Positions 1 through 64,000 of a DNA stretch of 64,000 nucleotides are shown in pieces. Location of the stretch: positions 28,618-92,617 of the forward strand of contig CANQVC010000001.1 of assembly GCA_947627195.1 (NCBI GenBank), written 5' to 3'. The position numbers and the translations under genes were made by a program. Each line of letters starts with the position of its first letter. Positions within the stretch are counted from its first letter, which is position 1. The DNA is from an uncultured Bacilli bacterium (GTDB lineage: Bacteria > Bacillota_I > Bacilli_A > ML615J-28 > CAG-698). The notes under the pieces were generated by a model. The model worked only from the letters and a program-made list of their open reading frames with translations. It did no database searches and was not told where the DNA came from.

Positions 1-2
1 TA

Positions 3-3000
3 GAACTAAATAATGGTCGTAAATCTAATTATCATGGTATCTATAATTTAACATTAAATGAAGGATCCTCTAATTTAGGATACCATTCATATGGATTATT
101 CCCTTATTTAAGTGGAACTGTTAGAAATATAAATTTAGTAAATGCGAAAATAGAAATTACTGACATTAATGAATTAAATAAAACAGATATTAATACAATT
201 GGTTTTATTAGTGGAAAATTAGAAAAAGGAACAATTTCCAATGTTAATGTAGTAGGAAATATTTCTTTGAAATATCCAACAGAAATTGGTGCTACATATG
301 TCGGAGGAATTGTTGGATATGGTAATGGTGGTACAATTGAAAATTGTACAACAAATGGTCAAATAGATGGTAGTACCCAAATAGTTACCCCAAATAATTA
401 TAATGATACTAGATATAATAATATATATAGTGTTATTGGGGGAATTATTGGTTATAATGATAATGTTGCTAATTTAAAGAATTGTTTGAATACAATGGAA
501 ATAATAGCAATGAAATTCAATAATGAAACATCTAGAACAATATACCAATATGTTGGTGGATGTATGGGTTATGGAACAACTATTGAATGTTCTAAACTTG
601 CTAACTATGGTAATATTGAAGTAGGAGAAGATGGTGTAACTAATCAATATTTTGGCACTAATTTTATTGGTGGTGTTATTGGTTGTACAACAGGTGGCAC
701 AAGTCCAGTTGGTTCTATGATTAATGTTGGAGCAATTAATTATTATTTATCACATGCCCAAACTTATCCATCAGGTGGAATAACATCTTATGGAACTTAT
801 AAAAGTGGACTTGATAATTTAAATCACGTATCAGGTGTTTTAAATTTATATCAAGTAATGGATATGGAATATTATGGATTATCATCTGCAAGTAATTTAA
901 ATATTACTAGTAATATAATTACCTCTAATAATGAAGGTATATCGACATCAACTATCATTAATGTTGCAGGTGTATTATATGCATATCAATCAAAAGTAAC
1001 TCTTACAGGAGTGTACAATTTAAATGAAACTTATGAATTAACAAATGATACAAGTGAAATATATAAAGCAAATCCATTAGAAAAACAAATTATTGATATT
1101 TCTATTATTAATGAATATGCTCCATGTGTTGTAACAACAGGTGGAGATCAAGATCATATAGTAACAATTAAACAAAGTTACAATGAAAAAGAAATTGAAT
1201 ATAATCCAACTACAACAGTTAGTGCAAATGATTTAAAATTATCAGGTAACTGTTCTGGAACATTTCAAACAATGGAAAATGTTCGTAACGAGGGTAATAT
1301 TACTGTTAATTTCGATCAAAATACCGATACAAAATTAAATGATGGTTATTCAACGACACGTGATTATAAAAAATTAAAATTATTCGGTATATTAGAAGAA
1401 GTAAGTATGGGTTGTACCATTAAAAATGTTTATAATGGTGGTGACCTTGAACTTTATACAACTAATAATAATATTTATTTTAATGTTTATGTTACTGGAA
1501 TATGTTATAAAAATGCTAATACATTAAATTCAGAACCATCTGAAAATTTAATTATATCATCAACAAGAGAAGGTTCAATTCATAACTGTATTAATAATGG
1601 TGATATAACTATTCATGGAAATGGTACAAGTAATGCAGCTCATTTTTATGGCGTTAGTCGTGTTGGAGGAATTACAGGTATTAATGCAGGACTTATATCA
1701 ACATGTTATAATTTAGGCGATGTTTATAATTGTAATACGACAACACGTCCTGGTAGTACTTCTGGAACTTATTCAGCATCTGATTTTGAAATGGAAACAG
1801 GAGGCATCTGTTTCTTAATGTTAGATGAAGCTGCGCAAATAATGGATTCAGCTAATAATGGTAATATTTATTCGGTAGCTGTTGGTAGCCAATTAGTGTA
1901 TGTTAATGCGGCTGGTATTGCTGTTCGTAATGAAAAAAACGAAGCTGGTAACGATAAGAGTGATAATGAGACAGGTTATAATGTTCATGCCAGTCGTCAA
2001 AAAATTGAATTTACAATTAATTATGGTAATGTTTATGCTTATAATGGTTATTACTCATCTGATAATGCTACTAGTGAATATGAACCAAAGTGTAAAGCAG
2101 CTGGATTCTTGTGTTTAGGCGTATGCAATATTGTTAACTGTATTAATTATGGTAATGTTTACGGTACTAAAGTAGTTGGTGGACTATATGGTTTAGTATT
2201 TATATATAAATTTGATGATGAAATGGCTACTGACTCAAGACAAGGTATTTATGTTTATATTGCTAACTCAATTAATTATGGGGAAATAAAAACAATACCT
2301 AATACAGTTGTAACCAAAGAAAATGCTGCTACATTAACTAAAACATCTCATAAAGATGGAAGTTATCCATGCGGAGCTTTAATTGGTTATATTGCTGCCC
2401 CTAACGGAGGTTCATTAGAAGTTTCTAATGTATTAACATATATGAAAATAAGTTACTTAGTAAACTTAGTTGATGATGTTAATATTGTCGGTCGTGCATA
2501 TAGGATTAATTCCACAAATAATGAAGCTAATAGAACAGCTATTAGTGAAGCTATTGCATATATGGCAACTACTGCTGATGAAGATACATCTCCAGCACCA
2601 TTTAATGCAACGTTAGGTGGAAATCAATATCATATTAAATCTTATTCAAAAGATGTTGCAGAACCAAATCCTGATGCAACACCAGAATATTCCAAAGCTC
2701 ATAATGGTGGTATTTTTAATGAAAAATATCCATTAAGAACAAAACCAGAAAATGACCCAACATTTGATAGTATTGCCTCAAACCAATATATTTATGACTA
2801 TATTCAATTCGTTCCATATAGTAAAGTTAATGAATACTTAGCTGATAAAATAGGTTTAACAGCAACTATTTACCAAACAGCATTAGATGCATTAATGAAA
2901 GATGTGGAAGGAACAATTCAAGTATTTGATGCATTAATGAGTGATGATGTAATTAATCAAGTTTATGACAGTATAACATCAAGTAATTTATATCAAAACT

Positions 3001-6000
3001 TTTTAAATTCTAAAGATGCTGTACTTACAGCATTAAATGAATTAATTAAAAAGAATCCAAATCATATAACTACTTATTTTACAGATTTTACACAAGATGA
3101 TAATATTTTAAGTTTATATTTATCTGATGAAACTGCACTAGATACTTTATTACAAACAACATTTATTAATAGAGATTTTAATAATGATCAATTAAATGAA
3201 TTATTTAATCAAATAATGAATAATCAAGAATTATTAACTCTATTATGTAATAAATATCCTGATACAATGTCTAAGATATTAAATGAATTTATTAATAATG
3301 CAACAAGTGAACAATTAAATCAATTATATACAACAATCTCAACTACTACATTATTTGAAGATATTTTAGAAAATGTTTCTATGACAAGTTTAGAAAACAT
3401 TCTTACAATATTATTTGATAATGTAAGTGATGAAATTATTGAAAATATTTATAATTCAATTAAAGATACTAATTTAGATCAAACAATTCAAGATAGAATT
3501 GAAGCCTTAGTAAGTCCTAATATTGAAAACCAATATCAAATTACTATAAATTCTAATGAATTTACTAATGATATTTCTCAAGAATTATTTACTTATTTAG
3601 AAGAAAATAATCCTGATGTTTATGAAAAAATTGTTTTATATATTCAAACAAATTTATTTAATGAAATGATAAATAAATTAAGTAATATACAAATAGAATC
3701 ATTATGGAATAGTTTTGTTTTAGATGATAGTGCATCTCAATATTGGGAAAATATTATAAATACTGACGGATATTATTATTATCCAGTAGATGAAAATATT
3801 TATCTTGCTCGTTTGAATGATTATTATATGGATGATGCAGCTGGTACTAATTTTACTGGTGATTATTATTATGACAATGGTTATAAAACAATAGAATCAT
3901 TAATAACATCAAATAATAATTATTATTCTATAACAGTTAGTAGTGGATCTAATTATAATTACAATAATAATGTTTTTACATCATCAGCTTGGAATGGCAA
4001 TTATAGTATTACTCAGTCAAATACTCTTGGTAATGGTGTAGTATGGCAAAGGGGTACATCAGGATTATTTGGAACAACTACCACATATACAAAAATAAAT
4101 CAAGGTACTCACACTAGACTAGAAAAAACTACTGATATTAAAGCTAATAATGATATAACTATTAATAATAAAATCACTATTATTAAAGAATTGTTTAATC
4201 AAATGTATCAAAAAGATTCAAGTTTTGGTATTTACATTTCAAATCAAGATGGTATCTTGGAGCAAATTTTAAGTAATCCAGATATTGTGAAAGAAGCAAT
4301 AATTAATACTTCATTAACATCTAATGATAGAAAAGTAATCTTATCTTATTTATCTGAAAATCCTGACTTTACTTATACATTTAGTTATTTATTAAATGAT
4401 AGTAGTCTACGTTATTTATATGAAACAATAATTGCAAATGTAAGTGATGATATTATTCTAAATCTAAAGCAACTAGAAATATCATCAAGTTCATTACAAA
4501 TTATAACAAATTATTTAAATCAAAAATATAATGTTACAATTACTAATGCAACAGTAGAACAATATAAAGATGCTTTACTTAATGCTAATAATTTAAGTAA
4601 AGAAAGTATGGTAAATATGATTAGCTATATAGCTAGTCAAGATACAACTCAAAAACAAATAATTGTTGATGAAATAAATAAAAAAGATGCAACAACTAGA
4701 GAAGAAATGATTCATGAAATATTACTTAAGAGTTATGAAGATAAAACAGGTCAAACATTAGATACTAAAGTAATTGATGAAGTAATAAATAGTTTATCTG
4801 ATAATCAAACTCTTCAAGAAGAAAAAGAGAAATATTTAATTCAATATTTCTTTGATGCAAGTAATAATGAAAAAGTATCAATTTTAGAAGAAATTGTTTT
4901 AAATATAAAATATGATAATACAATTGAAACTAAAAAAGAAGTTGTTGAAAAAGGTGCTTTAAATAATAAAGACATATTAAAAGTTTTATTCCAAGAAATT
5001 GAATTTACTGATGAAGAAAAAACATCAATAATTCGTCAATTATTAGAATCACATCCGGAATATTTTGATATCTTAGTTCAAGATAATGCCTTTACAGTTG
5101 AAGAAAAAATAATTATCTTAGCTAGTATTTGTCAAGCAAATGACACTTTATTTAAAGATATCTTAGAAGGAAAATATAATAGTGGCTTAAGTTATAATTT
5201 AAGTAATGATAATACTTTAAAAGAAAATGTTGAAAAGATGTTTGCTGATGTCAAAGAAAAAGATCCATCATTTGATGGAACTAAATATACTGATAATACA
5301 GGTATTTATGCATTAGCAAGTTCTAGTGGTATTTTGAATGGTGAATTTATTCCTGATAACATGGATTTAAGTCAATTAGACCCAATTACTGACGCTACAG
5401 ATGAATTACCTAAAACTGATTCATCATGGCGTGGTGGCAATAACATGAATCCTAATGCTTATCCTGAACAAAATAAAGAAAAATATGTTAATTATCGTGT
5501 TTATTACATGATGAAACAATTAAAGAAATCTATAGCCACAAATATTTTTGAAATAGAACTTGTTGGTGTAGATGAAACAGATACCGATTTATCAACAGCA
5601 GATGAAACATATTTAGTAAATACATCTAGTGATGAAATACATTTAGATACTCATGAAGTACATTTCTATATACCATATGGATCTGATGAATTTAATCATC
5701 GTTTCTTTAAAGTATATAATCAAGAAGGACATTTCCAATTATCAAGTGGTGCATCATTCATACCATCTTCAATTTTATTAATTGAAATTCCTGAAGATGC
5801 TAATGTTGGTGACATTATTCAAACAACAATTACCGTTCAAGCCGAAGATGAAACAGTAACAAGAGAATATACAATTTATATTCATATCACAGAAAAGAAG
5901 AGTGGTACAATAACATCAATTTATACTAATGATACTCTTGTACCAACTAATAATTATCAATTATCTAATAACAGAACAAGTGCTGTTGTTTATGAAACTA

Positions 6001-8243
6001 GAAGTGTTCAAGCTTTAAATGGAACATTAGAAGTTAACTTTGATATGGTTAACATTGCTAATTATACTGATTTAAAATCATCAATTAAATTATATCGTGC
6101 TAGCTTGCAAGATGATTCAATTAATTTTAATGTTGATGAAGAACCTCTATATTCAATAACTGAAGAAGTAGATGGTGTAGATATTAATACCACAAATTCA
6201 TTTGTTGAATTTAGAATTGTTCAAGATGAAAACATTGCTTTATCAAATATAAATGGTACTATTATAAATGCTGTTTATGATACTTTAACATCAACATGGA
6301 ATAATGGAACATTAAAAATAAGTTTAAGATTTGCGGATAAACTTCCAAGTGGATGGTATGTATTACAATTAAAATTGACAACATCAGATATTTATAATGT
6401 TAAATTCTATCGTTCACCTAATAGCAATAATTCTATTACATCATTAGCTTATAAAGGAAATGAAGCAGATATTGATGAAGCAAATCATACAATAACTTCT
6501 AAAATCCCTTATGGATATGAAATACGTGAAGAAGAATTTGGTAATTATAAAGGTATTTATCAAGCTGATGAACTTAAAAATGAAGATGGAAGTTGTAAAA
6601 TAGGTTATTTAGATTCTATTGTTATATCACCAAGAGCTCAAATAGAAATTAGTGAAATTGCTATTACAAATGAAGGAAAATACAAAGAATATCAAATAAC
6701 ATATATTGTTACATCAGAAACAAATGGACAACCACAAATATATCATCACATCTTACAAGAAGAACAAGTAGAACCAGTATTAATAAGTTCAGTTTATCAA
6801 GATGGTTCAGATGTAACTCAAAATGATAAAAATTCTTTTAATGATTCATTTACCAAAGATAAAACACCAACATATTTAATTACATATGAACTAACAAATA
6901 TCTTCTTTAAAGAAGGAGCTCAAACTTATCTAAAAGTTAGTTGTGATGTATTGGATACAGAAGGAATTTATTATAGTATCAATATAACTGATGGTTCAGG
7001 ATTTGAAATTTCATTTTATGAACAAGCCCCATCACAAACATATACATTTACTGTTACTTACCAAAAAGATGTTGAATATAATCAAGAAACAACATTACAT
7101 TGGGGTGATAATGAAGCAAGAACAGTAAGATTTGCTGAAGTTATCATTACTAAAGAAAAGAATACTAATAGTAGAATTACTAATGCTGTATTTATAAGTG
7201 ATTCAGTACTTTCAAATATTGATACAATAGTTCATACCGAACAAGTTGTTATTGATAATAGTACTGATGGAGCAAAAAATCCTAACTCATATGAATATTT
7301 ATTATCTAATGATCGTGAAATTGTTGTATTACCTAACCAAATTTATTATAACAATGTTCCAGATTCAGTTAAAGAATTTTGGATTATTGGTATAGTTGAT
7401 AGAACAAATCTAGAAAATTATACCCCACATTTTGAATTACCAGAAGATGCAACAATTTATAAAATTAAAACAATTGAAGATACAGTATATCGTTATGCAA
7501 GTTATTTATCAAATGATACAACATCTATTTATTTAGTATCAGAAGATGGTAGCAAAGTTTGTATGGAAGATGGAACACCAATTGAATTCACTGGTGATCC
7601 TTATAGTGAATTAGTAATTGATGGTACTACTTATACATTCCAAGAAACAAATGGAACACCAAATGATATAACAATGACTGATGATTTCAATGCAACTATT
7701 GGTAGTGATGGTCAAGAACAATTTAATTATGTTGATTATCGTGTTTATAGTGAAGCATGGATAGATGATAATCAATATCATACTGATTATCATGTAGCAG
7801 TAAAAGATAAATCAAATGTAATTCGTTTTGATATTACTGTTAGATTTAAAGATGAAAATATTAAGGCTCAAGCAAATAATGATAATTTAAAATGGATTTC
7901 TATGACATTTGATAATTATGAAGCAAGTGTTACAGCAGGAAATGTTACTTATTCTGAAACAATAACTAATCGTATGACAATGTTTAGTTATGTTAGTGAT
8001 GATTTAGAATTGACTCATAACAATTTTGCTACCAACATTGCAGGACGTTATGTCATTAACATTGAAATGCCAAAAGGTTATACATTCTCAATTGTCTTAA
8101 TAGATAAAGGTCAAACCCAAAATATTGAAGGTAATGTCTTAGAACTAGGTACATCAATTGTAACTAGAACAGTATATGTTGATATTATAATTGATTATAG
8201 TCCTGTAACTTTACCATGGGGACAACATTTAGAAAAATATTAA
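3..8243 (+). CDS. Giant secreted/surface protein, 5'-truncated by the window edge (GLUG-type repeats, long helical middle, Ig-like C-terminal modules)
   Basis: The frame is open from nt 3, with no stop before the ORF-track TTG at 267, so the gene starts upstream. The N-part carries many xxGG(I/L)xGxxxxGxIxNCxNxGxI units (YVGGIVGYGNGGTIENCTTNG, RVGGITGINAGLISTCYNLG). The middle is an N/L/E/Q-rich helical stretch. The C-part is beta-rich. There is no LPXTG or C-terminal TM. Confidence 0.8.
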   Translation, partial: ELNNGRKSNYHGIYNLTLNEGSSNLGYHSYGLFPYLSGTVRNINLVNAKIEITDINELNKTDINTIGFISGKLEKGTISNVNVVGNISLKYPTEIGATYVGGIVGYGNGGTIENCTTNGQIDGSTQIVTPNNYNDTRYNNIYSVIGGIIGYNDNVANLKNCLNTMEIIAMKFNNETSRTIYQYVGGCMGYGTTIECSKLANYGNIEVGEDGVTNQYFGTNFIGGVIGCTTGGTSPVGSMINVGAINYYLSHAQTYPSGGITSYGTYKSGLDNLNHVSGVLNLYQVMDMEYYGLSSASNLNITSNIITSNNEGISTSTIINVAGVLYAYQSKVTLTGVYNLNETYELTNDTSEIYKANPLEKQIIDISIINEYAPCVVTTGGDQDHIVTIKQSYNEKEIEYNPTTTVSANDLKLSGNCSGTFQTMENVRNEGNITVNFDQNTDTKLNDGYSTTRDYKKLKLFGILEEVSMGCTIKNVYNGGDLELYTTNNNIYFNVYVTGICYKNANTLNSEPSENLIISSTREGSIHNCINNGDITIHGNGTSNAAHFYGVSRVGGITGINAGLISTCYNLGDVYNCNTTTRPGSTSGTYSASDFEMETGGICFLMLDEAAQIMDSANNGNIYSVAVGSQLVYVNAAGIAVRNEKNEAGNDKSDNETGYNVHASRQKIEFTINYGNVYAYNGYYSSDNATSEYEPKCKAAGFLCLGVCNIVNCINYGNVYGTKVVGGLYGLVFIYKFDDEMATDSRQGIYVYIANSINYGEIKTIPNTVVTKENAATLTKTSHKDGSYPCGALIGYIAAPNGGSLEVSNVLTYMKISYLVNLVDDVNIVGRAYRINSTNNEANRTAISEAIAYMATTADEDTSPAPFNATLGGNQYHIKSYSKDVAEPNPDATPEYSKAHNGGIFNEKYPLRTKPENDPTFDSIASNQYIYDYIQFVPYSKVNEYLADKIGLTATIYQTALDALMKDVEGTIQVFDALMSDDVINQVYDSITSSNLYQNFLNSKDAVLTALNELIKKNPNHITTYFTDFTQDDNILSLYLSDETALDTLLQTTFINRDFNNDQLNELFNQIMNNQELLTLLCNKYPDTMSKILNEFINNATSEQLNQLYTTISTTTLFEDILENVSMTSLENILTILFDNVSDEIIENIYNSIKDTNLDQTIQDRIEALVSPNIENQYQITINSNEFTNDISQELFTYLEENNPDVYEKIVLYIQTNLFNEMINKLSNIQIESLWNSFVLDDSASQYWENIINTDGYYYYPVDENIYLARLNDYYMDDAAGTNFTGDYYYDNGYKTIESLITSNNNYYSITVSSGSNYNYNNNVFTSSAWNGNYSITQSNTLGNGVVWQRGTSGLFGTTTTYTKINQGTHTRLEKTTDIKANNDITINNKITIIKELFNQMYQKDSSFGIYISNQDGILEQILSNPDIVKEAIINTSLTSNDRKVILSYLSENPDFTYTFSYLLNDSSLRYLYETIIANVSDDIILNLKQLEISSSSLQIITNYLNQKYNVTITNATVEQYKDALLNANNLSKESMVNMISYIASQDTTQKQIIVDEINKKDATTREEMIHEILLKSYEDKTGQTLDTKVIDEVINSLSDNQTLQEEKEKYLIQYFFDASNNEKVSILEEIVLNIKYDNTIETKKEVVEKGALNNKDILKVLFQEIEFTDEEKTSIIRQLLESHPEYFDILVQDNAFTVEEKIIILASICQANDTLFKDILEGKYNSGLSYNLSNDNTLKENVEKMFADVKEKDPSFDGTKYTDNTGIYALASSSGILNGEFIPDNMDLSQLDPITDATDELPKTDSSWRGGNNMNPNAYPEQNKEKYVNYRVYYMMKQLKKSIATNIFEIELVGVDETDTDLSTADETYLVNTSSDEIHLDTHEVHFYIPYGSDEFNHRFFKVYNQEGHFQLSSGASFIPSSILLIEIPEDANVGDIIQTTITVQAEDETVTREYTIYIHITEKKSGTITSIYTNDTLVPTNNYQLSNNRTSAVVYETRSVQALNGTLEVNFDMVNIANYTDLKSSIKLYRASLQDDSINFNVDEEPLYSITEEVDGVDINTTNSFVEFRIVQDENIALSNINGTIINAVYDTLTSTWNNGTLKISLRFADKLPSGWYVLQLKLTTSDIYNVKFYRSPNSNNSITSLAYKGNEADIDEANHTITSKIPYGYEIREEEFGNYKGIYQADELKNEDGSCKIGYLDSIVISPRAQIEISEIAITNEGKYKEYQITYIVTSETNGQPQIYHHILQEEQVEPVLISSVYQDGSDVTQNDKNSFNDSFTKDKTPTYLITYELTNIFFKEGAQTYLKVSCDVLDTEGIYYSINITDGSGFEISFYEQAPSQTYTFTVTYQKDVEYNQETTLHWGDNEARTVRFAEVIITKEKNTNSRITNAVFISDSVLSNIDTIVHTEQVVIDNSTDGAKNPNSYEYLLSNDREIVVLPNQIYYNNVPDSVKEFWIIGIVDRTNLENYTPHFELPEDATIYKIKTIEDTVYRYASYLSNDTTSIYLVSEDGSKVCMEDGTPIEFTGDPYSELVIDGTTYTFQETNGTPNDITMTDDFNATIGSDGQEQFNYVDYRVYSEAWIDDNQYHTDYHVAVKDKSNVIRFDITVRFKDENIKAQANNDNLKWISMTFDNYEASVTAGNVTYSETITNRMTMFSYVSDDLELTHNNFATNIAGRYVINIEMPKGYTFSIVLIDKGQTQNIEGNVLELGTSIVTRTVYVDIIIDYSPVTLPWGQHLEKY

Positions 8244-8256
8244 TGATTAAATATTT

Positions 8257-8305
8257 AGGAATAAAGAATAAAAAAATTATATAAATAAAAATATTCTTTA
8301 TTCCT
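8257..8305. repeat. Perfect 14-bp inverted repeat (aggaataaagaata / tattctttattcct) with a 21-nt A-rich loop
   Basis: Read directly from the sequence. It lies between the giant gene stop (8243) and the RBS of the next gene. No U-tract follows it, so it is not a canonical intrinsic terminator. Confidence 0.7.
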
Positions 8306-8330
8306 CATCTATTATTAATGAAGGAGGAAT

Positions 8331-10811
8331 ATGGAAAAACTTAAAGTAAGAGTAACACTTATTATTGTTTTTATTTTACTTACAATCATTACAGCTTTTA
8401 CTCTTTTCTATAATATGTATATCCAACAATTCTTTTCGGATATTAATCATGATATATTTATTCATCAAATTGAATCATATTCTGATCAAATAAATATAAA
8501 AATAGAAGAAGAAAGAAAAGAATTACAAAGAAAAGTAAATGATTATTTAAATCAAAACAAAACAACTGAAGAAATAATGAGTGTAGATGAATTAAAAAAT
8601 AATTATCAAATTATAATTTATCAAGAAGAAAATATTCTTCCCTCTGTTAAAAATAATTTTTTATTAGAATCTTATTTTATTGGATATGAAAAAAATATTT
8701 TCACCAATTATTCTTCAAATGAAAGTATTATTATATATCCAATAGAAACAAATGATGAAACAATATTATTTATTCATCCTGTATTTGAATTTATTGAAGA
8801 AATAACCAAACAAAATAGTTATAATGGTTCATATTTTATTGTCACATCAGAAATGGATACTGTATATCAAAAAGAATATTCATCATTAGGCTTTGATGAA
8901 TATATAGGTAAACCAAGATATTCATTTACTCAAAATGAAGAACATTATGAAAAAGATAGTGTCGATGGTAAAAGTTCATATGTCTATTTTGATACAATTG
9001 ATAATTCCTTAGAAACAGATCGTATATATTATTTAGTAGTTGTCTATTTAACAAAAACTCTAAAATCATCATATAAATCTGTTACAATATTTTCAATTGT
9101 ATATGCATTATTTGCCATTGGTTGTGCGATTCTTTGTGCATGGGGTGGTTATAAAGTAATTGAACATCGTACTGAAGATTTCTTAAGAACTTCATTTACA
9201 TATCGTCGTAATAAGAAAATAATAATTAAAATAACTAAAAATGGTAAGATTTGTCGAAAGAATTATGTTGCAAATCAATCTATTTTAGGAATGAAAAAAG
9301 CTAAATATTTAGAAAATATTTTAGTATATCAACCAATTGAACAAGTAATGGAAAAAATTCATGATCAAGATACATTTGAAATAACTGTTAAAGATCATGA
9401 TAAAGAAGACATTGTTTTACTTTGTACAGTATATGCGCAATTAAAAAATTATATTTTAATTTGTCAAAATGTTACTGAAGAAAGTCATGAAAGTCAAAGA
9501 ATTAAAGCCATTGCTTGGTATAATAGTGTCACAAATCTTCCTAATTTAAATAAATTAAAAGAAGATTTAGATAATGCTTTAACTAAAATAAAAGATGAAC
9601 ATCAAGGATCTATTATAATTGTTGACATTAAAAAGTTTAGAGCAATAAATCGTGTCTTTGGTAGAAATAATGGTGATTTAATATTACAAAAAGTTGCTGA
9701 ACAACTAGCGACATTAAGAGATGAACATATTGATTTATATCATATGGATACTGATATCTTTGTTTTATTACTTCATGATTATCTAAAAATTGAAGAAGCA
9801 ACACAAAAATCATTGCAAGATATTCGTAATATCTTTAAACAACCATTTGAAGTTAGAGGTAATTTATTATCTATTCAAATTAAAATGGGTGTATGTTATT
9901 TAGAAAAAAGTGCAATGATGAATTCAGATGTAGCTATTAAAAACGCCAAAAATGCTCTTAAGAGTGTCAAAGGTAGTAGAAATACTGATGTAGCTATATA
10001 TGATGTTAAAGTTGGACTAGCAACTTCTCAAGATACTTTAATAGAAAGTGATTTAATTAAAGGAATTCAAAATGAAGAATTTATTATGTATTATCAACCA
10101 CAATATTCTTTGATTACAAAGAAAATCGTTGGCTTTGAAGCTTTAATTCGTTGGAATAATCCTAAATATATTAAAATATCTCCTGAAACTTATATTAAAG
10201 TAGCAGAACAAAATAATATGATTATTGAAATTGGTAATTTAGCATTCCATATGATTTTCAAGAAAATGAAAGAATTAGAAGGAATGAATATTACAATGTC
10301 AATTAATGTTTCTCCAGTTCAATTATTACAAGAAGGATTTGTTCATCAATTCATTTCCTTAATTGAACAATATAAAATAAATCCTAAAATGTTAGCTGTG
10401 GAAATAACAGAAACATTCTTAATGGAATCATTTGATGAAGTTATTCATAAACTTCGTCAATTGAAAGATTATGGCATATCAATTCATTTAGATGATTTTG
10501 GTACTGGATATTCTAGTATGTTATATTTAAAAGAATTACCAATTGATGCTATTAAGATTGATAAAGAGTTTACTAAATATATTATGAATGATAAATATAG
10601 TAAAGCAATAGTTAGTAAAATAATCTCATTAACAAAAACATTAGAATTATTAGTAATTGTTGAAGGGGTTGAAACAGAAAAACAATCAGAAATGTTATCT
10701 AAATTTGGTTGTGATGTCATTCAAGGATATTTAATTGGTAAACCAATGGATGAAGAAGAAATGTTAAAAGTGATTGATAAATACAATCACCCAAATAAAG
10801 CAAAGGAGTAA
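8331..10811 (+). CDS. Membrane sensor protein: TM, extracytoplasmic domain, TM, PAS-like, degenerate GGDEF, intact EAL (predicted c-di-GMP phosphodiesterase)
   Basis: RBS GGAGGA precedes the ATG. The GGDEF position reads HMDTDIF, which is degenerate. The EAL set is complete: FEALIRW, SINVS, EITE, DDFGTGYSS, KIDK, EGVET, QGY. Confidence 0.85.
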   Translation: MEKLKVRVTLIIVFILLTIITAFTLFYNMYIQQFFSDINHDIFIHQIESYSDQINIKIEEERKELQRKVNDYLNQNKTTEEIMSVDELKNNYQIIIYQEENILPSVKNNFLLESYFIGYEKNIFTNYSSNESIIIYPIETNDETILFIHPVFEFIEEITKQNSYNGSYFIVTSEMDTVYQKEYSSLGFDEYIGKPRYSFTQNEEHYEKDSVDGKSSYVYFDTIDNSLETDRIYYLVVVYLTKTLKSSYKSVTIFSIVYALFAIGCAILCAWGGYKVIEHRTEDFLRTSFTYRRNKKIIIKITKNGKICRKNYVANQSILGMKKAKYLENILVYQPIEQVMEKIHDQDTFEITVKDHDKEDIVLLCTVYAQLKNYILICQNVTEESHESQRIKAIAWYNSVTNLPNLNKLKEDLDNALTKIKDEHQGSIIIVDIKKFRAINRVFGRNNGDLILQKVAEQLATLRDEHIDLYHMDTDIFVLLLHDYLKIEEATQKSLQDIRNIFKQPFEVRGNLLSIQIKMGVCYLEKSAMMNSDVAIKNAKNALKSVKGSRNTDVAIYDVKVGLATSQDTLIESDLIKGIQNEEFIMYYQPQYSLITKKIVGFEALIRWNNPKYIKISPETYIKVAEQNNMIIEIGNLAFHMIFKKMKELEGMNITMSINVSPVQLLQEGFVHQFISLIEQYKINPKMLAVEITETFLMESFDEVIHKLRQLKDYGISIHLDDFGTGYSSMLYLKELPIDAIKIDKEFTKYIMNDKYSKAIVSKIISLTKTLELLVIVEGVETEKQSEMLSKFGCDVIQGYLIGKPMDEEEMLKVIDKYNHPNKAKE

Positions 10812-10817
10812 AAAAAT

Positions 10818-12686
10818 ATGCATATATTAACTATCTTATTTGCGGAACTTAAAATTAATAATGCTGGTGCTGTAGTATTATCTATATTAGCATTCTTTGC
10901 TATTCTAGTTGGATTATATTTTTTATGCCGAAGTGTTATTAAAGAATTTAAACGCATAAGAGATGAAAAAATCAACTTAATCGAAGGATTAGAAAGTAAG
11001 AATGATTTATTATCTGACATTGATTATTACATAAGTAAAATGTCAACTTCTGGCTCCTTTACTTTAATGTTAATTGAACTTACTTCATATGGCGATGTTA
11101 TTAGTGCATTTGGAGAACGTTCAGCTGTCACAGTATTAACAAAAGCAGCTCACAAAATTCAAAGTGTTTTACCTAAAGGCTGTCAAATGACAAGATATAA
11201 AGAAAATCAATTTTTGATTTTCTATAAAAATGTCATGGATAAAGATATTGTTACTGAAAAAGCTGAATTAATAATGGAAGCAATGCAAGATAATATCAAA
11301 GTTATGGGAAATGCCAATGTACGTTTAATTGGTAATATGGGTATAACATTTTATCCAATTCATGCAAGAAGTACTAAAGAATTATTAAAGAATTTAAATC
11401 TTGCTTTATATTTAGCTCGTAAAAATGGTAATAATCAATTCTTAATATATTCTAATGATAATCAAAAAGAAGTTGATAATCTTGCTTATTATCAACAAAT
11501 CAATGAAGGTATTAAACAAAAAGAATTCTGTTTGTTTTATCAACCAATTGTTGATATGAATAGTAATGAAGTAATTGCTTTAGAAGGATTACTTAGATGG
11601 AATCATCCAACATTAGGCGTTGTTCCTCCATATAAATTTATTAATATCATGGAACAATCTGGTGATATTATTTGGGTTGGTAACTGGGGCTTTGAATCTT
11701 TAGTTAAAGAATATTTTGAAGTAACTAAAGAATGTCCAGATAAAAAGATTATGTTTACATTAAATCTTTCACCTAAACAATTAATTTATGAAAACTTAGT
11801 AAATGATTTTGCGAAAATAGTTCGTAAATATAAAATTAATACTAGTGACTTTTGTTTTGAAGTAAATGAAATTACTTTATATGGAAAAGATCCTGTTCTA
11901 ACAAAAAATCTTGATAAATTAAATGAATTAGGTTTTAAAATAGCTATTGATGGATATGGTGTTGATTATGGTATGATGATGACTAAATCAACAAATCAAG
12001 CACCAATTAATTATATTAAGTTAGATAGAGACTTTGTTGAACAAATAAGTGACCCAATAAATCAAAAAATGTTAGATATGTTACTTGTTTATTCTGAAGA
12101 AAGACAAGTTACAATTATTGCACAAGGAATTGAAACCCAAGAAAATGTTAATGCCTTAAAAGAACATAAAATTTATTATGGACAAGGATATTTCTATTCA
12201 ATGCCATTGGATGCGGAAGATTCTATTGCTTATATTAATCACGAACAACGTAGATTTAATTCTGGTGATGGATCACAACATATTTCAGTAGAAGAATTAG
12301 ATGAAAAATTCAAAACTAATGAAAATAAACAAGAAGAACTAAAACAAGAAGATAAAACTAAAGTAGAACCTACTAAAGAAGATAAAGTTCCAAAAGAAAA
12401 TAAACAAGAGGAACCAAAACAAGAAGAAAAACCTAAAGTAGATCCTACTAAGGAAAATGAAGTTCCAAAAGAAAATAAGCAAGAAGAACTAAAACAAGAA
12501 GATAACCCTAAAGTAGAATCTACTAAGGAAAATGAAGTTCCAAAAGAAAATAAGCAAGAGGAATCAAAACAAGAAGAAAAACCTAAAGTAGAACCTACTA
12601 AAGAAAGTAAACCTAGGGATAAAAAATCTAAAGTAGTAAACAAAGACAACAAAGATTCTACTTCAGGAAAGAATAACAAAAAATAG
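10818..12686 (+). CDS. Single-TM protein with degenerate GGDEF and degenerate EAL plus a K/E/P-rich repeat tail (candidate c-di-GMP receptor rather than enzyme)
   Basis: RBS AAGGAG. The GGDEF position is YKENQF. EAL motifs are altered: EGL for EAL, IDGYGVDYG for DDFGTGYSS, QGIE for EGVE. The C-terminus carries four 25-aa repeats. Confidence 0.8.
   Translation: MHILTILFAELKINNAGAVVLSILAFFAILVGLYFLCRSVIKEFKRIRDEKINLIEGLESKNDLLSDIDYYISKMSTSGSFTLMLIELTSYGDVISAFGERSAVTVLTKAAHKIQSVLPKGCQMTRYKENQFLIFYKNVMDKDIVTEKAELIMEAMQDNIKVMGNANVRLIGNMGITFYPIHARSTKELLKNLNLALYLARKNGNNQFLIYSNDNQKEVDNLAYYQQINEGIKQKEFCLFYQPIVDMNSNEVIALEGLLRWNHPTLGVVPPYKFINIMEQSGDIIWVGNWGFESLVKEYFEVTKECPDKKIMFTLNLSPKQLIYENLVNDFAKIVRKYKINTSDFCFEVNEITLYGKDPVLTKNLDKLNELGFKIAIDGYGVDYGMMMTKSTNQAPINYIKLDRDFVEQISDPINQKMLDMLLVYSEERQVTIIAQGIETQENVNALKEHKIYYGQGYFYSMPLDAEDSIAYINHEQRRFNSGDGSQHISVEELDEKFKTNENKQEELKQEDKTKVEPTKEDKVPKENKQEEPKQEEKPKVDPTKENEVPKENKQEELKQEDNPKVESTKENEVPKENKQEESKQEEKPKVEPTKESKPRDKKSKVVNKDNKDSTSGKNNKK
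12318..12614 (+). repeat. In-frame tandem repeat, four 75-nt units encoding KENKQEE(L/P/S)KQE(D/E)xxKVExTKExxVP
   Basis: Units start at 12318, 12393, 12468 and 12543. They are near-identical at both the DNA and protein level. Confidence 0.9.
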
Positions 12687-12695
12687 TAATACATA

Positions 12696-12730
12696 AAAGG
12701 ATTGATTCATTATTGGATCATCCTTTTTAT
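12696..12730 (+). terminator. Rho-independent terminator after the GGDEF*/EAL* gene
   Basis: Hairpin aaggattgat...atcatcctt followed by ttttt. Confidence 0.6.
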
Positions 12731-12847
12731 TATCTAAATATACATAATTTACTCGTATAAAACAGTTTTCATCATCAAATAATAAATAAAAAATAAAATC
12801 AAGTTATAGTACAGATTATGAAATTTTAAAAAAATATGGATTACTTC

Positions 12848-12876
12848 TTGACAGAAAATGCAAAATAATATAAAAT
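12848..12876 (+). promoter_or_regulatory. Sigma-A-type promoter
   Basis: TTGACA, 17 nt spacer, TAAAAT, about 75 nt upstream of the GTG start at 12954. Confidence 0.55.
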
Positions 12877-12953
12877 ATTGTCATAGGTTTTATTGAACAA
12901 ATAAATTAAAAAAGCATGTATCAACAAAATTACATCGTATTGGGGGCTTTGGT

Positions 12954-14084
12954 GTGGAAATACTGAATAATATATTGTGGATACTCGTATTAATCGAAAT
13001 GATTTTCATTCATTGCTTTATGGTTGATTTATTTTTTGAAAGAAAAATGGCAAAATGGAAAGTAACATTAGTTTGCTTAGTAGTTGGTGTTGTATTACTA
13101 ACTGTATCATTTTTGTTAATTCCAGATATGTCTGAAAATATTAATCTAGCGGGATGCTATATTTTATTAGGTGTAATATTTTTAATTCCATTAGGTTTAT
13201 GCTATAAAGTATCTATAAAGAAGTTAATATTAGTTTCACTAATTGTATGGATATATATTTCATTAGGATTATTCCTAGGAATATTTGTTTCATTTTTCTT
13301 TAATGATTATCATGTTTTAATAACATTCATTGTCCAAACATCATGTCATGTTTTATATTTAATTTTATTTAGAAAATTCATTTATAATATATTTATTCGA
13401 ATATTTGAAGAAATGGATAGTCAAGTAGAATTAAAATTCTTAATTACATCATTTATTACTTATGCAACATTAATTGCTGGAAGCTATGCTCTAATATTTA
13501 ATGATTATGATTGGATAAAATTATGCTTTGTTGTATTATTTGGTGTTGATGTTTCCATGTATTTTTCTATTATAATCAATTTAATTGATGTAACACAATC
13601 AAGAAAAACAATGCGTACAATGGTTTATATAGATGGAATTACTAAATTACCAAATCGTAATGCATTCATTGCTGATTTCAATGAAAAAGTAGAAAAGAAT
13701 GATAAATTTTGTATTGTATTCATTGATTTAGATAGATTTAAATCAATTAATGATGAACATGGACATAATGCAGGAAATAGATATTTAAAATTCTTTGCTG
13801 ATTATGTTAAAGAATATTTCCCTGAAGATTTCTTTTATCGAATCTATGGAGATGAATTCTTATTATTATCAAATGATGAAAAGTTTGAAATTGAACAAAA
13901 AATGAAACATTGTCAAAAAGCAATTAAAAAAGAAAAATTCTTAAATGGTATGTTTTTAGGATTTTCATTTGGAACTGTAAGTTATCCAGATGATGGCGTA
14001 AGTCGTGAAGAATTGGTAATGAAAGCTGATCAAAAGATGTATTCAGAAAAACAAGGTAAAACTGAAAATCGAATATTTGATTAA
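12954..14084 (+). CDS. Polytopic membrane protein with a C-terminal GGDEF domain (YGDEF variant; putative diguanylate cyclase)
   Basis: GTG start 6 nt after TGGGGG. The first ~200 aa contain about 6-7 hydrophobic segments. The GGDEF domain reads FIDLDRFKSINDEHGHNAGN...RIYGDEFLLL. There is no RxxD I-site. Confidence 0.8.
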   Translation: MEILNNILWILVLIEMIFIHCFMVDLFFERKMAKWKVTLVCLVVGVVLLTVSFLLIPDMSENINLAGCYILLGVIFLIPLGLCYKVSIKKLILVSLIVWIYISLGLFLGIFVSFFFNDYHVLITFIVQTSCHVLYLILFRKFIYNIFIRIFEEMDSQVELKFLITSFITYATLIAGSYALIFNDYDWIKLCFVVLFGVDVSMYFSIIINLIDVTQSRKTMRTMVYIDGITKLPNRNAFIADFNEKVEKNDKFCIVFIDLDRFKSINDEHGHNAGNRYLKFFADYVKEYFPEDFFYRIYGDEFLLLSNDEKFEIEQKMKHCQKAIKKEKFLNGMFLGFSFGTVSYPDDGVSREELVMKADQKMYSEKQGKTENRIFD

Positions 14085-14098
14085 AAATAAGAATGACA

Positions 14099-14124
14099 TA
14101 AAGGGCAATATATGCCCTTTTTTA
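14099..14124 (+). terminator. Rho-independent terminator
   Basis: aagggca-atata-tgccctt followed by tttt. Confidence 0.75.
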
Positions 14125-14264
14125 ATATAAAAATATAACAAAATAAATTATTTTATTATATAAAAATTTCCTATTATAAAATATATTTTAAGAAAATATT
14201 TCCTTATTTCTTACTAACAATTTTTTCCTATATTAATTTTTATTTCAATTTTAAGTTCATTTAT

Positions 14265-14293
14265 TTGACATAAATTTCAAAATGTGATAAAAT
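14265..14293 (+). promoter_or_regulatory. Sigma-A-type promoter with extended -10
   Basis: TTGACA, 17 nt spacer (ending tga, giving TG-n), TAAAAT, about 80 nt upstream of 14373. Confidence 0.55.
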
Positions 14294-14372
14294 TCATATA
14301 TAAAATGGGTTATTATATATTTTTTATTATAAACTGACAAAATTTACCTAAAACTTTGGAGGATATAATATC

Positions 14373-16160
14373 ATGCATAAAAATTTGCTCATTCTCTTTT
14401 CTTTTTTACTCATTTCCTGTTTTTTAATAGGATGTGATCATACTAATAACGATGATGTAATTACTTTAAAAATTGCAACTTCAATTGAAAAAGAAAAAGA
14501 AATTAAAACAGTTGTTTCGCAATTTAACTCATCACAAGAACAATATAATATAGAATTAGATGTTTCTAAAAGTGATGATAAATTATATTATTATTTAAGA
14601 AACGATGCAATTGACGCTGATATGGTTACATTTGATAATTTAAATGATGCTAATCTTTATCAAAAACAATTACAACCATTAAATCAATTTGAAGCAGTTG
14701 CAAAATATCAAAGTACAATTATAAATTATATAAAAACTGAAGATGACATATTAAATGCTATTCCTGCTCCAGGTCATTTTTATACTCAATGTTACAATAA
14801 AGATTTATTTGAACAACACAATTTCAATTATCCCGAAACAATTTCTGATTTAATCAATTTAGCAAGAAGAATGCAAGATTATCAAGGATCTTGTATTACT
14901 TATGGTGATATTGATATGTATATGAACATTTTAATGGAAATTGCTATTCCAACATTCGTCGCTTCCACAAAAGGTGTCACATTTATGAAAGATTTTTATG
15001 TTGGCAATACTAGTATTGAAGAAAGCCCATATTTAAGTGAATGGCAAACAATATTTTTAGAATATCTTTCTTTATTTCGTTATGAATATTATAAAACATC
15101 ATTTGAAGGATATAGTATTGAAGATGCTAGTAATATATTCTTTAATGGAAAATATCATTCAATATTAAATACTCCTGAATTTGATGCTGATTATGAATAT
15201 AATCAAAGAGACCCTAATTTTGAATGTGTTTTATATCCATTTGTTGGTAGAACTGCTAATCAAAAATGGGTTGCTTCTAAACCATTATATTATATTGGTA
15301 TTCAAAAAAAAGCTATCCAAAATGAAGATCATTTAAATGGAATTGAAGCATTTTTAGAATATTATGTATCAGAAGAAGGACAAATGGCAGCCTTATCTGA
15401 TGAAAATGGTAATACTAGAAATAATTGCGTATCATATGTGAAAGACATTCCAATTGTTTTAAATGAATTTCATCAACCATTAGAAGAAGCCTTACGTACA
15501 GGCAAAGTATGTTTAGTTGATACATTTGAAAGTATTTTTTCTTTAGTAAGTAATCATTTAAAAGAATATGTCAATGATGAATTAAGTATGAATGATTTAA
15601 TTAGAACAATTGATTTAGAAATAAAAGAACATTCTAAAGAAGAAAAAGCTGATTATAATGTCACATCATCATTTGATTATCCAGAAAAAACAATAACATC
15701 AGAAACTAGAATTGGCAATTATATTATTGATGCCGTTCGTTTACAAACAAATGTCAATGCTGCAATATTACCTAGTAATATTATTGATGGCAATTTATTT
15801 AGTGGTAATCTATATGAAAGTGATTTACCAATCCTATTCAATGATACAACATGTTATGCTGTCCAAATAAGAGGATCAGGATTAAAGAAAATAGTTTTTT
15901 CAATGTCTAATGAGAACTTCTTATTAATATCTGGAATTAGAATTCATCGTGATTCATCTGATTTATATTTCTTAAACAATCAAAAGATAAGAGATGATCA
16001 ATTAGTTTATATTTTAATCCCTGAAATATATTTAGATGAATATCAAGATGATATTGTTGCCCTTGGAAAAAGTTTTTCCATAATTAATTTATTACAAGAA
16101 TATTTTAAAACAGAAAATAAAATAACTCCACCAAAAAAAGATGGTAGATATGGAGAATAA
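14373..16160 (+). CDS. Lipoprotein: family-1 solute-binding-protein-like N-domain fused to a 5'-nucleotidase C-terminal-like (nucleotide-binding) domain
   Basis: Signal peptide with lipobox LIGC. The N-part has a sugar-type SBP pattern. The C-part RIGNYIIDAVRLQTNVNAAILPSNIIDGNLFSGNLYESDLPILFNDTTCYAVQIRGSGLKKIV matches the 5'-nucleotidase_C signature (lGNliaDA...G.it..dl..vlPF.n.l....l.G..lk). No metallophosphoesterase domain is present and no ABC permease or ATPase gene is nearby. Confidence 0.7.
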   Translation: MHKNLLILFSFLLISCFLIGCDHTNNDDVITLKIATSIEKEKEIKTVVSQFNSSQEQYNIELDVSKSDDKLYYYLRNDAIDADMVTFDNLNDANLYQKQLQPLNQFEAVAKYQSTIINYIKTEDDILNAIPAPGHFYTQCYNKDLFEQHNFNYPETISDLINLARRMQDYQGSCITYGDIDMYMNILMEIAIPTFVASTKGVTFMKDFYVGNTSIEESPYLSEWQTIFLEYLSLFRYEYYKTSFEGYSIEDASNIFFNGKYHSILNTPEFDADYEYNQRDPNFECVLYPFVGRTANQKWVASKPLYYIGIQKKAIQNEDHLNGIEAFLEYYVSEEGQMAALSDENGNTRNNCVSYVKDIPIVLNEFHQPLEEALRTGKVCLVDTFESIFSLVSNHLKEYVNDELSMNDLIRTIDLEIKEHSKEEKADYNVTSSFDYPEKTITSETRIGNYIIDAVRLQTNVNAAILPSNIIDGNLFSGNLYESDLPILFNDTTCYAVQIRGSGLKKIVFSMSNENFLLISGIRIHRDSSDLYFLNNQKIRDDQLVYILIPEIYLDEYQDDIVALGKSFSIINLLQEYFKTENKITPPKKDGRYGE

Positions 16161-16162
16161 AT

Positions 16163-19100
16163 ATGGAGAAAAATATGAAAATAAAAATTAATAAAATTAA
16201 TTTATTTATATTATTATTAGCTTTTAGCTGTTTATTTTTAATTTCCGGATGTAAAACAGAAGAAAAAATAAAAAATACCCCAGTTGTAGTTGATTTTGAA
16301 GTTCGAGGTATTAAAGAAAAATATTCGCAAAATGAAATTGTTGACGTAGGACAATGGAAAATAATTTTACATTTATCAGATGAATCAACCACAACAATTG
16401 ATGCATTTGATCCTAATCTAACAATAGGTGAAGTTAATACTGATGAAATTGGTGAAAAAACATTTAGTATCATCTATTCATTAAGTGATGGACAAACAAT
16501 TGAAAAAAGTTACACATATGAAGTAATTCAAATTGTTGTTACCCTTGATTTTAATGGCGGAACATATGATGATAAATCATCAACAGAACTAGTTGCAACT
16601 GCAATGCAAGTAGATGTAAGTCAAATAATACCAACTAAATTAGATGAATTTGGTACACCTTTAAAATTTTCTGGTTGGTTTTATGATCAAGCATTAACAA
16701 CTCGTGTTAATTATGTAGCTGATGGCTTTATATCTACATCTGAAAGTATAACAATATATGCGGGATATGATGTTGATTATACTAATATATTTGAATATGA
16801 AATTCGTGATGATAATACTGTTGAAATATTAGGAATCACTAATGATGGTATTCTTAACTTTATGATGGAACCAGAACTAGTAATTCCTGAAACAATTGAA
16901 TTATATCCTGTTACATCTATTGGTGATTTATTTATCTTTACAAGAGACCCATTAACAAATGAAAAAGATGAAACATTTAGTTGGACAGTATTTATCAATA
17001 TTGATACAATAGTTTTCCCTGAAAATAGTAAAGTTACTCATATTGGTAAAAGAGCATTTGAAGCAATGCAAATTTCTAGTGTTCAATTTCCTAATACATT
17101 AGAAACAATTGGTGAAGCTGCTTTTCGTTCCACAGCTTTAGCAGGAGATTTAGTTTTACCAGCATCATTAAAAACAATTGGTGATTATGCATTCCAATAT
17201 GTATCAGGAGCTTTAGAAAATATTTCTTTTGCTAGTGGTAGTGAATTAAAACACATTGGACGTTATGCTTTTGCTTCATGTAGTACAGTAGTATCAATTA
17301 CCTTACCTAATTCATTAGAAGAAATTATGTCAAATGCCTTTGATGGCTGTACACAAATTGAAACAATTACTATTCCAAGTAATGTTCATTCAATTGGTTT
17401 ATATGCATTTAAATCAATGAGAAGCTTAAAAGAAATTAATGTTGATCCTAATAATGCCACATATAGTAGTTTAGATGGTGATCTATATTCAATTGATCAT
17501 AAAACAATTATTCGTTATTGTTATGGAAAACAAGAAGAAACATTTGTTTTACCAGAAACTGTGGAAATAATTGAAGAAGGAGCATTTAATATTTTTAATG
17601 ATATTACTTCTTTAAAAACAATAGTTTTAAATGAAGGATTAAAATATATTGGCTCTGATGCTTTTTCGGGATGTTCAATGACATTTAAACTTCCCTCAAC
17701 ATTAAATGAAATTGCTACCCAAGCATTTAATGGTTGGAATGGCGATTCATTTGAAATAGACCCTGCTAATCAAACATTTACTGTATATCAAGGTATTTTA
17801 TATAGTAAAGATATGAAAACATTATATGCTGTACCAAGAAACTTAAAAGATGTTACATCATTAGTATTAGATCCAAGAGTAGAACTTATTAAAAGTCATG
17901 CATTTTGTGGAAACACAACAATTCGTTATATAACAATTCCTGAAAATAGTAATTTAAATAAAATTGATGAATATGGATTAAATATTTATTCAATGTCAAG
18001 TTTAAAAGGAGTTTATATTTTCAAACAAACTCCATTTGAAGTAGTTAATGGTGCTTTTTATGAACAACATAACTTTGTGGCAAATAATGTAACAGTATTT
18101 GTCTTAGGTAATAATTTAAATAGTTATAAAGAGGCTTGGAAAAATTATCAAAACAATTCAGAAACAGTTGAAAATTATAATATTCAAGATAATATCGTTG
18201 ATTGTTTAAGTGCGAAAGAAAGATTATTAGATTATCTAAAAGAAACGACAAAATACATAAGTTATGAAACTTATAATAAAGGAGTAACACCTTATATTAA
18301 ACAAGATTTTGCTTCCATGAAATATACTTTCCAAGCAACTCTTGATTATTTAATATCATTATATCAAGAAGATGATATTAATAATGATGTATATAATTAT
18401 TTCAAATTATTTGAACAACAATTATATGAAATTGCTGCTGATTATTTCTTAGATACTTATAATAATTTACATTCTTTTGATAATTTAGATTTAAAATATT
18501 TAGCTGATATTGTTACAAGATACAATGAATGTCCAAAAATAATTCAAGATGCCATTAATGAAAATTATTTAAAATTAAAATCATTATATGATGAAATCAA
18601 TAATATTGAAGCTACTAGACAACAAATTATTAATGAACTTATTAATTTCCCATGTAGTGCTACGCAATTTGATGCGGAAAAATTTAATGAACTAAATCAA
18701 AGATTTATTGCCGCTAATATGGATGCTATTTCTTTACCAGAATCAGTATTTTATAAATATCAATTATTAGATGCCTCAAGTAAAATTGCTGAATTATTAG
18801 CTATTGAAACATTTTCTTTAGATAACAAAGTAAGAGCAAGAACATTAATTCAAGGTGATTTTACTAATATGGGAATTAATAGTATCTTAGAATCTTTCTT
18901 AAGAACAGATGAAAGTCGTAAAGACTTATATCGTTATCAAGATTATCTAACAAAAGCCATGCAATTTAGTGAATATGAAGCAAATGATATTGTTGCTATC
19001 CAAGAAGAAGTAGCATCATTTGATTTATCTAGTGAATGTCCAATAGAAACAATGGAAGAATTATTTAGAAAAATTGATTCGTTAACAAACATCTATGAAT

Positions 19101-19732
19101 TAGATAGTTTTGAATATAATTACATCGATAAAATATATGCGATTCATCTAAAACATGATATGTTATTTGTAATCAATAATGGCAATGAAATAACTGAAGA
19201 AAATAGTATTGATTTATATTTATCATGTATGAATGTGGAAATGTGGGTTATGATGTTGATGTATAGTGTTGATTATTCAACATTCCAAGAACAATTAGCT
19301 ACTGAATTTAGCCTATATGATGTTAAAAATCAAGAAATTACAACTTATATCAATGATCAATTATCATCTATTTATAGTGATATTGAAGATTTATCAACAT
19401 TTTCATCAACAAAATATTTAGAATTAGTTTCTAAAATAGAAAAATTAAATGGACATTATGAATTAATGGATTTTGAAGCTTATCATCAATATTTCATTTT
19501 AGGAATTTCTTATCAAATTGATCAATTATTAAATCAATATACATCAGTAACTAAAGATAATTATCAAGAAATTGATTATATCTTAAATGGTTATTATGAT
19601 AAAGAAAATGATGAAACAATTAATGGTATTGAATCATTAATTGCTCAATCAGGATTATATGAAGATTTATCAACATATATTTATCGTTATGATGAATATC
19701 TTGAATTCTTAAATTTATTCAATGAATTTTAA
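16163..19732 (+). CDS. Lipoprotein with a Listeria-Bacteroides repeat, BspA-type leucine-rich repeats and a ~550-aa helical C-terminal region
   Basis: Lipobox LISGC. VTLDFNGGTYDD...FSGWFYDQALTTRV is Flg_new-like. There are repeated IGxxAFxxCxxLxxIxIPxxVxxIGxxAF units. The start lies 2 nt after the upstream stop; an alternative ATG is at 16175. Confidence 0.8.
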   Translation: MEKNMKIKINKINLFILLLAFSCLFLISGCKTEEKIKNTPVVVDFEVRGIKEKYSQNEIVDVGQWKIILHLSDESTTTIDAFDPNLTIGEVNTDEIGEKTFSIIYSLSDGQTIEKSYTYEVIQIVVTLDFNGGTYDDKSSTELVATAMQVDVSQIIPTKLDEFGTPLKFSGWFYDQALTTRVNYVADGFISTSESITIYAGYDVDYTNIFEYEIRDDNTVEILGITNDGILNFMMEPELVIPETIELYPVTSIGDLFIFTRDPLTNEKDETFSWTVFINIDTIVFPENSKVTHIGKRAFEAMQISSVQFPNTLETIGEAAFRSTALAGDLVLPASLKTIGDYAFQYVSGALENISFASGSELKHIGRYAFASCSTVVSITLPNSLEEIMSNAFDGCTQIETITIPSNVHSIGLYAFKSMRSLKEINVDPNNATYSSLDGDLYSIDHKTIIRYCYGKQEETFVLPETVEIIEEGAFNIFNDITSLKTIVLNEGLKYIGSDAFSGCSMTFKLPSTLNEIATQAFNGWNGDSFEIDPANQTFTVYQGILYSKDMKTLYAVPRNLKDVTSLVLDPRVELIKSHAFCGNTTIRYITIPENSNLNKIDEYGLNIYSMSSLKGVYIFKQTPFEVVNGAFYEQHNFVANNVTVFVLGNNLNSYKEAWKNYQNNSETVENYNIQDNIVDCLSAKERLLDYLKETTKYISYETYNKGVTPYIKQDFASMKYTFQATLDYLISLYQEDDINNDVYNYFKLFEQQLYEIAADYFLDTYNNLHSFDNLDLKYLADIVTRYNECPKIIQDAINENYLKLKSLYDEINNIEATRQQIINELINFPCSATQFDAEKFNELNQRFIAANMDAISLPESVFYKYQLLDASSKIAELLAIETFSLDNKVRARTLIQGDFTNMGINSILESFLRTDESRKDLYRYQDYLTKAMQFSEYEANDIVAIQEEVASFDLSSECPIETMEELFRKIDSLTNIYELDSFEYNYIDKIYAIHLKHDMLFVINNGNEITEENSIDLYLSCMNVEMWVMMLMYSVDYSTFQEQLATEFSLYDVKNQEITTYINDQLSSIYSDIEDLSTFSSTKYLELVSKIEKLNGHYELMDFEAYHQYFILGISYQIDQLLNQYTSVTKDNYQEIDYILNGYYDKENDETINGIESLIAQSGLYEDLSTYIYRYDEYLEFLNLFNEF

Positions 19733-19752
19733 AAACGAAAGAAGGGGTGCAT

Positions 19753-22700
19753 ATGATAGAAAACGGAGATATACTCGTTAGTTTTTCTATTCAGACAATT
19801 GAAAAATGTGTCATTCAATGTCATCAACACATGGAAGTTAAAAGAATGCCATTGTCTGAATTTTTCCAAACTTACTTATCTCCTGAAAAGCTTGGTATCG
19901 AAGAAGATGGCTACAATTATGAATCTTTTTGTGCCTTTGCTTTAAAAGAAAAAGCAAGTACGATAACAACATATTATTCTAAACAAAATTTATGTTTATA
20001 TCGTTTTATGTTTTTCCAATCTGCTCATTCTAATATTATATTGTGCTCCTTAATTCGTATAACGAATACTGAAAATAAAGATTATTTCACCAATCGTGAT
20101 GTCTTAACAGGAGTTTATACTAGAAGTACTTTATTACAAAAATTAGAGAAAAGTTTTAAAGACGAAACTTGTCATAATTATTCTATCGTTTTACTTGATT
20201 TAAATGATTTTAAACATGTTAATGAAATATATGGTAGAGGTATCGGTGATAAAAGTTTAAGTGAAATTGCTTTAAGTTTACAAAATATTTTCCATAATCA
20301 AATGATATGTCGATATGGTGGCGATGAATTCTTTGTTTTACTAGAAAATTGTGATAATATACAAATTGAGGAATATATTCAAAAATTATTAGATTATGAA
20401 TATTATGTATCAGATCAAGATCGTAGTAAAATAAGAGTAACAATTAGAGCAAGTATTGTAAGTATTAATGATGAAATAAAAAGTATGGCAGAAGCACTTG
20501 ATGCTGTAACATCAACACTTGCGGAAGTAAAGAAAAAACGTCGCAATGCGGTAATGATATATCAAGGTAAAACTTATTTTAGTCGAGCTAAAACAGATCC
20601 ATTAAAACATTTATCAATGCATATTCATTCTAAACCAAAAAAGAAAAAAGAAAATATGCGTTTATTTACTGAAGAATTAAAAGCGCGAAGAATTCGTAAT
20701 TTTGCTATTTTATTAGTTTTAGTCTTATTATTATTATGTTCATCAATTTTAGTTGGTAGTATATTAACAAGACAATTAAATACTAAAAAAACAGAAGAAG
20801 CAACTAATATTATGAATGATATTTCTAGTCAAATATCTTCAAATATTTCTTCAAGTATTGAAAGTTGGAATAGTCAATTAATAATTGCTAGTAGAATGCT
20901 TTCTAATATTGAAGAAGGCGATAATTATGAAGAATATTTAAATCGAACATTACAAATAGTTGGTAACACAATTACCTTCGATGAAATAGCATTATTACTA
21001 GAAAGTGGTGACTTATATTTTAATTCAACTACTGAATATAATATAGCTTCCGAAGATCTTGCCAAAAATATCATTATTGAAAGAAAAGAATATATAGGTA
21101 GTCTATATATTAATTATTGGGGTGAAAGAATTGCTTTTGCTATTCCATATGATGGTATTGAATCAGAACTAAATGATCCAAATAGCAATCGTATTTATGG
21201 ATTAGTAGGTTTATTAACAATCGAAAATTTCTCTAAATTATTATATTCTGATGCTTTTTCTGAACAGGCTTATATGTCATTAGTCCAAAAAGATGGTAAT
21301 AGATTAATTACCTCATTAAATGTTAATGAAGGTACATATGCCCCATATAATGTCTATAATGCCTTTAAGAAATATGCTAATGAAAGTGAAATGGAAGTTT
21401 TAGAACAATCTTTAAATGAAGGTAAAACTAATATCATGAATTTACAAGTTGGTAAAACAAATTTCTTAACATATTGTACGAAAATAGATGATGATTCAAT
21501 TGATTGGCGAATTATTATAATGGTATCAACTGATATCGTCTTAAGTAGTGTTACAGGGGTATTTGAAAGATTAGGATATGGTGTATATATTGCATTATTT
21601 TTCTTTGTATGTATTGTATCTGTAATGGTTTATATTCATAATCAATTAAGAACGAAAAATCAAATGTTAACATATATGGATAAATTAACTAACGATATAA
21701 ATGATGAAAGATTTAAGATTGATGCCGAAACATTAATTAAAAGAAATGGTTCTACTAATTATTGTTTAGTTTATATGAATTTTTCTAATTATAAATATGC
21801 TCGAGAATTATTTGATACAGCAACAATTAATAAAATATTAAAAGAAGTATTTGAAGTAGTTCATAAATCACTTAATTTCAATGAATTAGAAACTAGATTA
21901 TCAGTTAATAATTATGTTATTTTAATGGAATATACAACTGAACAAGTAATTAAACAACGATTAATGGAAATTCAAAATCGTCTTAACGAAACAATTCATT
22001 TAGATGATTTAATGAGCATTATTGTTTCATTCGGTGTATATATTTTACCACCACAATATAAAAGTATCGTTGTTGCCATTGACCGTGCTAGTGAAGCCCA
22101 AAAACTTGCGGAAAACAGAATTGATTCTCATATGATTTCATTCTTTGATGAAAAGATGATGGCTCATGCAATGGAAGAAATGGAATTAGAAAAGAATCAA
22201 GATAAAGCCTTAAAATCTGAAGAATTTACTGTATATTATCAACTTAAAAAAGATATTCAACAAGATAAATGGGGTGGAGTAGAAGCATTAGTTCGATGGA
22301 AAGATCCTGTGAAAGGAATGGTATCTCCAGGTAAATTTATTCCTTTATTTGAAAAGAATGGTTTTGTAATTAAAGTTGATTTATATGTATTTAGTTGTGT
22401 ATGTCGAGATATGCGTCGCATGTTAGATGAAGGAATTACGCCAGTTCCTGTCAGTGTCAACTTATCAAGAAGACATTTAATGATTGATCATTTCTTAGAT
22501 GAATTTGTTACCATTATGAATCAATTTAATATTCCAAGAGAATTAATCGAATTTGAATTAACTGAAGGAATGATTTTTGAAAACGAATCTATTTTATATG
22601 ATGTCATTCATCAAATTCATGAAATCGGATGTCGTTGTTCTATTGATGATTTTGGTAGTGGGTATTCATCATTAAATATGTTGAAAGAATTTGATTTTGA

Positions 22701-22953
22701 TGTTATTAAATTAGATCGTAAATTCTTTTATGGAATTAATGGTTTCGATGAAAACTCAAAAACAATTGTTCGTTCATTAACGGAATTATCTCATCAATTA
22801 GGTAAAGAAGTAGTTGCGGAAGGAATAGAAGATGAACAACAAGTATCATTCTTAAGAAATATTTCTTGTAATTTAGTTCAAGGATATTATTATGCTAAAC
22901 CAGTTCCATATGATGAATATATTGTTAAATTAAATCAACATAAAGTTCAATAA
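19753..22953 (+). CDS. GGDEF (canonical), TM, dCache-like sensor, TM, degenerate GGDEF, EAL protein (predicted bifunctional c-di-GMP enzyme)
   Basis: ATG at 19753 lies 5 nt after AAGGGG; the ORF-track GTG at 19747 is less likely. GGDEF1 is [11 protein letters not shown]. Two TM segments flank ~260 aa that end [10 protein letters not shown] (Cache-like). The second GGDEF position is SVNNYVIL. The EAL set is complete: [41 protein letters not shown]. Confidence 0.85.
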
Positions 22954-22968
22954 AATTTAAAAAATATA

Positions 22969-22997
22969 TTGAAAATAATGTAATAAAATGTTATAAT
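22969..22997 (+). promoter_or_regulatory. Sigma-A-type promoter of the metK leader
   Basis: TTGAAA, 17 nt spacer, TATAAT. Confidence 0.65.
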
Positions 22998-23002
22998 GTA
23001 AG

Positions 23003-23136
23003 TACCATAAAGAGAAGGTTAGAGACAAGCTCAATGATCCTTCAGCAACCATTCCTAAAAAAAGGAAACGGTGCTAAAACTTGTATGATGGGATTTATAA
23101 AAATTAAAGTCCCGTTTAATTACGGGATTTTTTATA
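23003..23136 (+). ncRNA. SAM-I (S-box) riboswitch with intrinsic terminator
   Basis: AGAGAAGG..AGAGAC..GCTCAATGATCC..CAGCAACC...GGTGCTAAAAC matches the S-box core (GCAACC, GGUGCUAA). Terminator gtcccgt-ttaatt-acgggat plus tttttt at 23109-23135. It lies directly upstream of metK. Confidence 0.85.
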
Positions 23137-23174
23137 TTCCTCATCTAATTAATAAATCATATTTGGAGGAAATT

Positions 23175-24323
23175 ATGAACGAAAAAAAATTTTTTACATC
23201 AGAATCAGTAACCGAAGGACATCCTGATAAAGTATGTGATTTAATTGCTGATAGCATCTTAGATGCTTTCTTAGAAGGAGATAAAAATGCTCATGTTGCT
23301 TGTGAAGTTGTCGCAACAACTGGCTTAGTTATGGTTATGGGAGAAGTAACTGCTGACACATATGTTGATATTCAAGGAGTTGTCAGAAGAGTTGTCGATA
23401 AAATTGGATACAATCGTGGTAAAATTGGATTTGATGCCGAAAATTTAGCCGTAGTTGTGACTTTAGATGAACAGTCAACAGATATTGCCATGGGAGTTGG
23501 AAACGATACAGGCGCAGGAGATCAAGGAATGATGTTTGGCTTTGCCACAAACGAAACTAAAGAATATATGCCTGCTCCAATTATGCTTAGCCATAAATTA
23601 ACTAAAAGATTAGCCGATTGTCGTAAGTTTGATTTAGATGATATTTTAAGACCTGATGGTAAAGCCCAAGTAACTGTTGAATATGAAAATGGTAAAGTAA
23701 AAAGAATTGATAATATTGTTGTATCAACACAACATAGTAATAAAATATCAATTGAAACTTTAAGACAATATGTAATGAATAATGTAATTAAAAAGGTAAT
23801 TCCTAGTGAATTATTAGATGAAAATACTAAATATTATATCAATCCTACAGGAAGATTTGTCATTGGTGGACCAAAAGGTGATACAGGATTAACAGGAAGA
23901 AAAATAATTGTTGATACATATGGTGGATATGCTCATCATGGTGGTGGAGCATTTAGTGGTAAAGATCCATCAAAAGTTGATAGAAGTGCTGCTTATATGG
24001 CAAGGTATGTTGCTAAAAATTTAGTAGCAGCAGGTTATTGTGATAAATTAGAAGTAGGATTAAGTTATGCCATTGGGGTTAGTGAACCAACATCAATTAT
24101 GATTGATGATTTTGGTACAAGTAAAATAGGTAATGATGAAATTATTAAAATAATTCGTCAAGTTTTTCCATTAACGCCAAAAGGTATAATTGATTATTTT
24201 GATTTAAGAAGACCAATATATGCCATGACTACTAATTATGGACATTTTGGTAAAGATTATCTTCCATGGGAAAAATTAGATAAAGTCGATGAATTAAAAA
24301 AATTATTAGATAGTATCAAATAA
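23175..24323 (+). CDS. metK: S-adenosylmethionine synthetase
   Basis: RBS GGAGGA, ATG at 23175. The protein begins [34 protein letters not shown] and [19 protein letters not shown] are present. The ORF-track start at 23034 overlaps the riboswitch. Confidence 0.97.
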
Positions 24324-24326
24324 AGT

Positions 24327-24647
24327 ATGAAAAAAATAGATTATTTAAAAGCAAAAAGGTTACATATTACACCACAATATTGGTATGTATTTTTTAAAGA
24401 TAAGCAAGATAAAGATGATTTTTTGGATTTTTTGCAAAAAAAAGATTATAAAATTTCAATCAACGTGTATGATCCTAAATATTATCAATTTTTTATAATA
24501 GTTCCTATTAATAAAGCAGAAGATTTTGTTTCTGCATCTGGCGGTGGATTATCTGTGTGGGGCAGTGCTTTTGAAGCTTGTAACCTAATGTATACGGCAA
24601 AAGCATTTATTCGCGATTATTTAGAAGATGAAAAACTTGCCCAATAA
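24327..24647 (+). CDS. Hypothetical 106-aa protein
   Basis: ORF only, starting 3 nt after the metK stop. The RBS is weak and no motif was recognised. Confidence 0.45.
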   Translation: MKKIDYLKAKRLHITPQYWYVFFKDKQDKDDFLDFLQKKDYKISINVYDPKYYQFFIIVPINKAEDFVSASGGGLSVWGSAFEACNLMYTAKAFIRDYLEDEKLAQ

Positions 24648-24737
24648 AAAAACAAAAAAAGAAATTAATAATTGATTTATATATTTAAAGGTCAAAGTTC
24701 TGAATTTTACTTCATTTTAGTTGTGAAACTTAAAAAT

Positions 24738-25025
24738 TCATTTATAAATGAATAGTAAACAGTTATCATTTTGACACACTAAAACATTATAATTGCTTCT
24801 TTCATGATGAAGAGTAGAAACAATAGGAGAAAGTAATTTATTAAGTTCAATTATACTAGATTGAACAGAATCAATAGAATCTATAATAGCAGAATCAGAT
24901 AAAAGAACTTCTAACTTAGTTGAAAGTTTTTTATTCAAAGCTAGAGGTTCTAAAAAAGTTGTAGTTTGAAAAATATTATTAGATAAAGTATTTAAATTAT
25001 CTAAAAATTGTGATATAATTTGCAT
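24738..25025 (-). CDS. Hypothetical 95-aa helical protein
   Basis: This is the only ORF in an otherwise 560-nt non-coding gap. AAGGA lies 9 nt upstream of the ATG on the minus strand. No motif was recognised. Confidence 0.35.
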   Translation of the reverse strand: MQIISQFLDNLNTLSNNIFQTTTFLEPLALNKKLSTKLEVLLSDSAIIDSIDSVQSSIIELNKLLSPIVSTLHHERSNYNVLVCQNDNCLLFIYK

Positions 25026-25209
25026 AAGTAGATATTCCTTTCTGTATGCTAATGTGTCACAATTATTATAGCAAGGATATCTACTTTTTTTAATTCAAAA
25101 TAGAAAAAAGATGATATAAATTAAAATAAAAAAAGGTAGAGCTTTTTATGAAAATAAATTAATTTTATTTTCATTTTGACACTACCATTTATTAAATGAG
25201 GATTAATTT

Positions 25210-25935
25210 ATGAATGAAAAATTAATAATGGCAAGAAATTTCTATCTAACAGCTGGTTGTTTTGATCAATATGATCGCTTGAAACCATATGCAGTCTTAG
25301 ATTTCTTTCAAGAAATGGCAGGATATCATGCTGATAAATTAAATATAGGCTATACCCCATTACTAAAGAAAAATCTAGCATGGATTATTGTTTCTAATGT
25401 AATTTTATTGGAAAGGAATCCTAAACCATCAGAAGAAGTGATTGTGAAAACATGGCCAAAAGCTCCAGGTAGAATAGATTATGAAAGACATTATTTAATG
25501 ACTAATTTAAATAATGAAGTAATAGCTAGAGGTGTTGGTAGATGGTGCTTAGTTGATATAACTACTAGAACAATTAATCGACATATGAAAGTAGAATATC
25601 CAGGTATAGTTATTGATGATAATGCAATTATTAATCCATCTTTTCGTTTACATGCCATAACTAAAGAAGAAAGTATATTTACATATCAACATATTGTTCG
25701 TGAATCTGATTTAGATCATTATCATCATACTAACAATGCAAAATATGCGGAAATGGTTTTAAATGCTTTGTGTTTGCCTGAAAATAAATGGATAAAAAAA
25801 TATGCTATAACTCATGTCAATGAAGCCCCTGTTGGTAGTACCATTGATATTTATAAAAAAGAAGTAGATAATCAAATATTATTAACTGGTTATTTAAGTG
25901 ATGATAGAATATGTTTTAATGCCTTAGTCGAATAA
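25210..25935 (+). CDS. Acyl-ACP thioesterase
   Basis: RBS GAGGA. The length and N-terminal pattern (FDQYDRLKPYAVLDFFQEMAGYHADKLNIGY...LAWIIVS) fit the FatA/B-like bacterial acyl-ACP thioesterase family. Confidence 0.75.
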   Translation: MNEKLIMARNFYLTAGCFDQYDRLKPYAVLDFFQEMAGYHADKLNIGYTPLLKKNLAWIIVSNVILLERNPKPSEEVIVKTWPKAPGRIDYERHYLMTNLNNEVIARGVGRWCLVDITTRTINRHMKVEYPGIVIDDNAIINPSFRLHAITKEESIFTYQHIVRESDLDHYHHTNNAKYAEMVLNALCLPENKWIKKYAITHVNEAPVGSTIDIYKKEVDNQILLTGYLSDDRICFNALVE

Positions 25936-25939
25936 AAAA

Positions 25940-25963
25940 ACTAAAGTTATAATAAACTTTAGT
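25940..25963. terminator. Bidirectional terminator between convergent genes
   Basis: actaaagtt-ataataa-actttagt, flanked by an upstream A-run and a downstream T-rich stretch. Confidence 0.55.
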
Positions 25964-25980
25964 CATACTTTTAATATAAT

Positions 25981-26919
25981 TTAGAGTTTACATCCTTGGG
26001 TGTAATCTCTTTTTTTCATTTCTTTGTCAATTTCATTCATAACAACAAATTTTTTTAAACTCCATAATGGTGCGATTAATAAATCTTTAGGAGCATCACC
26101 ACTAATTCTATGAATAACAATATCTTTTCTTAAACAAGCTATTTGTTCACAAACTATATCTACATATTCATCTAAAGTTAACATTGGAAAAGGATTTTTT
26201 AAATATTCATTGCCTAAAATAGTATTTTTTAATAAAAACAATGAATGTATTTTAATACCTTGAATATCTAAATTATTTAAATATTTAATAGTTTCTAACA
26301 TCATATTTTTATTTTCATTTGGTAATCCATTTATAATATGAACAATAACATCAATATTATTATTTCTTAATCTTTTAACAGCATCATCAAATATTGGTAA
26401 TAAATATCCTCTTTTTATATCATTACTAGTTTTCTCATGAATTGTTTGTAAACCTAATTCAATCCATACAGGTATTCTTTTATTTAAATTAGCTAGATAA
26501 TTAATAACATCATTAGGTAGGCAATCAGGTCTTGTAGCAATTGATATTCCAACAATATTATGATCTAAACTAATAGCTTCCTCAAATAATTTTTGTAATT
26601 TATCTAATGGAGCATAAGTATTAGTATTAGCTTGAAAATAAACAATATATTTTGCATCATGCCATTTTTGATGAATAATATTACATATATCATTAAATTG
26701 ATTTTTTAAACTATTTTCTTTTTTACCAGCAAAGTCACCACTACCTGAAGGAGAACAAAAAGTACAACCAGTATTACCAATAGTACCATCTCTATTAGGA
26801 CAAGAAAAATTACCATTTAAAGCTACTTTAAAAACTTTACAATTGAATTTTTGTTTTAAATAATAATCTAAAGTATAATAACGATGTTGATTATTAATAT
26901 AATTTTCTTGATTAATCAT
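25981..26919 (-). CDS. Radical SAM protein, TIGR01212 (YtqA-like) family
   Basis: RBS AGGTGA. FSCPNRDGTIGNTGCTFCS carries the Cys motif. The family-typical length is ~310 aa. Confidence 0.8.
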   Translation of the reverse strand: MINQENYINNQHRYYTLDYYLKQKFNCKVFKVALNGNFSCPNRDGTIGNTGCTFCSPSGSGDFAGKKENSLKNQFNDICNIIHQKWHDAKYIVYFQANTNTYAPLDKLQKLFEEAISLDHNIVGISIATRPDCLPNDVINYLANLNKRIPVWIELGLQTIHEKTSNDIKRGYLLPIFDDAVKRLRNNNIDVIVHIINGLPNENKNMMLETIKYLNNLDIQGIKIHSLFLLKNTILGNEYLKNPFPMLTLDEYVDIVCEQIACLRKDIVIHRISGDAPKDLLIAPLWSLKKFVVMNEIDKEMKKRDYTQGCKL

Positions 26920-27001
26920 AATGTCACCTAAGTTATTTTATCATTTTTTAATTATTAAGTAAAGGTATAAAATAATGATTTATATATATAATGTAATATA
27001 A

Positions 27002-27058
27002 TAAATAAATTTATATTAAATAAATAAATTTATATTAAATAAATAAATTAATTTATTT
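27002..27058. repeat. 19-nt tandem repeat (taaataaatttatattaaa): two perfect copies plus a degenerate third
   Basis: Read directly from the sequence, in the divergent intergenic region upstream of the symporter gene. Confidence 0.8.
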
Positions 27059-27076
27059 TATGTAGGAGTAAATAAA

Positions 27077-28321
27077 ATGATTGAAATAATAGTCTTAATA
27101 TTTTTTATTTTATCAATTATATTTACCATTAAATATCATTTTATGCAATTTAAATTTATTTCTGAAAGTAAAAAAGCTTTAAAAAACAAAAGTAATTATT
27201 TAACATTTCTTTTATCTTTAGGAGCTCATATAGGAGCAGGAAATATTGTTGGTGTTACAACTGCTTTAATAATTGGTGGACCAGGGACAATATTTTGGAT
27301 GATCATTACCACTCTTTTCACAACAATTTTTTCCTTAATGGAAAATACATTAGGATATCATTATCGTATTAAAATTGATGATGAATATCGCGGAGGAAGT
27401 TGTTATTATATTCATCAAGGATTAAAATCCCCTTTTCTAGCAATTATATTTTGTATATTTTTAGTATTATCAAGTACAATTTTCTTTGAACCAATTCAAG
27501 TAAATTGTGTCATAGAAGGTATTAGATATATAATAAATATTCCTAAAATAATTCTTTTTATAATATTATTAATATTTTCATTTCTTGTAATATTTAGAGG
27601 TACAAAATCAATTTTAAATTTTATTGAAAAAATAGTACCAATTATGACATTAATATTTTTGGGAATATCTATTATAGCAATTATTTATAAAATCAATTAT
27701 TTACCTAATGTTATAAAGATAATTTTTAAAGATGTTTGGAATATAAAAGCAGGAAGTATTGGCGTGGTAATGGTTGGGATAAAAAGAAGTTTATTTTCCA
27801 ATGAAGCAGGACTTGGAACATCTCCATCCATTAATAGTAGAAGTATAGTTGATAATCCCCTTCAACAATCTTTCTTACAAGTATTAACATGTTTTATTGA
27901 TACAGTTGTCATGTGTAGTTTATTAGGAATATTAATATTAATTTATCCAATTGAAGTTAATAATTATCAAGGAACAGAACTATCTATTGTTATCTTTGAA
28001 CAAATTTTAGGTAATTTTGGTAAATATATTGGTGTTTTCTTTTTATTTACTTTCTCTTTAGCAACAATTGTTAGTAGTTTTTATTCAGGTGAAACTAATA
28101 TGTTATATTTATCAACATTTTATAAAATACCAATTAAAACAACAAAAATAATTTATAAAATATTATTTATATTTGGTATATTTTTAGGAATATTTATGAA
28201 TAATAAAACTATTTGGAATTTAGTGGATTATGGCTTAATATGTTTAGGATTGATTCATTTAATTGTATTAATTTTGTTACAACATGATTTTAAACAAGAT
28301 ATTATAAAAAGCAAACAATAA
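27077..28321 (+). CDS. Alanine/glycine:cation symporter (AGCS family)
   Basis: RBS AGGAG. Polytopic membrane protein. MENTLGYHYRIKIDDEYRGGSCYYIHQGL matches the AGCS signature (YR....G...GGP.YY...GL). Confidence 0.8.
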   Translation: MIEIIVLIFFILSIIFTIKYHFMQFKFISESKKALKNKSNYLTFLLSLGAHIGAGNIVGVTTALIIGGPGTIFWMIITTLFTTIFSLMENTLGYHYRIKIDDEYRGGSCYYIHQGLKSPFLAIIFCIFLVLSSTIFFEPIQVNCVIEGIRYIINIPKIILFIILLIFSFLVIFRGTKSILNFIEKIVPIMTLIFLGISIIAIIYKINYLPNVIKIIFKDVWNIKAGSIGVVMVGIKRSLFSNEAGLGTSPSINSRSIVDNPLQQSFLQVLTCFIDTVVMCSLLGILILIYPIEVNNYQGTELSIVIFEQILGNFGKYIGVFFLFTFSLATIVSSFYSGETNMLYLSTFYKIPIKTTKIIYKILFIFGIFLGIFMNNKTIWNLVDYGLICLGLIHLIVLILLQHDFKQDIIKSKQ

Positions 28322-28344
28322 TAAAATTTGGAAAAATTTTCATA

Positions 28345-28373
28345 TTGACTTTTTTTATAAAATTTTATATACT
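28345..28373 (+). promoter_or_regulatory. Sigma-A-type promoter of the structured RNA
   Basis: TTGACT, 17 nt spacer, TATACT. Confidence 0.6.
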
Positions 28374-28379
28374 TTTATT

Positions 28380-28555
28380 GCCTGGAGAGTTCGCGTTTGT
28401 ACACATATGCGAACCGAACAATATTACATAGGGAGTTGAGGCGTTTCTGGCGTGAATGCTCATATTTATATGAGAATCCCGAAGCTACGCAAAAAGAGAT
28501 TTCCACCTTAGCGTGAACGAAGGTTCACATCAGTATTAACGGCTTTCTGGGTTTT
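28380..28555 (+). ncRNA. Structured small RNA, candidate 6S RNA (ssrS-like)
   Basis: An island of roughly 45% G+C in AT-rich DNA with its own promoter. The 5' CCUGGAGAG (28381-28389) pairs with the 3' CUUUCUGGG (28543-28551). A central hairpin CUCAUA-UUUA-UAUGAG sits at 28459-28474, exactly mid-molecule. Length is ~175 nt. ACCGAAC lies at RNA position ~33-39. Confidence 0.5.
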
Positions 28556-28587
28556 AATTTATTATAATAATTATCATTATTGTCATT

Positions 28588-28622
28588 GGAAAGAAATATT
28601 AAATATATTCTTTCCTTTTTTT
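28588..28622 (+). terminator. Rho-independent terminator
   Basis: ggaaagaaatat-taaat-atattctttcc followed by ttttttt. Confidence 0.75.
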
Positions 28623-28697
28623 AATTAATTGTTGAAGAAAAAAACACTTTATAAAATTGTAAATATATGGTATACTATTAGTAGAAAAGGTGAAAAA

Positions 28698-30332
28698 ATG
28701 ATAGAAGAAATACTAAAACAATTAAAGGATAATCTTAATAAAATTATTAAAGAAATGGGTGTAACTGAAGACTTGGATATCTTCTTTGATGTACCAAAAG
28801 ATTCATCATTTGGTGATTATTCCACAAATATTTCAATGCGTTTAACAAAAATATTAAAGAAAAATCCTATATTAATAGCTAATGAAATTAAGTCTAAATT
28901 AGATTTAACAAAAAATCATTTAGAAAAATGTGAAGTAGCAGGACAAGGATTTTTAAATTTCTTTTTAGATAAAAAATATTTAATGCAAGTAGTATTCCAA
29001 ATATTACAAGAAAAAGAAAATTATGGATCTAGTAATTATGGTCAAAATAAAAAAATAAATATTGAATTTGTTAGTGCTAATCCAACAGGATATTTACATA
29101 TTGGTCATTGTCGTGGCGCAGCATATGGTGATTCATTAGCCAGAATTTATCAAAAAGTAGGATATAATGTATCTAGGGAACATTATGTTAATGATGGTGG
29201 TAACCAAATTCACCATTTAACAAATTCTATTTATGCTAGATATCAAGAATTATTTGGTATAGAAATAACTTTAGATAAAGAAGCATATCATGGTAAAGAA
29301 ATAATTGAAATTGCGAAAAATATAAAAGATGAAGTAAATGATAAATATTTACATGAAGAATGGTATGATTATTTCTGTAATTATGGTGTTAACTATTTAT
29401 TAAATGGTCTAAAAAAAGATTTAAAAGATTTTAATGTTACCTTTGATACATGGTTTAGTGAAAAAAGTTTATATGATAGTGGAGCTGTAAAAAAGACATT
29501 AGAATTTTTAAAAGAAAAAGGTTATACATATGAAAAAGACAATGCATTATGGCTAAAAACTACAATATATGGTGATGAAAAAGATCGTGTACTTGTGAAA
29601 AGTGATGGTACACTGACATATTTTACTCCTGATATCGCATATCATGCTAACAAATTAAGTCGAGGATTTGCTCACTTAATTGATGTATTAGGTGCTGATC
29701 ATCATGGTTACATTTCAAGATTAAAAGCTGCTATTGCCTATGTAGGTGGGGATCCTGATTTAATTGATGTGGAAATATTACAAATGGTAAGAGTTATCCA
29801 AAATGGTGAAGAAATCAAAATGAGTAAACGTAGTGGTAAAGCTATTACAATGCGTGACTTAATTGATGAAGTTGGTACTGATGCTTTAAGATTTATGTTT
29901 GTTAGTAAATCATTATCAACTCATATGGATTTAGATTTAGATTTAGCTGTTAAACAATCTAATGAAAATCCTGTATATTATGTTCAATATGCATATGCTA
30001 GAATTGCTAGTTTATTTAGAAATTTAAAACAACCATTCAAACAAGTAAATTCCTTTAAGCATATTGATATAAATAAATTTAATCGAATAATATTAACATT
30101 ATTACAATATCCGCAAGTAATAATTGAAGCGGCAACTAAAAGAATACCTCATAAAGTATGTCAATATGCTTTAAATCTTGCTTCAGTATTTCATAGTTAT
30201 TATAATGATGAAAAAATAATTACGGATAATGAAGAAGAAGTTAATGAAAAATTAACAATATTAAAAGCTGTCCAAATTGTTATTCAAGATGCATTAAAAT
30301 TATTAGGCGTAGGTGTAAAGGAGGAAATGTAA
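28698..30332 (+). CDS. argS: Arginyl-tRNA synthetase
   Basis: ATG at 28698 after AAAGGTGA. SANPTGYLHIGH (HIGH) and MSKRSG (KMSKS) are present. The ORF-track TTG start at 28629 is unlikely. Confidence 0.95.
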   Translation: MIEEILKQLKDNLNKIIKEMGVTEDLDIFFDVPKDSSFGDYSTNISMRLTKILKKNPILIANEIKSKLDLTKNHLEKCEVAGQGFLNFFLDKKYLMQVVFQILQEKENYGSSNYGQNKKINIEFVSANPTGYLHIGHCRGAAYGDSLARIYQKVGYNVSREHYVNDGGNQIHHLTNSIYARYQELFGIEITLDKEAYHGKEIIEIAKNIKDEVNDKYLHEEWYDYFCNYGVNYLLNGLKKDLKDFNVTFDTWFSEKSLYDSGAVKKTLEFLKEKGYTYEKDNALWLKTTIYGDEKDRVLVKSDGTLTYFTPDIAYHANKLSRGFAHLIDVLGADHHGYISRLKAAIAYVGGDPDLIDVEILQMVRVIQNGEEIKMSKRSGKAITMRDLIDEVGTDALRFMFVSKSLSTHMDLDLDLAVKQSNENPVYYVQYAYARIASLFRNLKQPFKQVNSFKHIDINKFNRIILTLLQYPQVIIEAATKRIPHKVCQYALNLASVFHSYYNDEKIITDNEEEVNEKLTILKAVQIVIQDALKLLGVGVKEEM

Positions 30333-31034
30333 ATGAAAAACAAAATTTTAAAATATCTTTGGATATTTGAATTTATTGCTGCTGCCTTTGTAATTGTTAT
30401 GGGAATTTTATGTGCGGTAAAATCAGAAGCATTATATTTAATTATTGGTTTTATCTTTGTTATTTTAGGTGGTTTACGTTTAATTCCTTTAATAAAAACA
30501 ACTGATGACAAATTATTAAAAGTTTTTTATGCAATTGAAATTGTTGCTGATGTAGCAGTTGGGGGATTAATTTTGTATTTTGGCTTTAATAAACCTGATT
30601 CAACATTTATGAACAAATCTATTGGTTATTTTGTTGGTGGTATATTATATTTACGTGGCTTTGTATATTTCTTTGCCACAAGTGTAAAACATGAAAAATA
30701 TGATATAATTCAATTCTTTTTACATATTATTTTAATAACATTAGGAGCAGTTATTATTGGTAGAGGTGGCTTTAAATTAAGTCAACTTGCTTGGTTCTTA
30801 TTTGCTATTGCCATGGTATGTGCCTTGTTTATTTGTTATTCTGGATATAGAGGATACCGAAATTATCGTAATCAATATTATTCAGAAACAAAATCAAAGA
30901 AAATAAAAGCCAAAAAAGGTGATGCAAAAGAAATGCCTACGAGTGATGAAATTAATGATCAAAAAGAAATTAATACTGATATTATCGTTCCAACAAACGA
31001 TAATGATGAAAATCACACAGAGCTTAATGCTTAA
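30333..31034 (+). CDS. Integral membrane protein (possibly DUF308/HdeD-like) with an acidic C-terminal tail
   Basis: The start abuts the argS stop (TAAATG) with an RBS inside argS. About 6 TM segments carry repeated GxLxIxxG patterns. Confidence 0.6.
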   Translation: MKNKILKYLWIFEFIAAAFVIVMGILCAVKSEALYLIIGFIFVILGGLRLIPLIKTTDDKLLKVFYAIEIVADVAVGGLILYFGFNKPDSTFMNKSIGYFVGGILYLRGFVYFFATSVKHEKYDIIQFFLHIILITLGAVIIGRGGFKLSQLAWFLFAIAMVCALFICYSGYRGYRNYRNQYYSETKSKKIKAKKGDAKEMPTSDEINDQKEINTDIIVPTNDNDENHTELNA

Positions 31035-31055
31035 ATTTTAATATCGAGGTGTAAA

Positions 31056-32141
31056 ATGAATAATACAAAAGATTTACAATTATTAAAAGAATTAAGTGAA
31101 TTAAATGGTATTAGTGGACATGAAAGAAATGTGAAGAAATTCATGGAAAGAGAATTTATAAGAAATGTTAGTAAAGAAAATATATTATATGATGGCTTAG
31201 GATCAGTTATTGCGAAAGTAGGACATGGTGGTCCAAAAATTATGATTGCTGGTCATATGGATGAAGTAGGAATGATTGTTACAAAAATTACTGATGATGG
31301 CTTTTTAAAATTTCAAACAATTGGTGGATGGTATAGTCAAGTAATGTTAGCCCAACAATTTGATGTCACAACAATTAAAGGTGATGTTTATCGCTGTGTA
31401 ATGGGTTCTAAACCACCACACATCTTAACCCAAGAAGAAAGAAAAGTTCCTGCTGATATAGATCAAATGTATTTAGATTTAGGAGCATCTTCTAAACAAG
31501 AAGTAGAACAATTAGGAATTAGAATTGGAGACATGATTACTCCCCATATTGAATTTCACCAAATGGCAAATGGTGATTTCTTATTAGGTAAAGCTTGGGA
31601 TGATAGAATAGGTTGTGCTGTTGTATTAGGAGTTTTAGAAGCAATAGCTAATGATTGTGATCATTGTTATCGTAATACTGTATATTGTGCTGCTACAGTT
31701 CAAGAAGAAGTAGGATTACGTGGAGCAAAAACAGCAGCTCAATTAGTTCAACCTGATATAGCAATTTCATTAGATGTTTCGATTGCGAAAGATGTTCCTG
31801 GAACAGATGGATCAATTCATATGGGTAAAGGTCCAGATATTTTAATATATGATGGCTCATTAGTTGGTCATGTTGGTTTACGTGATTTATTCATTGAAAC
31901 AGCTGAAGAAAATAACATACCTTATCAATTAGATTATTTGAAATCAGGAGGAACAGATGCTGGTTCAATGCATTTAGCTCACCATGGTGCACCATCTATT
32001 GCTTTATGTATAGCTAGTCGTTACATTCATTCACATACTTCCATGATATCTAAGAAAGATTATGAAAACTGTGTTAAATTAATTGTAAATGTAATTAGAA
32101 AGTTAGATAAAAACAAAGTAGATGAGATAACATATAATTAA
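31056..32141 (+). CDS. M42 family aminopeptidase (YsdC/PepA-like)
   Basis: LLKELSELNGISGHERNV, IAGHMDEVGMIVT and WDDRIGCAV are typical of M42 metallopeptidases. Confidence 0.85.
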   Translation: MNNTKDLQLLKELSELNGISGHERNVKKFMEREFIRNVSKENILYDGLGSVIAKVGHGGPKIMIAGHMDEVGMIVTKITDDGFLKFQTIGGWYSQVMLAQQFDVTTIKGDVYRCVMGSKPPHILTQEERKVPADIDQMYLDLGASSKQEVEQLGIRIGDMITPHIEFHQMANGDFLLGKAWDDRIGCAVVLGVLEAIANDCDHCYRNTVYCAATVQEEVGLRGAKTAAQLVQPDIAISLDVSIAKDVPGTDGSIHMGKGPDILIYDGSLVGHVGLRDLFIETAEENNIPYQLDYLKSGGTDAGSMHLAHHGAPSIALCIASRYIHSHTSMISKKDYENCVKLIVNVIRKLDKNKVDEITYN

Positions 32142-32209
32142 AAATTACATATAATTAATAATTACATATAATTAAAAATTACATATAATTAATAATTACA
32201 TATTTATTT
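32126..32209. repeat. Tandem 17-nt repeat ((a/t)aattacatataattaa, ~4.5 copies; effectively a 34-nt unit repeated twice) that begins inside the last codons of the peptidase gene
   Basis: Read directly from the sequence. Each copy re-creates the gene's ...TYN-stop end. Confidence 0.9.
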
Positions 32210-32251
32210 ACTGTAATTAAAATTCTCATTAACTTATCAAACAATATTTAT

Positions 32252-32290
32252 ACGATAAAGCTATTTATTTTGATAACTTTATCGTTTTTT
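32252..32290 (+). terminator. Rho-independent terminator
   Basis: acgataaag...ctttatcgt followed by tttttt. Confidence 0.7.
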
Positions 32291-32394
32291 AATATAAATA
32301 ATTATCTATCTATAAAAAACTCTAGAGAGAATAAAAATTTATCATCCTTTTACTTTACTTTCGTAACTTCGTCAAACAAAAATTGTTTATCATA

Positions 32395-32423
32395 TTGATT
32401 TTTTTATAAAAATAGTGTATAAT
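32395..32423 (+). promoter_or_regulatory. Sigma-A-type promoter of the ylmE-ileS block
   Basis: TTGATT, 17 nt spacer, TATAAT. Confidence 0.55.
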
Positions 32424-32463
32424 TTAATAATGCAAATAGTATAAAAGAATTATGGTGAATTTT

Positions 32464-33147
32464 ATGAATATGAAAGAAAAAGCTCAAGAAGTTAAAATGA
32501 ATATGAAAGAAAAAGTCCAACAAGTTAAAGCAACATTAGAAGGACATGAAAATGTGAAAATTGTTGCCGCAACAAAATATTTAACCGTTGAACAAACCAA
32601 AGAACTATATTTAGCAGGTATTCATGATTTCGGTGAAAATCGTACTGATATGTTCTTAGAAAAATATGAAGCATTAAAAGATTTAGACATTAATTGGCAT
32701 TTCTTTGGCTGTGTCCAAAATGCAAGAAAAGTAAAAGAAATAGCTAATAAAATAGTATGTTTACATTCTTTAGATAAATTATCTATTGCTGTTGAATTAG
32801 ATAAAAGACTAGAAAAACCATTAGATTGTTTTGTTCAAGTAAACATATCTGAAGAAACAAATAAGCAAGGAATACTAATTACAAGAGTTAAACCATTTAT
32901 TAAAAGTTTACAAAAACTAAAAAATATTCGCATAATTGGTTTAATGTGTATTGCTACAATGACATATGATACCGAAATATTAGAAAAAGAATTTAGTAAA
33001 ATGCAGAAAGCTAAAGAAGAAATCGAAGCATTAAATTTAGATTATGCTCCATGTCATGATTTATCAATGGGAATGACTAATGATTATAAAATTGCTATGC
33101 AATATGGAGCAACATACATTCGTTTAGGAAGAATATTTTTGAAGTAA
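32464..33147 (+). CDS. ylmE: YggS/YlmE-family pyridoxal-phosphate homeostasis protein
   Basis: VKIVAATKYL...GIHDFGENR is the family signature. The start is ambiguous among 32452, 32464 and 32497 because of a 33-nt tandem duplication that includes the ATG. 32464 has the best RBS (GGTGA). Confidence 0.85.
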   Translation: MNMKEKAQEVKMNMKEKVQQVKATLEGHENVKIVAATKYLTVEQTKELYLAGIHDFGENRTDMFLEKYEALKDLDINWHFFGCVQNARKVKEIANKIVCLHSLDKLSIAVELDKRLEKPLDCFVQVNISEETNKQGILITRVKPFIKSLQKLKNIRIIGLMCIATMTYDTEILEKEFSKMQKAKEEIEALNLDYAPCHDLSMGMTNDYKIAMQYGATYIRLGRIFLK

Positions 33148-33158
33148 AGGAGTAGAAC

Positions 33159-33503
33159 ATGAGATTTTTTTCAAGGAAAAACAAAAAACGTCAATCATCA
33201 GAATTTAATCATGGTAATGGACTAATGACTTCTTTTGATAAAATGGTTTATTTCGTTGTTGAATCAAGGAAAGATGAAGAATTATTACGTCTTTGTGATA
33301 CTATTATCGCTAGTAAACCTGTTCTTGCCAATTTTGATAAATTGACTCCTGATGATTGTAATTATATGTTAGCATTTATTTCAGGTGTTATATATGCTTG
33401 TGATGGTGAAACAATCCGTTTAGGAGAAAGATTATTCTTATTTGCTCGTAAAGAAGAATATGAAGATGGTTCTTTACGTCAATACGTTGAAGATATAAAA
33501 TAA
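33159..33503 (+). CDS. sepF: Cell division protein SepF (short form)
   Basis: The core VVESRKDEELLRLCDTIIASKPVLANFDKL....MLAFISGVIYACDGETIRLGERLFLF matches the SepF C-domain. The position between ylmE and ylmG also fits. Confidence 0.8.
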   Translation: MRFFSRKNKKRQSSEFNHGNGLMTSFDKMVYFVVESRKDEELLRLCDTIIASKPVLANFDKLTPDDCNYMLAFISGVIYACDGETIRLGERLFLFARKEEYEDGSLRQYVEDIK

Positions 33504-33515
33504 AGGAAGTAAAAT

Positions 33516-33776
33516 ATGAGTTTATTTTTCTTGATTTTATATATAATATTACAAATATATTTTGTTTTAATTTTTGTTGATATTATATTTTCATGGATAC
33601 CGAATATTTTCCAATTTCGCATATGCCGTTTTATCCATTATTTAGTTGGTTGGTTTATGGAACCATTTCATGGCATTATAACCATTTCCATTCTAGATTT
33701 TACGCCAATTATTGGCATATTTATATATCAAGGAATATTAGATGCTGTTTTTGCCCTTTTATCATCAATTGGTTGA
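33516..33776 (+). CDS. ylmG: YggT/YlmG family membrane protein
   Basis: 86 aa with two TM segments. IIFSWIPN...MEPFHGIITISILDFTPII is YggT-like. Synteny supports the call. Confidence 0.8.
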   Translation: MSLFFLILYIILQIYFVLIFVDIIFSWIPNIFQFRICRFIHYLVGWFMEPFHGIITISILDFTPIIGIFIYQGILDAVFALLSSIG

Positions 33777-33778
33777 TT

Positions 33779-34516
33779 ATGTTAGATTTAAAATTAAATG
33801 ATATTAAAAAAGGTAATTTATTAACAAAATTTCTAACATTAGAAGAACAAAAACAATTAAAACAAATGTCTTTAAATGTTCAATATTCTTTTGATGATTT
33901 AGAATTTAATTTTGAAAGAAAAAGAGCATATATTAAATCATCGATTATTAATGATGATTTAATATTTGATATTAATCAAACAATTGTTATATTTAAAATT
34001 AAATATAATAAAAAATTTAGTGAATTAAATCATAAAGATGTCTTAGGATCATTAATGGGTATTGGCATAACTCGTGAATCAATTGGTGATATTATTTGTT
34101 TAGATAATGGTAATATTTATTTCTTTATTACTAAAGAAATAGAAAAATTTGTGATGACAAATTTAATTAAAATAAAAACAAGTAATGTCGATTTAGAAAT
34201 ATGTTCAATAAATGAATTATTAAATGAAATAAATGAAACATCTTATCATAATTACATTGAAGAAGAAATAATTGTTTCTAGTTTACGTTTAGATATTATT
34301 GTTAGTGATTGTATGCATTTATCAAGAGAAAAAGCTAAACAATATATATCTTTAAAAAATGTGAAAGTAAATGGTGATATTGAAACAAAGCCCGATTTAA
34401 TAATTAAAGTTGATGATTTAATTTCCATCCATCGTTATGGAAGATTTATATTAAAAGAAGTTTTAAAAAAGACTAAGAAAGATAAATATTTGCTACGTGT
34501 TTTACATACAAAGTAA
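33779..34516 (+). CDS. ylmH: YlmH-like RNA-binding (S4 domain) protein
   Basis: ATG lies 2 nt after the ylmG stop. The C-terminus is S4-like ([31 protein letters not shown]). Synteny supports the call. The ORF-track start at 33593 overlaps ylmG. Confidence 0.75.
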
Positions 34517-34539
34517 AACATTGTTATAAGGAGAGTACA

Positions 34540-37308
34540 ATGGGAAAAGATTATAAAAACACTCTAAAGATGATGAATACAGAGTTTAGTATGAAAGCTA
34601 ATCTTCCTTTAAGGGAACCTGAAATTTTAAAGAAATGGGAAGATATGAATTTATATGAAAAGGTTCTTGAAAAAAATAAAGATAACAAACCATTTGTTTT
34701 ACATGATGGACCTCCATATGCGAATGGCAGTATTCATGTTGGACATGCCATGAATAAAATCTTAAAAGATTTTGTTATAAGATATAAAACAATGTCAGGA
34801 TTTTATTCACCATATATTCCTGGATGGGATACTCATGGATTACCAATTGAAACAGCACTTGTGAAAAAAGAAAAAGTTAATCGTAAAACAATGGATGTTG
34901 CTGATTTCCGTGATTTATGTTATCAATATGCTTTAAAACAAGTTTCTATTCAAAAAGAACAATTTAAACGTTTAGGTGTTATGGGTGATTGGAAAAACCC
35001 TTATTTAACATTAGATAAAGAATTTGAAGCTGAACAAATTAAAGTATTTGCGAAAATGGCAAAAGATGGTTATATTTATAAAGGTTTAAAACCAGTATAT
35101 TGGTCACCATCTAGTGAATCAGCCTTAGCTGAAGCGGAAATTGAATATTATGATGTTAAAGCAACAACAATTTATTTAGCTTTTAAAGTTGCAAATGGTA
35201 AAAATATTTTATCAACTAATGATGAAGTCGTAATTTGGACAACAACTCCATGGACAATTCCTGCCAATTTAGCAGTATGTGTTAATCCATTATTTGATTA
35301 TGTATTATTAAAATCTAATGATCGTAATTTTGTTGTCGCTAAAGAATTGCAAGAAGGATTCTTAAAATTAATTAATTGTGACAATGCTGAAGTATTAAAA
35401 GTAATTAAAGGTAGTGATTTAGAATATGTAACATATTACCATCCTCTAAATCATCGTGAATGTCCAATTATTTTAGGAAATCACGTTACATTAGATGCTG
35501 GTACAGGATTAGTTCATACCGCCCCAGGACATGGTGAAGATGACTTCATTGCCGGAAAAGCATATCATTTAGATATTTTATGCCCAGTTGATAGTAAAGG
35601 ATATATGACAGAAGAAGCAGGTGAATTTGCGGGAATGTTTTATGAAGAAGCAAATGATGCAATCATTAAACGTTTAGAAGAAGTTCATAGCTTATTACAT
35701 AAAAATGAAATTGTTCATAGTTATCCACATGATTGGCGTACTAAAAAACCTATTATATTTAGAGCTACACCACAATGGTTTGCTTCAATTGAAGGATTAA
35801 AAGATGACATGATGAAAGCAATTCATGATGTCAAATGGGTTCCATCATGGGGTGAAACTCGTCTTGGTAATATGATTAAAGATCGTGAAGAATGGTGTAT
35901 TAGTCGTCAAAGAGCATGGGGAGTACCAATTCCTGTCTTTTATGCTGAAGATGGTACAGCTATTTTAGACCAAGAAATAATGGAACATATTAGTGAATTA
36001 TTCCGTGAACATGGTTCCGCAATTTGGTTTAGAAGTGAAGCTAAAGATTTACTTCCTAAAGGATATACAAATATTCATAGTCCTAATGGTAAATTTACTA
36101 AAGAAACTGATATTATGGATGTATGGTTTGATAGTGGTTCGTCTCATCATGGTGTTTTATTAGCTAGAGGAATTCCTTATCCAGCTGATGTATATTTAGA
36201 AGGATGTGACCAATATCGTGGTTGGTTCAATTCAAGTTTATCAACATCAGTTGCTATGACAAAACAAGCTCCATATAAAACAGTTATTTCCCATGGCTTT
36301 ACTTTAGATGGTGCAGGAAATAAAATGAGTAAATCATTAGGTAATTCTGTTGATCCCCAAGAAGTATGTAAAAAATATGGTGCTGATATTTTAAGGTTAT
36401 GGGTAGCAAGTGTTGAATATACCCAAGATGTTCGTATATCTGATGCTATTTTAAATCAATGTGCTGAAGGATATCGTAAAATTCGTAACACATTTAGATT
36501 TTTATTAGGTAACTTATCTGATTTTGATCCAAATAAAGATATTGTTCCTTATGAAAAAATGCTTGAAATAGATCAATATATGGAATGTATGTTATCAGAA
36601 TGGATTAATAAAGTTCGTGATGCATATGAATCATATCAATTTGATGAAGTATATCGTTTAAGTTTAAATTATATGAGTAATCAATTAAGTGCTTTCTATC
36701 TTGATTTCACAAAAGACATATTATATATTGAATCTTTAAATAATCCATTACGTCGTAGTATTCAAACAGTCTTTTATGATCATTTAACTACTCTTGTTCG
36801 TTATTTAACACCTATTATTCCATTTACAACTGAAGAAGTTTATAATAATATGTTAAAAGGTAATATTGTATTAAAAGATGAACTTTCATTAGAAAGTGTT
36901 TATCTAACAAATTTACCATTAGCGAAAGAATATAAAAATAGTCAAGAATTATTAAATAAATATCAAGAATTTATGGTATTTAGAAATGATGTCTTAAAAG
37001 CAATTGAAATGGCTCGTAATGAGAAAATAATTGGTAAATCAATGAATGCTAAATTAGTTGTTTATCCAAATGATAAAACAAGAAAATTATTAGAAAACAT
37101 TCATACAGATTTTAAAACAGTATTTATTGTTTCTGAATTTGTTATTAGTGATAAAGATATCCCAGGATTATCTTTTGATTCAGGTAAAATATCTGTAACA
37201 GCTCGTGAAGGAGTAATATGTGAACGTTGTTGGCAAGTTGTTGATCATGTCAATGACGATGGAATTTGTAGCCGCTGTGAATCAGTTTTAAAAGAAGAGG
37301 AGGTGTAA
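34540..37308 (+). CDS. ileS: Isoleucyl-tRNA synthetase
   Basis: [12 protein letters not shown] (HIGH) and KMSKSLGN are present. The C-terminus has a zinc-finger CxxC...CxRC. Confidence 0.97.
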
Positions 37309-37312
37309 TAAT

Positions 37313-38167
37313 ATGTTAGTCATGGACATTCATTTTTTTAGAAAAAGTAACTTAGAAAAACTAGATTATGAAAAAGTATTAGACTTTTTTGAACAACAAG
37401 GAACGTTTGAAATTTATTATACAGATGAAGTTGTGGAAATACAATATAAAGATCCTGATTTTGATTTAGAATATAGTTACTGGATTACTGATCGTTCAAG
37501 AGTTAATAAAATATATAATTTAAGCCCTGTTTATAGTAATGCCAAATTCTTTATTGAAATACCTATTATGATTCCATCATTTTTTGCTAAAGAAATAATG
37601 ATGGTAATGCAAAAATTATGTCGTGAATTTGATTTAGGAATATATCAAGAATCATTCGATGATGTTGTTCCTTTTAATATGGTTGAGTTTTTAGCTTTCT
37701 TTGAAAGACAAAGAGCTCAATGTATTCAAGAATATGGTATGCAAGATAAAATTTATTATGATGAAGAAAAACTAAACATTATTTGTAAGTTCCAAAGATC
37801 AAGAAGTAGATTATGTGATTATTACCATAATGAAGTAACTGTTAATGAATGTTATCCAATAGTTGATACTAATGGTGATTCAGGAATGTGCTATGATTGG
37901 AATTTTGGTACACCTGTAATCTTTGCTCCATATGTTGATTATGTTTGTATAAATGATGAAGAAATGGGACAAATGTTAGTAAGACGTGATGAATTATTCA
38001 ATATTATTGATAAATACATCTCTGAAATTAAAAACTTTTTGCCTGATTTATATATTTTAAAAGCTAAACAAGCTAAGAAATGTAAAAAAGAAAAGAATAA
38101 AATCAAAAAGATTGTAATGAATAAAGATTATAAAGTATTAAAACTTTATGATGCCATAGGTAGATAA
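37313..38167 (+). CDS. Hypothetical cytoplasmic protein (284 aa)
   Basis: A strong RBS GGAGGTG overlaps the ileS end. No motif was recognised. Confidence 0.6.
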
Positions 38168-38168
38168 A

Positions 38169-38840
38169 ATGGATAATATAATAAATGATGTTGCTAAATA
38201 CATTGATCATACATTATTAAAAGCTTTTGCGACTGAAGATGATATTAAAAAATTATGTTCAGAAGCTCAAGAAAATCATTTTAAAAGTGTTTGTGTTAAT
38301 CCTACTCATGTAAAGTTAGCAAAAGAAATGTTGAAGAATAGTGATGTATTAGTATGTACAGTAATTGGTTTCCCTTTAGGAGCTAATACTATTTCCTCAA
38401 AAACATTTGAAACACAAGATGCCATTAATAATGGTGCTGATGAAATAGATATGGTAATTAATATTGGTAAAGCTAAAGAACATAATTATTCTTATATTGA
38501 AGAAGAAATCAAAAGTGTTGTTAATGTAGCTAATAATAAATTAGTTAAAGTAATTATTGAAACATGTTATTTAACTGATGAAGAAAAAGTTGCTGTATGT
38601 AAATGTGCCGAAAATGCAAAAGCTAATTTTGTGAAAACATCAACAGGATTTGGCACAAAAGGAGCAACAAAAGAAGATGTAGCTTTAATGCGTAAAACAG
38701 TTTCCTCAACAATGCAAGTAAAAGCAAGTGGTGGTATTCGTACATATGAAGACTTTAAGTGGGCAGTTGAAGCAGGTGCTACAAGAATTGGTGCATCAAG
38801 TGGCATTGAAATAATCAAAGAAGCGAAAGGGAAAAAATAA
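38169..38840 (+). CDS. deoC: Deoxyribose-phosphate aldolase
   Basis: IDHTLLK, VCVNP, IGFPLG, EIDMVIN, VKTSTGF and KASGGIR are all present. Confidence 0.93.
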
Positions 38841-38841
38841 T

Positions 38842-39561
38842 ATGGGAATTCCTACTCCACATATCGAAGCAACATCGCCTGATGTATTTGCGAAAACAGT
38901 TTTAATGCCTGGTGATCCTTTACGTGCTAAATATATTGCTGAACATTATTTAGAAAATGTAACATTAGTTAATGGTGTAAGAAACATGTTAGGTTATACA
39001 GGAACTTATAAAAACAAAAAAGTTACTGTTATGGGTTCTGGTATGGGTATGCCTAGTATTGGTATTTATTCATATGAATTATTTAATTTATATAATGTTG
39101 AAGAAATAATAAGAATTGGTTCATGTGGATCTTATTCTAAAGATGCTAATATTTATGATGTTATTATTGTTAAAGATGCTTATAGTGAGTCATCATTTGC
39201 TAAAGTAGCTTTTAATATGAAACAAAAAACAATGAAAGCAACAACATCAGTAGTTCGTTCTTTAGAAAAAGCCGCTAAAAAATTAAATTATCCAGTCATT
39301 GAAGGAAGAATTCATTCATCTGATGTATTTTATCGCCAAGTTGGTAATGTATTAGAAGATGTAGCTGAAAAATATCAATGTTTAGCTGTGGAAATGGAAT
39401 CATTTGCTTTATTTGCTAATGCCAAAGCTTTAGGAAAAAAGGCAGGATGCTTATTAACAGTATCAGATTCATTTATTACTAAAGAAGAAACAACTTCTAA
39501 AGAAAGAGAAGAATCTTTTAATAAAATGATGGAAATTGCTCTTGAAGCAGCCCTTAAATGA
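38842..39561 (+). CDS. deoD: Purine nucleoside phosphorylase, DeoD type
   Basis: TPHIEA, VLMPGDPLRAKYIAE, GSGMGMPSIGIYSYEL and VEMESFALF are present. Confidence 0.93.
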   Translation: MGIPTPHIEATSPDVFAKTVLMPGDPLRAKYIAEHYLENVTLVNGVRNMLGYTGTYKNKKVTVMGSGMGMPSIGIYSYELFNLYNVEEIIRIGSCGSYSKDANIYDVIIVKDAYSESSFAKVAFNMKQKTMKATTSVVRSLEKAAKKLNYPVIEGRIHSSDVFYRQVGNVLEDVAEKYQCLAVEMESFALFANAKALGKKAGCLLTVSDSFITKEETTSKEREESFNKMMEIALEAALK

Positions 39562-39563
39562 AT

Positions 39564-39588
39564 ATAGCGAGTTATCTCGCTATTTTTC
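39564..39588 (+). terminator. Rho-independent terminator
   Basis: atagcgag-ttat-ctcgctat followed by tttt. Confidence 0.8.
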
Positions 39589-39672
39589 ATAATTTCTTGT
39601 TAAATAAAATGTTTAAAAAAATTGTTTTAATAAATATAAAAAAATGTGATAAAATAATAAATAGGTGATTTA

Positions 39673-40938
39673 ATGTTAAATAAATATGATATTCAAGTAG
39701 ATGGTGCTAAAACTACCTTAATTAAAACAAATAAGTTTAAAACAGTTTCCGTTATTGTTTCTTTTTTAGGTTCATTTACTAAAGAAAATTGTACATTAAG
39801 ATCAATGCTTACTAGAGTTATTGCTAATACATGTTCTCTTTTTCCTACCAAAAGTTCATTAGCTAGATATGCATTTTCTTTATATGATACAAGTGTATAT
39901 GCTACATATAATGCAACATACAATACATCAATAACAAATTTTGTATTGGATACAATTCATGATAAATATACATTAGATAAAAATGTTTTACAAGAAGCAT
40001 TTAATTTATTACATGAAATTATTTTTAATCCCCATATTATTAATAATGGTTTTGGTGAAATGATTTTTCAAGAAGAAAAACGTTCATTAAAAGATGCCTT
40101 AAATAGTGTTTATAATAATAAAGGTCGTTATGCTTATAAAAGATTATTAGAAAACATGGCACCAAATGAAGTTCTAAGTATTTTTCCTTTAGGATATATT
40201 GACGAATTAGAAAAAATAACTCCCCAATCTTTATATCAATTTTATTTAGAAATGTTGAATAATGAAGAAGTAAGAATTAACATAATTGGTGATTTAGAAC
40301 CAATTCAAGTAGAAAATTATTTCCAAGATTTTCATTTCAATAAAAATAAGGTTGAATTAAAAACATTTGTTTTAAACAAAAATAATAAAGAAGTAAAACA
40401 CATTAAAGAATATCAAGATATTAGACAAGCTAAATTAATGATGGGTTTTCGTAATGATATAACTCATGATAGTCCTTTATATGCCCCATTATTAGTTTTT
40501 AATGCGATGTTTGGCGGAATGTTTGGTTCAACATTATTTTCTGTCATACGTGAAGAAAATAGTTTAGCATATGATGTAAGTTCGGATATAATGGTTGATA
40601 ATGGTGTAATGGTAGTAAGTGCAGGAATTGATTCAAATAAAGAAAATATTGTTATTGATTTAATAATTAAAGAATTTGAAAAATATAAACAAGGAATAAT
40701 TGATGAAAATTTAATTAAACTAGCAAAAGATTTTTTAATTAATGATTTAAATGAAATAGATGATAATCCATATTCAATTTTAATATTTAATTTAAAAAAT
40801 AGTTTAAGAACAAAGAAAACACTAGAAGAAATATTAGAATTAATTAAATCTGTTACTAAAGAAGATATTATTGAAGTAAGTAATCATTTTTATTTAGACA
40901 CAATTTTTGCTTTAAAAGCAGGTGAAGAAAATGAATGA
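39673..40938 (+). CDS. M16-family peptidase-like protein lacking the HxxEH zinc motif (YmfF-like, probably non-catalytic)
   Basis: Length and domain pattern fit M16. No HxxEH motif was found. It is paired with the downstream M16 gene. Confidence 0.7.
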   Translation: MLNKYDIQVDGAKTTLIKTNKFKTVSVIVSFLGSFTKENCTLRSMLTRVIANTCSLFPTKSSLARYAFSLYDTSVYATYNATYNTSITNFVLDTIHDKYTLDKNVLQEAFNLLHEIIFNPHIINNGFGEMIFQEEKRSLKDALNSVYNNKGRYAYKRLLENMAPNEVLSIFPLGYIDELEKITPQSLYQFYLEMLNNEEVRINIIGDLEPIQVENYFQDFHFNKNKVELKTFVLNKNNKEVKHIKEYQDIRQAKLMMGFRNDITHDSPLYAPLLVFNAMFGGMFGSTLFSVIREENSLAYDVSSDIMVDNGVMVVSAGIDSNKENIVIDLIIKEFEKYKQGIIDENLIKLAKDFLINDLNEIDDNPYSILIFNLKNSLRTKKTLEEILELIKSVTKEDIIEVSNHFYLDTIFALKAGEENE

Positions 40939-42232
40939 AATGAAAAAAGAATATTTTAATAATTTAGATGAAACATTATATACCAAAATTTTAGATAATG
41001 GTTTAACAGTTTATTTAATTCCTAAAAGAGATTTTAATAAAATATTTTGTTCGTTTATTACTAAATTTGGTTCAGGAGATATTAAATTTGTGCCAATGAA
41101 TGAAACAGAATATGTTGAAGTACCATTAGGTATAGCTCATTTTCTAGAACATAAAATGTTTGAAATGCCTGGTGGTGTTGATGCCACCAATCTAATGGCA
41201 CAATATGGTGCTGATAGTAATGCTTATACTGATTATAGTCAAACAGCATATGTTGTATCACTCACAAATCATTTTGAAGAAGTATTAAATCTATTACTTG
41301 ATTTTGTTCAAACTCCTTTCTTTACAGATGAAAATGTAAAAAAAGAACAAGGAATAATTATTCAAGAATATAAAATGTATCAAGATATGCCAAGTGATAG
41401 ATTATATACAGGCTTAATGAAAAATCTTTTTAAAAAGAATTTACATCGTGAAGATGTAGTTGGTACAGAAAAATCAATTAGAAGTATTACTAAAGAATTA
41501 TTATATTTATGTTATAACACTTTTTATCATCCATCTAATATGTATATTTGTATATCAGGAAATTTTGATCCACATGTCGCTTTAAAAATAATTGAAGAAA
41601 ATCAAGCTAAAAAACATTTTGTTAAACCATCTATAATTCGAAGAATGTATGCAATTGAATCTAATGTTGTATATCGCAAAAGTGGCTCTTGTAAAATGGA
41701 TATTGTGATGCCTAAAGTAACAGTTGGTTTAAAATTACCATGTTTTGCTTTTGAAGAAGATGAATATTTATTATTAGAATATAAATTAAAAATCATGTTA
41801 GAAAGTACATTTGGTATAACATCGCCAATTTATCAAGAATTGTTAGACCAAGAATTAATAAGTGGATTTTCATATAATTGTTCAATTGATGAAACAAGTT
41901 GTTATTTACGTTTATCAACAAACACTTATAAAGAAAAAGAATTTATTGCTTATATAACCAACAAATTACTTTTAATGCATGAATATCATATATCATTAGA
42001 TGAATTAAATGATATAAAGAAAGCTATAATTGGTAGTTTTATTAGATCATTTAATAATGTTGAATTTATTAGTACTACCTTTTTAGAATATAAATTAAAA
42101 AATAGCAATATTTTTCATATATTAGAAATAATTAATAAAATAACTCCTAAAGATATAGAAGAATTGGGTAAATATTTTGTTAAAGAAGCAATTACGTCAT
42201 TTTGTATCTTACCCAAAAAAGTAAATAATTAA
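40931..42232 (+). CDS. M16-family zinc peptidase (YmfH-like)
   Basis: HFLEHKMFE provides the HxxEH motif. ATG at 40931 lies 6 nt after AGGTGA and overlaps the upstream stop (ATGAATGA). The ORF-track GTG is at 40922. Confidence 0.8.
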   Translation: MNEMKKEYFNNLDETLYTKILDNGLTVYLIPKRDFNKIFCSFITKFGSGDIKFVPMNETEYVEVPLGIAHFLEHKMFEMPGGVDATNLMAQYGADSNAYTDYSQTAYVVSLTNHFEEVLNLLLDFVQTPFFTDENVKKEQGIIIQEYKMYQDMPSDRLYTGLMKNLFKKNLHREDVVGTEKSIRSITKELLYLCYNTFYHPSNMYICISGNFDPHVALKIIEENQAKKHFVKPSIIRRMYAIESNVVYRKSGSCKMDIVMPKVTVGLKLPCFAFEEDEYLLLEYKLKIMLESTFGITSPIYQELLDQELISGFSYNCSIDETSCYLRLSTNTYKEKEFIAYITNKLLLMHEYHISLDELNDIKKAIIGSFIRSFNNVEFISTTFLEYKLKNSNIFHILEIINKITPKDIEELGKYFVKEAITSFCILPKKVNN

Positions 42233-42240
42233 AGAAAGTA

Positions 42241-42270
42241 GTTGATTTAATAAATCAACTTTTTCTTTTT
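42241..42270 (+). terminator. Rho-independent terminator
   Basis: gttgattt-aat-aaatcaac followed by tttttcttttt. Confidence 0.75.
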
Positions 42271-42310
42271 ATAAAATATAAAAAATTTTTTAAAAAATTT
42301 TCAAAATCTA

Positions 42311-42338
42311 TTGACACAATTTAAAAAAAGAGTATAAT
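42311..42338 (+). promoter_or_regulatory. Sigma-A-type promoter of clpB
   Basis: TTGACA, 16 nt spacer, TATAAT. Confidence 0.7.
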
Positions 42339-42342
42339 ATAA

Positions 42343-42369
42343 TTAGCACTCAATGATAAAGAGTGCTAA
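42343..42369 (+). promoter_or_regulatory. CIRCE operator (HrcA binding site)
   Basis: A perfect TTAGCACTC-N9-GAGTGCTAA lies immediately downstream of the -10 box. Confidence 0.9.
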
Positions 42370-42383
42370 AAGGAGGTACAACG

Positions 42384-44486
42384 ATGGAAATGCAAGATTA
42401 TAGCCAAGACAAAAACATTCTTGAAAAATTTGGTCGTGACATTGTTGAAGAAGTGAAGAAAGGTAAGATTGATCCCGTCATCGGCCGTGACGATGAAATC
42501 CGCCGTATTATTCAAATTCTTGCTCGTAAGACCAAAAATAATGTTATTTTAATTGGTGAACCAGGTGTCGGTAAAACAGCAATTATTGAAGGCTTAGCCC
42601 AAAGAATTGTAAAAGAAGATGTTCCTCTAACCTTAAAAAATAAGACAATATATGAATTAGATATGGGTGCCTTAGTTGCTGGGGCAAAATTCAGAGGGGA
42701 ATTCGAAGAAAGATTAAAAGCTGTTTTAAATAAAATCAAAGAAAGCGATGGAAAGATTATTCTTTTCATTGATGAAATTCATTTAATTGTAGGAGCTGGT
42801 AAAGCTGATGGAGCACTAGATGCAGGAAATATGTTAAAACCTATGCTAGCTCGTGGTGAAATTGATTGTATTGGTGCAACGACTTTAAATGAATATCGTA
42901 TGTATATTGAAAAAGATCGCGCATTAGAAAGACGTTTCCAACAAGTTCTTGTTAAAGAACCAACTGTGGAAGATAGTATTAGTATTTTAAGAGGATTAAA
43001 AGAAAGATTTGAATCACATCATGGTGTACGTATAACTGATAATGCAATAGTAAGTGCTGTAACATTATCTAATCGTTATCTAACAGATCGATTCTTACCT
43101 GATAAAGCCATTGATTTAATAGATGAAGCATGTGCTAATATTAAAGTTGAAATTGAATCAATGCCAACTGAATTAGATGAAGTAACTCGTAAGATTACTC
43201 AATTACAAATTGAAAAAGTTGCCTTAACAAAAGAAACTGATAAAAATAGCAAAGAAAGACTATCTAAACTAGAAGAAGAATTAAAATCATTAAGGGATGA
43301 AGAATCATCTCTTACTAAACGTTGGCAAGATGAAAAGAAAGCTATTTCGCAAGCTAAAGAAACAAAAAATAAGCTTGAAAAAGCTAAATTTGAATTAGAC
43401 CAAGCTTTTAATAGTGGTGATTATAAAAGGGCTTCGGAATTAAAATATCAAACTATTCCCTCATTAGAAAAAGAATTGGAAAATTATAATTTAGGTTCTA
43501 AAGAAGATCATTTATTAAGTGAAGAAGTAACTGAAGAAATGATTGCGAAAATAATTGCGAAAAGTACTAATATTCCAATTTCTAAAATAATGAAAGGTGA
43601 TAGAGAAAAAGTTCTAAATTTAAAAGAAACTTTAATGAAAAGAGTAATTGGTCAAGATGAAGCATTAACATTAGTTAGTGATTCAATTCTTCGTCAAAGA
43701 GCAGGAATTAAAGACCAAAATCGTCCTATTGGTTCATTCTTATTCTTAGGTCCAACAGGTGTAGGTAAAACAGAAGTTGCGAAAAGTTTAGCTGAAGCTT
43801 TATTTGATAGTGAACAACATATTGTTAGACTTGATATGAGTGAATATATGGAAAAATTCTCTGTTAGTAGATTAATTGGAGCACCTCCTGGATATGTTGG
43901 ATATGAAGAAGGCGGACAATTAACGGAAAAAGTAAGAAGAAATCCTTATTCAATTGTTTTATTTGATGAAATTGAAAAAGCTCATACCGATGTATTTAAT
44001 ATTTTATTACAAATATTAGATGATGGAAGATTGACAGATTCTCAAGGTAGAGTAGTTGATTTTAAAAATACAATTATTATTATGACATCTAATTTAGGTA
44101 GTGAATATCTATTAAATGATAAAAGTGAAGATAAAGTAATGGAATTATTAAAAACAAAATTCCGTCCAGAATTCTTAAATAGAATTGATGAAATAATTAC
44201 TTTCCATCCATTAAATAAAGATGTTCAATTAAAGATTGTTGATAAATTATTAAATCAATTAGCAGATCGTTTAAAAGAACAATATATATCTATTGAATTT
44301 AGTGATGATGTAAAACATTATATTTTAGATCATTCATATACCCCAGAATATGGTGCACGTCCAGTTAAACGTTACATTCAAAGAGAAGTTGAAACATTAC
44401 TAGCTCGTGATATTATTACAGGTAAACTAACCTCAGAACGTAAATATATTGTTGGTATAGTTAATGGTAAAATTTCTGTTTATTAA
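42384..44486 (+). CDS. clpB: ClpB disaggregase lacking the N-terminal domain (700 aa)
   Basis: RBS AAAGGAGGT, ATG at 42384. Two AAA+ modules are present ([10 protein letters not shown]; GPTGVGKTE). A long coiled-coil M-domain lies between them. The sequence starts at the equivalent of the ...[15 protein letters not shown] region. Confidence 0.9.
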
Positions 44487-44508
44487 AAAACAATAAAATG
44501 TTTTTAAA

Positions 44509-44537
44509 AGATAGGTTTACGAACCTGTCTTTTTTTG
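44509..44537 (+). terminator. Rho-independent terminator
   Basis: agataggtt-tacg-aacctgtct followed by ttttttt. Confidence 0.75.
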
Positions 44538-44573
44538 ATATAATATTATAGAATATATACGAGGTTATTAAAT

Positions 44574-45311
44574 ATGTTAGAAATTATTATATCCCAACAA
44601 ACTTTTAATGAAAGAAAAAATAAACCAATTATTTATCAATTTTCGAAAATAGAAGAAAAAATTGCAATTAATCAATTAGTTAAAATAAAATGTAATGATG
44701 AAATAAGTTATGGAAAAATAACTAAAATAGATTCATCATTTACGTGTACAATTATCGATTTAGAAGCAACATTTGATTTAAAAGAAACAATGCATAAATC
44801 AGATTATGTTTTTTCAGGTAATTTATTAACCATAAAAAAAGATACCATTTCTTTACCAAATGGTAAAGGAGCATATCGGGAAGTAATTGAACATCCAGGA
44901 GCATCTGCCATTTTAGTTATAAATGAAAATAATGAAATATATTTAGAAAGACAATATCGTTACCCAATTAACGATGTCGTCTTAGAAATACCAGCAGGAA
45001 AATTAAATCATAATGAAGATCCATTAAATGCTGCTAAAAGAGAATTAGCTGAAGAAACAGGATTAATTGCTAATAATATAAAAAAAATTGGTGAAATTTA
45101 TCCGGCAATTGGTTATAGTGATGAAATTATTCATATATATTTAGTTACATCATTTACCAAAGGTAATTTAAATTTAGATGAAGATGAATTTGTTGATGTA
45201 ATATTAGTTCCATTAGAACTAGTTATTGAATGGATAAAAGAAGGTAAAATAAAAGATTCTAAAACAATTTCTTCAATATATTATTATTTATTAACAAAAA
45301 ATTTTAAATAG
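44574..45311 (+). CDS. nudF: NUDIX hydrolase, ADP-ribose pyrophosphatase-like, with a ~70-aa N-terminal extension
   Basis: The Nudix box is GKLNHNEDPLNAAKRELAEETG. The preceding GNLLTIKKDTISLPNGK...REVIEHPGA is typical of NudF. A strong RBS precedes 44574. Confidence 0.8.
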   Translation: MLEIIISQQTFNERKNKPIIYQFSKIEEKIAINQLVKIKCNDEISYGKITKIDSSFTCTIIDLEATFDLKETMHKSDYVFSGNLLTIKKDTISLPNGKGAYREVIEHPGASAILVINENNEIYLERQYRYPINDVVLEIPAGKLNHNEDPLNAAKRELAEETGLIANNIKKIGEIYPAIGYSDEIIHIYLVTSFTKGNLNLDEDEFVDVILVPLELVIEWIKEGKIKDSKTISSIYYYLLTKNFK

Positions 45312-45317
45312 TCTCTT

Positions 45318-45346
45318 TTGACTTTAAACAAATAATGGTGTATAAT
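45318..45346 (+). promoter_or_regulatory. Sigma-A-type promoter of feoAB
   Basis: TTGACT, 17 nt spacer, TATAAT. Confidence 0.65.
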
Positions 45347-45378
45347 ATTTAAAATATAATGTATTATTAGGAGGGAAA

Positions 45379-45645
45379 ATGTTGAAAAAAGGTCGATTAA
45401 AAGCTGGAGATACAGGTCATTTGAGTGATTTAAAAAAGGGTCAAATAGCCCGTATAACAGCTTTACATAATGACAATTTAGCTCTTAGAAGACATTTATT
45501 AGATATGGGATTAACAACTGATGTAATTGTGAAAATTAAAAAAATAGCTCCAATGGGAGATCCAATAGATATTGAACTTCGTGGATATGAATTGTGTATT
45601 AGAAGAATCGATATGGAAAATATAGATATAGTGGTGATTGAATAA
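45379..45645 (+). CDS. feoA: FeoA-family protein
   Basis: 88 aa with an SH3-like FeoA pattern (I..L......RRHLLDMGLT....V.......GDPI.I.LRGY.L..R). It lies directly upstream of feoB. Confidence 0.85.
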   Translation: MLKKGRLKAGDTGHLSDLKKGQIARITALHNDNLALRRHLLDMGLTTDVIVKIKKIAPMGDPIDIELRGYELCIRRIDMENIDIVVIE

Positions 45646-47885
45646 TGAAAATAGCTCTTGTTGGTAACCAAAATAGTGGTAAAACAAGTTTGTTTAATTT
45701 ATTAACAGGAACAAATCAAAAAGTTGGTAATTGGCCAGGAGTAACAATAGAAAGAAAAATTGGTACAATAAAAAATACTAATCATGAAGTTGTTGATTTA
45801 CCTGGAATATATTCATTAAGTCCATATACAACTGAAGAAGAAGTTTCAAGAAAATTTGTTTTAGAAGATAAACCAGATTTAATAATTAATATAATTGATG
45901 CAACTTGTATTGAAAGAAGTCTTTATTTAACAACCCAATTATTAGAATTAGATTGTCCAGTTATTATTGCCTTAAATATGTGTGACATGTTAGAAAAAAA
46001 AGGAATAGATATTGATACATCTATTTTATCTGATAATTTAAAAACAACTATTATTAAAATATCAGCCTTAAAAAGATCAGGAATAGATACACTAATTCAA
46101 ATAATAAATAATAGAACTTATTTACCTAATATTCATAATGAAATATATCCCAATGATATTGAAAAATGTTTAAATAAAATCATTTTAAATTTAAATTGTG
46201 ATAATAAAAGATTTATTGCAGTGAAAATGTTAGAAGATGATCCATCATTTAAAACTAATGATGAATATATATTAAATGAAAGAAAACAAATAGAACAAAA
46301 ATACAAATATGATATTGAACAAATTATTGCTAATGAAAGATATAATTATATCATTGATGTTAAACAAAAATCAGTAAAAGTTAAATCAAAAGGAGAAAGT
46401 ATTACTGATAAATTAGATAAAATATTTTTAAATAAATGGTTAGCTATTCCTATTTTTATTTGTATTATGGCTTTAGTTTATTTTTTAGCTGTAAGTCCAT
46501 ATGTTGGTGGAGCACTTTCTGATATAATTGATTCATTGTTTCAAAAATTATCTTCATCATTAGAAACATTACTAACAAATATTGGTGCTTCATATTGGAT
46601 AGTAAGTCTTATATGTAATGGTATATTAGCAGGAATAAGTGCTGTTTTAAGTTTTGTGCCTCAACTTATCATTTTGTTTTTATGTATTTCTTTATTAGAA
46701 ACATCAGGATATATGAGTAGAATAGCTTTTTTCTTAGATAAAGTTTTTCGTAAATTTGGTTTATCAGGAAAAAGTTTAATTCCTTTTATTGTTGGATCGG
46801 GATGTAGTGTTCCTGGAATAATGAGTACGAGAACTGTGGAAGATGAAACTGAAAGAAGAATGACAATAATGTTAACACCATTCATTCCATGTAGTGCTAA
46901 ATTACCAATAATCATTCTTTTTGCCACAAACTTTTTTACTAAAGCTGTTCCATGGATTACAATTTCAGTATATTTTTTATCAATTGTAATTATTTTATTA
47001 AGTGCAATTGTTATGAAAAAATTCTTTTTTAAATCATCATCTTCCGTTTTTATATCAGAACTTCCTGAATATAAATTACCAAGTCCTAGATATGTATTAA
47101 GAGATGTCTTTGATAAATCAGTTGCATTTATTAAAAGAGCAGGTACGATTATTTTACTTTGTTCAGTAATTGTTTGGTTATTATTATCATTTAGTTGGAA
47201 AATGGAATATACTGATAGTCCATGGCAAGTAATAGATGATATTTCTATTGAATCATTAGCTGAAGAAGTTGGATATGATTCATTTAATGTTACTGATAAT
47301 AATGTTCAAGCTAAATATGAAAATAATTTATATCTACGTTTTAAAGATGGTGAATGGTCAGAATGGTATATTTATCCTCTTACTTTAGAAAAATATTTTA
47401 ATGGTAATCAAGATCAAAGAAAAGAAATTGTTGTGAAAATTGATGACAAAAAAATTGAAGCTAAATATTCTTTAGGAATTGATAACAGTATATTAGCCTC
47501 TATTGGTAAAGCTTTTTCTTGGATTTTTTATCCAATTTTAGGGGAAAGGAATTGGGGCGCAACAGTTTCTGCTGTACAAGGTTTAGTTGCAAAAGAACAA
47601 GTAGTTTCTTCAATGTCTGTTATTGCAGGATTAGCTGATAACGTCAGTGATTCAGATGCCATTTTTAGTTCAAAAATATTTAGTAATATGACGCCATTAT
47701 CTAGTTATGCCTTTATGGTATTTAATTTATTTAGTGCTCCTTGCTTTGGGGCAATAGGGGCAATGTATAAAGAACTAGGCAGTAAAAAGAAATTATTAAT
47801 TGCCATATCTTTTCAAACAGGACTAGCATGGATTCTCGGAAGTCTTATTTTTGGCATTGGTTCTTTAATATTAAAGGTGATATAA
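45645..47885 (+). CDS. feoB: Ferrous iron transporter FeoB
   Basis: The N-terminal G-domain reads IALVGNQNSGKTSLFN. Polytopic C-terminus. The start overlaps the feoA stop (TAATG). Confidence 0.93.
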   Translation: MKIALVGNQNSGKTSLFNLLTGTNQKVGNWPGVTIERKIGTIKNTNHEVVDLPGIYSLSPYTTEEEVSRKFVLEDKPDLIINIIDATCIERSLYLTTQLLELDCPVIIALNMCDMLEKKGIDIDTSILSDNLKTTIIKISALKRSGIDTLIQIINNRTYLPNIHNEIYPNDIEKCLNKIILNLNCDNKRFIAVKMLEDDPSFKTNDEYILNERKQIEQKYKYDIEQIIANERYNYIIDVKQKSVKVKSKGESITDKLDKIFLNKWLAIPIFICIMALVYFLAVSPYVGGALSDIIDSLFQKLSSSLETLLTNIGASYWIVSLICNGILAGISAVLSFVPQLIILFLCISLLETSGYMSRIAFFLDKVFRKFGLSGKSLIPFIVGSGCSVPGIMSTRTVEDETERRMTIMLTPFIPCSAKLPIIILFATNFFTKAVPWITISVYFLSIVIILLSAIVMKKFFFKSSSSVFISELPEYKLPSPRYVLRDVFDKSVAFIKRAGTIILLCSVIVWLLLSFSWKMEYTDSPWQVIDDISIESLAEEVGYDSFNVTDNNVQAKYENNLYLRFKDGEWSEWYIYPLTLEKYFNGNQDQRKEIVVKIDDKKIEAKYSLGIDNSILASIGKAFSWIFYPILGERNWGATVSAVQGLVAKEQVVSSMSVIAGLADNVSDSDAIFSSKIFSNMTPLSSYAFMVFNLFSAPCFGAIGAMYKELGSKKKLLIAISFQTGLAWILGSLIFGIGSLILKVI

Positions 47886-48112
47886 TGAATTTTGTCGATA
47901 TAATTTTATTAATTATTATTATAATAGTTTTATCATTAATTTTCTATTTTGGTATTATTAAAAATAATTCTTCACCTTGTAAGAATTGTCATAATAAAAA
48001 TTGTCATAAAGATATTAAACAAAATGATATAAATTGTTGTAGTAAATGTAATAAATCAGATAATAATAATATTAATAATATTAATAATATTAATAATATT
48101 AATAATAAATAA
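47885..48112 (+). CDS. FeoB-associated Cys-rich membrane peptide (75 aa)
   Basis: The ATG overlaps the feoB stop. It has one TM followed by CKNCHNKNC...CCSKC. The ORF-track start at 47828 lies inside feoB. Confidence 0.7.
   Translation: MNFVDIILLIIIIIVLSLIFYFGIIKNNSSPCKNCHNKNCHKDIKQNDINCCSKCNKSDNNNINNINNINNINNK
48065..48100 (+). repeat. (aataatatt)x4 microsatellite encoding (NNI)4 at the peptide C-terminus
   Basis: Read directly from the sequence. Confidence 0.9.
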
Positions 48113-48145
48113 TTAATAGCAATAATATAAGAAAGAAGGGAAAAA

Positions 48146-48790
48146 ATGTCTAAAAAATATCTACTACCAATTATATCAACAATTATTGGTATTGCTAGTT
48201 GCATATATCGCATATTTACATATGATGTTAAATTACCAGATATTTTAATTATGGTGTGTTTATTTATATTAATATGGATGGTACATTTTTTAAAATTATT
48301 TAAAATGCCATTTGGTTTAGAAATAATTTATGATATATTTCTAACATTAGCAATATCATTAGGAAGTATAATGAAATTATATGATAGATTTTCATGGTGG
48401 GATATTTTATGTCATACATATTGGGGATATATTGGTTGTTATTTAGGCTTAATTTTCCTTTGTAAATTCAAATATTATCATTTAACCCCCGTATTATTTG
48501 CTTTCTTTTGTTTTATTACATCAATGGCATGTGCATCATTATGGGAATGCTTTGAATTTACTGCCGATCGTATTTTTTCTTTAAATTTTCAACATTGGGA
48601 AGATACAGGAGTATTTGATACAATGTATGATATATTATGTAATCTTACTGGTGCATGTATATTTATAATTCATTATATTATTGATTATTTTTGTTTTAAA
48701 AAGAATTTTATAGGTAATATTATTAATGCTTTAAAACCATTAAGTTTAAATGTATCGAATAAAGAAGAGGAAAATAATGAAAAAATATGA
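48146..48790 (+). CDS. Hypothetical integral membrane protein
   Basis: RBS GAAGGGA. It has 5-6 hydrophobic segments. No motif was assigned with confidence. Confidence 0.6.
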   Translation: MSKKYLLPIISTIIGIASCIYRIFTYDVKLPDILIMVCLFILIWMVHFLKLFKMPFGLEIIYDIFLTLAISLGSIMKLYDRFSWWDILCHTYWGYIGCYLGLIFLCKFKYYHLTPVLFAFFCFITSMACASLWECFEFTADRIFSLNFQHWEDTGVFDTMYDILCNLTGACIFIIHYIIDYFCFKKNFIGNIINALKPLSLNVSNKEEENNEKI

Positions 48791-49457
48791 TGTTCTTTTA
48801 TTTGACGCTGATGATACTCTTTTAGATTTTACGCAATCTGAAAAAATAGCAGTACAAGAAGTTATGAAACATTATGGAATTAATCCAACTTTAGAAAATT
48901 GTCAATTATATCATGAAATTAATATTAATTATTGGAAAATGTTTGAAAATAATTTAATTGATAAACCTAGTTTATTAGTTAAAAGATTTGCTGAATTTTT
49001 TGATAAATTAGGTAAAAAAGAAAATCCCGAAGAAATTAATAAATTATATTTTTCAATCTTACGTGAACAATCTATTCTTTTACCTAATGCTTTAGAACTT
49101 GTGAAAAGAATTAGTAAACAATATCCATTATATATCGTTACAAATGGAACAGCAATTGTTCAAGAAAGAAGAATGGAATTATCACCAATAAAACAATATA
49201 TTACCAAAATATATATATCTGAAAAAATAGGTTATCAAAAACCTAAAAAAGAATTCTTTGATTATGTTTTTAATGATTTAAAAATAACAAATCCTCAAAG
49301 AGTAATATTATTAGGCGATAGTTTAACATCTGATATTCAAGGTGGAGTTAATGCGGGAATTGATACATGTTGGTTCAATCCTCGTCATAAAGTAGCGACG
49401 ATTAACTCTACATATGAAATAGATAATTTACTAGATTTTATCAACATAATAAAATAA
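48777..49457 (+). CDS. HAD-superfamily hydrolase (YjjG-like nucleotidase subfamily)
   Basis: MKKYDVLLFDADDTLLDF carries the DxDxT motif. LYIVTNG and GDSLTSDIQGG are present. ATG at 48777 rather than the ORF-track 48750. Confidence 0.8.
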   Translation: MKKYDVLLFDADDTLLDFTQSEKIAVQEVMKHYGINPTLENCQLYHEININYWKMFENNLIDKPSLLVKRFAEFFDKLGKKENPEEINKLYFSILREQSILLPNALELVKRISKQYPLYIVTNGTAIVQERRMELSPIKQYITKIYISEKIGYQKPKKEFFDYVFNDLKITNPQRVILLGDSLTSDIQGGVNAGIDTCWFNPRHKVATINSTYEIDNLLDFINIIK

Positions 49458-49463
49458 AAAATG

Positions 49464-49495
49464 AAAGTCAATAGAAATGTTGACTTTTTTATTTT
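49464..49495 (+). terminator. Rho-independent terminator
   Basis: aaagtcaa-tagaaatg-ttgacttt followed by a T-run. Confidence 0.75.
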
Positions 49496-49531
49496 GCTGT
49501 CATGCTTTTTATTTTTTCGACATTACTCTTG

Positions 49532-49540
49532 TGATATACT
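49532..49540 (+). promoter_or_regulatory. Possible extended -10 promoter (TGaTATACT) of the sipW operon
   Basis: TG-n-TATACT with a poor -35. It lies ~125 nt upstream of the sipW start. Confidence 0.35.
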
Positions 49541-49664
49541 ACATGTAATAAATAAAATAATAAAAAATATTAAATATAATTGTAGGAAATAATCAATTAA
49601 TAATAATTTATAAATATTTAATTTATATATAATATATATAATCAAAGAGGTGCATAAAAACAAT

Positions 49665-50366
49665 ATGAAAAACATAAAATTATTTAGTTTCCTAAATAAA
49701 GTCTTTGCAGTAATTTTATATAGTTTTATTATCTTAGCTATTTTATTTTTATATGTTGTTATTAAATCAAAGAAAAATAATGATGTTGTAAGTATTATGA
49801 ATCATCAGATAAGAATAGTAACATCTGAATCAATGGAAAAAGGGAGCAAAGAAACAAATCAATATAAAATTAAATCTCTTCCTTTAAAAAGTATGATCAT
49901 AATTGAACAAGTAGATAATAACCATGAATATGAATGGTATCAATCATTAAAAGTAGGGGATGTATTAACATTTAAATATGTTTATATTAAACAAGAAACA
50001 ATTACCCATCGTATTATAAATATTCAAGAAGTTGATAATGGTTTTATCATTACATTACAAGGAGATAATCAAGATATTGAAAGTAATACATCTTCTCAAA
50101 CAATTGATACAAGAGATATTAATAGTCCTAATTACATAATTGGTAAAGTAGTTTATAAAAATGTTTTATTAGGAAAAATAATATATATTTTAAAACAACC
50201 AATTGGTATTGGATGTTTAATAATTCTACCTTCATTTATCATTATTATTTTAGAAATAATTAAAATAATTAATATTATAAATGAAAAGAAAAAGAAAGAA
50301 ACTGAAGAAGAAATTAACTTGTTAAAGAAGAGAATAGAGACTTTACAGAAAGGAGGAGAACAATGA
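49665..50366 (+). CDS. sipW: Signal peptidase I, SipW (ER/archaeal) type
   Basis: N-terminal TM. Catalytic-Ser motif VTSESMEK (compare SGSMEP). ITHRII (compare THRIV) and LQGDNQ are present. A C-terminal TM is present as in SipW. The start is either ATG 49665 or GTG 49650. Confidence 0.8.
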   Translation: MKNIKLFSFLNKVFAVILYSFIILAILFLYVVIKSKKNNDVVSIMNHQIRIVTSESMEKGSKETNQYKIKSLPLKSMIIIEQVDNNHEYEWYQSLKVGDVLTFKYVYIKQETITHRIINIQEVDNGFIITLQGDNQDIESNTSSQTIDTRDINSPNYIIGKVVYKNVLLGKIIYILKQPIGIGCLIILPSFIIIILEIIKIINIINEKKKKETEEEINLLKKRIETLQKGGEQ

Positions 50367-50983
50367 ATAAAAAAAGAGTCATCATAATATCATGTCTTAC
50401 CATTCTAGCTTGTTTAATGATAATTTGTGGAAGTACATTTGCCCTATTTACTAAAAATGTCACCACCACCCAACATTTACAAGCGGGACATCTCGACCTA
50501 ACATTACAACGTGAAAAATTAGTAACTAATAAATTACAAGAAAATGGCACAATGAAAGAAGAAACAAATAATCAATTAATTGATTTTACAAAAAGTACAA
50601 ATGAAAATCTATTTGGTATTAAAGAAATAGACAAAGTTGTACCTGGAAGTAGCTATGAAGCAACATTAATATTAAAAAATCTTGGTGATGTAGCCATTGA
50701 TTATTACATTGAAATTGTTATAAAAAATGGTGAAGAAACCGAATTAATTAAACAATTACAATTAACATTCATCGATATAAAAACTAATACTACTAAATCA
50801 AATTTATTATCTAATGGGTTACAAATGGGAAGTGAAACAGAAAGTATTGGTCAAGTATTAAAAAATGAAAGTACAAAATTTCAAGTTAAATTAATGTTTT
50901 TAAATCAAGAAAATGTTAATAATGATGCTTTTGATCAAGAAGTCGAATTTGATTTAATCGTTCATGCAACACAAAGTATTTAA
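50363..50983 (+). CDS. TasA/camelysin-like secreted protein with a SipW-type signal peptide
   Basis: CGSTFALFTKNVTTTQHLQAGHLDLTL matches the TasA-family signature (GTFAxFxD...AGTLDL). VPGSSYEATLILKN is present. The C-terminal strand is FDLIVHATQ. The start overlaps the sipW stop by 4 nt. Confidence 0.75.
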   Translation: MNKKRVIIISCLTILACLMIICGSTFALFTKNVTTTQHLQAGHLDLTLQREKLVTNKLQENGTMKEETNNQLIDFTKSTNENLFGIKEIDKVVPGSSYEATLILKNLGDVAIDYYIEIVIKNGEETELIKQLQLTFIDIKTNTTKSNLLSNGLQMGSETESIGQVLKNESTKFQVKLMFLNQENVNNDAFDQEVEFDLIVHATQSI

Positions 50984-50996
50984 AAAGGAGAAGAGA

Positions 50997-53900
50997 ATGA
51001 AAAATACTAAAAAAATATTAACAGGAGCAATGTTAATCATTTTATTATGTTTAAGTATCATAGTAGGTTCAACATTTGCTTTATTTACAAGTGAAAGTAA
51101 AAACAACATCGCAATTACTTCAGGTAAAGTTGATGTTGTTAGTAATCTTTCTAATCTAAAAACATATACAAATAATGAATTACAAAGTGATGGTACTTTT
51201 GCTTTAGGAGGAAGTGCTAAAATAATTGATGGAAGTTTAGAACTTAATCATATAGCTCCAATGGATAAAGCTGAATTTGATATTGAATTACAAAATAATA
51301 GTACAATATCAATTCGTTATCAATTACAATTGATAGCTAATGATGAATTATCTAAACAATTATTTAATTCATTAAATATCAAAGCATCAATTAAAAATAA
51401 TGATTTAGAATTAATTAAAAATGGTTTAACAATCGTTTCTAAATGGTCAGATACTAAATTAAAAGAAACTAAATTAGATTCAATTCATTTAAGTATTGAA
51501 TTACCAATTGAAGTAACAAATGAATTAGAAGAACAATCTTGTTCATTAACAATCGTTATTTATGCTGTTCAAGCTAATGCTCATGTTGAAGAACCAGTAA
51601 AACAAGAAGATAATAATGAAGTATATTTATATAATGCAAGTGATTTAAAAGAATTTAGAGATTCAATTAATATTGACGGTACATCATATAAAGGAAAAAC
51701 AGTTTATTTAATGAATGACATTAATTTAAATAATGAAGAATGGGAACCAATTGGTATCAATGGTATTAATGAAAATCATTTTGATGGAACCTTTGATGGT
51801 AAATCATTTACAATTTCTAATTTAAATGTAACAAGAACAAATGAACTTTATGGTGGATTATTTGGTTCAACTCAAAATGGTAAATTCAAAAACATTAATT
51901 TTATAGGTGCTGAAATTACTTCTAAATATTATGCAGGAGTATTAGGTGGTAATTTATATACATCTAGTATTGATAATGTTCATGTGGAAAAAGCAACAAT
52001 TCATACATCACACTGGTTAGGAGGAATTGTTGGAAGTATATATGGTAATATAACAAATTCATCAGTAAAAGATATCATAGGTATATGTACACCAGATAAA
52101 GCAGATGGTAGAAGTTACGATAATGGTGATAAAGTCGGTGGAATTGTTGGACAATTACAAGATAGTGGTCAATATCATATCGATAACTGTGTTGTTGAAA
52201 ACGTTGAGTTGACAGCATATCGTGATTTAGGTGGTTTAGCAGGTTGTGGAACTGGATCAGCAAAATTTTACCAAAACAATATTCTTAAAAATGTCACATT
52301 AACAATTGATCGTACAAATTATTATGGTGATAAAGATTATAATGTTAATTCTATCGTAGGAAGAAGTGATAATCCTAATCATGACACATTTAAAAATAAT
52401 GAAGAAGATGTAAATATTAAATATGTAAATTGTCGCTTCATGAAAACATCAGATGGTAATTATGTAGTAACAACTCCTAAATCATTTGTTGAATTTGCTA
52501 CTCAAGTTAATACAGGTAAAGATTTTGTCAAAGAAACAGTTGTTTTATTAAGTGATATAGATCTAACAGGAATTGATTGGACACCAATTGGTTATAATAA
52601 TAAACATTTCCATGGAACCTTTGATGGTATGAATCATATTATTAGTAATTTAAATATAAACAAAGAAACAGGAAGTATTGGTTTATTTGGTAGTGTCTAT
52701 AGTGGTGGAGATGGACCAAGAGTAACAATTAAAAACTTTACAGTGGAAAATGTAACTGTTAAAGGTGGAAAAAATAAAACAGATTATGTAGGTAGTGTTG
52801 TAGGTATTGCAACCCCATTAACAATTGAAAATGTCAATTTAAAAGGTTTAGTTAAAATTGATTCCCAAAATGGCTGGGCAGGAGGACTTGTTGGATATTG
52901 TCAAACAACAACATTCAATAATTGTCATATTGATGTTACAAATGAATCATATGTTAAAACAATATCAGCAACTAATACAGGTGGTATAACAAGTTTTGGT
53001 GATTATAACGTTTCATTTAATCATATCACAACTAATTTAAATGTTATAGGTGTAAGTAATGTTGGTGGTATTTTAGGTGCTGAAGGTGGAGATAATCCAA
53101 ATACTAAATTTACAGATTGTCATGTAAATAGTAATATTACAGGTGATAGTGGTTGGATTGGCGGCATTACTGGTAGAGTAATGAAAAATACAACCCTTGA
53201 AAATGTGACTTTTAATGGAAAATTATCTAATACAAAATTAAGTTTATTAACAAAGAGTTATTCAGGACTATTTGGTAATGTTTATAATGGTACACCAACT
53301 ATTTTATCATCAAATGCAAATACAAGTTATGATGGTAATATGAAAATATTAACAGAATATAATGAAAGTGGAAAAGCAACAACAACATATGAAATTTATA
53401 CACCTAAAGGATTAGTTGATTTAGGTGAAGCAATTAATAAAGGATATATTGTTAAAGGCGAAGGAAGATCAATCATGATTTTCTTAAAAGAAGATCTTGA
53501 TATGACCGAAATAAAAGAATTTAGTCCAATTAATGGTCAATGGATTAGTTTTAATGGTGAATATCATACAATATCAAATATCAATTTGGGTAAAGATTCA
53601 ACAGGTAAAAGTGGTTTATTTGGTTATGCAGGAGCGTTAGAATTACAAAATCTAACTTTAGAAAATGTGACAGCAAAAGGAAGTCAAGTAGGAACATTTG
53701 CTGCTCATACATTAGAAATAGGTAGTGGATTTATTAAAAATGTTACATTAAAAGGAAATGTAACATTAGATTATGAAAAATCAAATGAAGAATATGGCTC
53801 TGTTGGTGTATTTGTTGGTGTATATAGTCCAAATGATGGTGTATATAATAATCTAATAATTGATAAAGATTGTAAAGTAACAATTAATTTAAATGGCATA

Positions 53901-54731
53901 ATTACTAAATTAGTTAATAAAACAGATTATTATTTATTAGGTATGGGAACTACAGAAGAAAAACCATTAAATTATGTTATAACAAATGAAGTTAAAGATA
54001 ATACTAATATAACTATTTTAAATGAAGTATATGTAAATGAAGGAACTTCATTAGATGAAATTATTTTTACTGATGGTGTAACATATTATTTTTCTGAAGG
54101 AACATTTAGTCCAACATCTAATGAACAATTAAACATTCGTAGTAATAATATTACTTTAATTGGTCAAGGAACATCTAAAACAATAATTGATACTAAAGAA
54201 TTCTCATGTGCAGACCAAGCAGGAGTATTATTTGGTGGTAATAATGTAACAATAAAAAATATGACATTTAAAACAACATCTCAAAATAATAATGTATCAG
54301 CAATTAAGTTTTCCGCAATCGACCACGCTGAAGAAATAGTTCAAGAAGGATATTTAGAAAATGTTAATGTTATTGGTAGTTTAGGACATGGCATTAATTT
54401 ACATGGTGTAAAAAATTTCACATTAAAAAATATTGAAATAAGTGGATATCATAAATGTGGAATATCCCTAGCCAAAGCAGAAAATGTCCATTTAACATCA
54501 ATTAAAACATTAGAAACAACCCAAGGTTGGGGTGATATTGGCATGATGTATAAAGATGATGAAGGTGTATCTTACAATGCTCCATGTAGCGTAATAATTG
54601 ATGGAACAAATTCATTTGGCAAAAATGCTGCATATTCTGAAAGAAAAGATACTGCAACAGGAGGATTAGATACATTAAATGGTAAAACTGGTACTAAAGG
54701 ATTATTATATTATACATGGGATTTAAATTAG
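50997..54731 (+). CDS. 1244-aa fusion protein: SipW-type signal and TasA-like N-module, three GLUG-type modules, C-terminal right-handed beta-helix-like domain
   Basis: RBS AAGGAG, ATG at 50997 (the ORF-track start 50964 is unlikely). VGSTFALFTSESKNNIAITSGKVDV...LTIVIYAVQAN is the TasA-like module. Three repeats follow of ...W(E/T)PIG....F.GTFDG....ISNLN(V/I).....GLFG. The C-terminus has NITLIGQG...VTIKNMTF...NLHGVKNFTLKNIEISG. Confidence 0.8.
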   Translation: MKNTKKILTGAMLIILLCLSIIVGSTFALFTSESKNNIAITSGKVDVVSNLSNLKTYTNNELQSDGTFALGGSAKIIDGSLELNHIAPMDKAEFDIELQNNSTISIRYQLQLIANDELSKQLFNSLNIKASIKNNDLELIKNGLTIVSKWSDTKLKETKLDSIHLSIELPIEVTNELEEQSCSLTIVIYAVQANAHVEEPVKQEDNNEVYLYNASDLKEFRDSINIDGTSYKGKTVYLMNDINLNNEEWEPIGINGINENHFDGTFDGKSFTISNLNVTRTNELYGGLFGSTQNGKFKNINFIGAEITSKYYAGVLGGNLYTSSIDNVHVEKATIHTSHWLGGIVGSIYGNITNSSVKDIIGICTPDKADGRSYDNGDKVGGIVGQLQDSGQYHIDNCVVENVELTAYRDLGGLAGCGTGSAKFYQNNILKNVTLTIDRTNYYGDKDYNVNSIVGRSDNPNHDTFKNNEEDVNIKYVNCRFMKTSDGNYVVTTPKSFVEFATQVNTGKDFVKETVVLLSDIDLTGIDWTPIGYNNKHFHGTFDGMNHIISNLNINKETGSIGLFGSVYSGGDGPRVTIKNFTVENVTVKGGKNKTDYVGSVVGIATPLTIENVNLKGLVKIDSQNGWAGGLVGYCQTTTFNNCHIDVTNESYVKTISATNTGGITSFGDYNVSFNHITTNLNVIGVSNVGGILGAEGGDNPNTKFTDCHVNSNITGDSGWIGGITGRVMKNTTLENVTFNGKLSNTKLSLLTKSYSGLFGNVYNGTPTILSSNANTSYDGNMKILTEYNESGKATTTYEIYTPKGLVDLGEAINKGYIVKGEGRSIMIFLKEDLDMTEIKEFSPINGQWISFNGEYHTISNINLGKDSTGKSGLFGYAGALELQNLTLENVTAKGSQVGTFAAHTLEIGSGFIKNVTLKGNVTLDYEKSNEEYGSVGVFVGVYSPNDGVYNNLIIDKDCKVTINLNGIITKLVNKTDYYLLGMGTTEEKPLNYVITNEVKDNTNITILNEVYVNEGTSLDEIIFTDGVTYYFSEGTFSPTSNEQLNIRSNNITLIGQGTSKTIIDTKEFSCADQAGVLFGGNNVTIKNMTFKTTSQNNNVSAIKFSAIDHAEEIVQEGYLENVNVIGSLGHGINLHGVKNFTLKNIEISGYHKCGISLAKAENVHLTSIKTLETTQGWGDIGMMYKDDEGVSYNAPCSVIIDGTNSFGKNAAYSERKDTATGGLDTLNGKTGTKGLLYYTWDLN

Positions 54732-54752
54732 AACAAATATAGTGAAGATAAA

Positions 54753-55247
54753 ATGAAAAAAGCATTACATATATGTTTATTTATTTCTATTTTTATCATC
54801 TTTTTATGTCAAGGAATTATTATTTATAATATAGTAACAAATAAAAACAATTATATTGATTTAAGTAATGTTGATACTTTATCATCAAATGTTATCTTAA
54901 ATAATAAAGCAAAAAATAATTTAAAAGTTGATATAAATGGTATTAATCCAGGAGATAACAAAGAATATATTATTTATATTAATACAAAAAATAAAACAAA
55001 TAACATTAACTTTAATATATTAAAACAAGAAGATAATATTATATATAATTTTATAACAATTACCATTAAAACAAATCAAGAAACATTTAAAATTCCCGGA
55101 AATGAAATAAACAAAAAATATTCATTATCTTTTAATCAACAAGAAAAAACTCCCATTACCATTTGCTTTTCTTTATCAAAAGATGCGGGAAATGAAATTA
55201 GTTTATCCCAAGCAACTATTTTAATGGAAGTAAACATAAATAATTAA
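54753..55247 (+). CDS. Small N-terminally anchored or secreted beta-rich protein (164 aa), possibly a distant TasA-like module
   Basis: N-terminal hydrophobic segment. INPGDNKEYIIYI resembles the VPGSxYxxxLxL strand of the neighbouring TasA-like proteins. It lacks the GxTFAxF motif. Confidence 0.55.
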   Translation: MKKALHICLFISIFIIFLCQGIIIYNIVTNKNNYIDLSNVDTLSSNVILNNKAKNNLKVDINGINPGDNKEYIIYINTKNKTNNINFNILKQEDNIIYNFITITIKTNQETFKIPGNEINKKYSLSFNQQEKTPITICFSLSKDAGNEISLSQATILMEVNINN

Positions 55248-55261
55248 ATGAGGAGGAATAA

Positions 55262-55894
55262 ATGAATAGTCTCATCATTATTATCATGATAATTGTAATT
55301 ATAATGACTATATTTTCCCTTATTATTGTTATTCGTGATTTAATCTTAGATAATAAAGAAAGAAAAAAAATAATTATTGAAGTTAAAAAAGATCAACAAA
55401 TAATTGAAGAAAATAAACAAAACATAAAATTAGATAATTTAACAACAGAAAAAACTATTAATGAAAATAATATAAAAACATTTCTAGCTTTACCTAAATT
55501 AACTCACTTAGAAAAATATATGTTACTAAATGAAGAAAAGAAATCATGGTATGATGAAATAATTAATTATGCTAAAGAAAAAGAAAATGTGAAACATCGT
55601 TTGACAGAAAATTATGAAGATGTCAAATTATATAGCAAAAGAGTCATTAGAATGGTTATCAAAAGAGAAGAAATAATATGTGAATTTATTTTAGGTAATA
55701 ATCGCTTTAATGATTATATGAAACAAAAAAATTTGAATGTGAAAATATTACCAACACAACTAAAAATTGATTCAATTGAAGCAAAAGATGCTGCTAAAGA
55801 AAGTATCGATTTAACAATCCATTCTATAATGGAAGAAAGAAATTTAAAAAAAGAATTAAAGAAAAAAGGCAAAATACATGAAGAAAAGAACTAA
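55262..55894 (+). CDS. Single-pass membrane protein with a K/E-rich predicted cytoplasmic domain (210 aa)
   Basis: RBS GAGGAGGA. The N-terminal TM is followed by a positive cluster (RDLILDNKERKK). No motif was recognised. Confidence 0.6.
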   Translation: MNSLIIIIMIIVIIMTIFSLIIVIRDLILDNKERKKIIIEVKKDQQIIEENKQNIKLDNLTTEKTINENNIKTFLALPKLTHLEKYMLLNEEKKSWYDEIINYAKEKENVKHRLTENYEDVKLYSKRVIRMVIKREEIICEFILGNNRFNDYMKQKNLNVKILPTQLKIDSIEAKDAAKESIDLTIHSIMEERNLKKELKKKGKIHEEKN

Positions 55895-56492
55895 AATAAT
55901 ATTTTTGTGTCTAATAATTTTAATGTTATCTTCAATTATTTTAGTAGGAATAACATATTCTGTTTATTTACAAAATAAAAAAATTATTAATCATTTACAA
56001 GCAGGAGAATTAAATATATCATTACAAAGAATTAAATTAGAATATAAATCATTAAATGAAAAAGGATATTTAGAAGATAATATAGATGAAACAATAGTTG
56101 ATTTCACAAAAGGAAATAAAGAAAATATATTTGGCAGTAAATTTATCATAGTACCAGGCTCTAAATATTCATCAACAATGTTATTATCAAGTTTAAATAG
56201 TACAGTGGCATTTAATTATTACATCGAAATAAAAACTAAAGAAGATTTACCTTCATTAGCAAGTCAAATAATAATAACATATATAGAAGATAACAAAGAA
56301 ATTAAATTTAATATGAATGAAAATAATAATTTTGGTAGTATTGACAATCCTTTAGGAATAGTAGAAGTAGGTAATAATAAAACATTCATTATGCAAATTG
56401 AATTTATTGATCAAGATAACAATAATTTATCAATGAAAAATATTTTTGATTTTGATATAATTGTTCATGCAATTCAAAAAATAAATAATTAA
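55878..56492 (+). CDS. TasA-like protein, paralog of 50363-50983, with a divergent signal/cleavage motif
   Basis: It shares HLQAGxLxxxLQRxKL, DFTKxxxENxFG, VPGSxY, YYIEI and FDxIVHAxQ with the first paralog. VGITYSVYL replaces GSTFALFT. It overlaps the upstream ORF by 17 nt. Confidence 0.7.
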   Translation: MKKRTKIIFLCLIILMLSSIILVGITYSVYLQNKKIINHLQAGELNISLQRIKLEYKSLNEKGYLEDNIDETIVDFTKGNKENIFGSKFIIVPGSKYSSTMLLSSLNSTVAFNYYIEIKTKEDLPSLASQIIITYIEDNKEIKFNMNENNNFGSIDNPLGIVEVGNNKTFIMQIEFIDQDNNNLSMKNIFDFDIIVHAIQKINN

Positions 56493-56497
56493 TATTT

Positions 56498-56540
56498 TAA
56501 ACGGTTTGATTTATCAAAGCTTGATTTATCAAGCCGTTTA
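56498..56540 (+). terminator. Operon-end hairpin (taaacgg...ccgttta) enclosing a direct repeat ttgatttatcaa x2
   Basis: Read directly from the sequence. The following T-tract is weak (aatttatt). Confidence 0.45.
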
Positions 56541-56660
56541 ATTTATTCATATTAAGATTTAATTAAAATCTCATTTTTTAAATTTCATTTACCTATTTAC
56601 TTTTTTATCAATTTGTGATAATATATTAGTTATACAATAGACAGATAGAAGGTAAGAAAT

Positions 56661-57503
56661 ATGTCAATTAAATTAGTTGTTGATACAACATGTGATATTC
56701 TTCCTAATGAAGCAACGGAAGATTTCATAGAAGTAATGCCTTTAAAAATATTTATCGATGGTGAAGAATATTTAGATGGTGTTACTATAACAAGAGAAGA
56801 ATTTTTTGAAAAACTACCAAAAGCTAAAAATTTACCTAAAACAGTACAAATAAATCCAGTTCAATTCGAAGAAAAATTTAAGGAAATACTAGATCAAGGT
56901 GATGAAGTTTTAGGTATTTTTTTATCTAGTAAATTATCAGGTACATACAATTCAGCACGTATTGCGAAAGATGAAATTAATAGTGAACATATTGAAATTA
57001 TAGATTCTACATTCACTATTATGCCATTTAGATTACTTGTTGAAGAAGCTGTCCATCTAATCAAACAAGGATTACCATTAAAAGAAATAAAACAAAAATT
57101 AGAAATTGCTAAAACTAAAATTGTAATGTTAGCATTTGTTAGTGATTTAAATTATTTAAGAAGAGGTGGAAGATTATCAACAGCTGCCTTTACAATTGCT
57201 AATGTTTTACATATTAAACCGATTCTTACTATGAAAGATGGAGAAATCATTGGTTGTGCTAAAGCTATTGGTATAAATAAAGCTGCTAAAACAATTTGTA
57301 AAATGTTAAATGAAGATTATGATGTTGATTATGATCGTGATTCAGTAATTGCTGATGCAGCAGGGAAAGCTGAAAAAGAAATATTAAGCAATTGCTTAAC
57401 ACAATTAACTAAACTAAGACCAAATATTCATGAAGAAATAGGAGGTACAACAGGTACATATACAGGACCTGGTTGTGCAGCTATTGCATTTTTTATAAAA
57501 TAA
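56661..57503 (+). CDS. DegV-family fatty-acid-binding protein
   Basis: IKLVVDTTCDI...INPVQF...LSSKLSGTYNSA is a typical DegV pattern. Length is 280 aa. Confidence 0.85.
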   Translation: MSIKLVVDTTCDILPNEATEDFIEVMPLKIFIDGEEYLDGVTITREEFFEKLPKAKNLPKTVQINPVQFEEKFKEILDQGDEVLGIFLSSKLSGTYNSARIAKDEINSEHIEIIDSTFTIMPFRLLVEEAVHLIKQGLPLKEIKQKLEIAKTKIVMLAFVSDLNYLRRGGRLSTAAFTIANVLHIKPILTMKDGEIIGCAKAIGINKAAKTICKMLNEDYDVDYDRDSVIADAAGKAEKEILSNCLTQLTKLRPNIHEEIGGTTGTYTGPGCAAIAFFIK

Positions 57504-57548
57504 TAAATTGAAAGGCTTAAAACTTCGTTTTGTAATAATAAATGTAAT

Positions 57549-58904
57549 ATGAAAATAATTATTGTGGGAATAGGAAAAGTAGGTAGTACATTGGTTCAAC
57601 AATTATCCAAAGAAGATCATGATGTAACTATTATTGATACAGATCCTAATGTAGTAAATGATATAGTTGCATCTTATGATGTTTTAGGTGTTGTTGGAAA
57701 TGGAGCAAATTTTGATACACAGTTACGAGCTGAAGTTAATAAAGCTGAATTATTTATTGCTGTGACATCTAGTGACGAACTTAATATTTTAAGTTGTTTA
57801 GTAGCTCAGAGAATGAAAAAAATTAAAACAGTAGCTCGTGTTAGAGATCCTGATTATTCAAAACAAATTGATTTCCTAACAAATGAACTTGATATTAATT
57901 TTATTATAAATCCTGAATATGAAGCAGCTGAAGCCATTACAAAAATAATTAAATATCCCTCAACTTTAAAAGTAGATTCATTTTCTAATCGTAAAGTTGA
58001 ACTTGTTGAACTTAAAATGCCTGCTAATTCTGAATGGATTGGAAAACAATTGTCATCACTTCCTAAAAAAGATCGTGATAAAATATTGATTTGTACAGTT
58101 GAAAGAAATAAAGAAATTATCATTCCCCGTGGTAATTATACATTTGCTGCTGATGATAAACTTTATGTCATATTAGATAAAAACAATATGGAAAGAACAT
58201 TTAAATTTTTAAGTGTTCAAAAAGGAAAAGTACGCAACTGTATGATAGTTGGTGGTGGTAAAATTACTTTTTATTTAGTTAAAAATCTATTAGATTTAGG
58301 AATTAAAGTTAAAGTAATCGAATCAAGTCCAGAAAGATGTGCTGAATTAAGTGAAATATATCCTGATATATTAGTTATTTGTGCTGATGGATCTGATCAA
58401 GCTTTATTATTAGAAGAAGGATTAGAAACAGTTGATGCCATTGTCTCATTAACAGGAATGGATGAAGAAAATATCATCATTTCCATGTTTGCTAATAGTT
58501 TACATGTCGATAAAGTAATAACAAAAATAAATCGTCATCAATTCATTGATATATTTGAAAAAGTAGGAATTGAAAGTATTATTTCTCCTAAGTTTTTAAC
58601 ATCAAATCAAATATTACGTTATGTACGTAATTTACAAGTGAATGATGAAGCTGAAGTTAAAACACTACATAAAATTGCCAATAATCGTGTAGAAGCTGTG
58701 GAATTCATTGTTAATGATGATGAAGAATTAATTAATATTTCATTAAAAGATTTAAAATTAAAATCTAATTTATTAGTTGCTACAATCATTCGTGATGGGA
58801 AAGTTATTATTCCAACTGGAGATGACCAAATATATATTAATGACACAGTAATAATTTTTTCTTATGAAAATACAATTACTAGTTTACATGATATATTATT
58901 ATAA
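57549..58904 (+). CDS. trkA: Trk potassium uptake system, NAD-binding subunit TrkA (tandem RCK)
   Basis: MKIIIVGIGKVGSTL is a Rossmann fold. A second one reads CMIVGGGKITFYL. Length is 451 aa. Confidence 0.88.
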   Translation: MKIIIVGIGKVGSTLVQQLSKEDHDVTIIDTDPNVVNDIVASYDVLGVVGNGANFDTQLRAEVNKAELFIAVTSSDELNILSCLVAQRMKKIKTVARVRDPDYSKQIDFLTNELDINFIINPEYEAAEAITKIIKYPSTLKVDSFSNRKVELVELKMPANSEWIGKQLSSLPKKDRDKILICTVERNKEIIIPRGNYTFAADDKLYVILDKNNMERTFKFLSVQKGKVRNCMIVGGGKITFYLVKNLLDLGIKVKVIESSPERCAELSEIYPDILVICADGSDQALLLEEGLETVDAIVSLTGMDEENIIISMFANSLHVDKVITKINRHQFIDIFEKVGIESIISPKFLTSNQILRYVRNLQVNDEAEVKTLHKIANNRVEAVEFIVNDDEELINISLKDLKLKSNLLVATIIRDGKVIIPTGDDQIYINDTVIIFSYENTITSLHDILL

Positions 58905-58913
58905 AGGTGTATT

Positions 58914-60386
58914 ATGAATTATAAAATGATCTTTTATATGCTTGGTCAATTATTAAAAATTGTTGCTTTTTTCTTACTTTTTCCTTTAATAATTTCTTTA
59001 TGTTATAAAGAAAATACATGGTATGCATTTCTCATTCCATTAGTTATTTTATTTATTATAGGGTTTATTTTAAGTTATAAAAAACCAGAAAATAAAATAA
59101 TATATGCGAAAGAAGGATTTGTCATAACAGGAATTAGTTGGATTTTAATATCATTATTTGGCTCCCTACCTTTTATTATTAGTCGTGATATAACTAATTT
59201 TGCTGATGCTTTTTTTGAAACAGTGTCAGGTTTTACCACGACAGGAGCAACAATCTTAAATGATATTGAGGCATTAGGTAAAGGAATGTTATTTTGGCGT
59301 AGCCTTACCCACTGGATAGGAGGAATGGGAGTTTTAGTCTTTATGATTGCCATTATCCCAACATCTGATGCGAGAAGTATTAACTTAATGAAGGCTGAAT
59401 CGACAGGTCCCCAAGTAGGTAAATTAGTATATAAAGTTAAAACAACAGCTAGAATTTTATATTCAATTTATATTGTATTAACATTAATTGAAATAATTTT
59501 ATTATTATGTGGTGGAATGCCTTTATATGATTCCCTTGTTCATTCGTTTGGAACAGCAGGAACAGGTGGATATAGTATGTATCAAGATAGTATAGGTTAT
59601 TATGCATTACATGGTTATAATAATGCTGTTTATTTTGAAGTAGTTATTACAATATTTATGTTTATTTTTGGCATAAATTTTAATATATTTTTCTTAATAT
59701 TAATTGGTAATTTAAAAAATGCTTTTAAAAATAAAGAATTAATTGGTTATTTTTCTATTGTTGCGATAGCAATAATAGTTGTTACCTTGAATTTATATTT
59801 TAATGTAAAAGATGCTTATAATACAATAGGAGAATCATTAAGATATTCCTCATTTCATGTCGTCTCCGTTGTTACCACAACAGGATTTTGCACAGCTGAT
59901 TATAATACATGGCCAGCATTATCACAATGTATAATTGTCTTTTTAATGTTTGTTGGGGCATGTGCAGGTTCCACTGGTGGTGGATTAAAAGTATCAAGAG
60001 TAATTATTTTAATTAAATCATTCTTTCGCGAAGTTAAAAGTTTATTACATCCTAAAAGTGTTAAAGTAATAACAATGGATAAAAAACCATTAGATGAATC
60101 AGTAATAAAAGGTGTTAATGTCTTCTTTATTACTTATATAATTATTTTAGGAATAGTCACATTTATTATTTCCATTGATGGACAAGACATACTAACTAAT
60201 TTTACGGCAACATTATCTTGTTTAAGTAATGTTGGTCCTGGATTAGGAAAAGTAGGACCAGTTGGGAACTTTGCTATTTTTTCTAATTTTTCCAAAATAA
60301 TATTATCAATTACAATGTTAGCAGGAAGATTAGAAATATTTCCTATTTTATTATTGTTTTATCCAAAAACTTGGAAAAACTTTTAA
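58914..60386 (+). CDS. trkH: Trk/Ktr potassium transporter membrane subunit TrkH
   Basis: Polytopic membrane protein with selectivity-filter-like repeats TGFTTTGA, GTAGTGG, TTTGF and STGGG. Confidence 0.88.
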   Translation: MNYKMIFYMLGQLLKIVAFFLLFPLIISLCYKENTWYAFLIPLVILFIIGFILSYKKPENKIIYAKEGFVITGISWILISLFGSLPFIISRDITNFADAFFETVSGFTTTGATILNDIEALGKGMLFWRSLTHWIGGMGVLVFMIAIIPTSDARSINLMKAESTGPQVGKLVYKVKTTARILYSIYIVLTLIEIILLLCGGMPLYDSLVHSFGTAGTGGYSMYQDSIGYYALHGYNNAVYFEVVITIFMFIFGINFNIFFLILIGNLKNAFKNKELIGYFSIVAIAIIVVTLNLYFNVKDAYNTIGESLRYSSFHVVSVVTTTGFCTADYNTWPALSQCIIVFLMFVGACAGSTGGGLKVSRVIILIKSFFREVKSLLHPKSVKVITMDKKPLDESVIKGVNVFFITYIIILGIVTFIISIDGQDILTNFTATLSCLSNVGPGLGKVGPVGNFAIFSNFSKIILSITMLAGRLEIFPILLLFYPKTWKNF

Positions 60387-60406
60387 AATTATAATATATA
60401 TATTTT

Positions 60407-60443
60407 GTGTAGTTGATTATTTATATCAATTACACCTTTTTTA
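60407..60443 (+). terminator. Rho-independent terminator
   Basis: gtgtagttgat-tatttat-atcaattacac followed by cttttttaatttt. Confidence 0.75.
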
Positions 60444-60497
60444 ATTTTCTAATTATTTCAATTTATAAAAAGAAGAAGATGATTAAAAATAAAATAG

Positions 60498-61304
60498 GTG
60501 ATAATATTGCATAAAATTATTAAATTTATAAAAAAATTAAAATATTTAGATGAAAAATATGAAATATCAATTGTAAGTGCCCAAACATCATTTTATATAA
60601 TTGTTGCTTCATTTTCTTTTATAACATTAGGATTACAAATATATTATTATTTTTTCCAAGGAGCAAATAATTATTTTATAAATAAAATATATGATATTAT
60701 AAATCCTATTTATTATGATACATTTAATAAATTAAACCCAATATTTAGTTTAAATCACTTTTCTTTTATATTATTGATTAATTTATTATGGTCATCATCA
60801 AAAACAATTAATGGCATAAATCGAGCTGCAGATTTAATTTATAAAGATGTGAAAAAGAGAAAAGGAATATTTATAAGAATAACATCATTTTTAATGTTTT
60901 TAATGTTATTTAGTATTTTATTATTTGAATTAGTCATATTTGTCTTTGCTTCAGATTTTCTTCAAAATAAAATTCATAATTTTTATATTTATCAAATAAT
61001 TGAAGCAATTATTTTATTTTTTTTAATTTATATATTAATGATATTATTAGATATGTATTGTCCACCAGTCATAATGAAAATAAAAGATGCTTATAAAGGA
61101 GCATTTATTCAAACAACATTATTATCATTGACATTATTTTTCTTTTTAAGTATTATTAATTTATATCAATATATTAATCCAAATTATCAAATTTTATCAA
61201 TAATTTCATTATTATTTATTTGGATATATATTATTATATATATAATTGTTTTTGGCATTTTATTTAATTATATTTTAAATAAAAAACAAGAATTATCAAA
61301 TTAG
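60498..61304 (+). CDS. YihY/BrkB-family membrane protein (start uncertain)
   Basis: Polytopic membrane protein. The N-terminal SIVSAQTSFYIIVASFSF resembles the YihY signature. There is no ATG near the 5' end, only GTG 60498 and TTG 60507. Confidence 0.55.
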   Translation: MIILHKIIKFIKKLKYLDEKYEISIVSAQTSFYIIVASFSFITLGLQIYYYFFQGANNYFINKIYDIINPIYYDTFNKLNPIFSLNHFSFILLINLLWSSSKTINGINRAADLIYKDVKKRKGIFIRITSFLMFLMLFSILLFELVIFVFASDFLQNKIHNFYIYQIIEAIILFFLIYILMILLDMYCPPVIMKIKDAYKGAFIQTTLLSLTLFFFLSIINLYQYINPNYQILSIISLLFIWIYIIIYIIVFGILFNYILNKKQELSN

Positions 61305-61368
61305 AAAAAATTAGAATAGATTTAAATATATAGAATTGTGAAAAATAAATTTGAAAGGAGATAATTAA

Positions 61369-62193
61369 ATGAATAAATATATTGAATATTATAAATTTTA
61401 TAAATATTTAAAATTTCTTTTAGCTTTAATATTTTTATTAACTTTTATATTTTTAATATTATTACAGCCACTAAATGTTTTTGCATATAATATTAATAAT
61501 AATAATTATTATTATCATTATGGCTGGGGATTTCGTAATAATAATGATCATACTCCCCCTGAAATAGGTAAATATAAAGAAGAAATAGCTAATACAGATG
61601 CATTTTATATTGGTGACTCTTTAAAACATAATATCTATTTAACGTTCGATGCTGGTTATGATAATGGCAATTTAGCATCAATTTTAGATATATTACAAGA
61701 AAAAGAAGTTCAAGCAACATTTTTTATAACAGGTGATTTTTTAAATAGATGTAGTGATTTAGTTAAAAGAATAGCAAACGAAGGACATTTAGTAGGAAAT
61801 CATACATGGCATCATTATAATATTACAAAATTAAATAAACAAGAATTAGAAAAAGAAATAAAACAAGTTGAGGATAAATATTATGAAATAACCAATAAGG
61901 AAATCAACCATTTCTTTAGACCGCCTGAAGGTGAATTCAATCATCAAAGTTTAGAAAATGTAAAAGCAATTGGTTATAAAACAATATTTTGGTCATTAGC
62001 CTATAAAGATTGGGATACCAAACATCAACATGGCAAAGATTATGCTTATAATTCAGTTATGAATAAAATACATAATGGAGCTATTATTTTAATGCATACT
62101 GTATCAACTGATAATAAAGAAGCTTTACCTTATATAATTGATGAACTAAGAAATCAAGGATATATATTTTCATCATTAAATGATTTTAACTAA
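61369..62193 (+). CDS. Polysaccharide deacetylase (NodB domain), PdaA-like
   Basis: YLTFDAGYDNGN, ATFFITGDF, EGHLVGNHTWHH and IILMH match NodB motifs with the PdaA-type TFDxG. Confidence 0.8.
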   Translation: MNKYIEYYKFYKYLKFLLALIFLLTFIFLILLQPLNVFAYNINNNNYYYHYGWGFRNNNDHTPPEIGKYKEEIANTDAFYIGDSLKHNIYLTFDAGYDNGNLASILDILQEKEVQATFFITGDFLNRCSDLVKRIANEGHLVGNHTWHHYNITKLNKQELEKEIKQVEDKYYEITNKEINHFFRPPEGEFNHQSLENVKAIGYKTIFWSLAYKDWDTKHQHGKDYAYNSVMNKIHNGAIILMHTVSTDNKEALPYIIDELRNQGYIFSSLNDFN

Positions 62194-62279
62194 ATAAATT
62201 TAAGAAAATTGTTTTCAAATGAATGAAAAAGTAGTATAATATGATTATAAGATTAAATTATATGAAGGAGAGTAACATA

Positions 62280-64000
62280 ATGAATATTTTTAAAGAAACA
62301 ACACTAAAACAAAAAACACTAAATAATAAAAAAACAATTAAAATCTTTAAATCTTTTTATATTGTTTTATTTTTCTTCTTTGTTATGTTTTCATTACAAA
62401 TACTTCCTGTATTTGCTGCTGATACAACATATTATAATGATGATAAATCTTATAATTTCACTTCAACAGAAGAAAAAGTTAGTGAATTATATACAGGAAC
62501 TACATTTACATCAGATCATGGTTATACAACTAGAGGACAAACAAAGACTGAACAAGACGTATTTGTTTTAAAACAAAAATCAGATGCTTCACAAGGTATT
62601 AAAACAGTAACATGGGCAATATATGATTCAGGCTCTCAATCTTCTCATAAAGCATTTGAAAGAAAGAATTTAGGTGCTATCGCAGAAGATTATGAAAAGA
62701 ATCACCCAGGATGGAAAGTATTAGGAGGAATTAATGCTGACCAATATTTCTTTAATTATGGTACTAAGTTAGGACAAGATGGTAGTGACATATTTGTTAA
62801 CCAACCATATTATCCAATGATAGCAGATGGAGAAAATTGGTTTACATATAATGCAACTGGGGAAAATAGTAATGTAGTTGGTTTCACAAATGATCCAACA
62901 AAAAATGCTTTTGTATATGGTGCTAGACAAAGAACTGGATTTAAATTATATGTTTATGATGAAAACAAACAATTAATTGGCAAATTCCCAATTGATTATT
63001 TAAATCCTGATTCGCCAAATAAACCATCAACAACATCTAATTCCACTGTTTTATATGCTTTGTATAATCAAGATAAAGAAGGTAAATCAACAAGTAGTGC
63101 TACAACATCAATGGATGTAACAAGTACAAATGATTTATTTATCGTTTCCAACGCAGAAAAAGCATTTGTAAGTAATTCAAGAACTTGGAGTTGGTATAAA
63201 ACAAGTGCAATTGATGCATTTTTTGGTAAAGGTACAATTGATTTAACAGCTAAACAAACAACATTAAAAACAAATCAATTTGCCATTGATACAACAAATC
63301 AAGAATTAAAAAATGTTTTAAAAGTTGGATCTTATGTAATGGCTCAATATGAATTTGATGATGAAATGGAAGTTTGTGATGAAGGAATAGGTTTCCATAC
63401 CGTACAAAGACAAAATAATAAAGATAATAATGTTGCTAATTCATATAATAGTAGAGCATATCCTCGTTCAGTATTTGGCTTTACTAGTGATGGATCAACA
63501 ATATTATTAACATGTAATGGTGGAACAGCTGGAAGTTCACATGGCTTATATGCCCAAGAAATAAATGCTGTTTTAAAGAAATATGATGTGACTGATGCAT
63601 TCCAAATGGATGGTGGAGGATCTGTTACGATGGTAGTTCGTAACGACAAAGGTAAATTTGATACAGTAACAAAAGGTAGTGATGGCAATGATCGTTCTAT
63701 CTTAAGTGGTTTATTCTTTGTTGTTCGTGATATCCAAGCTGATATAACACCAAATGTGCAAAATACTAATTCAATTGAAATGAATGTGAAAATAAATGAT
63801 AATGCTGGAAGAGATATTGATAAAGTATATTTACAATTAGTTGGTAAAAATAGTTCTGGTAAAACTGAAACATTCTTAGAAGAAGTAGTAAATGAAAAAG
63901 TAACATTTAATAATTTATCATCTAATAGTTCATTTACTTATAAATTATTTGTTCAATATAAAGGTAATACTAATAAATCTAAAACATTCCAAGAAGGAAC
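62280..64000 (+). CDS. Secreted phosphodiester glycosidase family (NAGPA/DUF2233) protein, 3'-truncated by the window edge
   Basis: My own translation from ATG 62280 (RBS GAAGGAG 9 nt upstream) stays open to nt 64000. The signal peptide reads ...LQILPVFAAD. PRSVFGFTSDGSTILLTCNG...GLYAQEINAVLKKYDVTDAFQMDGGGSVTMV is the family core. It is absent from the ORF track because it has no stop. Confidence 0.75.
   Translation, partial: MNIFKETTLKQKTLNNKKTIKIFKSFYIVLFFFFVMFSLQILPVFAADTTYYNDDKSYNFTSTEEKVSELYTGTTFTSDHGYTTRGQTKTEQDVFVLKQKSDASQGIKTVTWAIYDSGSQSSHKAFERKNLGAIAEDYEKNHPGWKVLGGINADQYFFNYGTKLGQDGSDIFVNQPYYPMIADGENWFTYNATGENSNVVGFTNDPTKNAFVYGARQRTGFKLYVYDENKQLIGKFPIDYLNPDSPNKPSTTSNSTVLYALYNQDKEGKSTSSATTSMDVTSTNDLFIVSNAEKAFVSNSRTWSWYKTSAIDAFFGKGTIDLTAKQTTLKTNQFAIDTTNQELKNVLKVGSYVMAQYEFDDEMEVCDEGIGFHTVQRQNNKDNNVANSYNSRAYPRSVFGFTSDGSTILLTCNGGTAGSSHGLYAQEINAVLKKYDVTDAFQMDGGGSVTMVVRNDKGKFDTVTKGSDGNDRSILSGLFFVVRDIQADITPNVQNTNSIEMNVKINDNAGRDIDKVYLQLVGKNSSGKTETFLEEVVNEKVTFNNLSSNSSFTYKLFVQYKGNTNKSKTFQEG

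Follow-up and report, generated by a model that had tools for sequence, protein, structure and literature searches.

Most c-di-GMP networks comprise dozens of enzymes and many effectors, and cause and effect within them are hard to separate. Several better-defined systems resemble parts of the locus described here. FimX is a degenerate GGDEF-EAL receptor for c-di-GMP; through its NspS-MbaA system, Vibrio cholerae controls a GGDEF-EAL enzyme by means of a binding protein in the periplasm; and the TasA fibres of Bacillus subtilis are processed by SipW and controlled by SinR/AbrB. The CoCoPALM-type fibre system is widespread and, to our knowledge, has never been studied experimentally. Clostridioides difficile places adhesins and pili under riboswitch control, a case similar to that of Bacillus thuringiensis, in which the tandem c-di-GMP-I ON riboswitch controls surface proteins. 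The latter switch, Bc3-5, acts on the cspABCDE surface-protein operon, and its design has been validated experimentally (PMC4759541). LapD is a degenerate GGDEF-EAL c-di-GMP receptor (PMC3032553). The activation of adhesins by a c-di-GMP riboswitch is already established in principle in Firmicutes, and the remark in a first-pass annotation of this DNA that little work existed on such control in the low-GC lineage overlooked the published tandem ON riboswitches of low-GC Bacillota (PMC4759541).

The window analysed here is a 64-kb stretch from the genome (1.84 Mb, 98% complete) of a small-genome, low-GC gut Bacillota. Four genes with GGDEF or EAL domains lie within positions 8331-22953 of its plus strand:

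8331-10811, plus strand: P1 gene, 826 aa; Pfam GGDEF 77.8 bits, EAL 230.5 bits
10818-12686, plus strand: P2 gene, 622 aa; Pfam GGDEF 54.4 bits, EAL 171.1 bits
12954-14084, plus strand: P3 gene, 376 aa; Pfam GGDEF 95.5 bits
19747-22953, plus strand: P4 gene, 1068 aa; two GGDEF stretches, EAL 214.4 bits

These scores far exceed the curated Pfam cut-offs (31.3 bits for EAL), bearing out the initial call of four GGDEF/EAL genes, and hydrophobic segments (two in P1, one in P2, about six to seven in P3, two in P4) agree with the description of all four products as membrane proteins. A domain census of the genome placed all three EAL domains and five of seven GGDEF matches in this island, upholding the suggestion that it might be the main c-di-GMP hub. 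The two GGDEF matches elsewhere belong to a GdpP-like PAS-GGDEF*-DHH protein, a c-di-AMP enzyme, and to an orphan with a degenerate SDFEY motif; every plausible cyclase domain of the genome is encoded by the four island genes. No PilZ and no HD-GYP domain was found in the 1.84-Mb genome, and the absence of PilZ is compatible with protein effectors of another type. By our own arithmetic, random placement would bring four genes within 14.6 kb with P ~2e-6, so their clustering is far above chance. As read from sequence, this genome keeps all its enzymes of c-di-GMP turnover in the island.

A division of labour among the four proteins had been read from their motifs, and it held residue by residue; for P1 and P2 it is kept across 16-18 orthologues. 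P1 comprises a transmembrane (TM) segment, an extracellular region of ~220 aa, a second TM segment, a PAS-like domain, a degenerate GGDEF domain (MDTDIF at the motif position) and, as the first reading had it, an intact EAL domain. The EAL site is complete (EAL..R, N, EITE, DDFGTGYSS, K.D, EGVE, QG). In an alignment of 36 EAL domains, scored at E(xL)xxR, N, ExxE, DD(FGxGYSS), KxD, E(GVE) and Q(G), P1, its 16 orthologues and P4 were canonical at every catalytic and metal-binding position. A structure model was confident over the GGDEF-EAL portion of P1 and not over the sensor portion. P1 is predicted to be an active c-di-GMP phosphodiesterase.

P2 starts 7 nt past the P1 stop, and every relative examined has the end of P1 coupled to the start of P2. 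The protein has one TM segment (residues 19-37), a degenerate GGDEF domain beginning near residue 58, a degenerate EAL domain and a Lys/Glu-rich tail; Pfam recognised no domain besides GGDEF and EAL. Its substitutions include YKENQF at the GGDEF position, EGL, DGYG for DDFG, QGIE for EGVE and a non-canonical loop 6. The tail is encoded by a repeat, and the gene is followed by a terminator whose stability none of 200 shuffled sequences equalled:

12321-12606, plus strand: repeat in the P2 tail, 3.8 copies of a 75-nt unit
12695..12728, plus strand: intrinsic terminator after P2, a stem and then UUUUUAUUAU; -17.5 kcal/mol, z = -4.1

P2 is predicted to be an inactive partner of P1 or a c-di-GMP receptor; that it binds c-di-GMP we infer solely from its retained residues E, R, N, K and Q.

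P3, which consists of about six to seven TM segments and a GGDEF domain, is monocistronic, and is bounded by the following signals:

12848..12876, plus strand: promoter-like site for P3, TTGACA-17-TAAAAT, 11/12 consensus positions (consensus match only)
14100-14120, plus strand: terminator after P3

Its active site reads RIYGDEF, confirming the YGDEF motif reported earlier, and has GN in place of GD, with Asn at the guanine-contacting Asp. RIYGDEF and the other catalytic positions are kept in all three full-length homologues of P3, which we regard as a candidate diguanylate cyclase with a YGDEF variant. The RxxD allosteric I-site, common in diguanylate cyclases and not obligatory, is missing from both P3 and P4 at the position five residues ahead of the active-site motif.

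P4 combines a cytoplasmic canonical GGDEF domain, a TM segment, an extracellular region of ~270 aa, a second TM segment, a degenerate GGDEF domain (SVNNY) and an intact, canonical EAL domain. Here too the residue check agreed with the first reading, in which the gene was given a start at 19753. The first GGDEF domain carries RYGGDEF, the sole canonical GGDEF motif in the genome, and retains the metal-binding first Asp, N and GD. P4 is predicted to be a bifunctional cyclase/phosphodiesterase. Two lipoprotein genes that had been placed at the flank of the island lie instead inside it, after P3 and before P4, as operon partners of P4:

14265..14293, plus strand: promoter-like site for the lipoprotein-lipoprotein-P4 operon, TTGACA-17-TAAAAT with TG extension, 11/12 (consensus match only)
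14373..16160, plus strand: lipoprotein, first gene of the operon; lipobox LIGC; weak solute-binding and 5'-nucleotidase C-domain matches
16163..19732, plus strand: BspA-type leucine-rich-repeat (LRR) lipoprotein, second gene of the operon; lipobox ISGC; Pfam LRR_5 E = 5e-46

The first-pass annotation saw no c-di-GMP riboswitch and left the effector route open. The 64-kb window indeed contains none; the locus does have one. The genome's single c-di-GMP-I aptamer lies 14.5 kb upstream of window base 1 on the same strand and heads an array of genes that runs into the giant gene preceding P1:

C1:14002-14080, plus strand: c-di-GMP-I riboswitch (RF01051), 56.6 bits (gathering score 35), model positions 1-87
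1..8243 (3' part; whole gene G000:C1:27231-36860), plus strand: giant surface-protein gene, 3209 aa, last gene of the array
8257..8305, plus strand: AT-rich hairpin, 14 bp with a 21-nt loop and without a U-run; -15.3 kcal/mol, z = -1.8

The GGC variant model scored 51.2 on this aptamer, under its threshold of 59, and the genome has no class II (c-di-GMP-II) riboswitch. The riboswitch has a perfect sigma-70-type promoter (TTGACA-18-TATAAT, 12/12) and a terminator (15 bp, T7 run) whose 5' arm shares 10 nt with the aptamer 3' strand; because of this overlap, an ON switch is predicted. By a strict rule, the same overlapping design recurs in 23 of 37 related aptamers, most of the others sharing it with only 4 U, and relatives carry one to three aptamers in tandem. 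As the only recognisable c-di-GMP effector in the genome, this one riboswitch is most likely what reads the c-di-GMP signal, turning on a surface-fibre/adhesin operon.

The array behind the riboswitch spans 22.9 kb and holds thirteen to fourteen closely packed genes on the same strand. They encode three SipW-type signal peptidases (S26/SipW-like; NF046067 and TIGR02228 matches), two camelysin/TasA-like proteins (Peptidase_M73, 27.5 bits versus a cut-off of 22.5) and paralogous exported beta-sandwich proteins. A model of the first array protein gave generic beta-sandwich matches only (TM-scores ~0.23), and the fibre nature or TasA fold of the first four array proteins is putative. P0005 is a membrane McrB-like ATPase with N-terminal hydrophobic segments, a coiled coil, Walker A (GISGTGKT) and Walker B (VLDEMN) motifs, and matches to McrB structures 6hz4 and 6ut6 (E = 1e-5) and to PADLOC PDC-M26A (E = 4e-35). 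The next gene product, P0006, carries a Lys/Glu-rich coiled-coil tail of ~350 aa; it matched no PDB chain by single sequence or 15-sequence profile, and no Pfam family. SipW-like genes flank this ATPase pair in all related loci, and the genome encodes no sortase. The giant gene was correctly placed upstream of P1 by the earlier reading, whereas its GLUG label is weakly supported: the protein has weak Pfam matches only, with one GLUG match below threshold (14.3-18.8 bits versus 20.5). Homologous giants come after riboswitches in three relatives (L007, L018 and L021). The 87 nt that separate the giant gene from P1 gave neither a terminator call nor a strong promoter; the hairpin at 8257..8305, with no U-run and z = -1.8, is unconvincing as a terminator.

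We consider it probable, if by no means secure, that the island and this one upstream riboswitch form a closed circuit controlling the surface-fibre/adhesin operon. P4, and probably P3, would make c-di-GMP, and P4 may respond to an extracellular cue together with its two co-operonic lipoproteins. The c-di-GMP-bound aptamer would sequester the terminator 5' arm, giving read-through into the fibre/adhesin genes. The P1 phosphodiesterase would be made along with those genes, since no convincing terminator or promoter follows the giant gene and the P1 start codon overlaps SipW2, the last operon gene, in seven relatives; c-di-GMP would then fall again. P2, catalytically dead and translationally coupled, would bind c-di-GMP and modulate P1 or the fibre machinery. 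Negative feedback through P1-P2 is likely from the gene arrangement. Because the riboswitch lies 22.9 kb from P1, with a terminator-like hairpin inside the array, separating the genes for P0005 and P0006, and a modest hairpin before P1, read-through to P1 in this genome is only putative; internal promoters within the array are likely.

Comparison with relatives ties P1-P2 to this type of operon. Of 19 loci with enough flanking sequence, 17 have the pair next to a fibre operon; they come from many genera and show two arrangements: directly before the riboswitch or riboswitches (ten loci) or directly after the operon, behind SipW2 (seven loci). In the genome studied here, P1-P2 come after an inserted giant-gene module. 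Where ~7 kb or more of upstream sequence was available, 11 of 12 loci had a riboswitch there on the same strand. Among the ten loci with the pair upstream of the riboswitch, only two (L022 and G001 C11) show a riboswitch directly ahead of P1 as well, so the feedback is not universal. Riboswitch and EAL presence were associated among 41 related genomes (16/1/4/20, Fisher p = 7e-7) and within the family (16/0/3/6, p = 5e-4). The co-conservation with surface-protein genes that the first-pass annotation had proposed as a check is thus found for P1-P2, and on thinner evidence, from one other contig, for the P4 operon. An equivalent arrangement is present in the cultured Acholeplasma granularum ATCC 19168 (L028), and the predictions are therefore bench-testable.

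On the input side, the lipoproteins and P4 could work in the manner of NspS-MbaA: the solute-binding-protein-like lipoprotein would bind a small molecule, which its 5'-nucleotidase C-like part suggests might be a nucleoside or nucleotide, and toggle P4 between cyclase and phosphodiesterase activity through the P4 extracellular domain. The close spacing of the three genes behind one common promoter-like site, the lipobox in each lipoprotein and the ~270 residues between the P4 TM segments are consistent with such a relay. So is the conservation of gene order in one other contig, L042, at 33-38% identity: the single full-length homologue of P4 (P0129, 38% identity) belongs to an equivalent three-gene operon there, with an LRR lipoprotein 33% identical to ours. 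However, both matches in the first lipoprotein fall under the Pfam cut-offs (SBP_bac_1, 25.9 bits versus 26; 5_nucleotid_C, 19.9 versus 23.6). The two homologues found for it are each followed by an LRR gene, L041 has the lipoprotein pair without P4, and only three instances of these arrangements are known. We regard this reading as possible, although less than probable; it describes the input and is compatible with the closed circuit.

A second alternative gives P2 the leading part: like FimX or LapD, it would serve chiefly as a receptor through which c-di-GMP acts post-translationally on the fibre machinery. With c-di-GMP bound, P2 at the membrane would activate or localise the McrB-like ATPase or a SipW peptidase, and the riboswitch would be one of two control layers. 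The pattern of loss and retention in the P2 family invites this idea, in that all 18 members have lost both loop 6 and the second Asp of DDFG and keep E..R, N, K and Q; P2 is also membrane-anchored and always beside an operon with a McrB-like gene. Although its PDB relatives include LapD (3pjw) and FimX (4j40), these score far below active EAL enzymes, and the closest sequence matches, 4rnh and 6hq4, are themselves active. Domain and TM calls found in P2 neither the periplasmic output domain and HAMP of LapD nor the REC and PAS of FimX. The earlier description of both P2 domains as degenerate stands, whereas its "receptor" label followed from the lost catalytic residues, and the defining features of LapD are absent. 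Furthermore, P2 is translationally coupled always to P1 and not to the ATPase, which a role as P1 partner fits at least equally well, and four related operons (L031-L034) have no P1-P2-type pair inside the flank. We judge this alternative unlikely; it can coexist with the circuit.

It is very unlikely that the four genes are instead independent environmental sensors in an accessory island, with P1-P2 acting globally from their own weak promoter and surface-gene adjacency having no regulatory meaning here: the island has three or four separate predicted transcription units, P3 and P4 have few orthologues, which lie away from the fibre operon in relatives, and the absence of the whole set from a genome of the same genus (G002, 84% complete) points to an accessory module, but the 17 of 19 loci in two arrangements, the seven SipW2 overlaps and the identity of the one recognisable effector, the riboswitch of that operon, all argue against this reading.

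That circuit might go further. P1-P2 and the ON switch could form an excitable loop giving pulses of fibre, in which c-di-GMP from the I-site-less cyclases would open the riboswitch and the resulting transcript would bring the resetting phosphodiesterase, with P2, as a membrane c-di-GMP receptor, adding a second layer that licenses the McrB-derived motor or SipW only at high c-di-GMP. We think this distinctly unlikely. If it were true, one messenger would gate both transcription and assembly of an uncharacterised class of SipW-dependent filaments, and this genome, with one aptamer and four enzymes, would offer the smallest natural c-di-GMP network for dissecting that logic.

Set against the described systems, the riboswitch resembles Bc3-5 in its class I aptamer, in a terminator 5' arm formed by the aptamer 3' strand, in its predicted ON response to c-di-GMP and in its target, a surface-protein operon of a low-GC Gram-positive lineage. 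It differs in that the target is SipW-dependent and sortase-free and includes a McrB-like ATPase, where Bc3-5 controls wall-anchored proteins; in the fixed attachment of a phosphodiesterase and a dead paralogue to the operon; and in that the genome carries only one aptamer and no further known effector. P2 has points in common with the LapD and FimX type of receptor, being doubly degenerate, membrane-anchored and near a giant surface-protein gene; it departs from that type in lacking the LapG-binding periplasmic domain, HAMP, REC and PAS, in retaining the Glu of the EAL motif and in its invariable pairing with a predicted active EAL enzyme. The P4 operon shares with NspS-MbaA a binding-protein-like lipoprotein gene beside a GGDEF-EAL membrane enzyme with an extracellular domain, and departs from it in the inserted large LRR lipoprotein gene, the sub-threshold binding-protein assignment and an additional canonical GGDEF domain ahead of the first TM segment.

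The array itself is like tapA-sipW-tasA of Bacillus subtilis in encoding SipW-type peptidases beside camelysin/TasA-family proteins. Where that operon has three genes, the array has thirteen to fourteen, among them those for three peptidases, for an ATPase module and for the 3209-aa protein, and its predicted control is by a riboswitch in place of SinR/AbrB. With CoCoPALM (Bell et al. 2024) it shares a McrB-like NTPase with N-terminal TM and coiled-coil (FtsB-like) regions, a next gene with a long coiled-coil tail and associated signal-peptidase-family genes; the CoCoPALM McrC homologue has a coiled coil, and P0006 has such a tail without a sequence match to McrC. That paper makes no mention of c-di-GMP, riboswitches or GGDEF/EAL genes, and in the literature searched we found no description of the constant attachment of a phosphodiesterase and a dead paralogue to a fibre-operon type, which suggests built-in feedback or a receptor. 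What is notable relative to known riboswitch-controlled adhesin circuits is that this one is minimal and self-contained. Within 37 kb the genome appears to hold two candidate enzymes for making c-di-GMP and two that break it down, along with one pseudo-enzyme partner and a single recognisable reader, and with the output operon in the same stretch the network is small enough for dissection, giving a handle on the experimentally untouched SipW-linked, McrB-linked "CoCoPALM" fibre type.

The window, which corresponds to C1:28618-92617 of the assembly, has a G+C content of ~25% and carries nearly all of its genes on the + strand. Four GGDEF/EAL genes, P1 to P4, were assigned to positions 8331-22953 in the first-pass annotation, and Pfam agrees; two lipoprotein genes sit between P3 and P4:

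P1, 8331-10811, + strand: GGDEF/EAL gene
P2, 10818-12686, + strand: GGDEF/EAL gene
P3, 12954-14084, + strand: GGDEF gene
Lipoprotein 1, 14373-16160, + strand: lipobox LIGC; matches solute-binding-protein and 5'-nucleotidase-C models, both below threshold
Lipoprotein 2, 16163-19732, + strand: BspA-type leucine-rich repeat (LRR) protein, lipobox ISGC
P4, 19747-22953, + strand: GGDEF/EAL gene

The motif reading behind the division of labor predicted earlier (P1 a phosphodiesterase only, P2 a putative receptor, P3 a possible cyclase, P4 possibly bifunctional) holds in translations and alignments. In P1, MDTDIF replaces GGDEF and the EAL site is fully canonical; its sensor region (residues 30-250) was modeled with a pLDDT of only ~50-65. 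Both domains of P2 are degenerate (YKENQF, EGL, DGYG for DDFG, and QGIE for EGVE), and its Lys/Glu/Pro-rich tail corresponds to a 75-nt in-frame tandem repeat (12321-12606; 3.8 copies, 89% matches). The P2 orthologues lack this tail and measure 474-536 aa, versus 622 aa here. P3 bears a RIYGDEF motif on a membrane module of ~6-7 TM segments. P4 comprises a cytoplasmic RYGGDEF domain, ~270 residues flanked by two TM segments, a degenerate GGDEF and a canonical EAL; the RxxD I-site is absent from both P3 and P4.

A genome-wide count bears out the idea that this island is the genome's c-di-GMP hub. In the 1.84-Mb assembly (78 contigs, 98% complete), the island accounts for every EAL match (three in total) and for five of the seven to GGDEF. 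The possibility that the other two GGDEF genes are hidden cyclases was ruled out: one encodes a GdpP-like protein with PAS, degenerate GGDEF and DHH/DHHA1 domains, which is a c-di-AMP enzyme and not a cyclase, and the other a membrane protein whose motif, SDFEY, is degenerate. Because neither is a cyclase, the sole canonical GGDEF motif in the genome is that of P4, and the sole near-canonical one that of P3. No PilZ, HD-GYP or class II c-di-GMP riboswitch was found across the genome. The GdpP-like ORF (contig C13, ~18000-20461, minus strand) runs in frame without a stop into ribosomal protein L9-like sequence, reflecting either the fusion of two genes or the loss of a stop codon.

As the first-pass annotation had noted, the island itself contains no c-di-GMP riboswitch: a permissive Rfam scan of 8000-23100 returned only the SAM (S-box) riboswitch of metK (23002-23131, 57.1 bits, terminator at 23106-23131). 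This element lies immediately 5' of metK and overlaps the start of its longest ORF (23034-24323), so the true metK start is probably further downstream. A full-length 6S RNA match (RF00013, 57.8 bits) occurs at 28376-28557.

The single c-di-GMP-I aptamer of the genome lies on the same contig, 14.5 kb before the window start (C1:14002-14080, + strand, 56.6 bits), behind a promoter that matches the consensus at 12/12 positions. Downstream, a 15-bp stem followed by a T7 run makes up a terminator whose 5' arm is the 3' strand of the aptamer. Since the ligand-bound aptamer and the terminator cannot form at the same time, the element is predicted to be an ON switch. Experiments on Bc3-5, a tandem riboswitch of B. 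thuringiensis, have demonstrated this mechanism (PMC4759541). A permissive scan put the GGC variant model first, though with a score below that model's own threshold; specificity for cGAMP or another variant ligand is unlikely, given that the canonical model scored above threshold and the GGC model below its own. The aptamer position that distinguishes the GGC variant, read from the alignment, is the canonical A.

Behind the riboswitch, fourteen tightly spaced + strand genes occupy C1:14179-36860, the last of them extending into the window:

Genes 1-4, + strand: four exported paralogues, none matching a family
Gene 5, + strand: SipW-like peptidase
Gene 6, + strand: 511-aa protein with N-terminal TM segments, coiled coil and McrB-like NTPase domain
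Gene 7, + strand: 819-aa partner of the McrB-like protein; its tail is a long Lys/Glu coiled coil
Gene 8, + strand: second SipW (SipW2)
Gene 9, + strand: 235-aa protein with no family match
Genes 10-12, + strand: two camelysin/TasA-family proteins flanking a third SipW
Gene 13, + strand: 245-aa protein, not significantly matching any family
Gene 14, + strand: 3209-aa giant protein, its 3' part forming window bases 1-8243

The McrB-like protein matches PDB 6hz4 (E = 1e-5) and PADLOC PDC-M26A (E = 4e-35); sequence searches detected no McrC homology in its partner, and a PHROGs search with the operon proteins gave zero matches. The first operon protein yielded a confident beta-sandwich model (pLDDT 80.8) for which Foldseek returned only generic beta-sandwiches, with the archaeal bundling pilus 7ueg at rank 9 (TM 0.23). 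The charged, repetitive tail of P2 resembles that of the McrB-like protein's partner. Between the McrB-like and partner genes, a 12-bp hairpin followed by a T5 run resembles a terminator (C1:20747-20773; 11748-11774 of the extracted locus, L001) and may be an internal attenuator. A second SipW/TasA-type operon, at window positions 49532-56540, lacks a c-di-GMP riboswitch; RF01051 matches the genome only once, ahead of the first operon. The genome encodes two PBP transpeptidases and no sortase was found in it, which fits surface display through lipoproteins and SipW-processed proteins. The PBP genes also rule out a wall-less Mollicute, despite the Mollicutes and Acholeplasmatales labels on relatives' records.

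The giant gene and P1 are separated by 87 nt whose only hairpin is weak and without a U-run (z = -1.8), and no good promoter was found there; a strong terminator follows P2 (z = -4.1). Based on consensus matches only, P3 has its own promoter-like site, along with a terminator, and a TG-extended promoter-like site lies ahead of the operon that comprises the two lipoprotein genes and P4.

We compared this organization with 40 related genomes and 19 loci retrieved with the McrB-like marker protein, the latter labeled Mollicutes, Acholeplasmatales, Christensenellaceae or rumen bacteria and including Acholeplasma granularum ATCC 19168. The co-conservation with flanking surface-protein genes expected from the first-pass annotation was evident for one pair: P1 and P2 orthologues are attached to the fiber operon in 17 of 19 sufficiently flanked loci. 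Ten loci have the order P1, P2, one to three tandem riboswitches, operon; seven have operon, SipW2, P1, P2, and in these the stop of SipW2 and the start of P1 overlap. In the source genome, a module of camelysin genes and the giant gene is inserted between SipW2 and the pair. The pair is missing from the flank of L031 and L032 (Christensenellaceae label, sufficient downstream flank); L033 and L034, with the same label and no pair seen, had flanks too short to be counted. The P1 family has a canonical EAL site throughout, the P2 family has invariably lost loop 6 and the second DDFG Asp while retaining E..R, N, K and Q, and P1 stop and P2 start are coupled in every case. Only three full-length P3 homologues were found, all keeping YGDEF; the gene of the P3 homologue P0011 sits at a contig end, which makes its context uninformative. 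P4 has one full-length homologue, whose gene likewise comes after counterparts of the two lipoprotein genes, ordered as here, and the lipoprotein pair occurs once more without P4.

A class I riboswitch lies upstream on the same strand in 11 of 12 loci with adequate upstream sequence, and immediately ahead of P1 in two loci. Across 41 genomes, riboswitch and EAL presence were associated (16/1/4/20, p = 7e-7; within the family, p = 5e-4), in counts that ignore phylogeny. One genome of the same order and a different family (G034) has three c-di-GMP-I riboswitches yet zero GGDEF or EAL matches; either the enzymes are missing from the assembly or the signal is produced elsewhere. Just past the listed aptamers of L022 (4630-4700) and L023 (3869-3940) are class I aptamer-like sequences (…AAAGCAAxCxTAGAGAAATCTAG…ACGCAAAGCTATAGGGCC…) absent from the gathering-threshold scan's list, so these loci, too, probably have tandem switches. 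In Acholeplasma granularum ATCC 19168 (NZ_JAFR01000011.1), P1-like and P2-like genes are followed by two riboswitches in tandem and then by the operon, with a third riboswitch ahead of further exported proteins; this cultured strain could serve as an experimental organism.

Gene content, motifs, census, synteny and switch architecture, each directly observed, suggest the following circuit. P4, and probably P3, would raise c-di-GMP, whose binding would let the riboswitch admit RNA polymerase to the fiber/adhesin array. P1 would then lower c-di-GMP again, expressed from the same transcript, if co-transcription spans the 23 kb, or from a coupled one. P2, catalytically dead, may bind c-di-GMP and act as a partner to either P1 or the fiber machinery, and the lipoproteins may participate as well.

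Surface proteins are turned on by c-di-GMP riboswitches in Clostridioides. Such control is also known in Bacillus (PMC4759541). We found little literature tying these riboswitches to SipW/TasA or Acholeplasma beyond one 2008 genome note, which counted 14 GGDEF/EAL proteins in A. laidlawii. In its content (SipW, McrB-like NTPase, coiled-coil partner) the array matches the "CoCoPALM" type, a name that Bell et al. 2024 introduce in a single paragraph; c-di-GMP is unmentioned in that paper. Compared with the Bacillus and Clostridioides circuits, the output here is a SipW- and McrB-linked system, so far unstudied experimentally; an active and a dead EAL protein are constantly attached to the output operon; and the network as a whole is both minimal and closed in physical terms.

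Follow-up and report, generated by a model that had tools for sequence, protein, structure and literature searches.

What is the task of a solute-binding protein (SBP) that is encoded next to a membrane enzyme of c-di-GMP turnover? The question is raised by three consecutive genes, here called g1, g2 and g3, in a stretch of 64 kb (the window) from a low-GC gut Firmicute. A preliminary description, made from the window, had proposed that the SBP-like g1 acts as a co-sensor for the adjacent c-di-GMP enzyme. Comparative genomics now supports this proposal through three observations: the conservation of the trio, the lack of neighboring ABC importers, and the homology of the g3 sensor domain to those of certain histidine kinases.

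The gene unit and its products

All three genes lie on the same strand, with 2 nt separating the TAA of g1 from the start of g2 and 20 nt separating the stop of g2 from the ATG of g3 (Table 1). This ATG is preceded by GAAGGGG, and it is the start from which the public collection records g3, in that the 1066 aa version was found and the 1068 aa version was absent. Promoter-like matches as a whole show no enrichment in DNA of this composition, 25% GC (86 observed vs 98.7 expected), but the site ahead of g1 is one of only four that match at 11/12 positions, three of which are intergenic and upstream of genes. Terminators on the + strand were found only upstream of the unit and just past the SAM riboswitch aptamer, and the scan gave none between g1, g2 and g3. 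The consensus promoter, the gaps of 2 and about 20 nt, and the lack of an internal terminator that the preliminary description had reported were thus borne out by the 11/12 match, the ORF coordinates and the terminator scan, respectively. The genes are presumably co-transcribed in the window; for one orthologue of the trio, contigs that span the gene junctions give weak evidence of co-transcription.

Table 1. Features of the g1–g2–g3 unit (window coordinates).
Feature	Position	Strand	Remarks
Intrinsic terminator of upstream GGDEF gene, 5′ boundary of unit	14100..14120	+	8-bp stem, 4 GC pairs, then T-run
Predicted sigma-70-type promoter	14265..14293	+	TTGACA-17-(TG)TAAAAT, extended -10; consensus match only (11/12)
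Ribosome-binding site of g1	14359-14364	+	GGAGGA; sequence reading
g1	14373..16160	+	595 aa; SBP–5′NT-C lipoprotein
5′-nucleotidase C-terminal-like domain of g1	15690..16157	+	ETxIGNY..AD and DGRYG motifs kept; NGGGIR-type Asn/Arg motif lost
g2	16163..19732	+	1189 aa; LRR lipoprotein
g3	19753..22953	+	Membrane c-di-GMP enzyme; ATG start 19753, ORF-track alternative GTG 19747
g3 N-terminal cytoplasmic GGDEF	20092..20547	+	Intact RYGGDEF, no RxxD I-site; best stretch aa 116-267 (GTG numbering)
g3 TM1	20689..20778	+	Hydropathy 3.0; preceded by Lys/Arg-rich cytoplasmic stretch
g3 extracytoplasmic dCache-like sensor domain	20779..21567	+	~265 aa; motifs (28 residues, not shown)
g3 TM2	21568..21648	+	Hydropathy
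g3 degenerate GGDEF beside EAL	21670..22152	+	SVNNY replaces GGDEF; second GGDEF stretch
g3 EAL domain	22198..22902	+	214 bits; all catalytic motifs: EAL, N, ELTE, DDFG, KLD, EGIE, QGY
3′ boundary of unit, ahead of metK	22969..23131	+	Next promoter 22969-22997, SAM riboswitch 23002-23094, terminator 23106-23131

The lipobox of g1 (LIGC, Cys21) is read directly from the sequence, and its cysteine is nearly invariant among homologues. Residues ~28-420 form a family-1 carbohydrate-type solute-binding fold and residues ~440-595 a 5′-nucleotidase C-terminal-type (5′NT-C) domain. On the window protein both Pfam models score below their cut-offs (SBP_bac_1, 25.9 bits vs 26; 5_nucleotid_C, 19.9-22.5 bits vs 23.6); structure and profile searches subsequently confirmed the two assignments. 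The AF2 model (pLDDT 94.8, pTM 0.90) matches 3quf in Foldseek (E 3.7e-18, target-normalised TM 0.79), the top matches are all family-1 carbohydrate or dinucleotide SBPs, and by sequence the best PDB matches are binding proteins of sugar or solute ABC transporters. The C-terminal domain matches, by profile, 3ivd (E 4.7e-9), 2z1a, UshA (5e-5) and CD73, and is homologous across its whole length. These matches, the fold and the lipobox sustain the earlier reading of g1 as an SBP/5′-nucleotidase-C lipoprotein. Domain and structure searches for a metallophosphatase (catalytic N-) domain found none in g1. In CD73, the NGGGIR-type motif supplies the Asn and Arg that contact the nucleotide; g1 reads LPSNIID at this position, and across the subfamily the Arg position is variable (R/Y/N/L/K/D). 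An exhaustive HMM search returned 307 relatives of g1, with 40 at E<1e-30, about 570-660 aa in length.

The second product, g2, was likewise described correctly as an LRR lipoprotein, with a directly read lipobox (ISGC, Cys30) whose cysteine is invariant among homologues, and a BspA-type repeat region at ~aa 280-640 that matches Pfam LRR_5 at 156 bits. Its N-terminal region gives a weak, sub-threshold Flg_new match, which reaches 22.7 bits in the L009 orthologue, while domain and profile searches detected no relatives of the ~540-aa C-terminal region. The match of g2 to the HupY/LrrG adhesin model is weak (75.6 bits against a cut-off of 1250), and its full-length orthologues share 28-33% identity.

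The third product had been described as a dCache GGDEF-EAL protein with a ~260-aa loop between two TMs. The loop and TMs stand, but that account missed both the intact N-terminal GGDEF and the degeneracy of the second, the full order being intact GGDEF, TM, dCache-like domain, TM, degenerate GGDEF and intact EAL. The whole protein scores 118.5 bits for GGDEF. In alignments, RYGGDEF is invariant in the five orthologues that have the N-terminal GGDEF region, the EAL catalytic motifs are invariant in all six, and the second GGDEF motif is xSDRF-like in most and SGGF in L014. Judged by these motifs, g3 carries an active-looking cyclase and phosphodiesterase and is predicted to be able to make and break c-di-GMP. 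The outer loop of the window protein itself has no Pfam or PDB match; the only recurrent Pfam match among orthologue loops is dCache_1, at a sub-threshold 23-27 bits vs the gathering cut-off of 45, in one case across the full profile. The orthologues align end to end, outer loop included, at 25-39% identity.

Conservation of the trio and its distant relatives

Co-conservation of the three genes had been set beforehand as a test of the proposal. Seven loci have enough downstream DNA to be informative (the window, L001, L003/4, L009, L010-12, L013 and L014), and all seven keep the order of a g1-like gene, an LRR_5 gene and a TM GGDEF/EAL gene on one strand. This order persists at 21-39% identity and 26-55% GC, with flanking genes unrelated between loci, and g1–g2 adjacency extends to nine loci. 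Spacing is tight in most loci, with either a 4-nt overlap or a gap of no more than 53 nt between genes, and the 4-nt overlap of start and stop recurs at several junctions. However, the gaps in L009 are 198 and 376 nt, and its g3 lacks the N-terminal GGDEF, which indicates that neither the tight coupling nor the dual-enzyme layout is universal. The g3 orthologue of L003/L004 is frameshifted. Conserved synteny of the trio is also compatible with co-regulation without direct contact.

The absence of ABC genes near the trio had also been claimed, and it holds on a wider scale. No ABC-transporter domain was found in the scanned ORFs of at least 120 aa in the 64-kb window, no SBP-dependent ABC permease or ATPase adjoins the family members at 10 family loci, and no SBP–transporter pairing was found in either set.

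More distant SBP–5′NT-C fusion proteins, which pass both Pfam cut-offs, adjoin hybrid histidine kinases at all three loci examined. The TM-flanked outer loops of these kinases align with the g3 sensor profile over 234 columns (hhalign 97%, E 4.8e-11), compared with 0.06% for a control, a neighboring periplasmic loop from the window. By this profile comparison, the extracytoplasmic domains of the hybrid kinases are homologous to the sensor domain of g3.

Precedents and competing explanations

A dedicated SBP encoded with signaling genes can provide a membrane sensor with its ligand-binding subunit, as in LuxP–LuxQ and TorT–TorS (PMC10384115; PMC8050422), and CuaD of the Ruminiclostridium CuaD–CuaS–CuaR "three-component systems" is a Gram-positive SBP that acts as a kinase co-sensor (PMC10384115). 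The distant SBP–5′NT-C proteins beside hybrid kinases fit this pattern directly. Being Gram-positive, CuaD is presumably lipid-anchored. CuaD, LuxPQ and TorTS have a histidine kinase output, SBPs without 5′NT-C and no LRR protein, whereas the output of the trio is a c-di-GMP enzyme. NspS–MbaA and ScrB–ScrC come closer to the trio than LuxPQ or TorTS do, and the trio probably belongs to their class of signaling. In the polyamine-to-c-di-GMP pathway of Vibrio cholerae, NspS is a transporter-free SBP encoded beside the two-TM GGDEF-EAL protein MbaA; it docks at the MbaA periplasmic loop, which is given as "not annotated (dCache-like)", and modulates the turnover of c-di-GMP (PMC8050422). The likeness to g1–g3, an SBP without a transporter and a two-TM GGDEF-EAL protein, is one of layout. 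Unlike g1, NspS is an SBP_bac_8 polyamine binder of the Gram-negative periplasm with neither 5′NT-C fusion nor lipid anchor, and NspS–MbaA has no LRR partner comparable to g2. MbaA is not known to carry a GGDEF domain ahead of TM1. The three-gene operon ScrABC of Vibrio parahaemolyticus encodes the SBP ScrB and its target ScrC, a GGDEF-EAL receptor whose periplasmic domain is dCache-like (PMC8050422). ScrB is an SBP_bac_3 protein, unlike g1, and ScrC has a single GGDEF-EAL tandem, whereas in g3 the sensor loop separates the cyclase from the phosphodiesterase. ScrC can switch from a cyclase to a phosphodiesterase mode and back. The operon begins with scrA, whose product is a cytoplasmic signal-making enzyme and not a surface LRR protein, unlike the LRR-containing trio.

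The gene products could instead be co-regulated and not physically coupled, with g1 and g2 forming a surface nutrient-capture or adhesion pair and g3 sensing its own small ligand through the Cache-like domain. Linkage would then be kept for co-expression of c-di-GMP state and surface behavior, and g1 may feed an ABC transporter encoded elsewhere, which could be distal since the inspected part of the genome spans 64 kb. Cache domains do usually bind small ligands directly, the closest structural matches of g1 are transporter SBPs, and the g2 repeats are of the BspA type found in adhesins such as BspA and HupY/LrrG. Nevertheless, we consider this explanation unlikely: importer genes adjoin none of the 10 family loci, 4-nt overlaps between genes occur in several loci, and the distant SBP–5′NT-C branch is tied to receptors with the same sensor domain and another output, so that a sensor–SBP pairing is simpler than shared regulation.

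The direction of signaling could also be reversed, as in LapD–LapG–LapA, with g3 reading cytoplasmic c-di-GMP (e.g., via its degenerate GGDEF–EAL) and its loop holding or releasing g1 and g2, thereby controlling whether the LRR adhesin is displayed or active. The two TMs, periplasmic loop and degenerate GGDEF beside EAL resemble LapD, for which the NCBIfam model partially matches g3 (100.9 bits vs a cut-off of 1020), and g2 is a large surface adhesin-like partner. The EAL of LapD is catalytically dead and binds c-di-GMP, whereas the catalytic residues of the g3 EAL are intact and invariant and an additional, intact GGDEF is present, which makes g3 look like an enzyme and not a pure receptor. 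Furthermore, the unit encodes no LapG-like protease, and the histidine kinases that carry a related sensor domain signal from outside to inside; reversed signaling is accordingly very unlikely. It is more improbable still that g1 is a lipoprotein for processing or scavenging extracellular nucleotides or nucleosides, with the module reporting extracellular nucleotides. While its homology to the substrate-binding C domain of UshA and CD73 is real and dinucleotide binders are among the closest SBP structures (7c0k-series), g1 lacks their catalytic domain and the Asn/Arg contact motif.

A probable transporter-free co-sensor for c-di-GMP signaling

The explanation we favor, and regard as fairly likely, is that the trio is one conserved extracytoplasmic sensing unit in which g1 is a transporter-free co-sensor for g3. 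Ligand binding by g1 and the class of its ligand, the contacts of g1 and g2 with g3, whether c-di-GMP rises or falls, and the part played by g2 are inferred. The g1 protein would be lipid-anchored to the outside of the cell membrane, as an SBP no longer serving a transporter, and its family-1 cleft would bind a ligand that is most likely oligosaccharide-like. It may then dock, alone or together with g2, on the dCache-like loop of g3, much as NspS docks on MbaA or ScrB on ScrC. Because an active-looking cyclase precedes TM1 and an active-looking phosphodiesterase follows TM2, the resulting TM helix movement could shift the balance between c-di-GMP synthesis and degradation. The 5′NT-C domain of g1 would more likely serve for docking than for nucleotide binding, given that the canonical nucleotide-contact motif is lost. 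As a fixed third subunit, g2 would most likely capture a macromolecule or surface (host, food particle or other cell) or provide a scaffold for g1. Ultimately, since the three genes are kept together in distant relatives, the trio is probably a switch for sensing the outside, one whose general type is known, though not in this particular form.

Boundaries and conservation of the three-gene unit

The unit consists of g1, encoding a lipoprotein with a solute-binding protein (SBP) and a 5′-nucleotidase C-terminal (5′NT-C) part, g2, encoding a leucine-rich repeat (LRR) lipoprotein of the BspA type, and g3, encoding a membrane GGDEF/EAL enzyme of c-di-GMP turnover. The positions that the preliminary description gave for this trio agree exactly with the ORF track. 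The window has a GC content of ~25%, and its DNA has matches in rabbit and other gut metagenome runs. The g2 start lies 2 nt past the g1 stop. For g3, the ORF track begins at the GTG at 19747, and the public collection has the protein starting at the ATG at 19753, which lies 20 nt past the g2 stop with a GAAGGGG ribosome-binding site ahead of it.

Features of the trio unit and its surroundings (window numbering; residues for parts of the g3 protein)
Feature	Position	Strand	Evidence
Two-TM GGDEF-EAL gene	8331–10811	+	Pfam, hydropathy
GGDEF-EAL gene, 6 nt after the preceding gene	10818–12686	+	Pfam
Multi-TM GGDEF gene, own 11/12 promoter match at 12848	12954–14084	+	Pfam, hydropathy, consensus match
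Terminator upstream of the trio unit	14100–14120	+	Terminator scan
Plausible promoter, TTGACA-17-TGnTAAAAT	14265–14293	+	Consensus match
g1, SBP–5′NT-C lipoprotein (595 aa)	14373–16160	+	
g2, LRR lipoprotein (1189 aa)	16163–19732	+	
g3, membrane GGDEF/EAL enzyme	19753 (or 19747)–22953	+	
g3, N-terminal cytoplasmic region	first ~110 aa	+	Domain layout
g3, intact GGDEF (RYGGDEF, no RxxD I-site)	after the ~110-aa N-terminal region	+	Pfam, motif
g3, TM1	~aa 313–342	+	Hydropathy
g3, outer loop (~265 aa)	between TM1 and TM2	+	Hydropathy
g3, TM2	~aa 606–632	+	Hydropathy
g3, degenerate GGDEF (SVNNY)	after TM2	+	Pfam, alignment
g3, EAL, all catalytic motifs present	C-terminal	+	Pfam, alignment
Second strong promoter match, downstream boundary	22969–22997	+	Consensus match
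SAM riboswitch ahead of metK	23002–23094	+	Rfam, 57 bits
Terminator just past the SAM riboswitch	23106–23131	+	Terminator scan

The boundaries of the trio are clear on both sides. Taken together, promoter-like matches show no enrichment in the AT-rich window (86 found against 98.7 expected), so the promoter ahead of g1 is called only plausible, on its position and quality. The terminator scan detected zero plus-strand terminators within the unit, which agrees with the earlier claim that none lies inside it, and none was seen between the g3 stop and the SAM riboswitch/metK leader. At L010, an orthologous trio locus, short contigs span both gene junctions in two runs labelled ‘RNA?’, where DNA carry-over is possible. 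From the gene layout, we infer that the window trio is co-transcribed. Downstream (22969–24323), the ORF-track start of metK at 23034 falls inside the riboswitch, so the real start lies downstream of that position, and the Pfam N-domain starts only at residue 52.

A word-indexed search with g1 returned a single homologue, and an exhaustive HMM search returned 307 (40 with E<1e-30; ~570–660 aa). The order in homologue contigs is constant: a g1-like gene, an LRR_5 protein of ~1160–1230 aa, and a transmembrane GGDEF/EAL protein of ~870–1090 aa. The preliminary description treated the three genes as a unit, and this holds in related genomes, since all seven informative loci keep the trio. They include an Oscillospiraceae MAG (L009), human-gut metagenome contigs in which the g3 architecture is identical to that of the window (L010–L012), and the trio loci L013 and L014. 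At L001, the third gene begins in an ATGA overlap and is broken off by the contig end, and at L003/L004 a frameshift within the loop-coding part divides it in two. A locus search with a narrower alignment gave four loci, one from a genome and three nearly identical ones from metagenomes. Adjacency of g1 and g2 relatives occurs at nine loci in total, two short contigs included. Within the trios, neighbouring genes overlap by 4 nt or are separated by no more than 53 nt, except at L009 (gaps of 198 and 376 nt).

The flanks differ in every trio locus (nrdD/NYN/ECF-S; lspA/rluD/RNase HII/mutS2; ThiF; glutathione peroxidase; AraC/FGGY). Because gene order is kept across 26%–55% GC and pairwise identities of 21–39% while these flanks change, the comparison of loci indicates that the conserved unit is the three genes. 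Chance adjacency is rejected on this synteny.

A minus-strand gene call at the end of L001 (14620–15102) is probably wrong; on the plus strand, the ATGA overlap is followed by a g3-like N-terminus and then by the first part of a GGDEF domain (DFLTGVYSRS...IDLDNFK). The frameshift in the g3 sensor loop of L003 and L004, at ~7100, gives the same two-gene coordinates in contigs of two samples, and may be either a genuine pseudogene or a systematic error of assembly.

Three further c-di-GMP genes lie directly upstream of the trio unit on the same strand (8331–14084), giving four consecutive c-di-GMP turnover genes when g3 is counted. Ahead of them, a giant ORF (267–8243; 2658 aa from a TTG, with a true start that may lie upstream) stops 88 nt short of the first GGDEF-EAL gene. 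It has zero Pfam matches and zero predicted TM segments or signal peptide, and its repeated GG(I/V)(I/V)GYG-like motifs suggest a beta-helical surface protein. Elsewhere in the window, argS is preceded by a 6S RNA gene (28376–28557; Rfam 57.8 bits), and small ORFs without Pfam matches surround a camelysin/TasA-like protein (Peptidase_M73, 50363–50983) in the region 49650–56492. This region also encodes a protein of 1255 aa (50964–54731) whose M26 N-terminal-like match is weak, and the cluster may be one for surface fibres or a protease.

Domain make-up of the three proteins

The g1 protein is a predicted lipoprotein with the lipobox LIGC at Cys21 (tested pattern [LVI][ASTVI][GAS]C after the signal peptide), and this cysteine is nearly invariant among homologues. 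Its two Pfam domains score slightly under or around their cut-offs in the window and clearly over them in relatives: SBP_bac_1 reaches 25.9 bits against a cut-off of 26 (56.6 bits in a relative), and 5_nucleotid_C (PF02872) 19.9–22.5 bits against 23.6 (39–54 bits in relatives). An AlphaFold2 model from a 125-sequence alignment (pLDDT 94.8, pTM 0.90) places the SBP fold at residues 28–420. In Foldseek, ~410 alignment columns of this model fall on family-1 carbohydrate or dinucleotide SBPs (E down to 3.7e-18, target-normalised TM ≤0.79), among them 3quf, RafE, MsmE, a chito-oligosaccharide binding protein, and MalE. A profile of the last ~170 residues matches 5′-nucleotidase C-terminal domains over their full length (3ivd 4.7e-9, 2z1a 5e-8, UshA 5e-5, CD73 4e-3).

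The Pfam scan gave no Metallophos match in g1, and the Foldseek matches assign residues 28–420 to the SBP fold. Furthermore, the NGGGIR-type motif, which we take to carry the nucleotide-contact Asn and Arg of CD73, is not conserved; the window protein reads LPSNIID, and the Arg column is variable across the subfamily. Since the metallophosphatase domain is absent and this motif is lost, sequence and model together indicate that g1 is an SBP fused to a non-catalytic 5′NT-C module, which is probably not a nucleotide binder. An identity as a 5′-nucleotidase of the UshA/CD73 type is rejected, as the catalytic domain is missing although the C-terminal domain type is present.

The domain scans likewise agree with the earlier remark that no ABC transporter genes are nearby: SBP-type ABC permease and ATPase domains are absent from all scanned ORFs of the 64-kb window and from beside every family member. 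As a transporter SBP in the functional sense, g1 has a cognate permease or ATPase adjacent in none of 10 loci and none in the window. The only exporter-type pair, GntR/ABC2 at L018 (a locus of a distant SBP–5′NT-C protein), lies 4 kb off on the opposite strand. An SBP-type ABC partner thus appears absent within the window and the loci looked up; a partner encoded outside the window is possible.

The g2 protein is also a predicted lipoprotein (lipobox ISGC, Cys30), and its cysteine is invariant among homologues. LRR_5 (PF13306, BspA-type; cut-off 27.7) matches in three stretches with 156 bits. Membership in the HupY/LrrG equivalog is ruled out by a score far under the cut-off (75.6 against 1250). 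Ahead of the LRRs, Flg_new gives a weak, sub-threshold match in the window and a slightly stronger, still sub-threshold one in orthologues. The ~540-aa tail has zero detectable relatives in Pfam, the word-indexed homology search, or the PDB sequence search, and g2 orthologues align end to end.

For g3, the preliminary description of an outer loop between two TMs followed by GGDEF-EAL was borne out; it had missed an intact N-terminal GGDEF, and the second GGDEF proved degenerate. Hydropathy plots, positive-inside flanks, and Pfam place two TMs around an extracytoplasmic loop of ligand-binding type, with GGDEF and EAL in the cytoplasm. Orthologues can be aligned end to end, outer loop included, and their EAL catalytic motifs are invariant.

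The outer loop of the window g3 has zero matches in Pfam and in a PDB sequence search, and the word-indexed homology search was also empty. The sole family that recurs among orthologue loops is dCache_1 (PF02743), always under its gathering cut-off of 45: 23.3 bits at L010 (profile positions 2–240), 27 bits at L003, and 17.7 bits in the kinase of L017, a distant SBP–5′NT-C locus (E 4e-6 to 3e-3, one alignment full-profile). There is also a weak PDB match to the chemoreceptor 6mni. The loops of MbaA and ScrC are likewise listed as ‘not annotated (dCache-like)’ in the review by Matilla, Ortega, and Krell (PMC8050422).

Co-occurrence of the SBP–5′NT-C lipoprotein with one sensor domain

More distant SBP–5′NT-C proteins, from Lachnospiraceae and Oscillospiraceae MAGs, match the g1 profile with E 1e-10 to 1e-17 and clearly pass both Pfam cut-offs. 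In all three loci looked up, their genes directly adjoin those of hybrid histidine kinases, and Hpt, LytTR, or RR-GGDEF-EAL genes lie close by. These kinases have a TM, a ~250-aa loop, and a TM, as in g3, and their loops match the g3 loop profile in hhalign with 97% (E 4.8e-11, 234 columns), compared with 0.06% for a control periplasmic loop from a neighbouring GGDEF-EAL protein of the window. This indicates, from gene neighbourhoods and profiles, that the SBP–5′NT-C lipoprotein and this sensor domain occur together across varying cytoplasmic outputs.

At one of these loci (L016, 5446–15539), a hybrid histidine kinase is accompanied by two tandem 5′NT-C lipoproteins, P0053 and a 637-aa protein matching only 5_nucleotid_C, as well as a LysR regulator, an Hpt protein, and an RR-GGDEF-EAL protein. 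This may be a phosphorelay linking the SBP–5′NT-C sensor to c-di-GMP indirectly.

Candidate mechanism and relation to known receptors

The preliminary description proposed the SBP-like lipoprotein as a co-sensor for the adjacent enzyme. In such a mechanism, membrane-tethered g1, ligand-loaded or ligand-free, would dock on the dCache-like loop of g3. As TM1 leads back to the cyclase and TM2 forward to the phosphodiesterase, helix displacement could shift synthesis and hydrolysis oppositely. The g2 protein would be a constant third subunit, either a receptor for macromolecules or surfaces or a scaffold. The contacts of g1 and g2 with g3, the ligand, and the direction of the response are all inferred.

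The three proteins could instead be co-regulated without physical contact; the co-occurrence of SBP and sensor across differing outputs argues most strongly for an SBP acting through the sensor. LapD-like inside-out control of the LRR adhesin would also account for a surface protein beside g3, but the catalytic motifs are intact and relatives carry kinase outputs. A LapD-like dead receptor is ruled out by the intact, invariant EAL motifs; the LapD model scores 100.9 bits on g3 against a cut-off of 1020, and domain scans of the trio and window ORFs found no LapG-like gene. Nucleotide sensing through the 5′NT-C domain of g1 is suggested by the domain type, but the contact motif is lost.

The co-sensor reading has precedents in NspS–MbaA and ScrB–ScrC, in which an SBP is likewise paired with a dCache-like GGDEF-EAL receptor (PMC8050422). 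Functionally, the trio also groups with CuaD–CuaSR and the Gram-positive SBP–kinase ‘three-component systems’ (PMC8050422, PMC10384115). It shares with SBP-dependent GGDEF-EAL receptors an SBP fold, linkage to a signalling gene without adjoining ABC importer genes, and a two-TM receptor topology. Unlike NspS–MbaA, ScrB–ScrC, and CuaD–CuaSR, it has an SBP–5′NT-C fusion, an obligatory BspA-type LRR lipoprotein, and a split arrangement of GGDEF, sensor, degenerate GGDEF, and EAL, and its hosts are gut Clostridia-type genomes. No description of an SBP–5′NT-C fusion or of an LRR/SBP/GGDEF trio was found in the literature.

A broader proposal, which we hold tentatively and consider rather unlikely as a whole, is that SBP–5′NT-C fusion lipoproteins of gut Clostridia make up a class of dedicated co-receptors that has gone unrecognised. 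They would have co-evolved with one dCache-like outer domain, the pair being plugged into differing outputs, a split cyclase/phosphodiesterase in one case and the phosphorelay of a hybrid kinase in the other. The BspA-type LRR lipoprotein of the trio subfamily would make this a contact or macromolecule sensor, in which c-di-GMP is tied directly to attachment, whether to a host, to a food particle, or to another cell.

Little is understood of c-di-GMP signalling in anaerobic gut Firmicutes, and for most GGDEF/EAL proteins the signal sensed is obscure. The trio offers a defined, testable input pathway to c-di-GMP, with a soluble lipoprotein domain that should express easily for ligand screens, a sensor flanked by cyclase and phosphodiesterase, and an obligatory adhesin-like partner. 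If the SBP–5′NT-C family is a general co-receptor of one Cache-like sensor with kinase and c-di-GMP outputs, a Gram-positive family would join the short list of SBP-stimulated receptors, and a genome-based rule for predicting receptor–SBP pairs would follow.

Follow-up and report, generated by a model that had tools for sequence, protein, structure and literature searches.

Six genes in a 64,000-nt stretch of DNA from an uncultured Bacilli bacterium (the window) form a real operon, here p1 to p6, which probably builds a SipW-dependent surface fibre of the TasA superfamily carrying a large adhesin, a reading in which we infer polymerisation and every subunit role. By family, the gene order is S-T-B-X-P5-T (Table 1), and this order is a lineage-specific permutation or rearrangement of a widespread arrangement, X-S-P5-T-B(n), where X is the family of p4, S the SipW-type signal peptidase (p1), P5 the family of p5, T the TasA-like subunits (p2 and p6) and B the large fusions (p3).

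Table 1. Features of the operon and its boundaries (positions in the window).
Feature	Position	Strand	Evidence or remark
Terminator (hairpin and U run) of the upstream HAD-hydrolase gene	49458..49495	+	fold -11.5 kcal/mol, z -3.8; 5' boundary of the unit
Candidate sigma-70-type promoter, TTGTGA, 18 nt, TAAAAT	49529..49558	+	consensus match only
p1 (S), divergent SipW-type (ER/archaeal-type) signal peptidase I, 233 aa	49665..50366	+	HMMs, alignment A1, TM scan
p2 (T1), TasA/camelysin-family subunit, 206 aa	50363..50983	+	PF12389, AF2 model, Foldseek
p3 (B), fusion protein, 1244 aa	50997..54731	+	BLASTP, TAS HMM, Pfam on segments
p3 signal peptide, aa 1-28	50997-51080	+	
p3 TasA-like domain, aa about 29-205	51081-51611	+	
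p3 GLUG-type G(G)hhG repeats (10), aa 286-877	51852-53627	+	motif scan
p3 right-handed beta-helix-like C-terminal region, aa about 1076-1174	54222-54518	+	
p4 (X), TM-anchored shortened TasA-like jelly roll, 164 aa	54753..55247	+	AF2 model, hhalign
p5 (P5), single-pass protein, 210 aa	55262..55894	+	alignment A2
p6 (T2), second TasA-like subunit, 204 aa	55878..56492	+	37% identity to p2; BLASTP 1e-34
Intrinsic terminator closing the operon, 3' of p6	56497..56541	+	terminator scan; -21.3 kcal/mol, z -7.9

A permuted form of a widespread gene cluster

An ORF check of the window recovered all six co-directional ORFs of the preliminary description (49665-56492, + strand) and reproduced its spacing exactly, with a 4-nt overlap (ATGA) between p1 and p2, gaps of 13, 21 and 14 nt at the p2/p3, p3/p4 and p4/p5 junctions, and a 17-nt overlap between p5 and p6. 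A GGAGG-like ribosome binding site (RBS) was recognisable at five of the six starts and was weak at p6; the p1 ATG is preceded by AGAGGTG, and the same p1 start was chosen by an independent gene caller on a metagenome contig. The terminator scan found no + strand terminator-like site inside the six-gene unit. Promoter evidence is weak, since the DNA is AT-rich and promoter-like matches showed no excess over shuffled sequence. As to the limits first given for the unit, position 49532 is not a gene start and lies within the AT-rich leader, at the weak promoter-like match, and position 56540 takes in the operon terminator.

We surveyed synteny across 80 species-level loci carrying the SipW clade of p1. 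The usual order was X-SipW-P5-TasA-like-large fusion(s): X stood directly upstream of sipW in 76/80 loci (in the window, it sits downstream of p3), P5 directly followed sipW in 50/80, an S(P5)T arrangement was present in 70/80 and at least one large fusion in 55/80. The order of the window, S-T-B-X-P5-T, was found in none of the 80 surveyed loci. A related rabbit-gut MAG keeps B-X-P5-T-degV-trkA at 42-72% amino-acid identity and at a matching degV-trkA site, and the p6 orthologue in locus L095 is 62% identical and occupies the same position. The nearest relatives with a canonical cluster (L010 and L011) carry X-S-T-B at another chromosomal site, between dus and clpB. The clustering is not due to chance, because the same five families are syntenic in 80 loci of other species and B-X-P5-T is kept in a related species. 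The preliminary description had made its reading depend on gene order being conserved in relatives; the gene families do stay together in the 80 loci, and the 3' order recurs in that related species. The five-part cluster is common in uncultured gut Firmicutes, and we found no description of it in the literature.

Peptidase, TasA-like subunits and membrane proteins

The preliminary description had read the products as a SipW-type peptidase, encoded by a gene coupled through the 4-nt overlap to that of a TasA-like protein, a TasA-module fusion of 1244 aa, a 164-aa anchored beta-rich protein, a 210-aa single-pass protein with a cytoplasmic domain and a second TasA-like paralogue, and all of these readings held up. 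For p1, a hydropathy scan detected two TM helices (about 6-36 and 175-206), one on either side of the extracytoplasmic catalytic domain, the arrangement expected of SipW/ER-archaeal SPase I, and the cytoplasmic tail is K/E-rich. Its Ser, His and Asp boxes are intact, S56 (SESM), H115 (THRI) and D134 (GDN) being invariant in the clade alignment (A1), and human SEC11A and SEC11C align with p1 over the His and Asp boxes. The protein matched the NCBIfam SipW equivalog NF046067 at 1e-11 (44.8 bits, below the curated cut-off of 190) and TIGR02228 (sigpep_I_arch) at 7e-11 (42.3 bits, below the curated cut-off of 51.85), and both models were matched by 5/5 clade members (best 2e-16). With E values of about 1e-11 yet scores under the curated cut-offs, p1 is therefore a SipW homologue of a divergent clade, in which some 40 inserted residues separate the Ser box from the His box. 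Its gene is linked to those of proteins bearing the signal motif, and p1 would be the dedicated peptidase for the signals of the neighbouring products.

On the sequence evidence, p2 is a member of the TasA/camelysin family, as are p6 and the p3 N-module, which are tied in through their BLASTP matches to p2. The match of p2 to Pfam PF12389 lies above the gathering threshold (23.7 bits, GA 22.5), and this model was matched by 18/24 T-family members (best 2e-14; family consensus 2.6e-11); p6 had no match to it on its own. The BsaA-family model TIGR04090 was matched by 9/24 T-family members and TasA by 6/24. In the HMM search for a SipW-dependent signal that the preliminary description had proposed, TIGR04088 was matched by 19/24 aligned T-family members (best 1.6e-8), whereas p2, p3 and p6 of the window gave nothing at E 0.1 or better. 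In the alignment, the motif GSTFALFT is visible in p2 and p3, and p6 has the variant signal GITYSVYL. By analogy with TasA, cleavage of the SipW-type signal of p2 (GSTFA|LFT) is predicted at A27|L28. The conserved N-terminal strand reads QHLQAGHLDLTL in p2 and NHLQAGELNISL in p6.

The AF2 monomer model of p2 (pLDDT 86.6) agreed with the TasA-like fold first proposed: its top PDB match by Foldseek was the TasA fibre 8aur_A (E 1.3e-4, with a moderate TM-score of 0.45/0.40), the archaeal bundling pilin 7ueg came next, and 9h8b, like 7ueg an archaeal donor-strand filament, was also within the top 6 matches. The T-family profile recovered no TasA chain from the PDB sequences. Residues 31-45 of p2 were disordered in the monomer model, and the disordered segment bears four of the 11 invariant T-family residues (H38, L39, G42 and L48).

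The N-terminal part of p3 is homologous to p2 (BLASTP 7e-11; TAS HMM 7.6e-14) and also matched Peptidase_M73, at 1e-3 and 19.2 bits, under the Pfam gathering score. Segments of the protein matched Glug (1e-5, above GA), Peptidase_M26_N (2e-4) and Beta_helix (1.5e-3), whereas LPxTG, HExxH and a C-terminal TM helix were all absent in motif and TM scans. Among 782 p3 homologues, many pair PF12389 with PF07581, PF05342 or PF13229. When 70 distinct B proteins were compared, the first 10 mature residues (LFTSESKVNI...) were the most conserved block, with a mean top-residue frequency of 0.79 vs 0.19-0.66 elsewhere, despite widely varying passengers. The mature N-terminal strand of the T and B proteins is their most conserved part and is unstructured in the monomer model, which fits an intermolecular interface.

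The two remaining products are membrane proteins. In the AF2 model of p4 (pLDDT 74.7), a TM helix (aa 2-30), which lacks a SipW-type cleavage motif, and a disordered linker (30-46) precede a nine-strand beta sandwich. When the X family was compared with the T family by hhalign (96-97% probability, E 1e-9 to 2e-11), this sandwich proved to be a homologue of the TasA-like domain, over the C-terminal two-thirds of the latter. Foldseek searches of the PDB with the p4 model returned generic jelly-roll and Ig matches only, not TasA, and p4 did not match the TapA/YqxM models of NCBIfam or Pfam. Its architecture and homology make p4 a candidate membrane anchor, terminator or nucleator.

In p5, a variable linker joins the TM helix at the N-terminus to a conserved C-domain of about 140 aa, which had no match in Pfam, NCBIfam or the PDB, even when the family consensus was used. 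The positive-inside charge pattern indicates an N-out, C-in topology, and in one locus (L057) a P5 domain is fused to the C-terminal cytoplasmic tail of SipW (the one fusion of this kind, scoring a modest 5e-5 by HMM); the charge pattern and this natural fusion together support a cytoplasmic location of the p5 domain. Synteny and the same fusion make p5 a candidate cytoplasmic partner of SipW. The system can do without P5, since L010 and L011, the nearest relatives to carry a canonical cluster, have none.

A putative surface fibre and its alternatives

In the fibre model, p2, p6 and p3 would be exported by Sec via SipW-cognate signals and cut by p1, as the peptidase family of p1 and their own signal motifs suggest. 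Cleavage would free the conserved N-terminal strand, which would then insert into the jelly roll of a neighbouring subunit (donor-strand complementation), a step modelled on TasA, BsaA and the archaeal bundling pili. The shaft would consist of p2, perhaps with p6 as a minor or adaptor subunit, and p3 would enter the fibre by its own TasA-like N-domain and donor strand, presenting as an adhesive or enzymatic head a GLUG/beta-helix passenger of about 1000 aa, which may be an enzyme instead of an adhesin. Remaining uncleaved in the membrane, p4 may nucleate or terminate the fibre and anchor it, a role that matches the one proposed for TapA and archaeal TafF, and p5 may be an accessory or coupling factor that works together with the SipW cytoplasmic tail. 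Models of like logic have been published for TasA/TapA (PMC9674648, PMC10151520), BsaA (PMC11580942), Tafi (PMC11821415, PMC12337348) and AbpX (bioRxiv 10.64898/2026.01.04.697558).

The great diversity of B-type passengers and the weak Beta_helix, Pectinesterase and GH49 matches at the p3 C-terminus would also suit a system devoted to export, in which SipW processes secreted or surface proteins that share a TasA-like N-module and form no ordered fibre. Here, p3 and its paralogues would be beta-helix enzymes (for example glycan lyases or hydrolases), the TasA-like module would serve in folding, wall retention or matrix association, and p4 and p5 would be peptidase accessory subunits, a split counterpart of DUF5305. 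X (TM helix and extracellular beta sandwich) and P5 (TM helix and cytoplasmic domain) do together follow the domain order reported for the DUF5305 SPase accessory, which is sometimes fused to the peptidase (bioRxiv 10.64898/2026.01.04.697558), and C. perfringens BsaB gives dimers only (PMC11580942). We nevertheless consider this unlikely: the conserved and unstructured mature N-terminal strand fits an intermolecular interface, every one of the best structural matches to p2 is a donor-strand filament and X is homologous to the subunit fold itself. Moreover, Pfam DUF5305 matched no P5 member, X member or consensus sequence, the alignment scans covering the top 25 of about 50 weak families. A metalloprotease role for the products, whether of camelysin type (M73) or akin to IgA1 protease (M26), is suggested by the Pfam names Peptidase_M73 (p2) and Peptidase_M26_N (p3), but appears extremely improbable, as HExxH occurs in none of the six proteins, the M26 match is confined to the non-catalytic, GLUG-containing N-region of p3 and calling M73 a 'peptidase' is regarded as probably a misidentification of CalY (PMC11580942).

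It is also quite improbable that two partial clusters, S-T-B and X-P5-T, were juxtaposed by duplication or rearrangement and are transcribed or used independently, the second half being possibly redundant or decaying. S-T-B would then correspond to the X-S-T-B that the rabbit-gut relatives carry, without its X, and X-P5-T to the canonical cluster without SipW, a history that the 0/80 count for the full order, the location of X-S-T-B elsewhere on the chromosome in the nearest canonical relatives and weak RBSs at p4 and p6 would fit. However, the six ORFs are intact and tightly packed, with 21 nt at the p3/p4 junction and no internal + strand terminator, and the two halves complement each other, S, X, P5 and B each being present exactly once in the two taken together. 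A second species keeps B-X-P5-T at 42-72% identity, implying selection, and this weakens the idea further.

Relation to described TasA-superfamily systems

The nearest known counterparts of such a putative TasA-superfamily fibre are tapA-sipW-tasA, sipW-bsa of C. perfringens and the archaeal Tafi and AbpX loci. The preliminary description, which matched the gene set to no described system, needs correcting on this point, as sipW-bsaABCRSD (PMC7395162, PMC11580942) and the archaeal Tafi and AbpX loci (PMC11821415, PMC12337348, bioRxiv 10.64898/2026.01.04.697558) are earlier cases of TasA-superfamily loci that combine several subunits with a dedicated peptidase, a tip, an anchor and a peptidase accessory.

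As in the B. subtilis tapA-sipW-tasA operon (TasA fibres, with TapA as nucleator/anchor), an ER/archaeal-type peptidase gene adjoins TasA-family substrates with cognate signals, canonical X occupies the place of tapA immediately upstream of sipW (76/80) and the best PDB match of the p2 model is the TasA fibre. X differs from TapA, a protein of V-set Ig fold (PMC10151520), in keeping an uncleaved-looking TM helix and in its relationship to the TasA fold itself. The cluster described here also adds P5 and one to several large TasA-N fusions, and its SipW, unlike that of B. subtilis, falls in a divergent clade under the HMM cut-offs and has the insertion of some 40 aa between the Ser and His boxes described above.

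In C. perfringens, a clostridial-type organism, sipW-bsaABCRSD (the source of the BsaA matrix fibres) likewise unites sipW and several TasA-like paralogues in one multi-gene operon, and the TIGR04090 matches of the T family point the same way. BsaA oligomers are membrane-anchored without LPxTG (PMC11580942), and the proteins here also lack LPxTG. In contrast, the two-component regulator and the vWA protein of bsa are absent here, and the operon as described in PMC7395162 and PMC11580942 includes no mention of X-like, P5-like or TasA-N::GLUG/beta-helix fusion genes. BsaA has an 'exchange-and-lock' triad Asn-Glu-Lys (N35, E56 and K74) that forms an intermolecular isopeptide bond (PMC11580942); the alignment of T-family members alone has no invariant or near-invariant Lys or Glu, which argues against an N-E-K triad. 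The repeated GLUG motifs of the p3 passenger recall the GLUG/Peptidase_M26_N beta-helix surface proteins (e.g. the N-region of streptococcal IgA1 protease), but p3 has no M26 catalytic domain or HExxH, and its module is mounted on a TasA-like N-domain rather than on an LPxTG/YSIRK signal.

AbpX loci, found in archaea and Bacillota, share major and minor subunits, predicted tips and a dedicated SPase I with an accessory, and heteropolymers are predicted to form there via donor-strand complementation (bioRxiv 10.64898/2026.01.04.697558). Their linked peptidase has ten TM helices vs two in p1, and in bacteria the AbpX loci rely on sortases and on SLH or LPXTG anchors, all of them absent here. Tafi differs in its Tat signals, where the present system is bacterial and Sec/SipW-type, in its laminin-G-like passengers, where p3 has GLUG/beta-helix, and in its DUF5305 protein, to which P5 and X have no detected homology. 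Its proposed roles, themselves largely modelled rather than demonstrated (PMC11821415, PMC12337348), nonetheless correspond one-to-one to those suggested here: the TafD peptidase to p1, the major and minor pilins TafA/TafE to p2 and p6, the TafC tip (pilin-like N-domain and extra domain) to p3, the TafF anchor (single TM helix and jelly roll) to p4 by likeness of architecture, and TafG (DUF5305), a peptidase-linked and sometimes fused accessory, to p5, with its 50/80 adjacency to sipW and the L057 fusion.

Structure and boundaries of the operon

Six ORFs run in one direction. The first junction is an overlap of 4 nt (ATGA), the next three are gaps of 13, 21 and 14 nt, and the last is again an overlap, of 17 nt; all five spacings are exactly those of the preliminary description, which had proposed a six-gene unit. 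GGAGG-like ribosome-binding sites were found at five of the six starts. For the first gene, the ATG at 49665 is preceded by the ribosome-binding site AGAGGTG, and the same start was obtained in an independent gene call (metagenome contig); position 49532, previously taken for the start, therefore belongs to the leader or promoter region and is no gene start. The G+C content of the DNA is ~25%, and TGA is read as a stop codon because the first gene ends in TGA. Between the two hairpins that bound the unit, a terminator scan revealed no terminator-like site on the + strand. The neighbourhood includes three genes for c-di-GMP turnover; such enzymes have been reported beside some bacterial AbpX-type loci.

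Features of the operon and its surroundings, in window coordinates
Coordinates	Strand	Feature	Details
267-8243		ORF, 2658 aa; likely a further large surface protein	no Pfam match at E 1e-5 or better; no TasA-like HMM match
8331-10811, 10818-12686, 19747-22953		three GGDEF-EAL proteins	27-40 kb upstream of the operon
16163-19732		BspA-type leucine-rich-repeat (LRR_5) protein, 1189 aa; likely a further large surface protein	no TasA-like HMM match
23002-23094	+	SAM riboswitch	57.1 bits, over Rfam gathering score
28376-28557	+	6S RNA gene	57.8 bits, over Rfam gathering score
42363-44486		ORF matching a Clp-type ATPase	40% identity
47828-48112		small ORF overlapping the feoB end, presumably akin to FeoB-associated Cys-rich membrane proteins	one TM helix; Cys-rich CKNCHNKNCH...CCSKC; C-terminal (NNI)n repeat
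49458-49495	+	hairpin and U run ending the upstream HAD-hydrolase gene	-11.5 kcal/mol, z -3.8
49665-50366	+	p1, SipW-type signal peptidase	233 aa
50363-50983	+	p2, TasA-like (T family)	
50997-54731	+	p3, large TasA-N fusion (B)	1244 aa
54753-55247	+	p4 (X family)	164 aa
55262-55894	+	p5 (P5 family)	210 aa
55878-56492	+	p6, TasA-like (T family)	
56497-56541	+	strong hairpin after p6	-21.3 kcal/mol, z -7.9

The six products and their families

p1 matched both the SipW and the archaeal-type signal peptidase I models at ~1e-11, under the curated cut-offs, as did its four closest clade members, and a PDB sequence search with p1 returned a weak SEC11 match only. The residues S56 (SESM), H115 (THRI) and D134 (GDN) are invariant in the SipW-clade alignment, the His and Asp boxes can be aligned to human SEC11A and SEC11C, and the catalytic domain lies between two TM helices. 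p2 and p6 share 37% identity (E 1e-34). The proposal that they are TasA-like was borne out by profile matches across the T family: among its 24 aligned members, 18 matched PF12389 (best 2e-14), 19 the SipW-dependent signal TIGR04088, nine the BsaA family and six TasA; p2 itself passed the threshold of Pfam Peptidase_M73 (camelysin/TasA family) only just. PDB sequence searches with p2, p3 and the T-family profile returned neither TasA nor any other informative chain, and the fold of p2 was therefore tested by modelling. The AF2 model (pLDDT 86.6) found in Foldseek, as best PDB match, the TasA fibre 8aur, then the archaeal bundling pilin 7ueg and the cannula fibre 9h8b, all donor-strand filaments, with TM-scores of only 0.35-0.45. 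Residues 31-45 of p2 are unstructured in the monomer model, and to this stretch were assigned four of the 11 invariant family residues (H38, L39, G42, L48). A strand that is strongly conserved and takes no part in the fold of the monomer fits expectations for a donor strand, a reasoning already applied to TasA and BsaA (PMC10151520, PMC11580942). The peptidase and TasA-family assignments are highly probable.

p3 begins with the same GSTFALFT signal as p2, followed by a TasA-like domain (E 7e-11 to p2; TAS HMM 7.6e-14). Ten GLUG-type motifs occupy residues 286-877, with Pfam Glug over threshold on a segment, and towards the C-terminus there is weak similarity to a right-handed beta helix. Across 70 distinct B proteins, the most conserved block was the start of the mature protein, ten residues reading LFTSESKVNI (followed by AVTSGKV), with a mean top-residue frequency of 0.79 vs 0.19-0.66 over the rest of the TasA-like domain. 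The passengers themselves are highly varied (Glug, Beta_helix, Big_2, Big_3, Flg_new, LRR_5, collagen).

The proposed anchored, beta-rich nature of p4 agrees with its model, in which a disordered linker joins a TM helix (residues 2-30) to a beta sandwich of nine strands. Foldseek returned generic jelly-roll and Ig folds only; profile-profile comparison showed the p4 family and the C-terminal two-thirds of the TasA-like domain to be homologous (probability 97%, E 1.6e-11), with the motifs L-x-PG and GNE-x-QG...F common to both. The X family carries no FALFT-type cleavage motif and has a positively charged N-terminus ahead of the TM helix, features of a protein that is probably type II membrane-anchored.

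p5 has a TM helix at its N-terminus, from which a variable linker, acidic or proline-rich, leads to a conserved ~140-aa C-domain. In the P5 family, positive charges are absent before the TM helix and several follow it, implying an N-out, C-in topology. In addition, at locus L057 (9953-11023; a MAG labelled Ruminococcus bicirculans), SipW continues, directly behind its second TM helix and tail, into a fused P5-like C-domain (...KYDSLSPESKAYYDNIMNY...LMRLKIHHGEVICEI...); this is the sole such fusion among 80 loci and has a modest HMM score, the conserved motif being plainly visible. The fusion places the P5 domain in the cytoplasm and ties it functionally to SipW, in line with the single-pass protein with a cytoplasmic domain that had been proposed. 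In two other loci (L003:9821-9937 and L007:5501-5638), where full-length P5 is missing, an ORF of 38-45 aa with a single TM helix and a short charged tail separates sipW from the TasA-like gene and may represent what is left of P5 or a minimal version of it.

We also considered other identities for these products. M73 and M26 are peptidase families, and the products could accordingly be read as proteases; a motif scan of p3 detected no HExxH, nor LPxTG or a C-terminal TM helix, and the protease reading was rejected for want of an HExxH motif. For p4, a cadherin was suggested by weak matches to giant cadherin-repeat proteins, among them 19 and 8 stretches in the cadherin-domain repeats of P0138 and P0139 (RTX/cadherin giants of 2600-3000 aa), which we read as probably generic beta-sandwich similarity. 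Neither individual P5 sequences nor 26 members of the family nor its consensus found a match in Pfam, NCBIfam or the PDB, the best PDB hit being a weak HMG-box (NHP6A, E 0.47) that we take as noise. In the window p5 lies directly after X, SipW's place in the canonical order; as a degenerate SipW paralogue, P5 scored 16% probability in hhalign, over the TM helix alone, and this candidate was rejected.

Distribution and gene order of the cluster

A scan with the SipW-clade alignment, one genome per species and the window's own species not included, gave 138 relatives, of which the best 80 loci were kept; family HMMs were built and searched against all their ORFs. The loci come almost entirely from uncultured gut MAGs (animal sources: ruminants, rabbit, chicken and human), which carry the labels Clostridia, Christensenellaceae, Oscillospiraceae, Eubacteriales and Bacilli, with Faecalibacillus and Coprobacillus among them. 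In these best 80 of 138 loci the canonical order is X, SipW, P5, a TasA-like protein, then at least one large TasA-N fusion. Since the loci were selected on SipW, the frequencies are conditional on this peptidase clade: X directly precedes sipW in 76/80, P5 directly follows it in 50/80, SipW(-P5)-T occurs in 70/80 and at least one large fusion in 55/80. Thus, all gene families of the six-gene unit are conserved members of a single cluster type.

Conservation of gene order, the other expectation of the preliminary description, was found in part: the full order of the window (S-T-B-X-P5-T) occurs in 0/80 loci, and its 3' part is kept in a related rabbit-gut MAG (GCA_947627395.1, L095), which has B(3' end)-X-P5-T-degV-trkA with flanking genes as in the window and identities to p3, p4, p5 and p6 of 72%, 42%, 63% and 62%. 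Within this lineage, therefore, selection acts on the arrangement and it is conserved. L010 and L011 (SipW 55%, B 50%), which come next in closeness and are the nearest relatives with a canonical cluster, carry no P5 and have X-S-T-B at a different chromosomal site, between dus and a clpB-like gene; in the window and L095 the cluster lies between a HAD-hydrolase gene and degV-trkA-trkH; the window's only Clp-type ATPase match lies apart, upstream of the operon (see table). The cluster has consequently changed chromosomal position as well as gene order. A mobile-element origin was unsupported within the window, the flanks being housekeeping genes (feoB, HAD hydrolase, degV, trkA, trkH). At L007, on one metagenome contig, a tyrosine recombinase (Phage_integrase) gene at 2756-3598 sits ~650 bp upstream of the X-SipW-T cluster, which hints that some copies could be mobile.

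A second, far more divergent SipW paralogue was seen in 17/80 loci (L017, L023, L025, L027, L029, L033 and others; for example L029:6873-8270), matching the clade HMM at E ~1e-12. It lies behind a small TasA-like gene and is followed by large proteins with a third signal type (GTTFAWFTD...AGTLDV), nearer classical TasA and CalY; the whole resembles another set of peptidase and substrates nested within the locus, one that the window lacks.

Proposed assembly and relation to known systems

Altogether, the multi-subunit surface-fibre or adhesin system first proposed is the best-supported interpretation; beyond family membership, function is what we infer. SipW would cut the signal peptides off p2, p6 and p3, and the freed N-terminal strands would enter neighbouring jelly rolls to build a fibre, a polymerisation that we consider moderately probable. 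The shaft would consist of p2, with p6 perhaps a minor or adaptor subunit. p3 would join through its N-domain and show a beta-helix/GLUG head of ~1000 aa, a role for which we see even chances; p4 would remain in the membrane, where it would nucleate or terminate and anchor the fibre, and here we stop slightly short of even. Tentatively, p5 would work with SipW's cytoplasmic tail. For B. subtilis SipW, Terra and co-workers reportedly described in 2012 a signalling role of the C-terminal tail that is independent of peptidase activity, and a tail-binding partner would thus be plausible.

We go further only with reserve, this larger proposal being rather doubtful as a whole: the X-SipW-P5-T-B cluster could be an undescribed, widespread Gram-positive pilus type, with TasA-type donor-strand stalks, exchangeable giant beta-helix/GLUG adhesins or enzymes docking by one conserved N-terminal strand (LFTSESKVNIAVTSGKV), X (a TM-tethered mini-TasA) as anchor, and P5, a new protein family, acting on the SipW tail and so coupling assembly to the cytoplasm. 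It would be the Sec/SipW counterpart of chaperone-usher tip-adhesin pili and archaeal Tafi, serving attachment in many uncultured gut Clostridia and Bacilli. Should the fibre model be right, it would explain how these organisms attach large, variable adhesins without sortase or LPxTG motifs, give functions to X and P5, two families so far unannotated, as well as to 'hypothetical' proteins of 700-2000 aa that number in the hundreds, and connect the multi-subunit pili of the TasA superfamily in bacteria with those in archaea. A directly testable handle is offered by the docking strand, conserved on proteins that are otherwise hypervariable.

TasA-type donor-strand fibres have been studied in Bacillus, C. 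perfringens and a few archaea. The five-component version (peptidase, anchored mini-subunit, cytoplasm-facing accessory, shaft subunit and at least one large passenger-bearing subunit) is a conserved type among SipW-clade relatives in at least 138 species-level genomes, nearly all uncultured gut Firmicutes. A literature search found, among the papers covered, none with both SipW and GLUG, a broader one (TasA-like/signal peptidase/operon/gut/adhesin) found the cluster nowhere described, and sequence records give these proteins no name or 'hypothetical protein'. Neither the conserved X-SipW-P5-T-B cluster of gut Firmicutes nor the P5 family nor the TasA-N::beta-helix fusions appear to have been characterised. 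To call the operon unlike anything described was nevertheless an overstatement, since loci of the TasA superfamily that encode several subunits, with a peptidase of their own, a tip, an anchor and an accessory, are known by now.

Compared with the four nearest systems, the operon has Sec/SipW-type rather than Tat signals, a divergent two-TM SipW, GLUG/beta-helix passengers, an accessory P5 with no detectable relation to DUF5305, and no sortase, LPxTG or SLH anchor; an isopeptide triad is not evident in the T family, since neither Lys nor Glu is invariant there. The canonical X-sipW-...-T order mirrors tapA-sipW-tasA, although X is no TapA homologue. The C. perfringens sipW-bsaABCRSD operon holds several TasA-like paralogues, with membrane-anchored BsaA oligomers, and multiple BsaA/TasA paralogues were noted in single operons beside signal peptidases (PMC7395162, PMC11580942). 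In AbpX loci, minor subunits and tip proteins occur together with a DUF5305 accessory, which in some cases forms a fusion with the peptidase (bioRxiv 10.64898/2026.01.04.697558). For archaeal Tafi loci, the proposed parts are the peptidase TafD, the accessory TafG (DUF5305), the pilins TafA and TafE, the tip TafC with a pilin-like N-domain, and the anchor TafF, a TM helix plus jelly roll (PMC11821415, PMC12337348), which correspond one to one to p1, p5, p2/p6, p3 and p4.

Follow-up and report, generated by a model that had tools for sequence, protein, structure and literature searches.

The open reading frame at 50997..54731 (+ strand) of the window, the whole 64,000-nucleotide stretch of DNA that was analysed and to which all positions refer, encodes a secreted protein in which a SipW-type signal precedes an N-terminal domain of the TasA family; three GLUG/beta-helix modules follow, and a distinct domain forms the C-terminus. 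Proteins with a TasA N-module fused in this way are the norm in a very large, unnamed family of uncultured gut bacteria. On balance, sequence homology, structure models and analogy with known fibres point to the product being a subunit that bears a passenger and is attached to a TasA-type extracellular fibre by donor-strand complementation.

The gene and its TasA-type N-terminal region

The gene is genuine. It forms one unbroken reading frame of 1,244 aa, the ATG at 50997 is preceded at ∼7 nt by a Shine–Dalgarno sequence (AAGGAG, a strong ribosome binding site), and homologues of the protein begin at the same M-K-x-x-K-K. The sequence motifs quoted for the N-terminal region in a preliminary description of this DNA were all located: IIVGSTFALFTSESKNN at aa 21–37, TSGKVDVV at aa 41–48 and LTIVIYAVQAN at aa 184–194.

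The SipW-type signal peptide (aa 1–28; 50997..51080, + strand, adjoining 51081) carries the motif G-[AGS]-T-[FY]-A-L-F-T, which is almost invariant in 91 homologues. Cleavage is predicted after FA28, because the region aligns without gaps with the TasA sequence GGGTWA/AFND (slash, cleavage site); mature TasA begins at A28 (PMC10151520, PMC9674648). The mature N-terminal segment LFTSESKNNIAITSGKVD (aa 29–46; 51081..51134, + strand) is the putative equivalent of the TasA donor strand, which comprises residues 28–38 (PMC9674648), and the mature N-terminus can be aligned with TasA 28–48 without gaps. This segment is the best-conserved part of the N-module (3.44 bits per position versus 1.9–2.5 in the core), and aa 31–40 are disordered in the monomer model (pLDDT <50). 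The conserved strand sequences of the fusion class (VNIAVTSGKV) and of the small TasA class (VTNHLQAGxL) differ.

Judged by its sequence, the N-terminal region of ∼205 aa is a member of the TasA/camelysin family, as had been claimed. The beta-sandwich core (aa 47–195) and the linker up to aa 205 are encoded by 51135..51611 (+ strand). The best PDB sequence matches of a profile built from 45 modules were TasA 8AUR (8.7e-5) and then TasA 5OF1 (1.6e-4), with the matching blocks L-x-L-x-x-I-x-PGDK-x-F-x-I-x-N-x-S and YQ...V-x-A-x-Q-x-N. Pfam Peptidase_M73 (PF12389) was matched by 42 of the 45 family N-modules (best E 9.4e-11), the module of the 50997..54731 product itself scoring below the cut-off (19.3–19.7 versus 22.5 bits). 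The likeness to the stand-alone TasA-like neighbours noted beforehand was also borne out, both in direct comparison with the 206-aa protein encoded at 50363..50983 (27 % identity, E 2e-11) and by hhalign of the N-module profile against the neighbouring small TasA-like family (99.7 %, E 2.6e-26, 192 columns). The AF2 model of aa 1–205 is a confident beta-sandwich of ∼11 strands and one helix (mean pLDDT 89.3, core blocks >90). In the structure comparison that had been proposed, Foldseek returned generic beta-sandwiches throughout (TM ≤0.35 on the query); TasA, AbpA and donor-strand pilins were absent from the top 50 matches of this model.

The passenger and the C-terminal domain

The passenger begins at a junction that is well modelled in the predicted structure, and its module boundaries, taken from that model, are approximate. 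Module 1 (aa 208–487; 51618..52457, + strand) comprises a helix-containing head followed by beta-helix rungs; module 2 (aa 488–793; 52458..53375, + strand) repeats the head motif at aa 528–562 and has five GG[ILV]xG-like rungs; module 3 (aa 794–966; 53376..53894, + strand) is shorter and degenerate, with head motifs at aa 852–873. The W-PIG, F-GTFDG, ISNLN and GLFG heads lie at aa 249/262/273/287 and 528/538/549/562, and the third set is reduced to FNGEY (852), ISNIN (859) and GLFG (873). G-G-[ILV]-x-G rungs are restricted to modules 1 and 2, which module 3 matches by BLAST. The three repeats of a ∼270-aa GLUG module that had been described are thus complete in their head motifs for the first two modules; the sizes are unequal and the third is degenerate. 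Likewise, in the suggested HMM check, Pfam Glug was passed by module 1 only (26.2 bits versus a threshold of 20.5), module 2 being sub-threshold (E 0.05) and module 3 having no Pfam match, Glug included. The C-terminal part of Peptidase_M26_N also matches module 1 (E 1.8e-4).

Model confidence is high for module 1 (pLDDT mostly >90) and for module 2 as far as ∼aa 740 (mostly >90), and ranges from ∼60 to 95 in module 3. The best Foldseek match of the passenger was 3N6Z (E 1.3e-7, 18 % identity, TM 0.60 on the target), the structure of Bacteroides ovatus BACOVA_03286, followed by the IgA1 protease of Streptococcus pneumoniae (7JGJ and 7UVL; 17 % identity, rmsd 5.5 Å over 287 columns). Neither an HExxH motif nor a recognised catalytic domain was found in the passenger.

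The separate C-terminal domain (aa 1019–1244 and stop codon, 226 aa; 54051..54731, + strand) shows 56 % identity across 227 aa with the C-terminal end of protein P0008, the middle region of which is otherwise unlike that of the 50997..54731 product. It is possibly a right-handed beta-helix, to judge from a Pfam Beta_helix match below the cut-off (E 1.1e-3; 19.1 versus 25.9 bits). Of the pectate-lyase-like C-terminal beta-helix proposed in the preliminary description, the separate domain and a weak beta-helix likeness were retained; the Beta_helix and Pectinesterase matches (the latter E 4e-3) are all sub-threshold, and the model is of low confidence (pLDDT 50–70 or lower).

Operon, family and proposed role

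The gene is the third in a six-gene operon on the + strand. The operon opens with a SipW-like (ER/archaeal-type) signal peptidase I (49650..50366, 238 aa), in which SESM and THRI motifs are readable and which matches NCBIfam SipW (E 1.1e-11) and TIGR02228 (E 7.5e-11), both under the curated cut-offs. Stand-alone TasA-like protein 1 (50363..50983, 206 aa), a candidate shaft subunit, follows; it matches Peptidase_M73 above the cut-off (23.7 versus 22.5 bits; profile positions 8–192 of 196), and its conserved N-terminus LFT-x-x-x-VTNHLQAG-x-L is unlike that of the fusion class. Downstream of the fusion gene lies a membrane-anchored TasA-like domain (54753..55247, 164 aa), a candidate fibre anchor or terminator, which has a hydrophobic N-terminal helix and matches the N-module profile (hhalign 97.9 %, E 5.9e-13, 149 columns); the TFALFT/cleavage motif and the donor-strand segment are absent from its sequence. 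The next gene encodes a conserved 210-aa accessory protein (55262..55894), which has a single TM helix at its N-terminus as well as a charged domain; no family match was found for it, and by hhalign it is unrelated to TasA. Stand-alone TasA-like protein 2 (55878..56492, 204 aa) is 37 % identical to the 206-aa protein (E 2.6e-31) and has no Pfam match of its own. A terminator-like hairpin with a T-rich tail (56519..56544, + strand; consensus scan) closes the operon and is the sole such site on that strand within 49300..56800. The stand-alone TasA-like neighbours mentioned earlier are therefore confirmed, and a SipW-like peptidase is encoded beside them.

Characterised TasA proteins have ∼200–260 aa, and the fusion had at first been regarded as an exception to this single-domain form. 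This view did not hold: the N-module is common to ∼1,640 clusters at 50 % identity (E ≤1e-30), and 92 of 94 complete N-module ORFs from independent genome assemblies are 374–2,049 aa long. The module always lies at the N-terminus of its proteins, nearly all of the 150 best representatives have 330–2,000 aa (at least 330 aa in 143), and the module is joined to passengers of the GLUG, Beta_helix, LRR_5 (BspA type), DUF3737 and Pectate_lyase_5 types. The 50997..54731 product itself has 782 database homologues; with the number of clusters, this puts its features far outside what chance would produce. The source genomes are all gut MAGs of Bacillota, and the source names seen were “hypothetical protein” or a generic SipW-signal label, not those of a routinely annotated family with a known function. 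Of 78 related loci, ∼46 show the gene order sipW, small tasA and one to five tandem fusion genes, with sipW 1.3–2.5 kb ahead of the fusion gene; in most loci the gene directly preceding the fusion gene is a small tasA orthologue. L001 and L002, the closest relatives, have a cassette of four genes: anchor-like gene, sipW, tasA and fusion gene. Orthologues of the 164-aa protein stand directly upstream of sipW in six loci (L001, L002, L003, L016, L022 and L055), and those of the 210-aa protein between sipW and small tasA in ∼16. A genome has up to six fusion genes, with a single sipW within the fetched loci.

In the favoured reading, the protein would be exported by Sec and cut by the SipW-like peptidase after Ala28, which would free the conserved N-terminal segment LFTSESKNNIAITSGKV. 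This segment would take the role that TasA residues 28–38 have as donor strand, and the N-domain would thereby join a fibre of small TasA-like subunits. The beta-helical passenger of ∼1,000 residues would project from that fibre, tethered solely through the C-terminus of the TasA-like domain. The 164-aa protein, since it has a membrane helix and lacks the donor strand, could take up a free donor strand and so anchor the fibre on the cell. Most probably the passenger serves as a rigid head that binds a glycan, a host surface or another cell, and the C-terminal domain may be enzymatic. The subunit could lie along the shaft or, like TapA or TafC, act as the initiator at the tip. The earlier idea of a handle for a passenger thus gains from the conservation of the operon and of the donor segment, from the membrane-anchored TasA-like neighbour and from the lack of another anchor among 209 members of the family with 400 aa or more (no LPXTG-like motif, and a C-terminal hydrophobic stretch in just one); the tip location proposed with it is unsupported.

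Because the donor-strand sequences of the fusion and small TasA classes differ, it is an assumption that both mix in one fibre. The N-terminal strand of the fusion class is conserved in a form of its own, and stand-alone proteins of 180–260 aa of the same N-module subtype are present on long contigs; fusion proteins might therefore pair with those or polymerise alone. Their N-domains would then polymerise only mutually or with such proteins, or hold the protein in the envelope, where camelysin is described as being held, and the passengers would form a brush. Several tandem fusion genes per locus and the many orphan fusion genes without sipW within 8 kb fit this arrangement; the small tasA directly upstream of the fusion gene in most sipW-containing loci does not, and joint function is argued from that adjacency. 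We regard the arrangement as rather unlikely, though the most serious competitor to the passenger-bearing fibre subunit.

It is still less probable that the TasA-like module serves SipW-dependent processing or folding and that the passenger is released as a diffusing polysaccharide-degrading enzyme or toxin-like effector. Foldseek matches of the passenger include the right-handed beta-helices of GH87 (E 1e-6), fucoidan lyase, polygalacturonase and phage tailspikes, weak Pfam signals for Beta_helix, Pectinesterase and GH49 occur in the C-terminal domain, and this domain is swapped between proteins as a unit. However, these fold matches (TM ≤0.22, very high rmsd) are those expected of any beta-helix, no catalytic family exceeded its threshold, no PDB sequence match was obtained, and a folded, strongly conserved domain of 170 residues with a conserved free N-terminal strand exceeds the needs of a signal or pro-peptide. 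That the reading frame is an artefact, in which a frameshift, an assembly chimera or a mis-called gene has run a small TasA-like gene together with the gene of an unrelated surface protein, was considered only because of the size of characterised TasA proteins; no evidence for it was found. This explanation was rejected as having almost no probability, owing to the recurrence of the fusion across independent assemblies: the same architecture is seen in 91 of the 120 best full-length matches, and the long ORFs, the number of clusters and the well-modelled junction also speak against it.

Comparison with known systems

In the tapA-sipW-tasA system of B. subtilis (5OF1, 8AUR), a dedicated ER-type signal peptidase is likewise encoded with PF12389 proteins. 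B. subtilis TasA and the N-module have in common the signal motif G-x-T-[FW]-A followed by [AL]-F, an ungapped donor-strand alignment, the strand S-G-x-[LV]-D-[LV] and the blocks PGDK...N-x-S and YQ...A-x-Q-x-N. TasA is, however, a single domain of 261 aa, whereas the domain described here bears ∼1,040 extra residues and, in a by-eye sequence alignment, has an additional hairpin of ∼25 residues between the first strand and the PGDK strand. The present operon further differs in its donor-strand-less membrane-anchored TasA-like protein and TM accessory protein, and no TapA homologue was recognised in it. Another Bacillota operon, sipW-bsaA-bsaB-bsaC of C. perfringens, combines SipW with two TasA-like proteins and a single large secreted protein of several domains. 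Its BsaA subunits polymerise through donor-strand exchange and are held fast by an intermolecular isopeptide bond (N-E-K triad), and BsaC has 70 kDa and a von Willebrand A domain (PMC11580942). The passenger of BsaC is thus of the vWA and not of the GLUG type, and a TasA-like N-domain is unreported in that work.

The same proposed logic is found in the archaeal tafi (tat-fimbriae), for which TafC is the tip subunit, TafA the shaft and TafF the membrane anchor; TafC combines a pilin-like domain with a laminin-G domain and is modelled at the tip, the arrangement itself being based on AlphaFold models (PMC11821415). In both cases the passenger would follow, on the C-terminal side, a pilin-like domain that starts with a donor strand, the shaft would consist of a small major subunit with that same fold, a membrane-anchored subunit would offer a pilin-like acceptor domain, and a dedicated signal peptidase is encoded in the locus. 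The tafi subunits are Tat-exported, haloarchaeal and, by sequence, only distant relatives; TafC carries a single domain of ∼20 kDa as its passenger, compared with ∼115 kDa of beta-helix here, and the membrane segment of TafF is C-terminal, that of the 164-aa protein N-terminal. The chaperone-usher tip adhesins FimH and PapG likewise link a functional head to a donor-strand-complemented fibre through a pilin-type domain, but their sequences are unrelated, they depend on a chaperone and an usher, and their head is N-terminal. Modules 1 and 2 match Glug and the C-terminal part of Peptidase_M26_N, as in GLUG/M26_N regions; unlike the IgA1 protease, the present protein is without M26 catalytic domain, HExxH, LPXTG and G5 region, and its modules are joined to a TasA-like domain. 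Engineered TasA-MHETase and TasA-OPH fusions assemble into fibres, so that TasA tolerates large passengers (PMC8332661). Those fusions are artificial; the family of 50997..54731 is natural and would be their counterpart.

The N-terminal module and its family

The fusion gene (window 50997..54731, + strand) is a single open reading frame of 1,244 codons. The ATG at 50997 was favoured as the start over an alternative at 50964, in frame and overlapping the preceding gene, because an AAGGAG ribosome-binding site lies ~7 nt 5' of it and the homologues of the fusion protein begin with the same M-K-x-x-K-K as its product. Characterised TasA and camelysin members are single-domain proteins of about 200–260 aa; the fusion protein (1,244 aa), in which the TasA-like part ends near aa 195, is unlike them in size.

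All N-terminal motifs quoted in the preliminary description are present in the fusion protein. Searched alone, its N-module (aa 1–205) matched Pfam Peptidase_M73 (PF12389) over profile positions 3–166 of 196, below the cut-off (19.3–19.7 bits against 22.5; E about 1e-3). Homology to TasA was settled by evidence at the family level. The same N-module is carried by 91 of the 120 best full-length homologues, with the motif G-[AGS]-T-[FY]-A-L-F-T at about residue 22–26, and Peptidase_M73 was matched by 42 of the 45 N-modules of alignment A1 (best E 9.4e-11). When the A1 profile was run against 177,635 PDB sequences, the top two matches were B. subtilis TasA entries, 8AUR (E 8.7e-5) and 5OF1 (E 1.6e-4), and the match passes through the ...L-x-L-x-x-I-x-PGDK-x-F-x-I-x-N-x-S... 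and ...YQ...V-x-A-V-Q-G-N-A blocks. Comparison of A1 by using hhalign with the family of the neighbouring 206-aa protein, which in the window lies above the Peptidase_M73 cut-off, gave a probability of 99.7% (E 2.6e-26, 192 columns).

The AlphaFold2 model obtained with A1 (mean pLDDT 89.3 for aa 1–205) comprises a signal helix (aa 3–30), a disordered stretch (aa 31–40, pLDDT below 50) and, at aa 47–192, a beta-sandwich of about eleven strands and one short helix. A Foldseek search of the PDB with this model, 30-residue signal helix included, returned generic beta-sandwich proteins only (SGBP-B, carbohydrate-binding modules and the diphtheria-toxin R domain; TM ≤0.35 on the query). As TasA was not among the top 50 of that search, the N-module is called a TasA-family member on sequence-profile grounds; the fold class is consistent with this call and does not specifically confirm it.

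When 1.84 billion cluster representatives were scanned in full with the A1 profile (HMMER), 6,563 matched at E ≤1e-3, of which 2,553 were at or below 1e-10 and 1,642 at or below 1e-30. The module is N-terminal in all of the best 150 matches, 143 of which are at least 330 aa long, up to 2,020 aa. A search by pattern through a single genome of each species yielded 247 stretches encoding a relative of the N-module, and 78 loci out of 59 assemblies were kept. All of these related loci come from gut MAGs of Bacillota (rabbit, deer, goat, sheep, horse, chicken and human). Their taxon labels are Bacilli, Clostridia, Eubacteriales, Christensenellaceae, Oscillospiraceae or Candidatus Scatosoma, and the labels of a few bins are implausible; rabbit-gut 'uncultured Bacilli' MAGs are the nearest relatives.

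An artefactual fusion was rejected, as 92 of the 94 complete N-module ORFs in the retrieved loci span 374–2,049 aa and ~1,640 clusters share the module. The same N-module subtype is also found in stand-alone proteins of 180–260 aa, some of them on long contigs. A profile search of the word-indexed database returned mostly proteins of <400 aa, an unfair sample of length in which many of the matches are probably truncated, since they are encoded on 1–2 kb contigs, but one that establishes the existence of genuine stand-alone forms. The preliminary description had set the fusion against TasA homologues as normally single-domain proteins of ~200–260 aa. Judged by its recurrence in the HMMER scan and in the retrieved loci, the fusion is common and not exceptional: most members of this large family, which has no name, take that form, and it is no oddity of the window. 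Nor is the family one that is routinely annotated with a known function: the source names seen were either 'hypothetical protein' or the generic JGI 'predicted ribosomally synthesized peptide with SipW-like signal peptide'. NCBIfam gave no match for the fusion protein, for either small TasA-like protein of the window or for the 164-aa protein of the same operon.

The passenger

The passenger (aa 206–1244) was covered by a second model of aa 45–1244 (alignment A2, 42 sequences) with a mean pLDDT of 78.8. The N-domain and modules 1 and 2 exceeded 85; module 3 was mixed, and aa ~968–1045 and the part after aa 1172 were modelled at low confidence. In the model, modules 1, 2 and 3 occupy roughly aa 208–487, 488–793 and 794–966; each opens with a strand and an 11-residue helix (model residues 170–181, 450–461 and 759–770), followed by stacked short strands. 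A Pfam search of the whole protein returned Peptidase_M26_N (PF05342) only, below threshold, and domains surfaced after the protein had been cut into pieces. Glug (PF07581) was then matched above the cut-off in module 1 (26.2 bits against 20.5), below threshold in module 2 (E 0.05) and not in module 3, and GG[ILV]xG rungs were counted three, five and zero times, respectively. The module head matched the last ~70 profile positions of Peptidase_M26_N, below the cut-off.

The passenger model was matched best in Foldseek by 3N6Z (E 1.3e-7, 18% identity, TM 0.60 on the target), which is described as a 'putative IgA1 protease' of Bacteroides ovatus and is made up solely of a GLUG beta-helix. With the module 1 profile match, this fold match establishes that the passenger contains a GLUG-repeat beta-helix. 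Foldseek also found the Streptococcus pneumoniae IgA1 protease 7JGJ (17% identity, rmsd 5.5 Å over 287 columns); the rest were loose matches, to beta-helical glycosidases, lyases and tailspikes. Identity as an M26 IgA1 protease was rejected because the catalytic domain is missing: Peptidase_M26_C found no Pfam match in the fusion protein, and HExxH occurs nowhere in it. A phmmer search of PDB sequences with the passenger found nothing.

The last 226 aa (aa 1019–1244, window 54051..54728, + strand) form a separate domain. They are 56% identical (BLASTP) to the C-terminus (aa ~700–929) of P0008, a 929-aa database homologue with the same N-module and a different middle, encoded by an orphan gene without a nearby sipW, and behave as an exchangeable domain. 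Beta_helix (E 1.1e-3; 19.1 against 25.9 bits) and Pectinesterase (E 4e-3) were both sub-threshold in this domain, no pectate-lyase family was matched, and the AlphaFold2 pLDDT was 50–70 at aa ~1050–1170 and below 50 past aa 1172. A word-indexed homologue search with the C-terminal 284 aa (window 53877..54728) returned no match at all, missing even its own protein and P0008; given the 56% identity of the latter, the empty result was read as a limit of the word index, which can overlook evident relatives when the query is short and of biased composition. Overall, the preliminary description proved largely correct, with module 3 and the pectate-lyase-like C-terminus weaker than claimed.

No LPXTG sorting signal is present in the fusion protein. 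Of 209 family members of at least 400 aa, none carries an LPXTG-like motif within its last 60 residues, and a single member shows a hydrophobic stretch at the C-terminus.

Passengers vary across the family. In an unbiased sample of 68 members the Pfam domains were Beta_helix (8), Peptidase_M26_N (6), Glug (5), LRR_5 (1) and the Pectate_lyase_5 'adhesive domain' (1), and by the alignment consensus a GLUG-module head is present in the majority; LRR_5, DUF3737, Big_2 and Flg_new were also found among the passengers of the N-module family. An LRR_5 passenger is joined to a TasA-like N-module in other genomes, for example in the database homologue P0103. The window itself encodes a 1,189-aa protein with BspA-type LRR_5 repeats (16163..19732, + strand; E 5e-46), on which tblastn found no TasA-like N-module. 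Another giant surface protein may be encoded by the 2,658-aa ORF at window 267..8243 (+ strand), which matched no Pfam family at E ≤1e-5.

The operon and its conservation

The fusion gene is the third of six same-strand ORFs, which are tightly spaced or overlapping and lie on the + strand. It is preceded by genes for a SipW-like signal peptidase (49650..50366) and the 206-aa TasA-like protein (50363..50983), and followed by genes for a 164-aa protein (54753..55247), a 210-aa protein (55262..55894) and the 204-aa TasA-like protein (55878..56492). A terminator-like hairpin at 56519..56534, the only + strand example in the region, closes the run. The G+C content is ~25% throughout, and a promoter scan of such DNA was uninformative (81 sites against 71 expected).

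The SipW-like gene scored 44.7 bits against NF046067 (cut-off 190) and 42.1 bits against TIGR02228 (cut-off 51.85), in both cases with E about 1e-11; S-x-S-M and T-H-R motifs, as well as two TM segments, were read from the protein sequence. The 164-aa protein is TasA-like (hhalign to A1: 97.9%, E 5.9e-13, 149 columns) and contains the PG(D) and GNEaQ...A blocks. It has an N-terminal hydrophobic helix, and lacks both the T-F-A-L-F-T motif of SipW cleavage and the donor-strand segment. This membrane-anchored TasA-like protein is a candidate fibre anchor or terminator; in the loci most closely related, its orthologues directly precede sipW. Apart from a single TM helix at the N-terminus, the 210-aa protein is highly charged; it had no family match, was unrelated to TasA by hhalign, and is a conserved accessory gene product.

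The neighbourhoods were compared by tblastn of the window operon proteins against the 78 loci. In about 46 of them the order sipW, small TasA-like gene, fusion gene(s) recurs, with sipW 1.3–2.5 kb upstream of the fusion gene, the small TasA-like gene directly 5' of it, and one to five fusion genes in tandem. A homologue of the 210-aa TM protein follows sipW, before the small tasA gene, in about 16 loci. The two closest relatives, L001 and L002 (N-module identity 49% and 47%), have a compact cassette in which the gene for the 164/165-aa protein is followed by sipW, tasA and the fusion gene. Many N-module genes are orphans, such as that of P0008.

Up to six N-module genes occur per genome, some in tandem arrays of up to five; multi-copy loci are L016, L019, L028, L037 and L061 (assembly CAVJPU01), L052 and L013. 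For most multi-copy genomes, the six-copy one included, the fetched loci hold a single sipW (two for the L013 assembly). One sipW set against up to six N-module genes suggests that one processing and assembly system serves many passengers.

Elsewhere in the window, two GGDEF-EAL proteins of c-di-GMP turnover are encoded on the + strand (8331..10811 and 19747..22953), and regulation of surface or biofilm functions by them is possible. A 6S RNA (28376..28557, +; 57.8 bits) and a SAM riboswitch (23002..23094, +; 57.1 bits), the latter directly 5' of ORF 23034..24323, were above the Rfam gathering threshold. A 94-aa ORF (47828..48112, +) with a TM segment, a Cys-rich stretch (CKNCHNKNCH...CCSKCNK) and an (NNI)n tail overlaps the end of a FeoB-like gene and may not be a real gene.

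Predicted fibre incorporation and known systems

The G-S-T-F-A-L-F-T signal motif is almost invariant across the N-module family, and the SipW-type signal is accompanied by an upstream SipW-like gene here and in about 46 of the 78 loci. SipW cuts TasA before A28, and TasA residues 28–38 serve as the donor strand, by which the sheet of the following subunit is completed (PMC9674648, PMC10151520). Read by eye, mature TasA AFNDIKSKDATFASGTLDLSA and fusion-protein aa 29–49 LFTSESKNNIAITSGKVDVVS align without gaps, which brings the aromatic residues at position 2 and the S-G-x-[LV]-D-[LV] strands into register; from this alignment, cleavage after Ala28 is predicted. In the mature N-module, aa 29–46 are the best-conserved stretch (n=91; 3.44 bits per position against 1.9–2.5 in the core strands), and aa 31–40 within it are unstructured in the monomer model. 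A conserved N-terminal segment without a place in the monomer is what would be expected of a donor strand or protomer interface, and in TasA-like proteins the most conserved residues lie in the protomer interface (PMC10151520). We infer that aa 29–46 are the equivalent of the donor strand or a protomer interface. The strands differ between the classes (VNIAVTSGKV in the fusion class, VTNHLQAGxL in the small TasA class), a difference that could encode the order of assembly or could keep the classes apart.

SipW-dependent cleavage after A28 would free the conserved strand, which would insert into a neighbouring TasA-type subunit and so tether the beta-helical passenger to the fibre. The membrane-anchored, donor-strand-less 164-aa protein would accept a free strand and thereby anchor or terminate the fibre, as has been proposed for TafF of the archaeal tafi (PMC11821415). 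Engineered TasA-MHETase and TasA-OPH fusions still make fibres, so passenger-bearing TasA subunits are physically possible in principle (PMC8332661). On balance, incorporation by this mechanism seems to us slightly favoured. The interpretation put forward in the preliminary description is partly supported, and its TasA-type handle for fibre association is well motivated as a proposal.

Where such a subunit would sit can be envisaged in several ways. A fibre-subunit domain joined to a passenger fits a predicted tip adhesin of the FimH or TafC type, and the fusion subunit may initiate the fibre and end at its tip, for which TapA and TafC are models of the initiator (PMC9674648, PMC10151520, PMC11821415). 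Alternatively, fusion subunits could be scattered along the shaft, or could polymerise solely with their own class. As the passenger carries no catalytic signature, it is more likely a rigid binding head; the C-terminal domain may be enzymatic. Beyond strand insertion itself, a wider reading, which we put forward tentatively and consider less likely than not, would make these loci a chaperone-free Gram-positive counterpart of adhesin-tipped pili: the peptidase and a small TasA-like shaft would serve as scaffold, the 164-aa protein as anchor and terminator, and up to six interchangeable passenger subunits with GLUG, BspA-LRR or beta-helix heads would plug in through a class-specific donor strand.

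TasA-type fibres are a leading model of the Gram-positive biofilm protein scaffold, and the characterised bacterial subunits are, to our knowledge, all small and single-domain. If the wider reading were true, TasA fibres in uncultured gut Bacillota would be a modular display platform and not merely a biofilm matrix scaffold. In about 1,640 clusters a large passenger, beta-helical or leucine-rich, carries a TasA domain at its N-terminus as a handle; should this handle act by donor-strand complementation, it would provide a widespread sortase-independent route for adhesins or enzymes onto gut Gram-positive fibres, and a natural precedent of engineered TasA-fusion 'living materials'.

In surveys of the TasA superfamily (PMC9245690, PMC12518558, bioRxiv 10.64898/2026.01.04.697558), no bacterial protein is described that joins a TasA domain to a large GLUG or beta-helix passenger, and literature text searches for fusions of TasA to GLUG or to another passenger found the family nowhere described. 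Among known systems, those that come closest are B. subtilis TapA-SipW-TasA, C. perfringens SipW-BsaA-BsaB-BsaC, with a large vWA protein within its operon (PMC11580942), the archaeal tafi, in which TafC combines a pilin-like domain with a passenger (PMC11821415), and AbpB, a proposed FimH-like adhesin (PMC9245690). Compared with these, a known fibre family is joined here to known passenger folds in a combination that is undescribed but widespread and has its own conserved operon.
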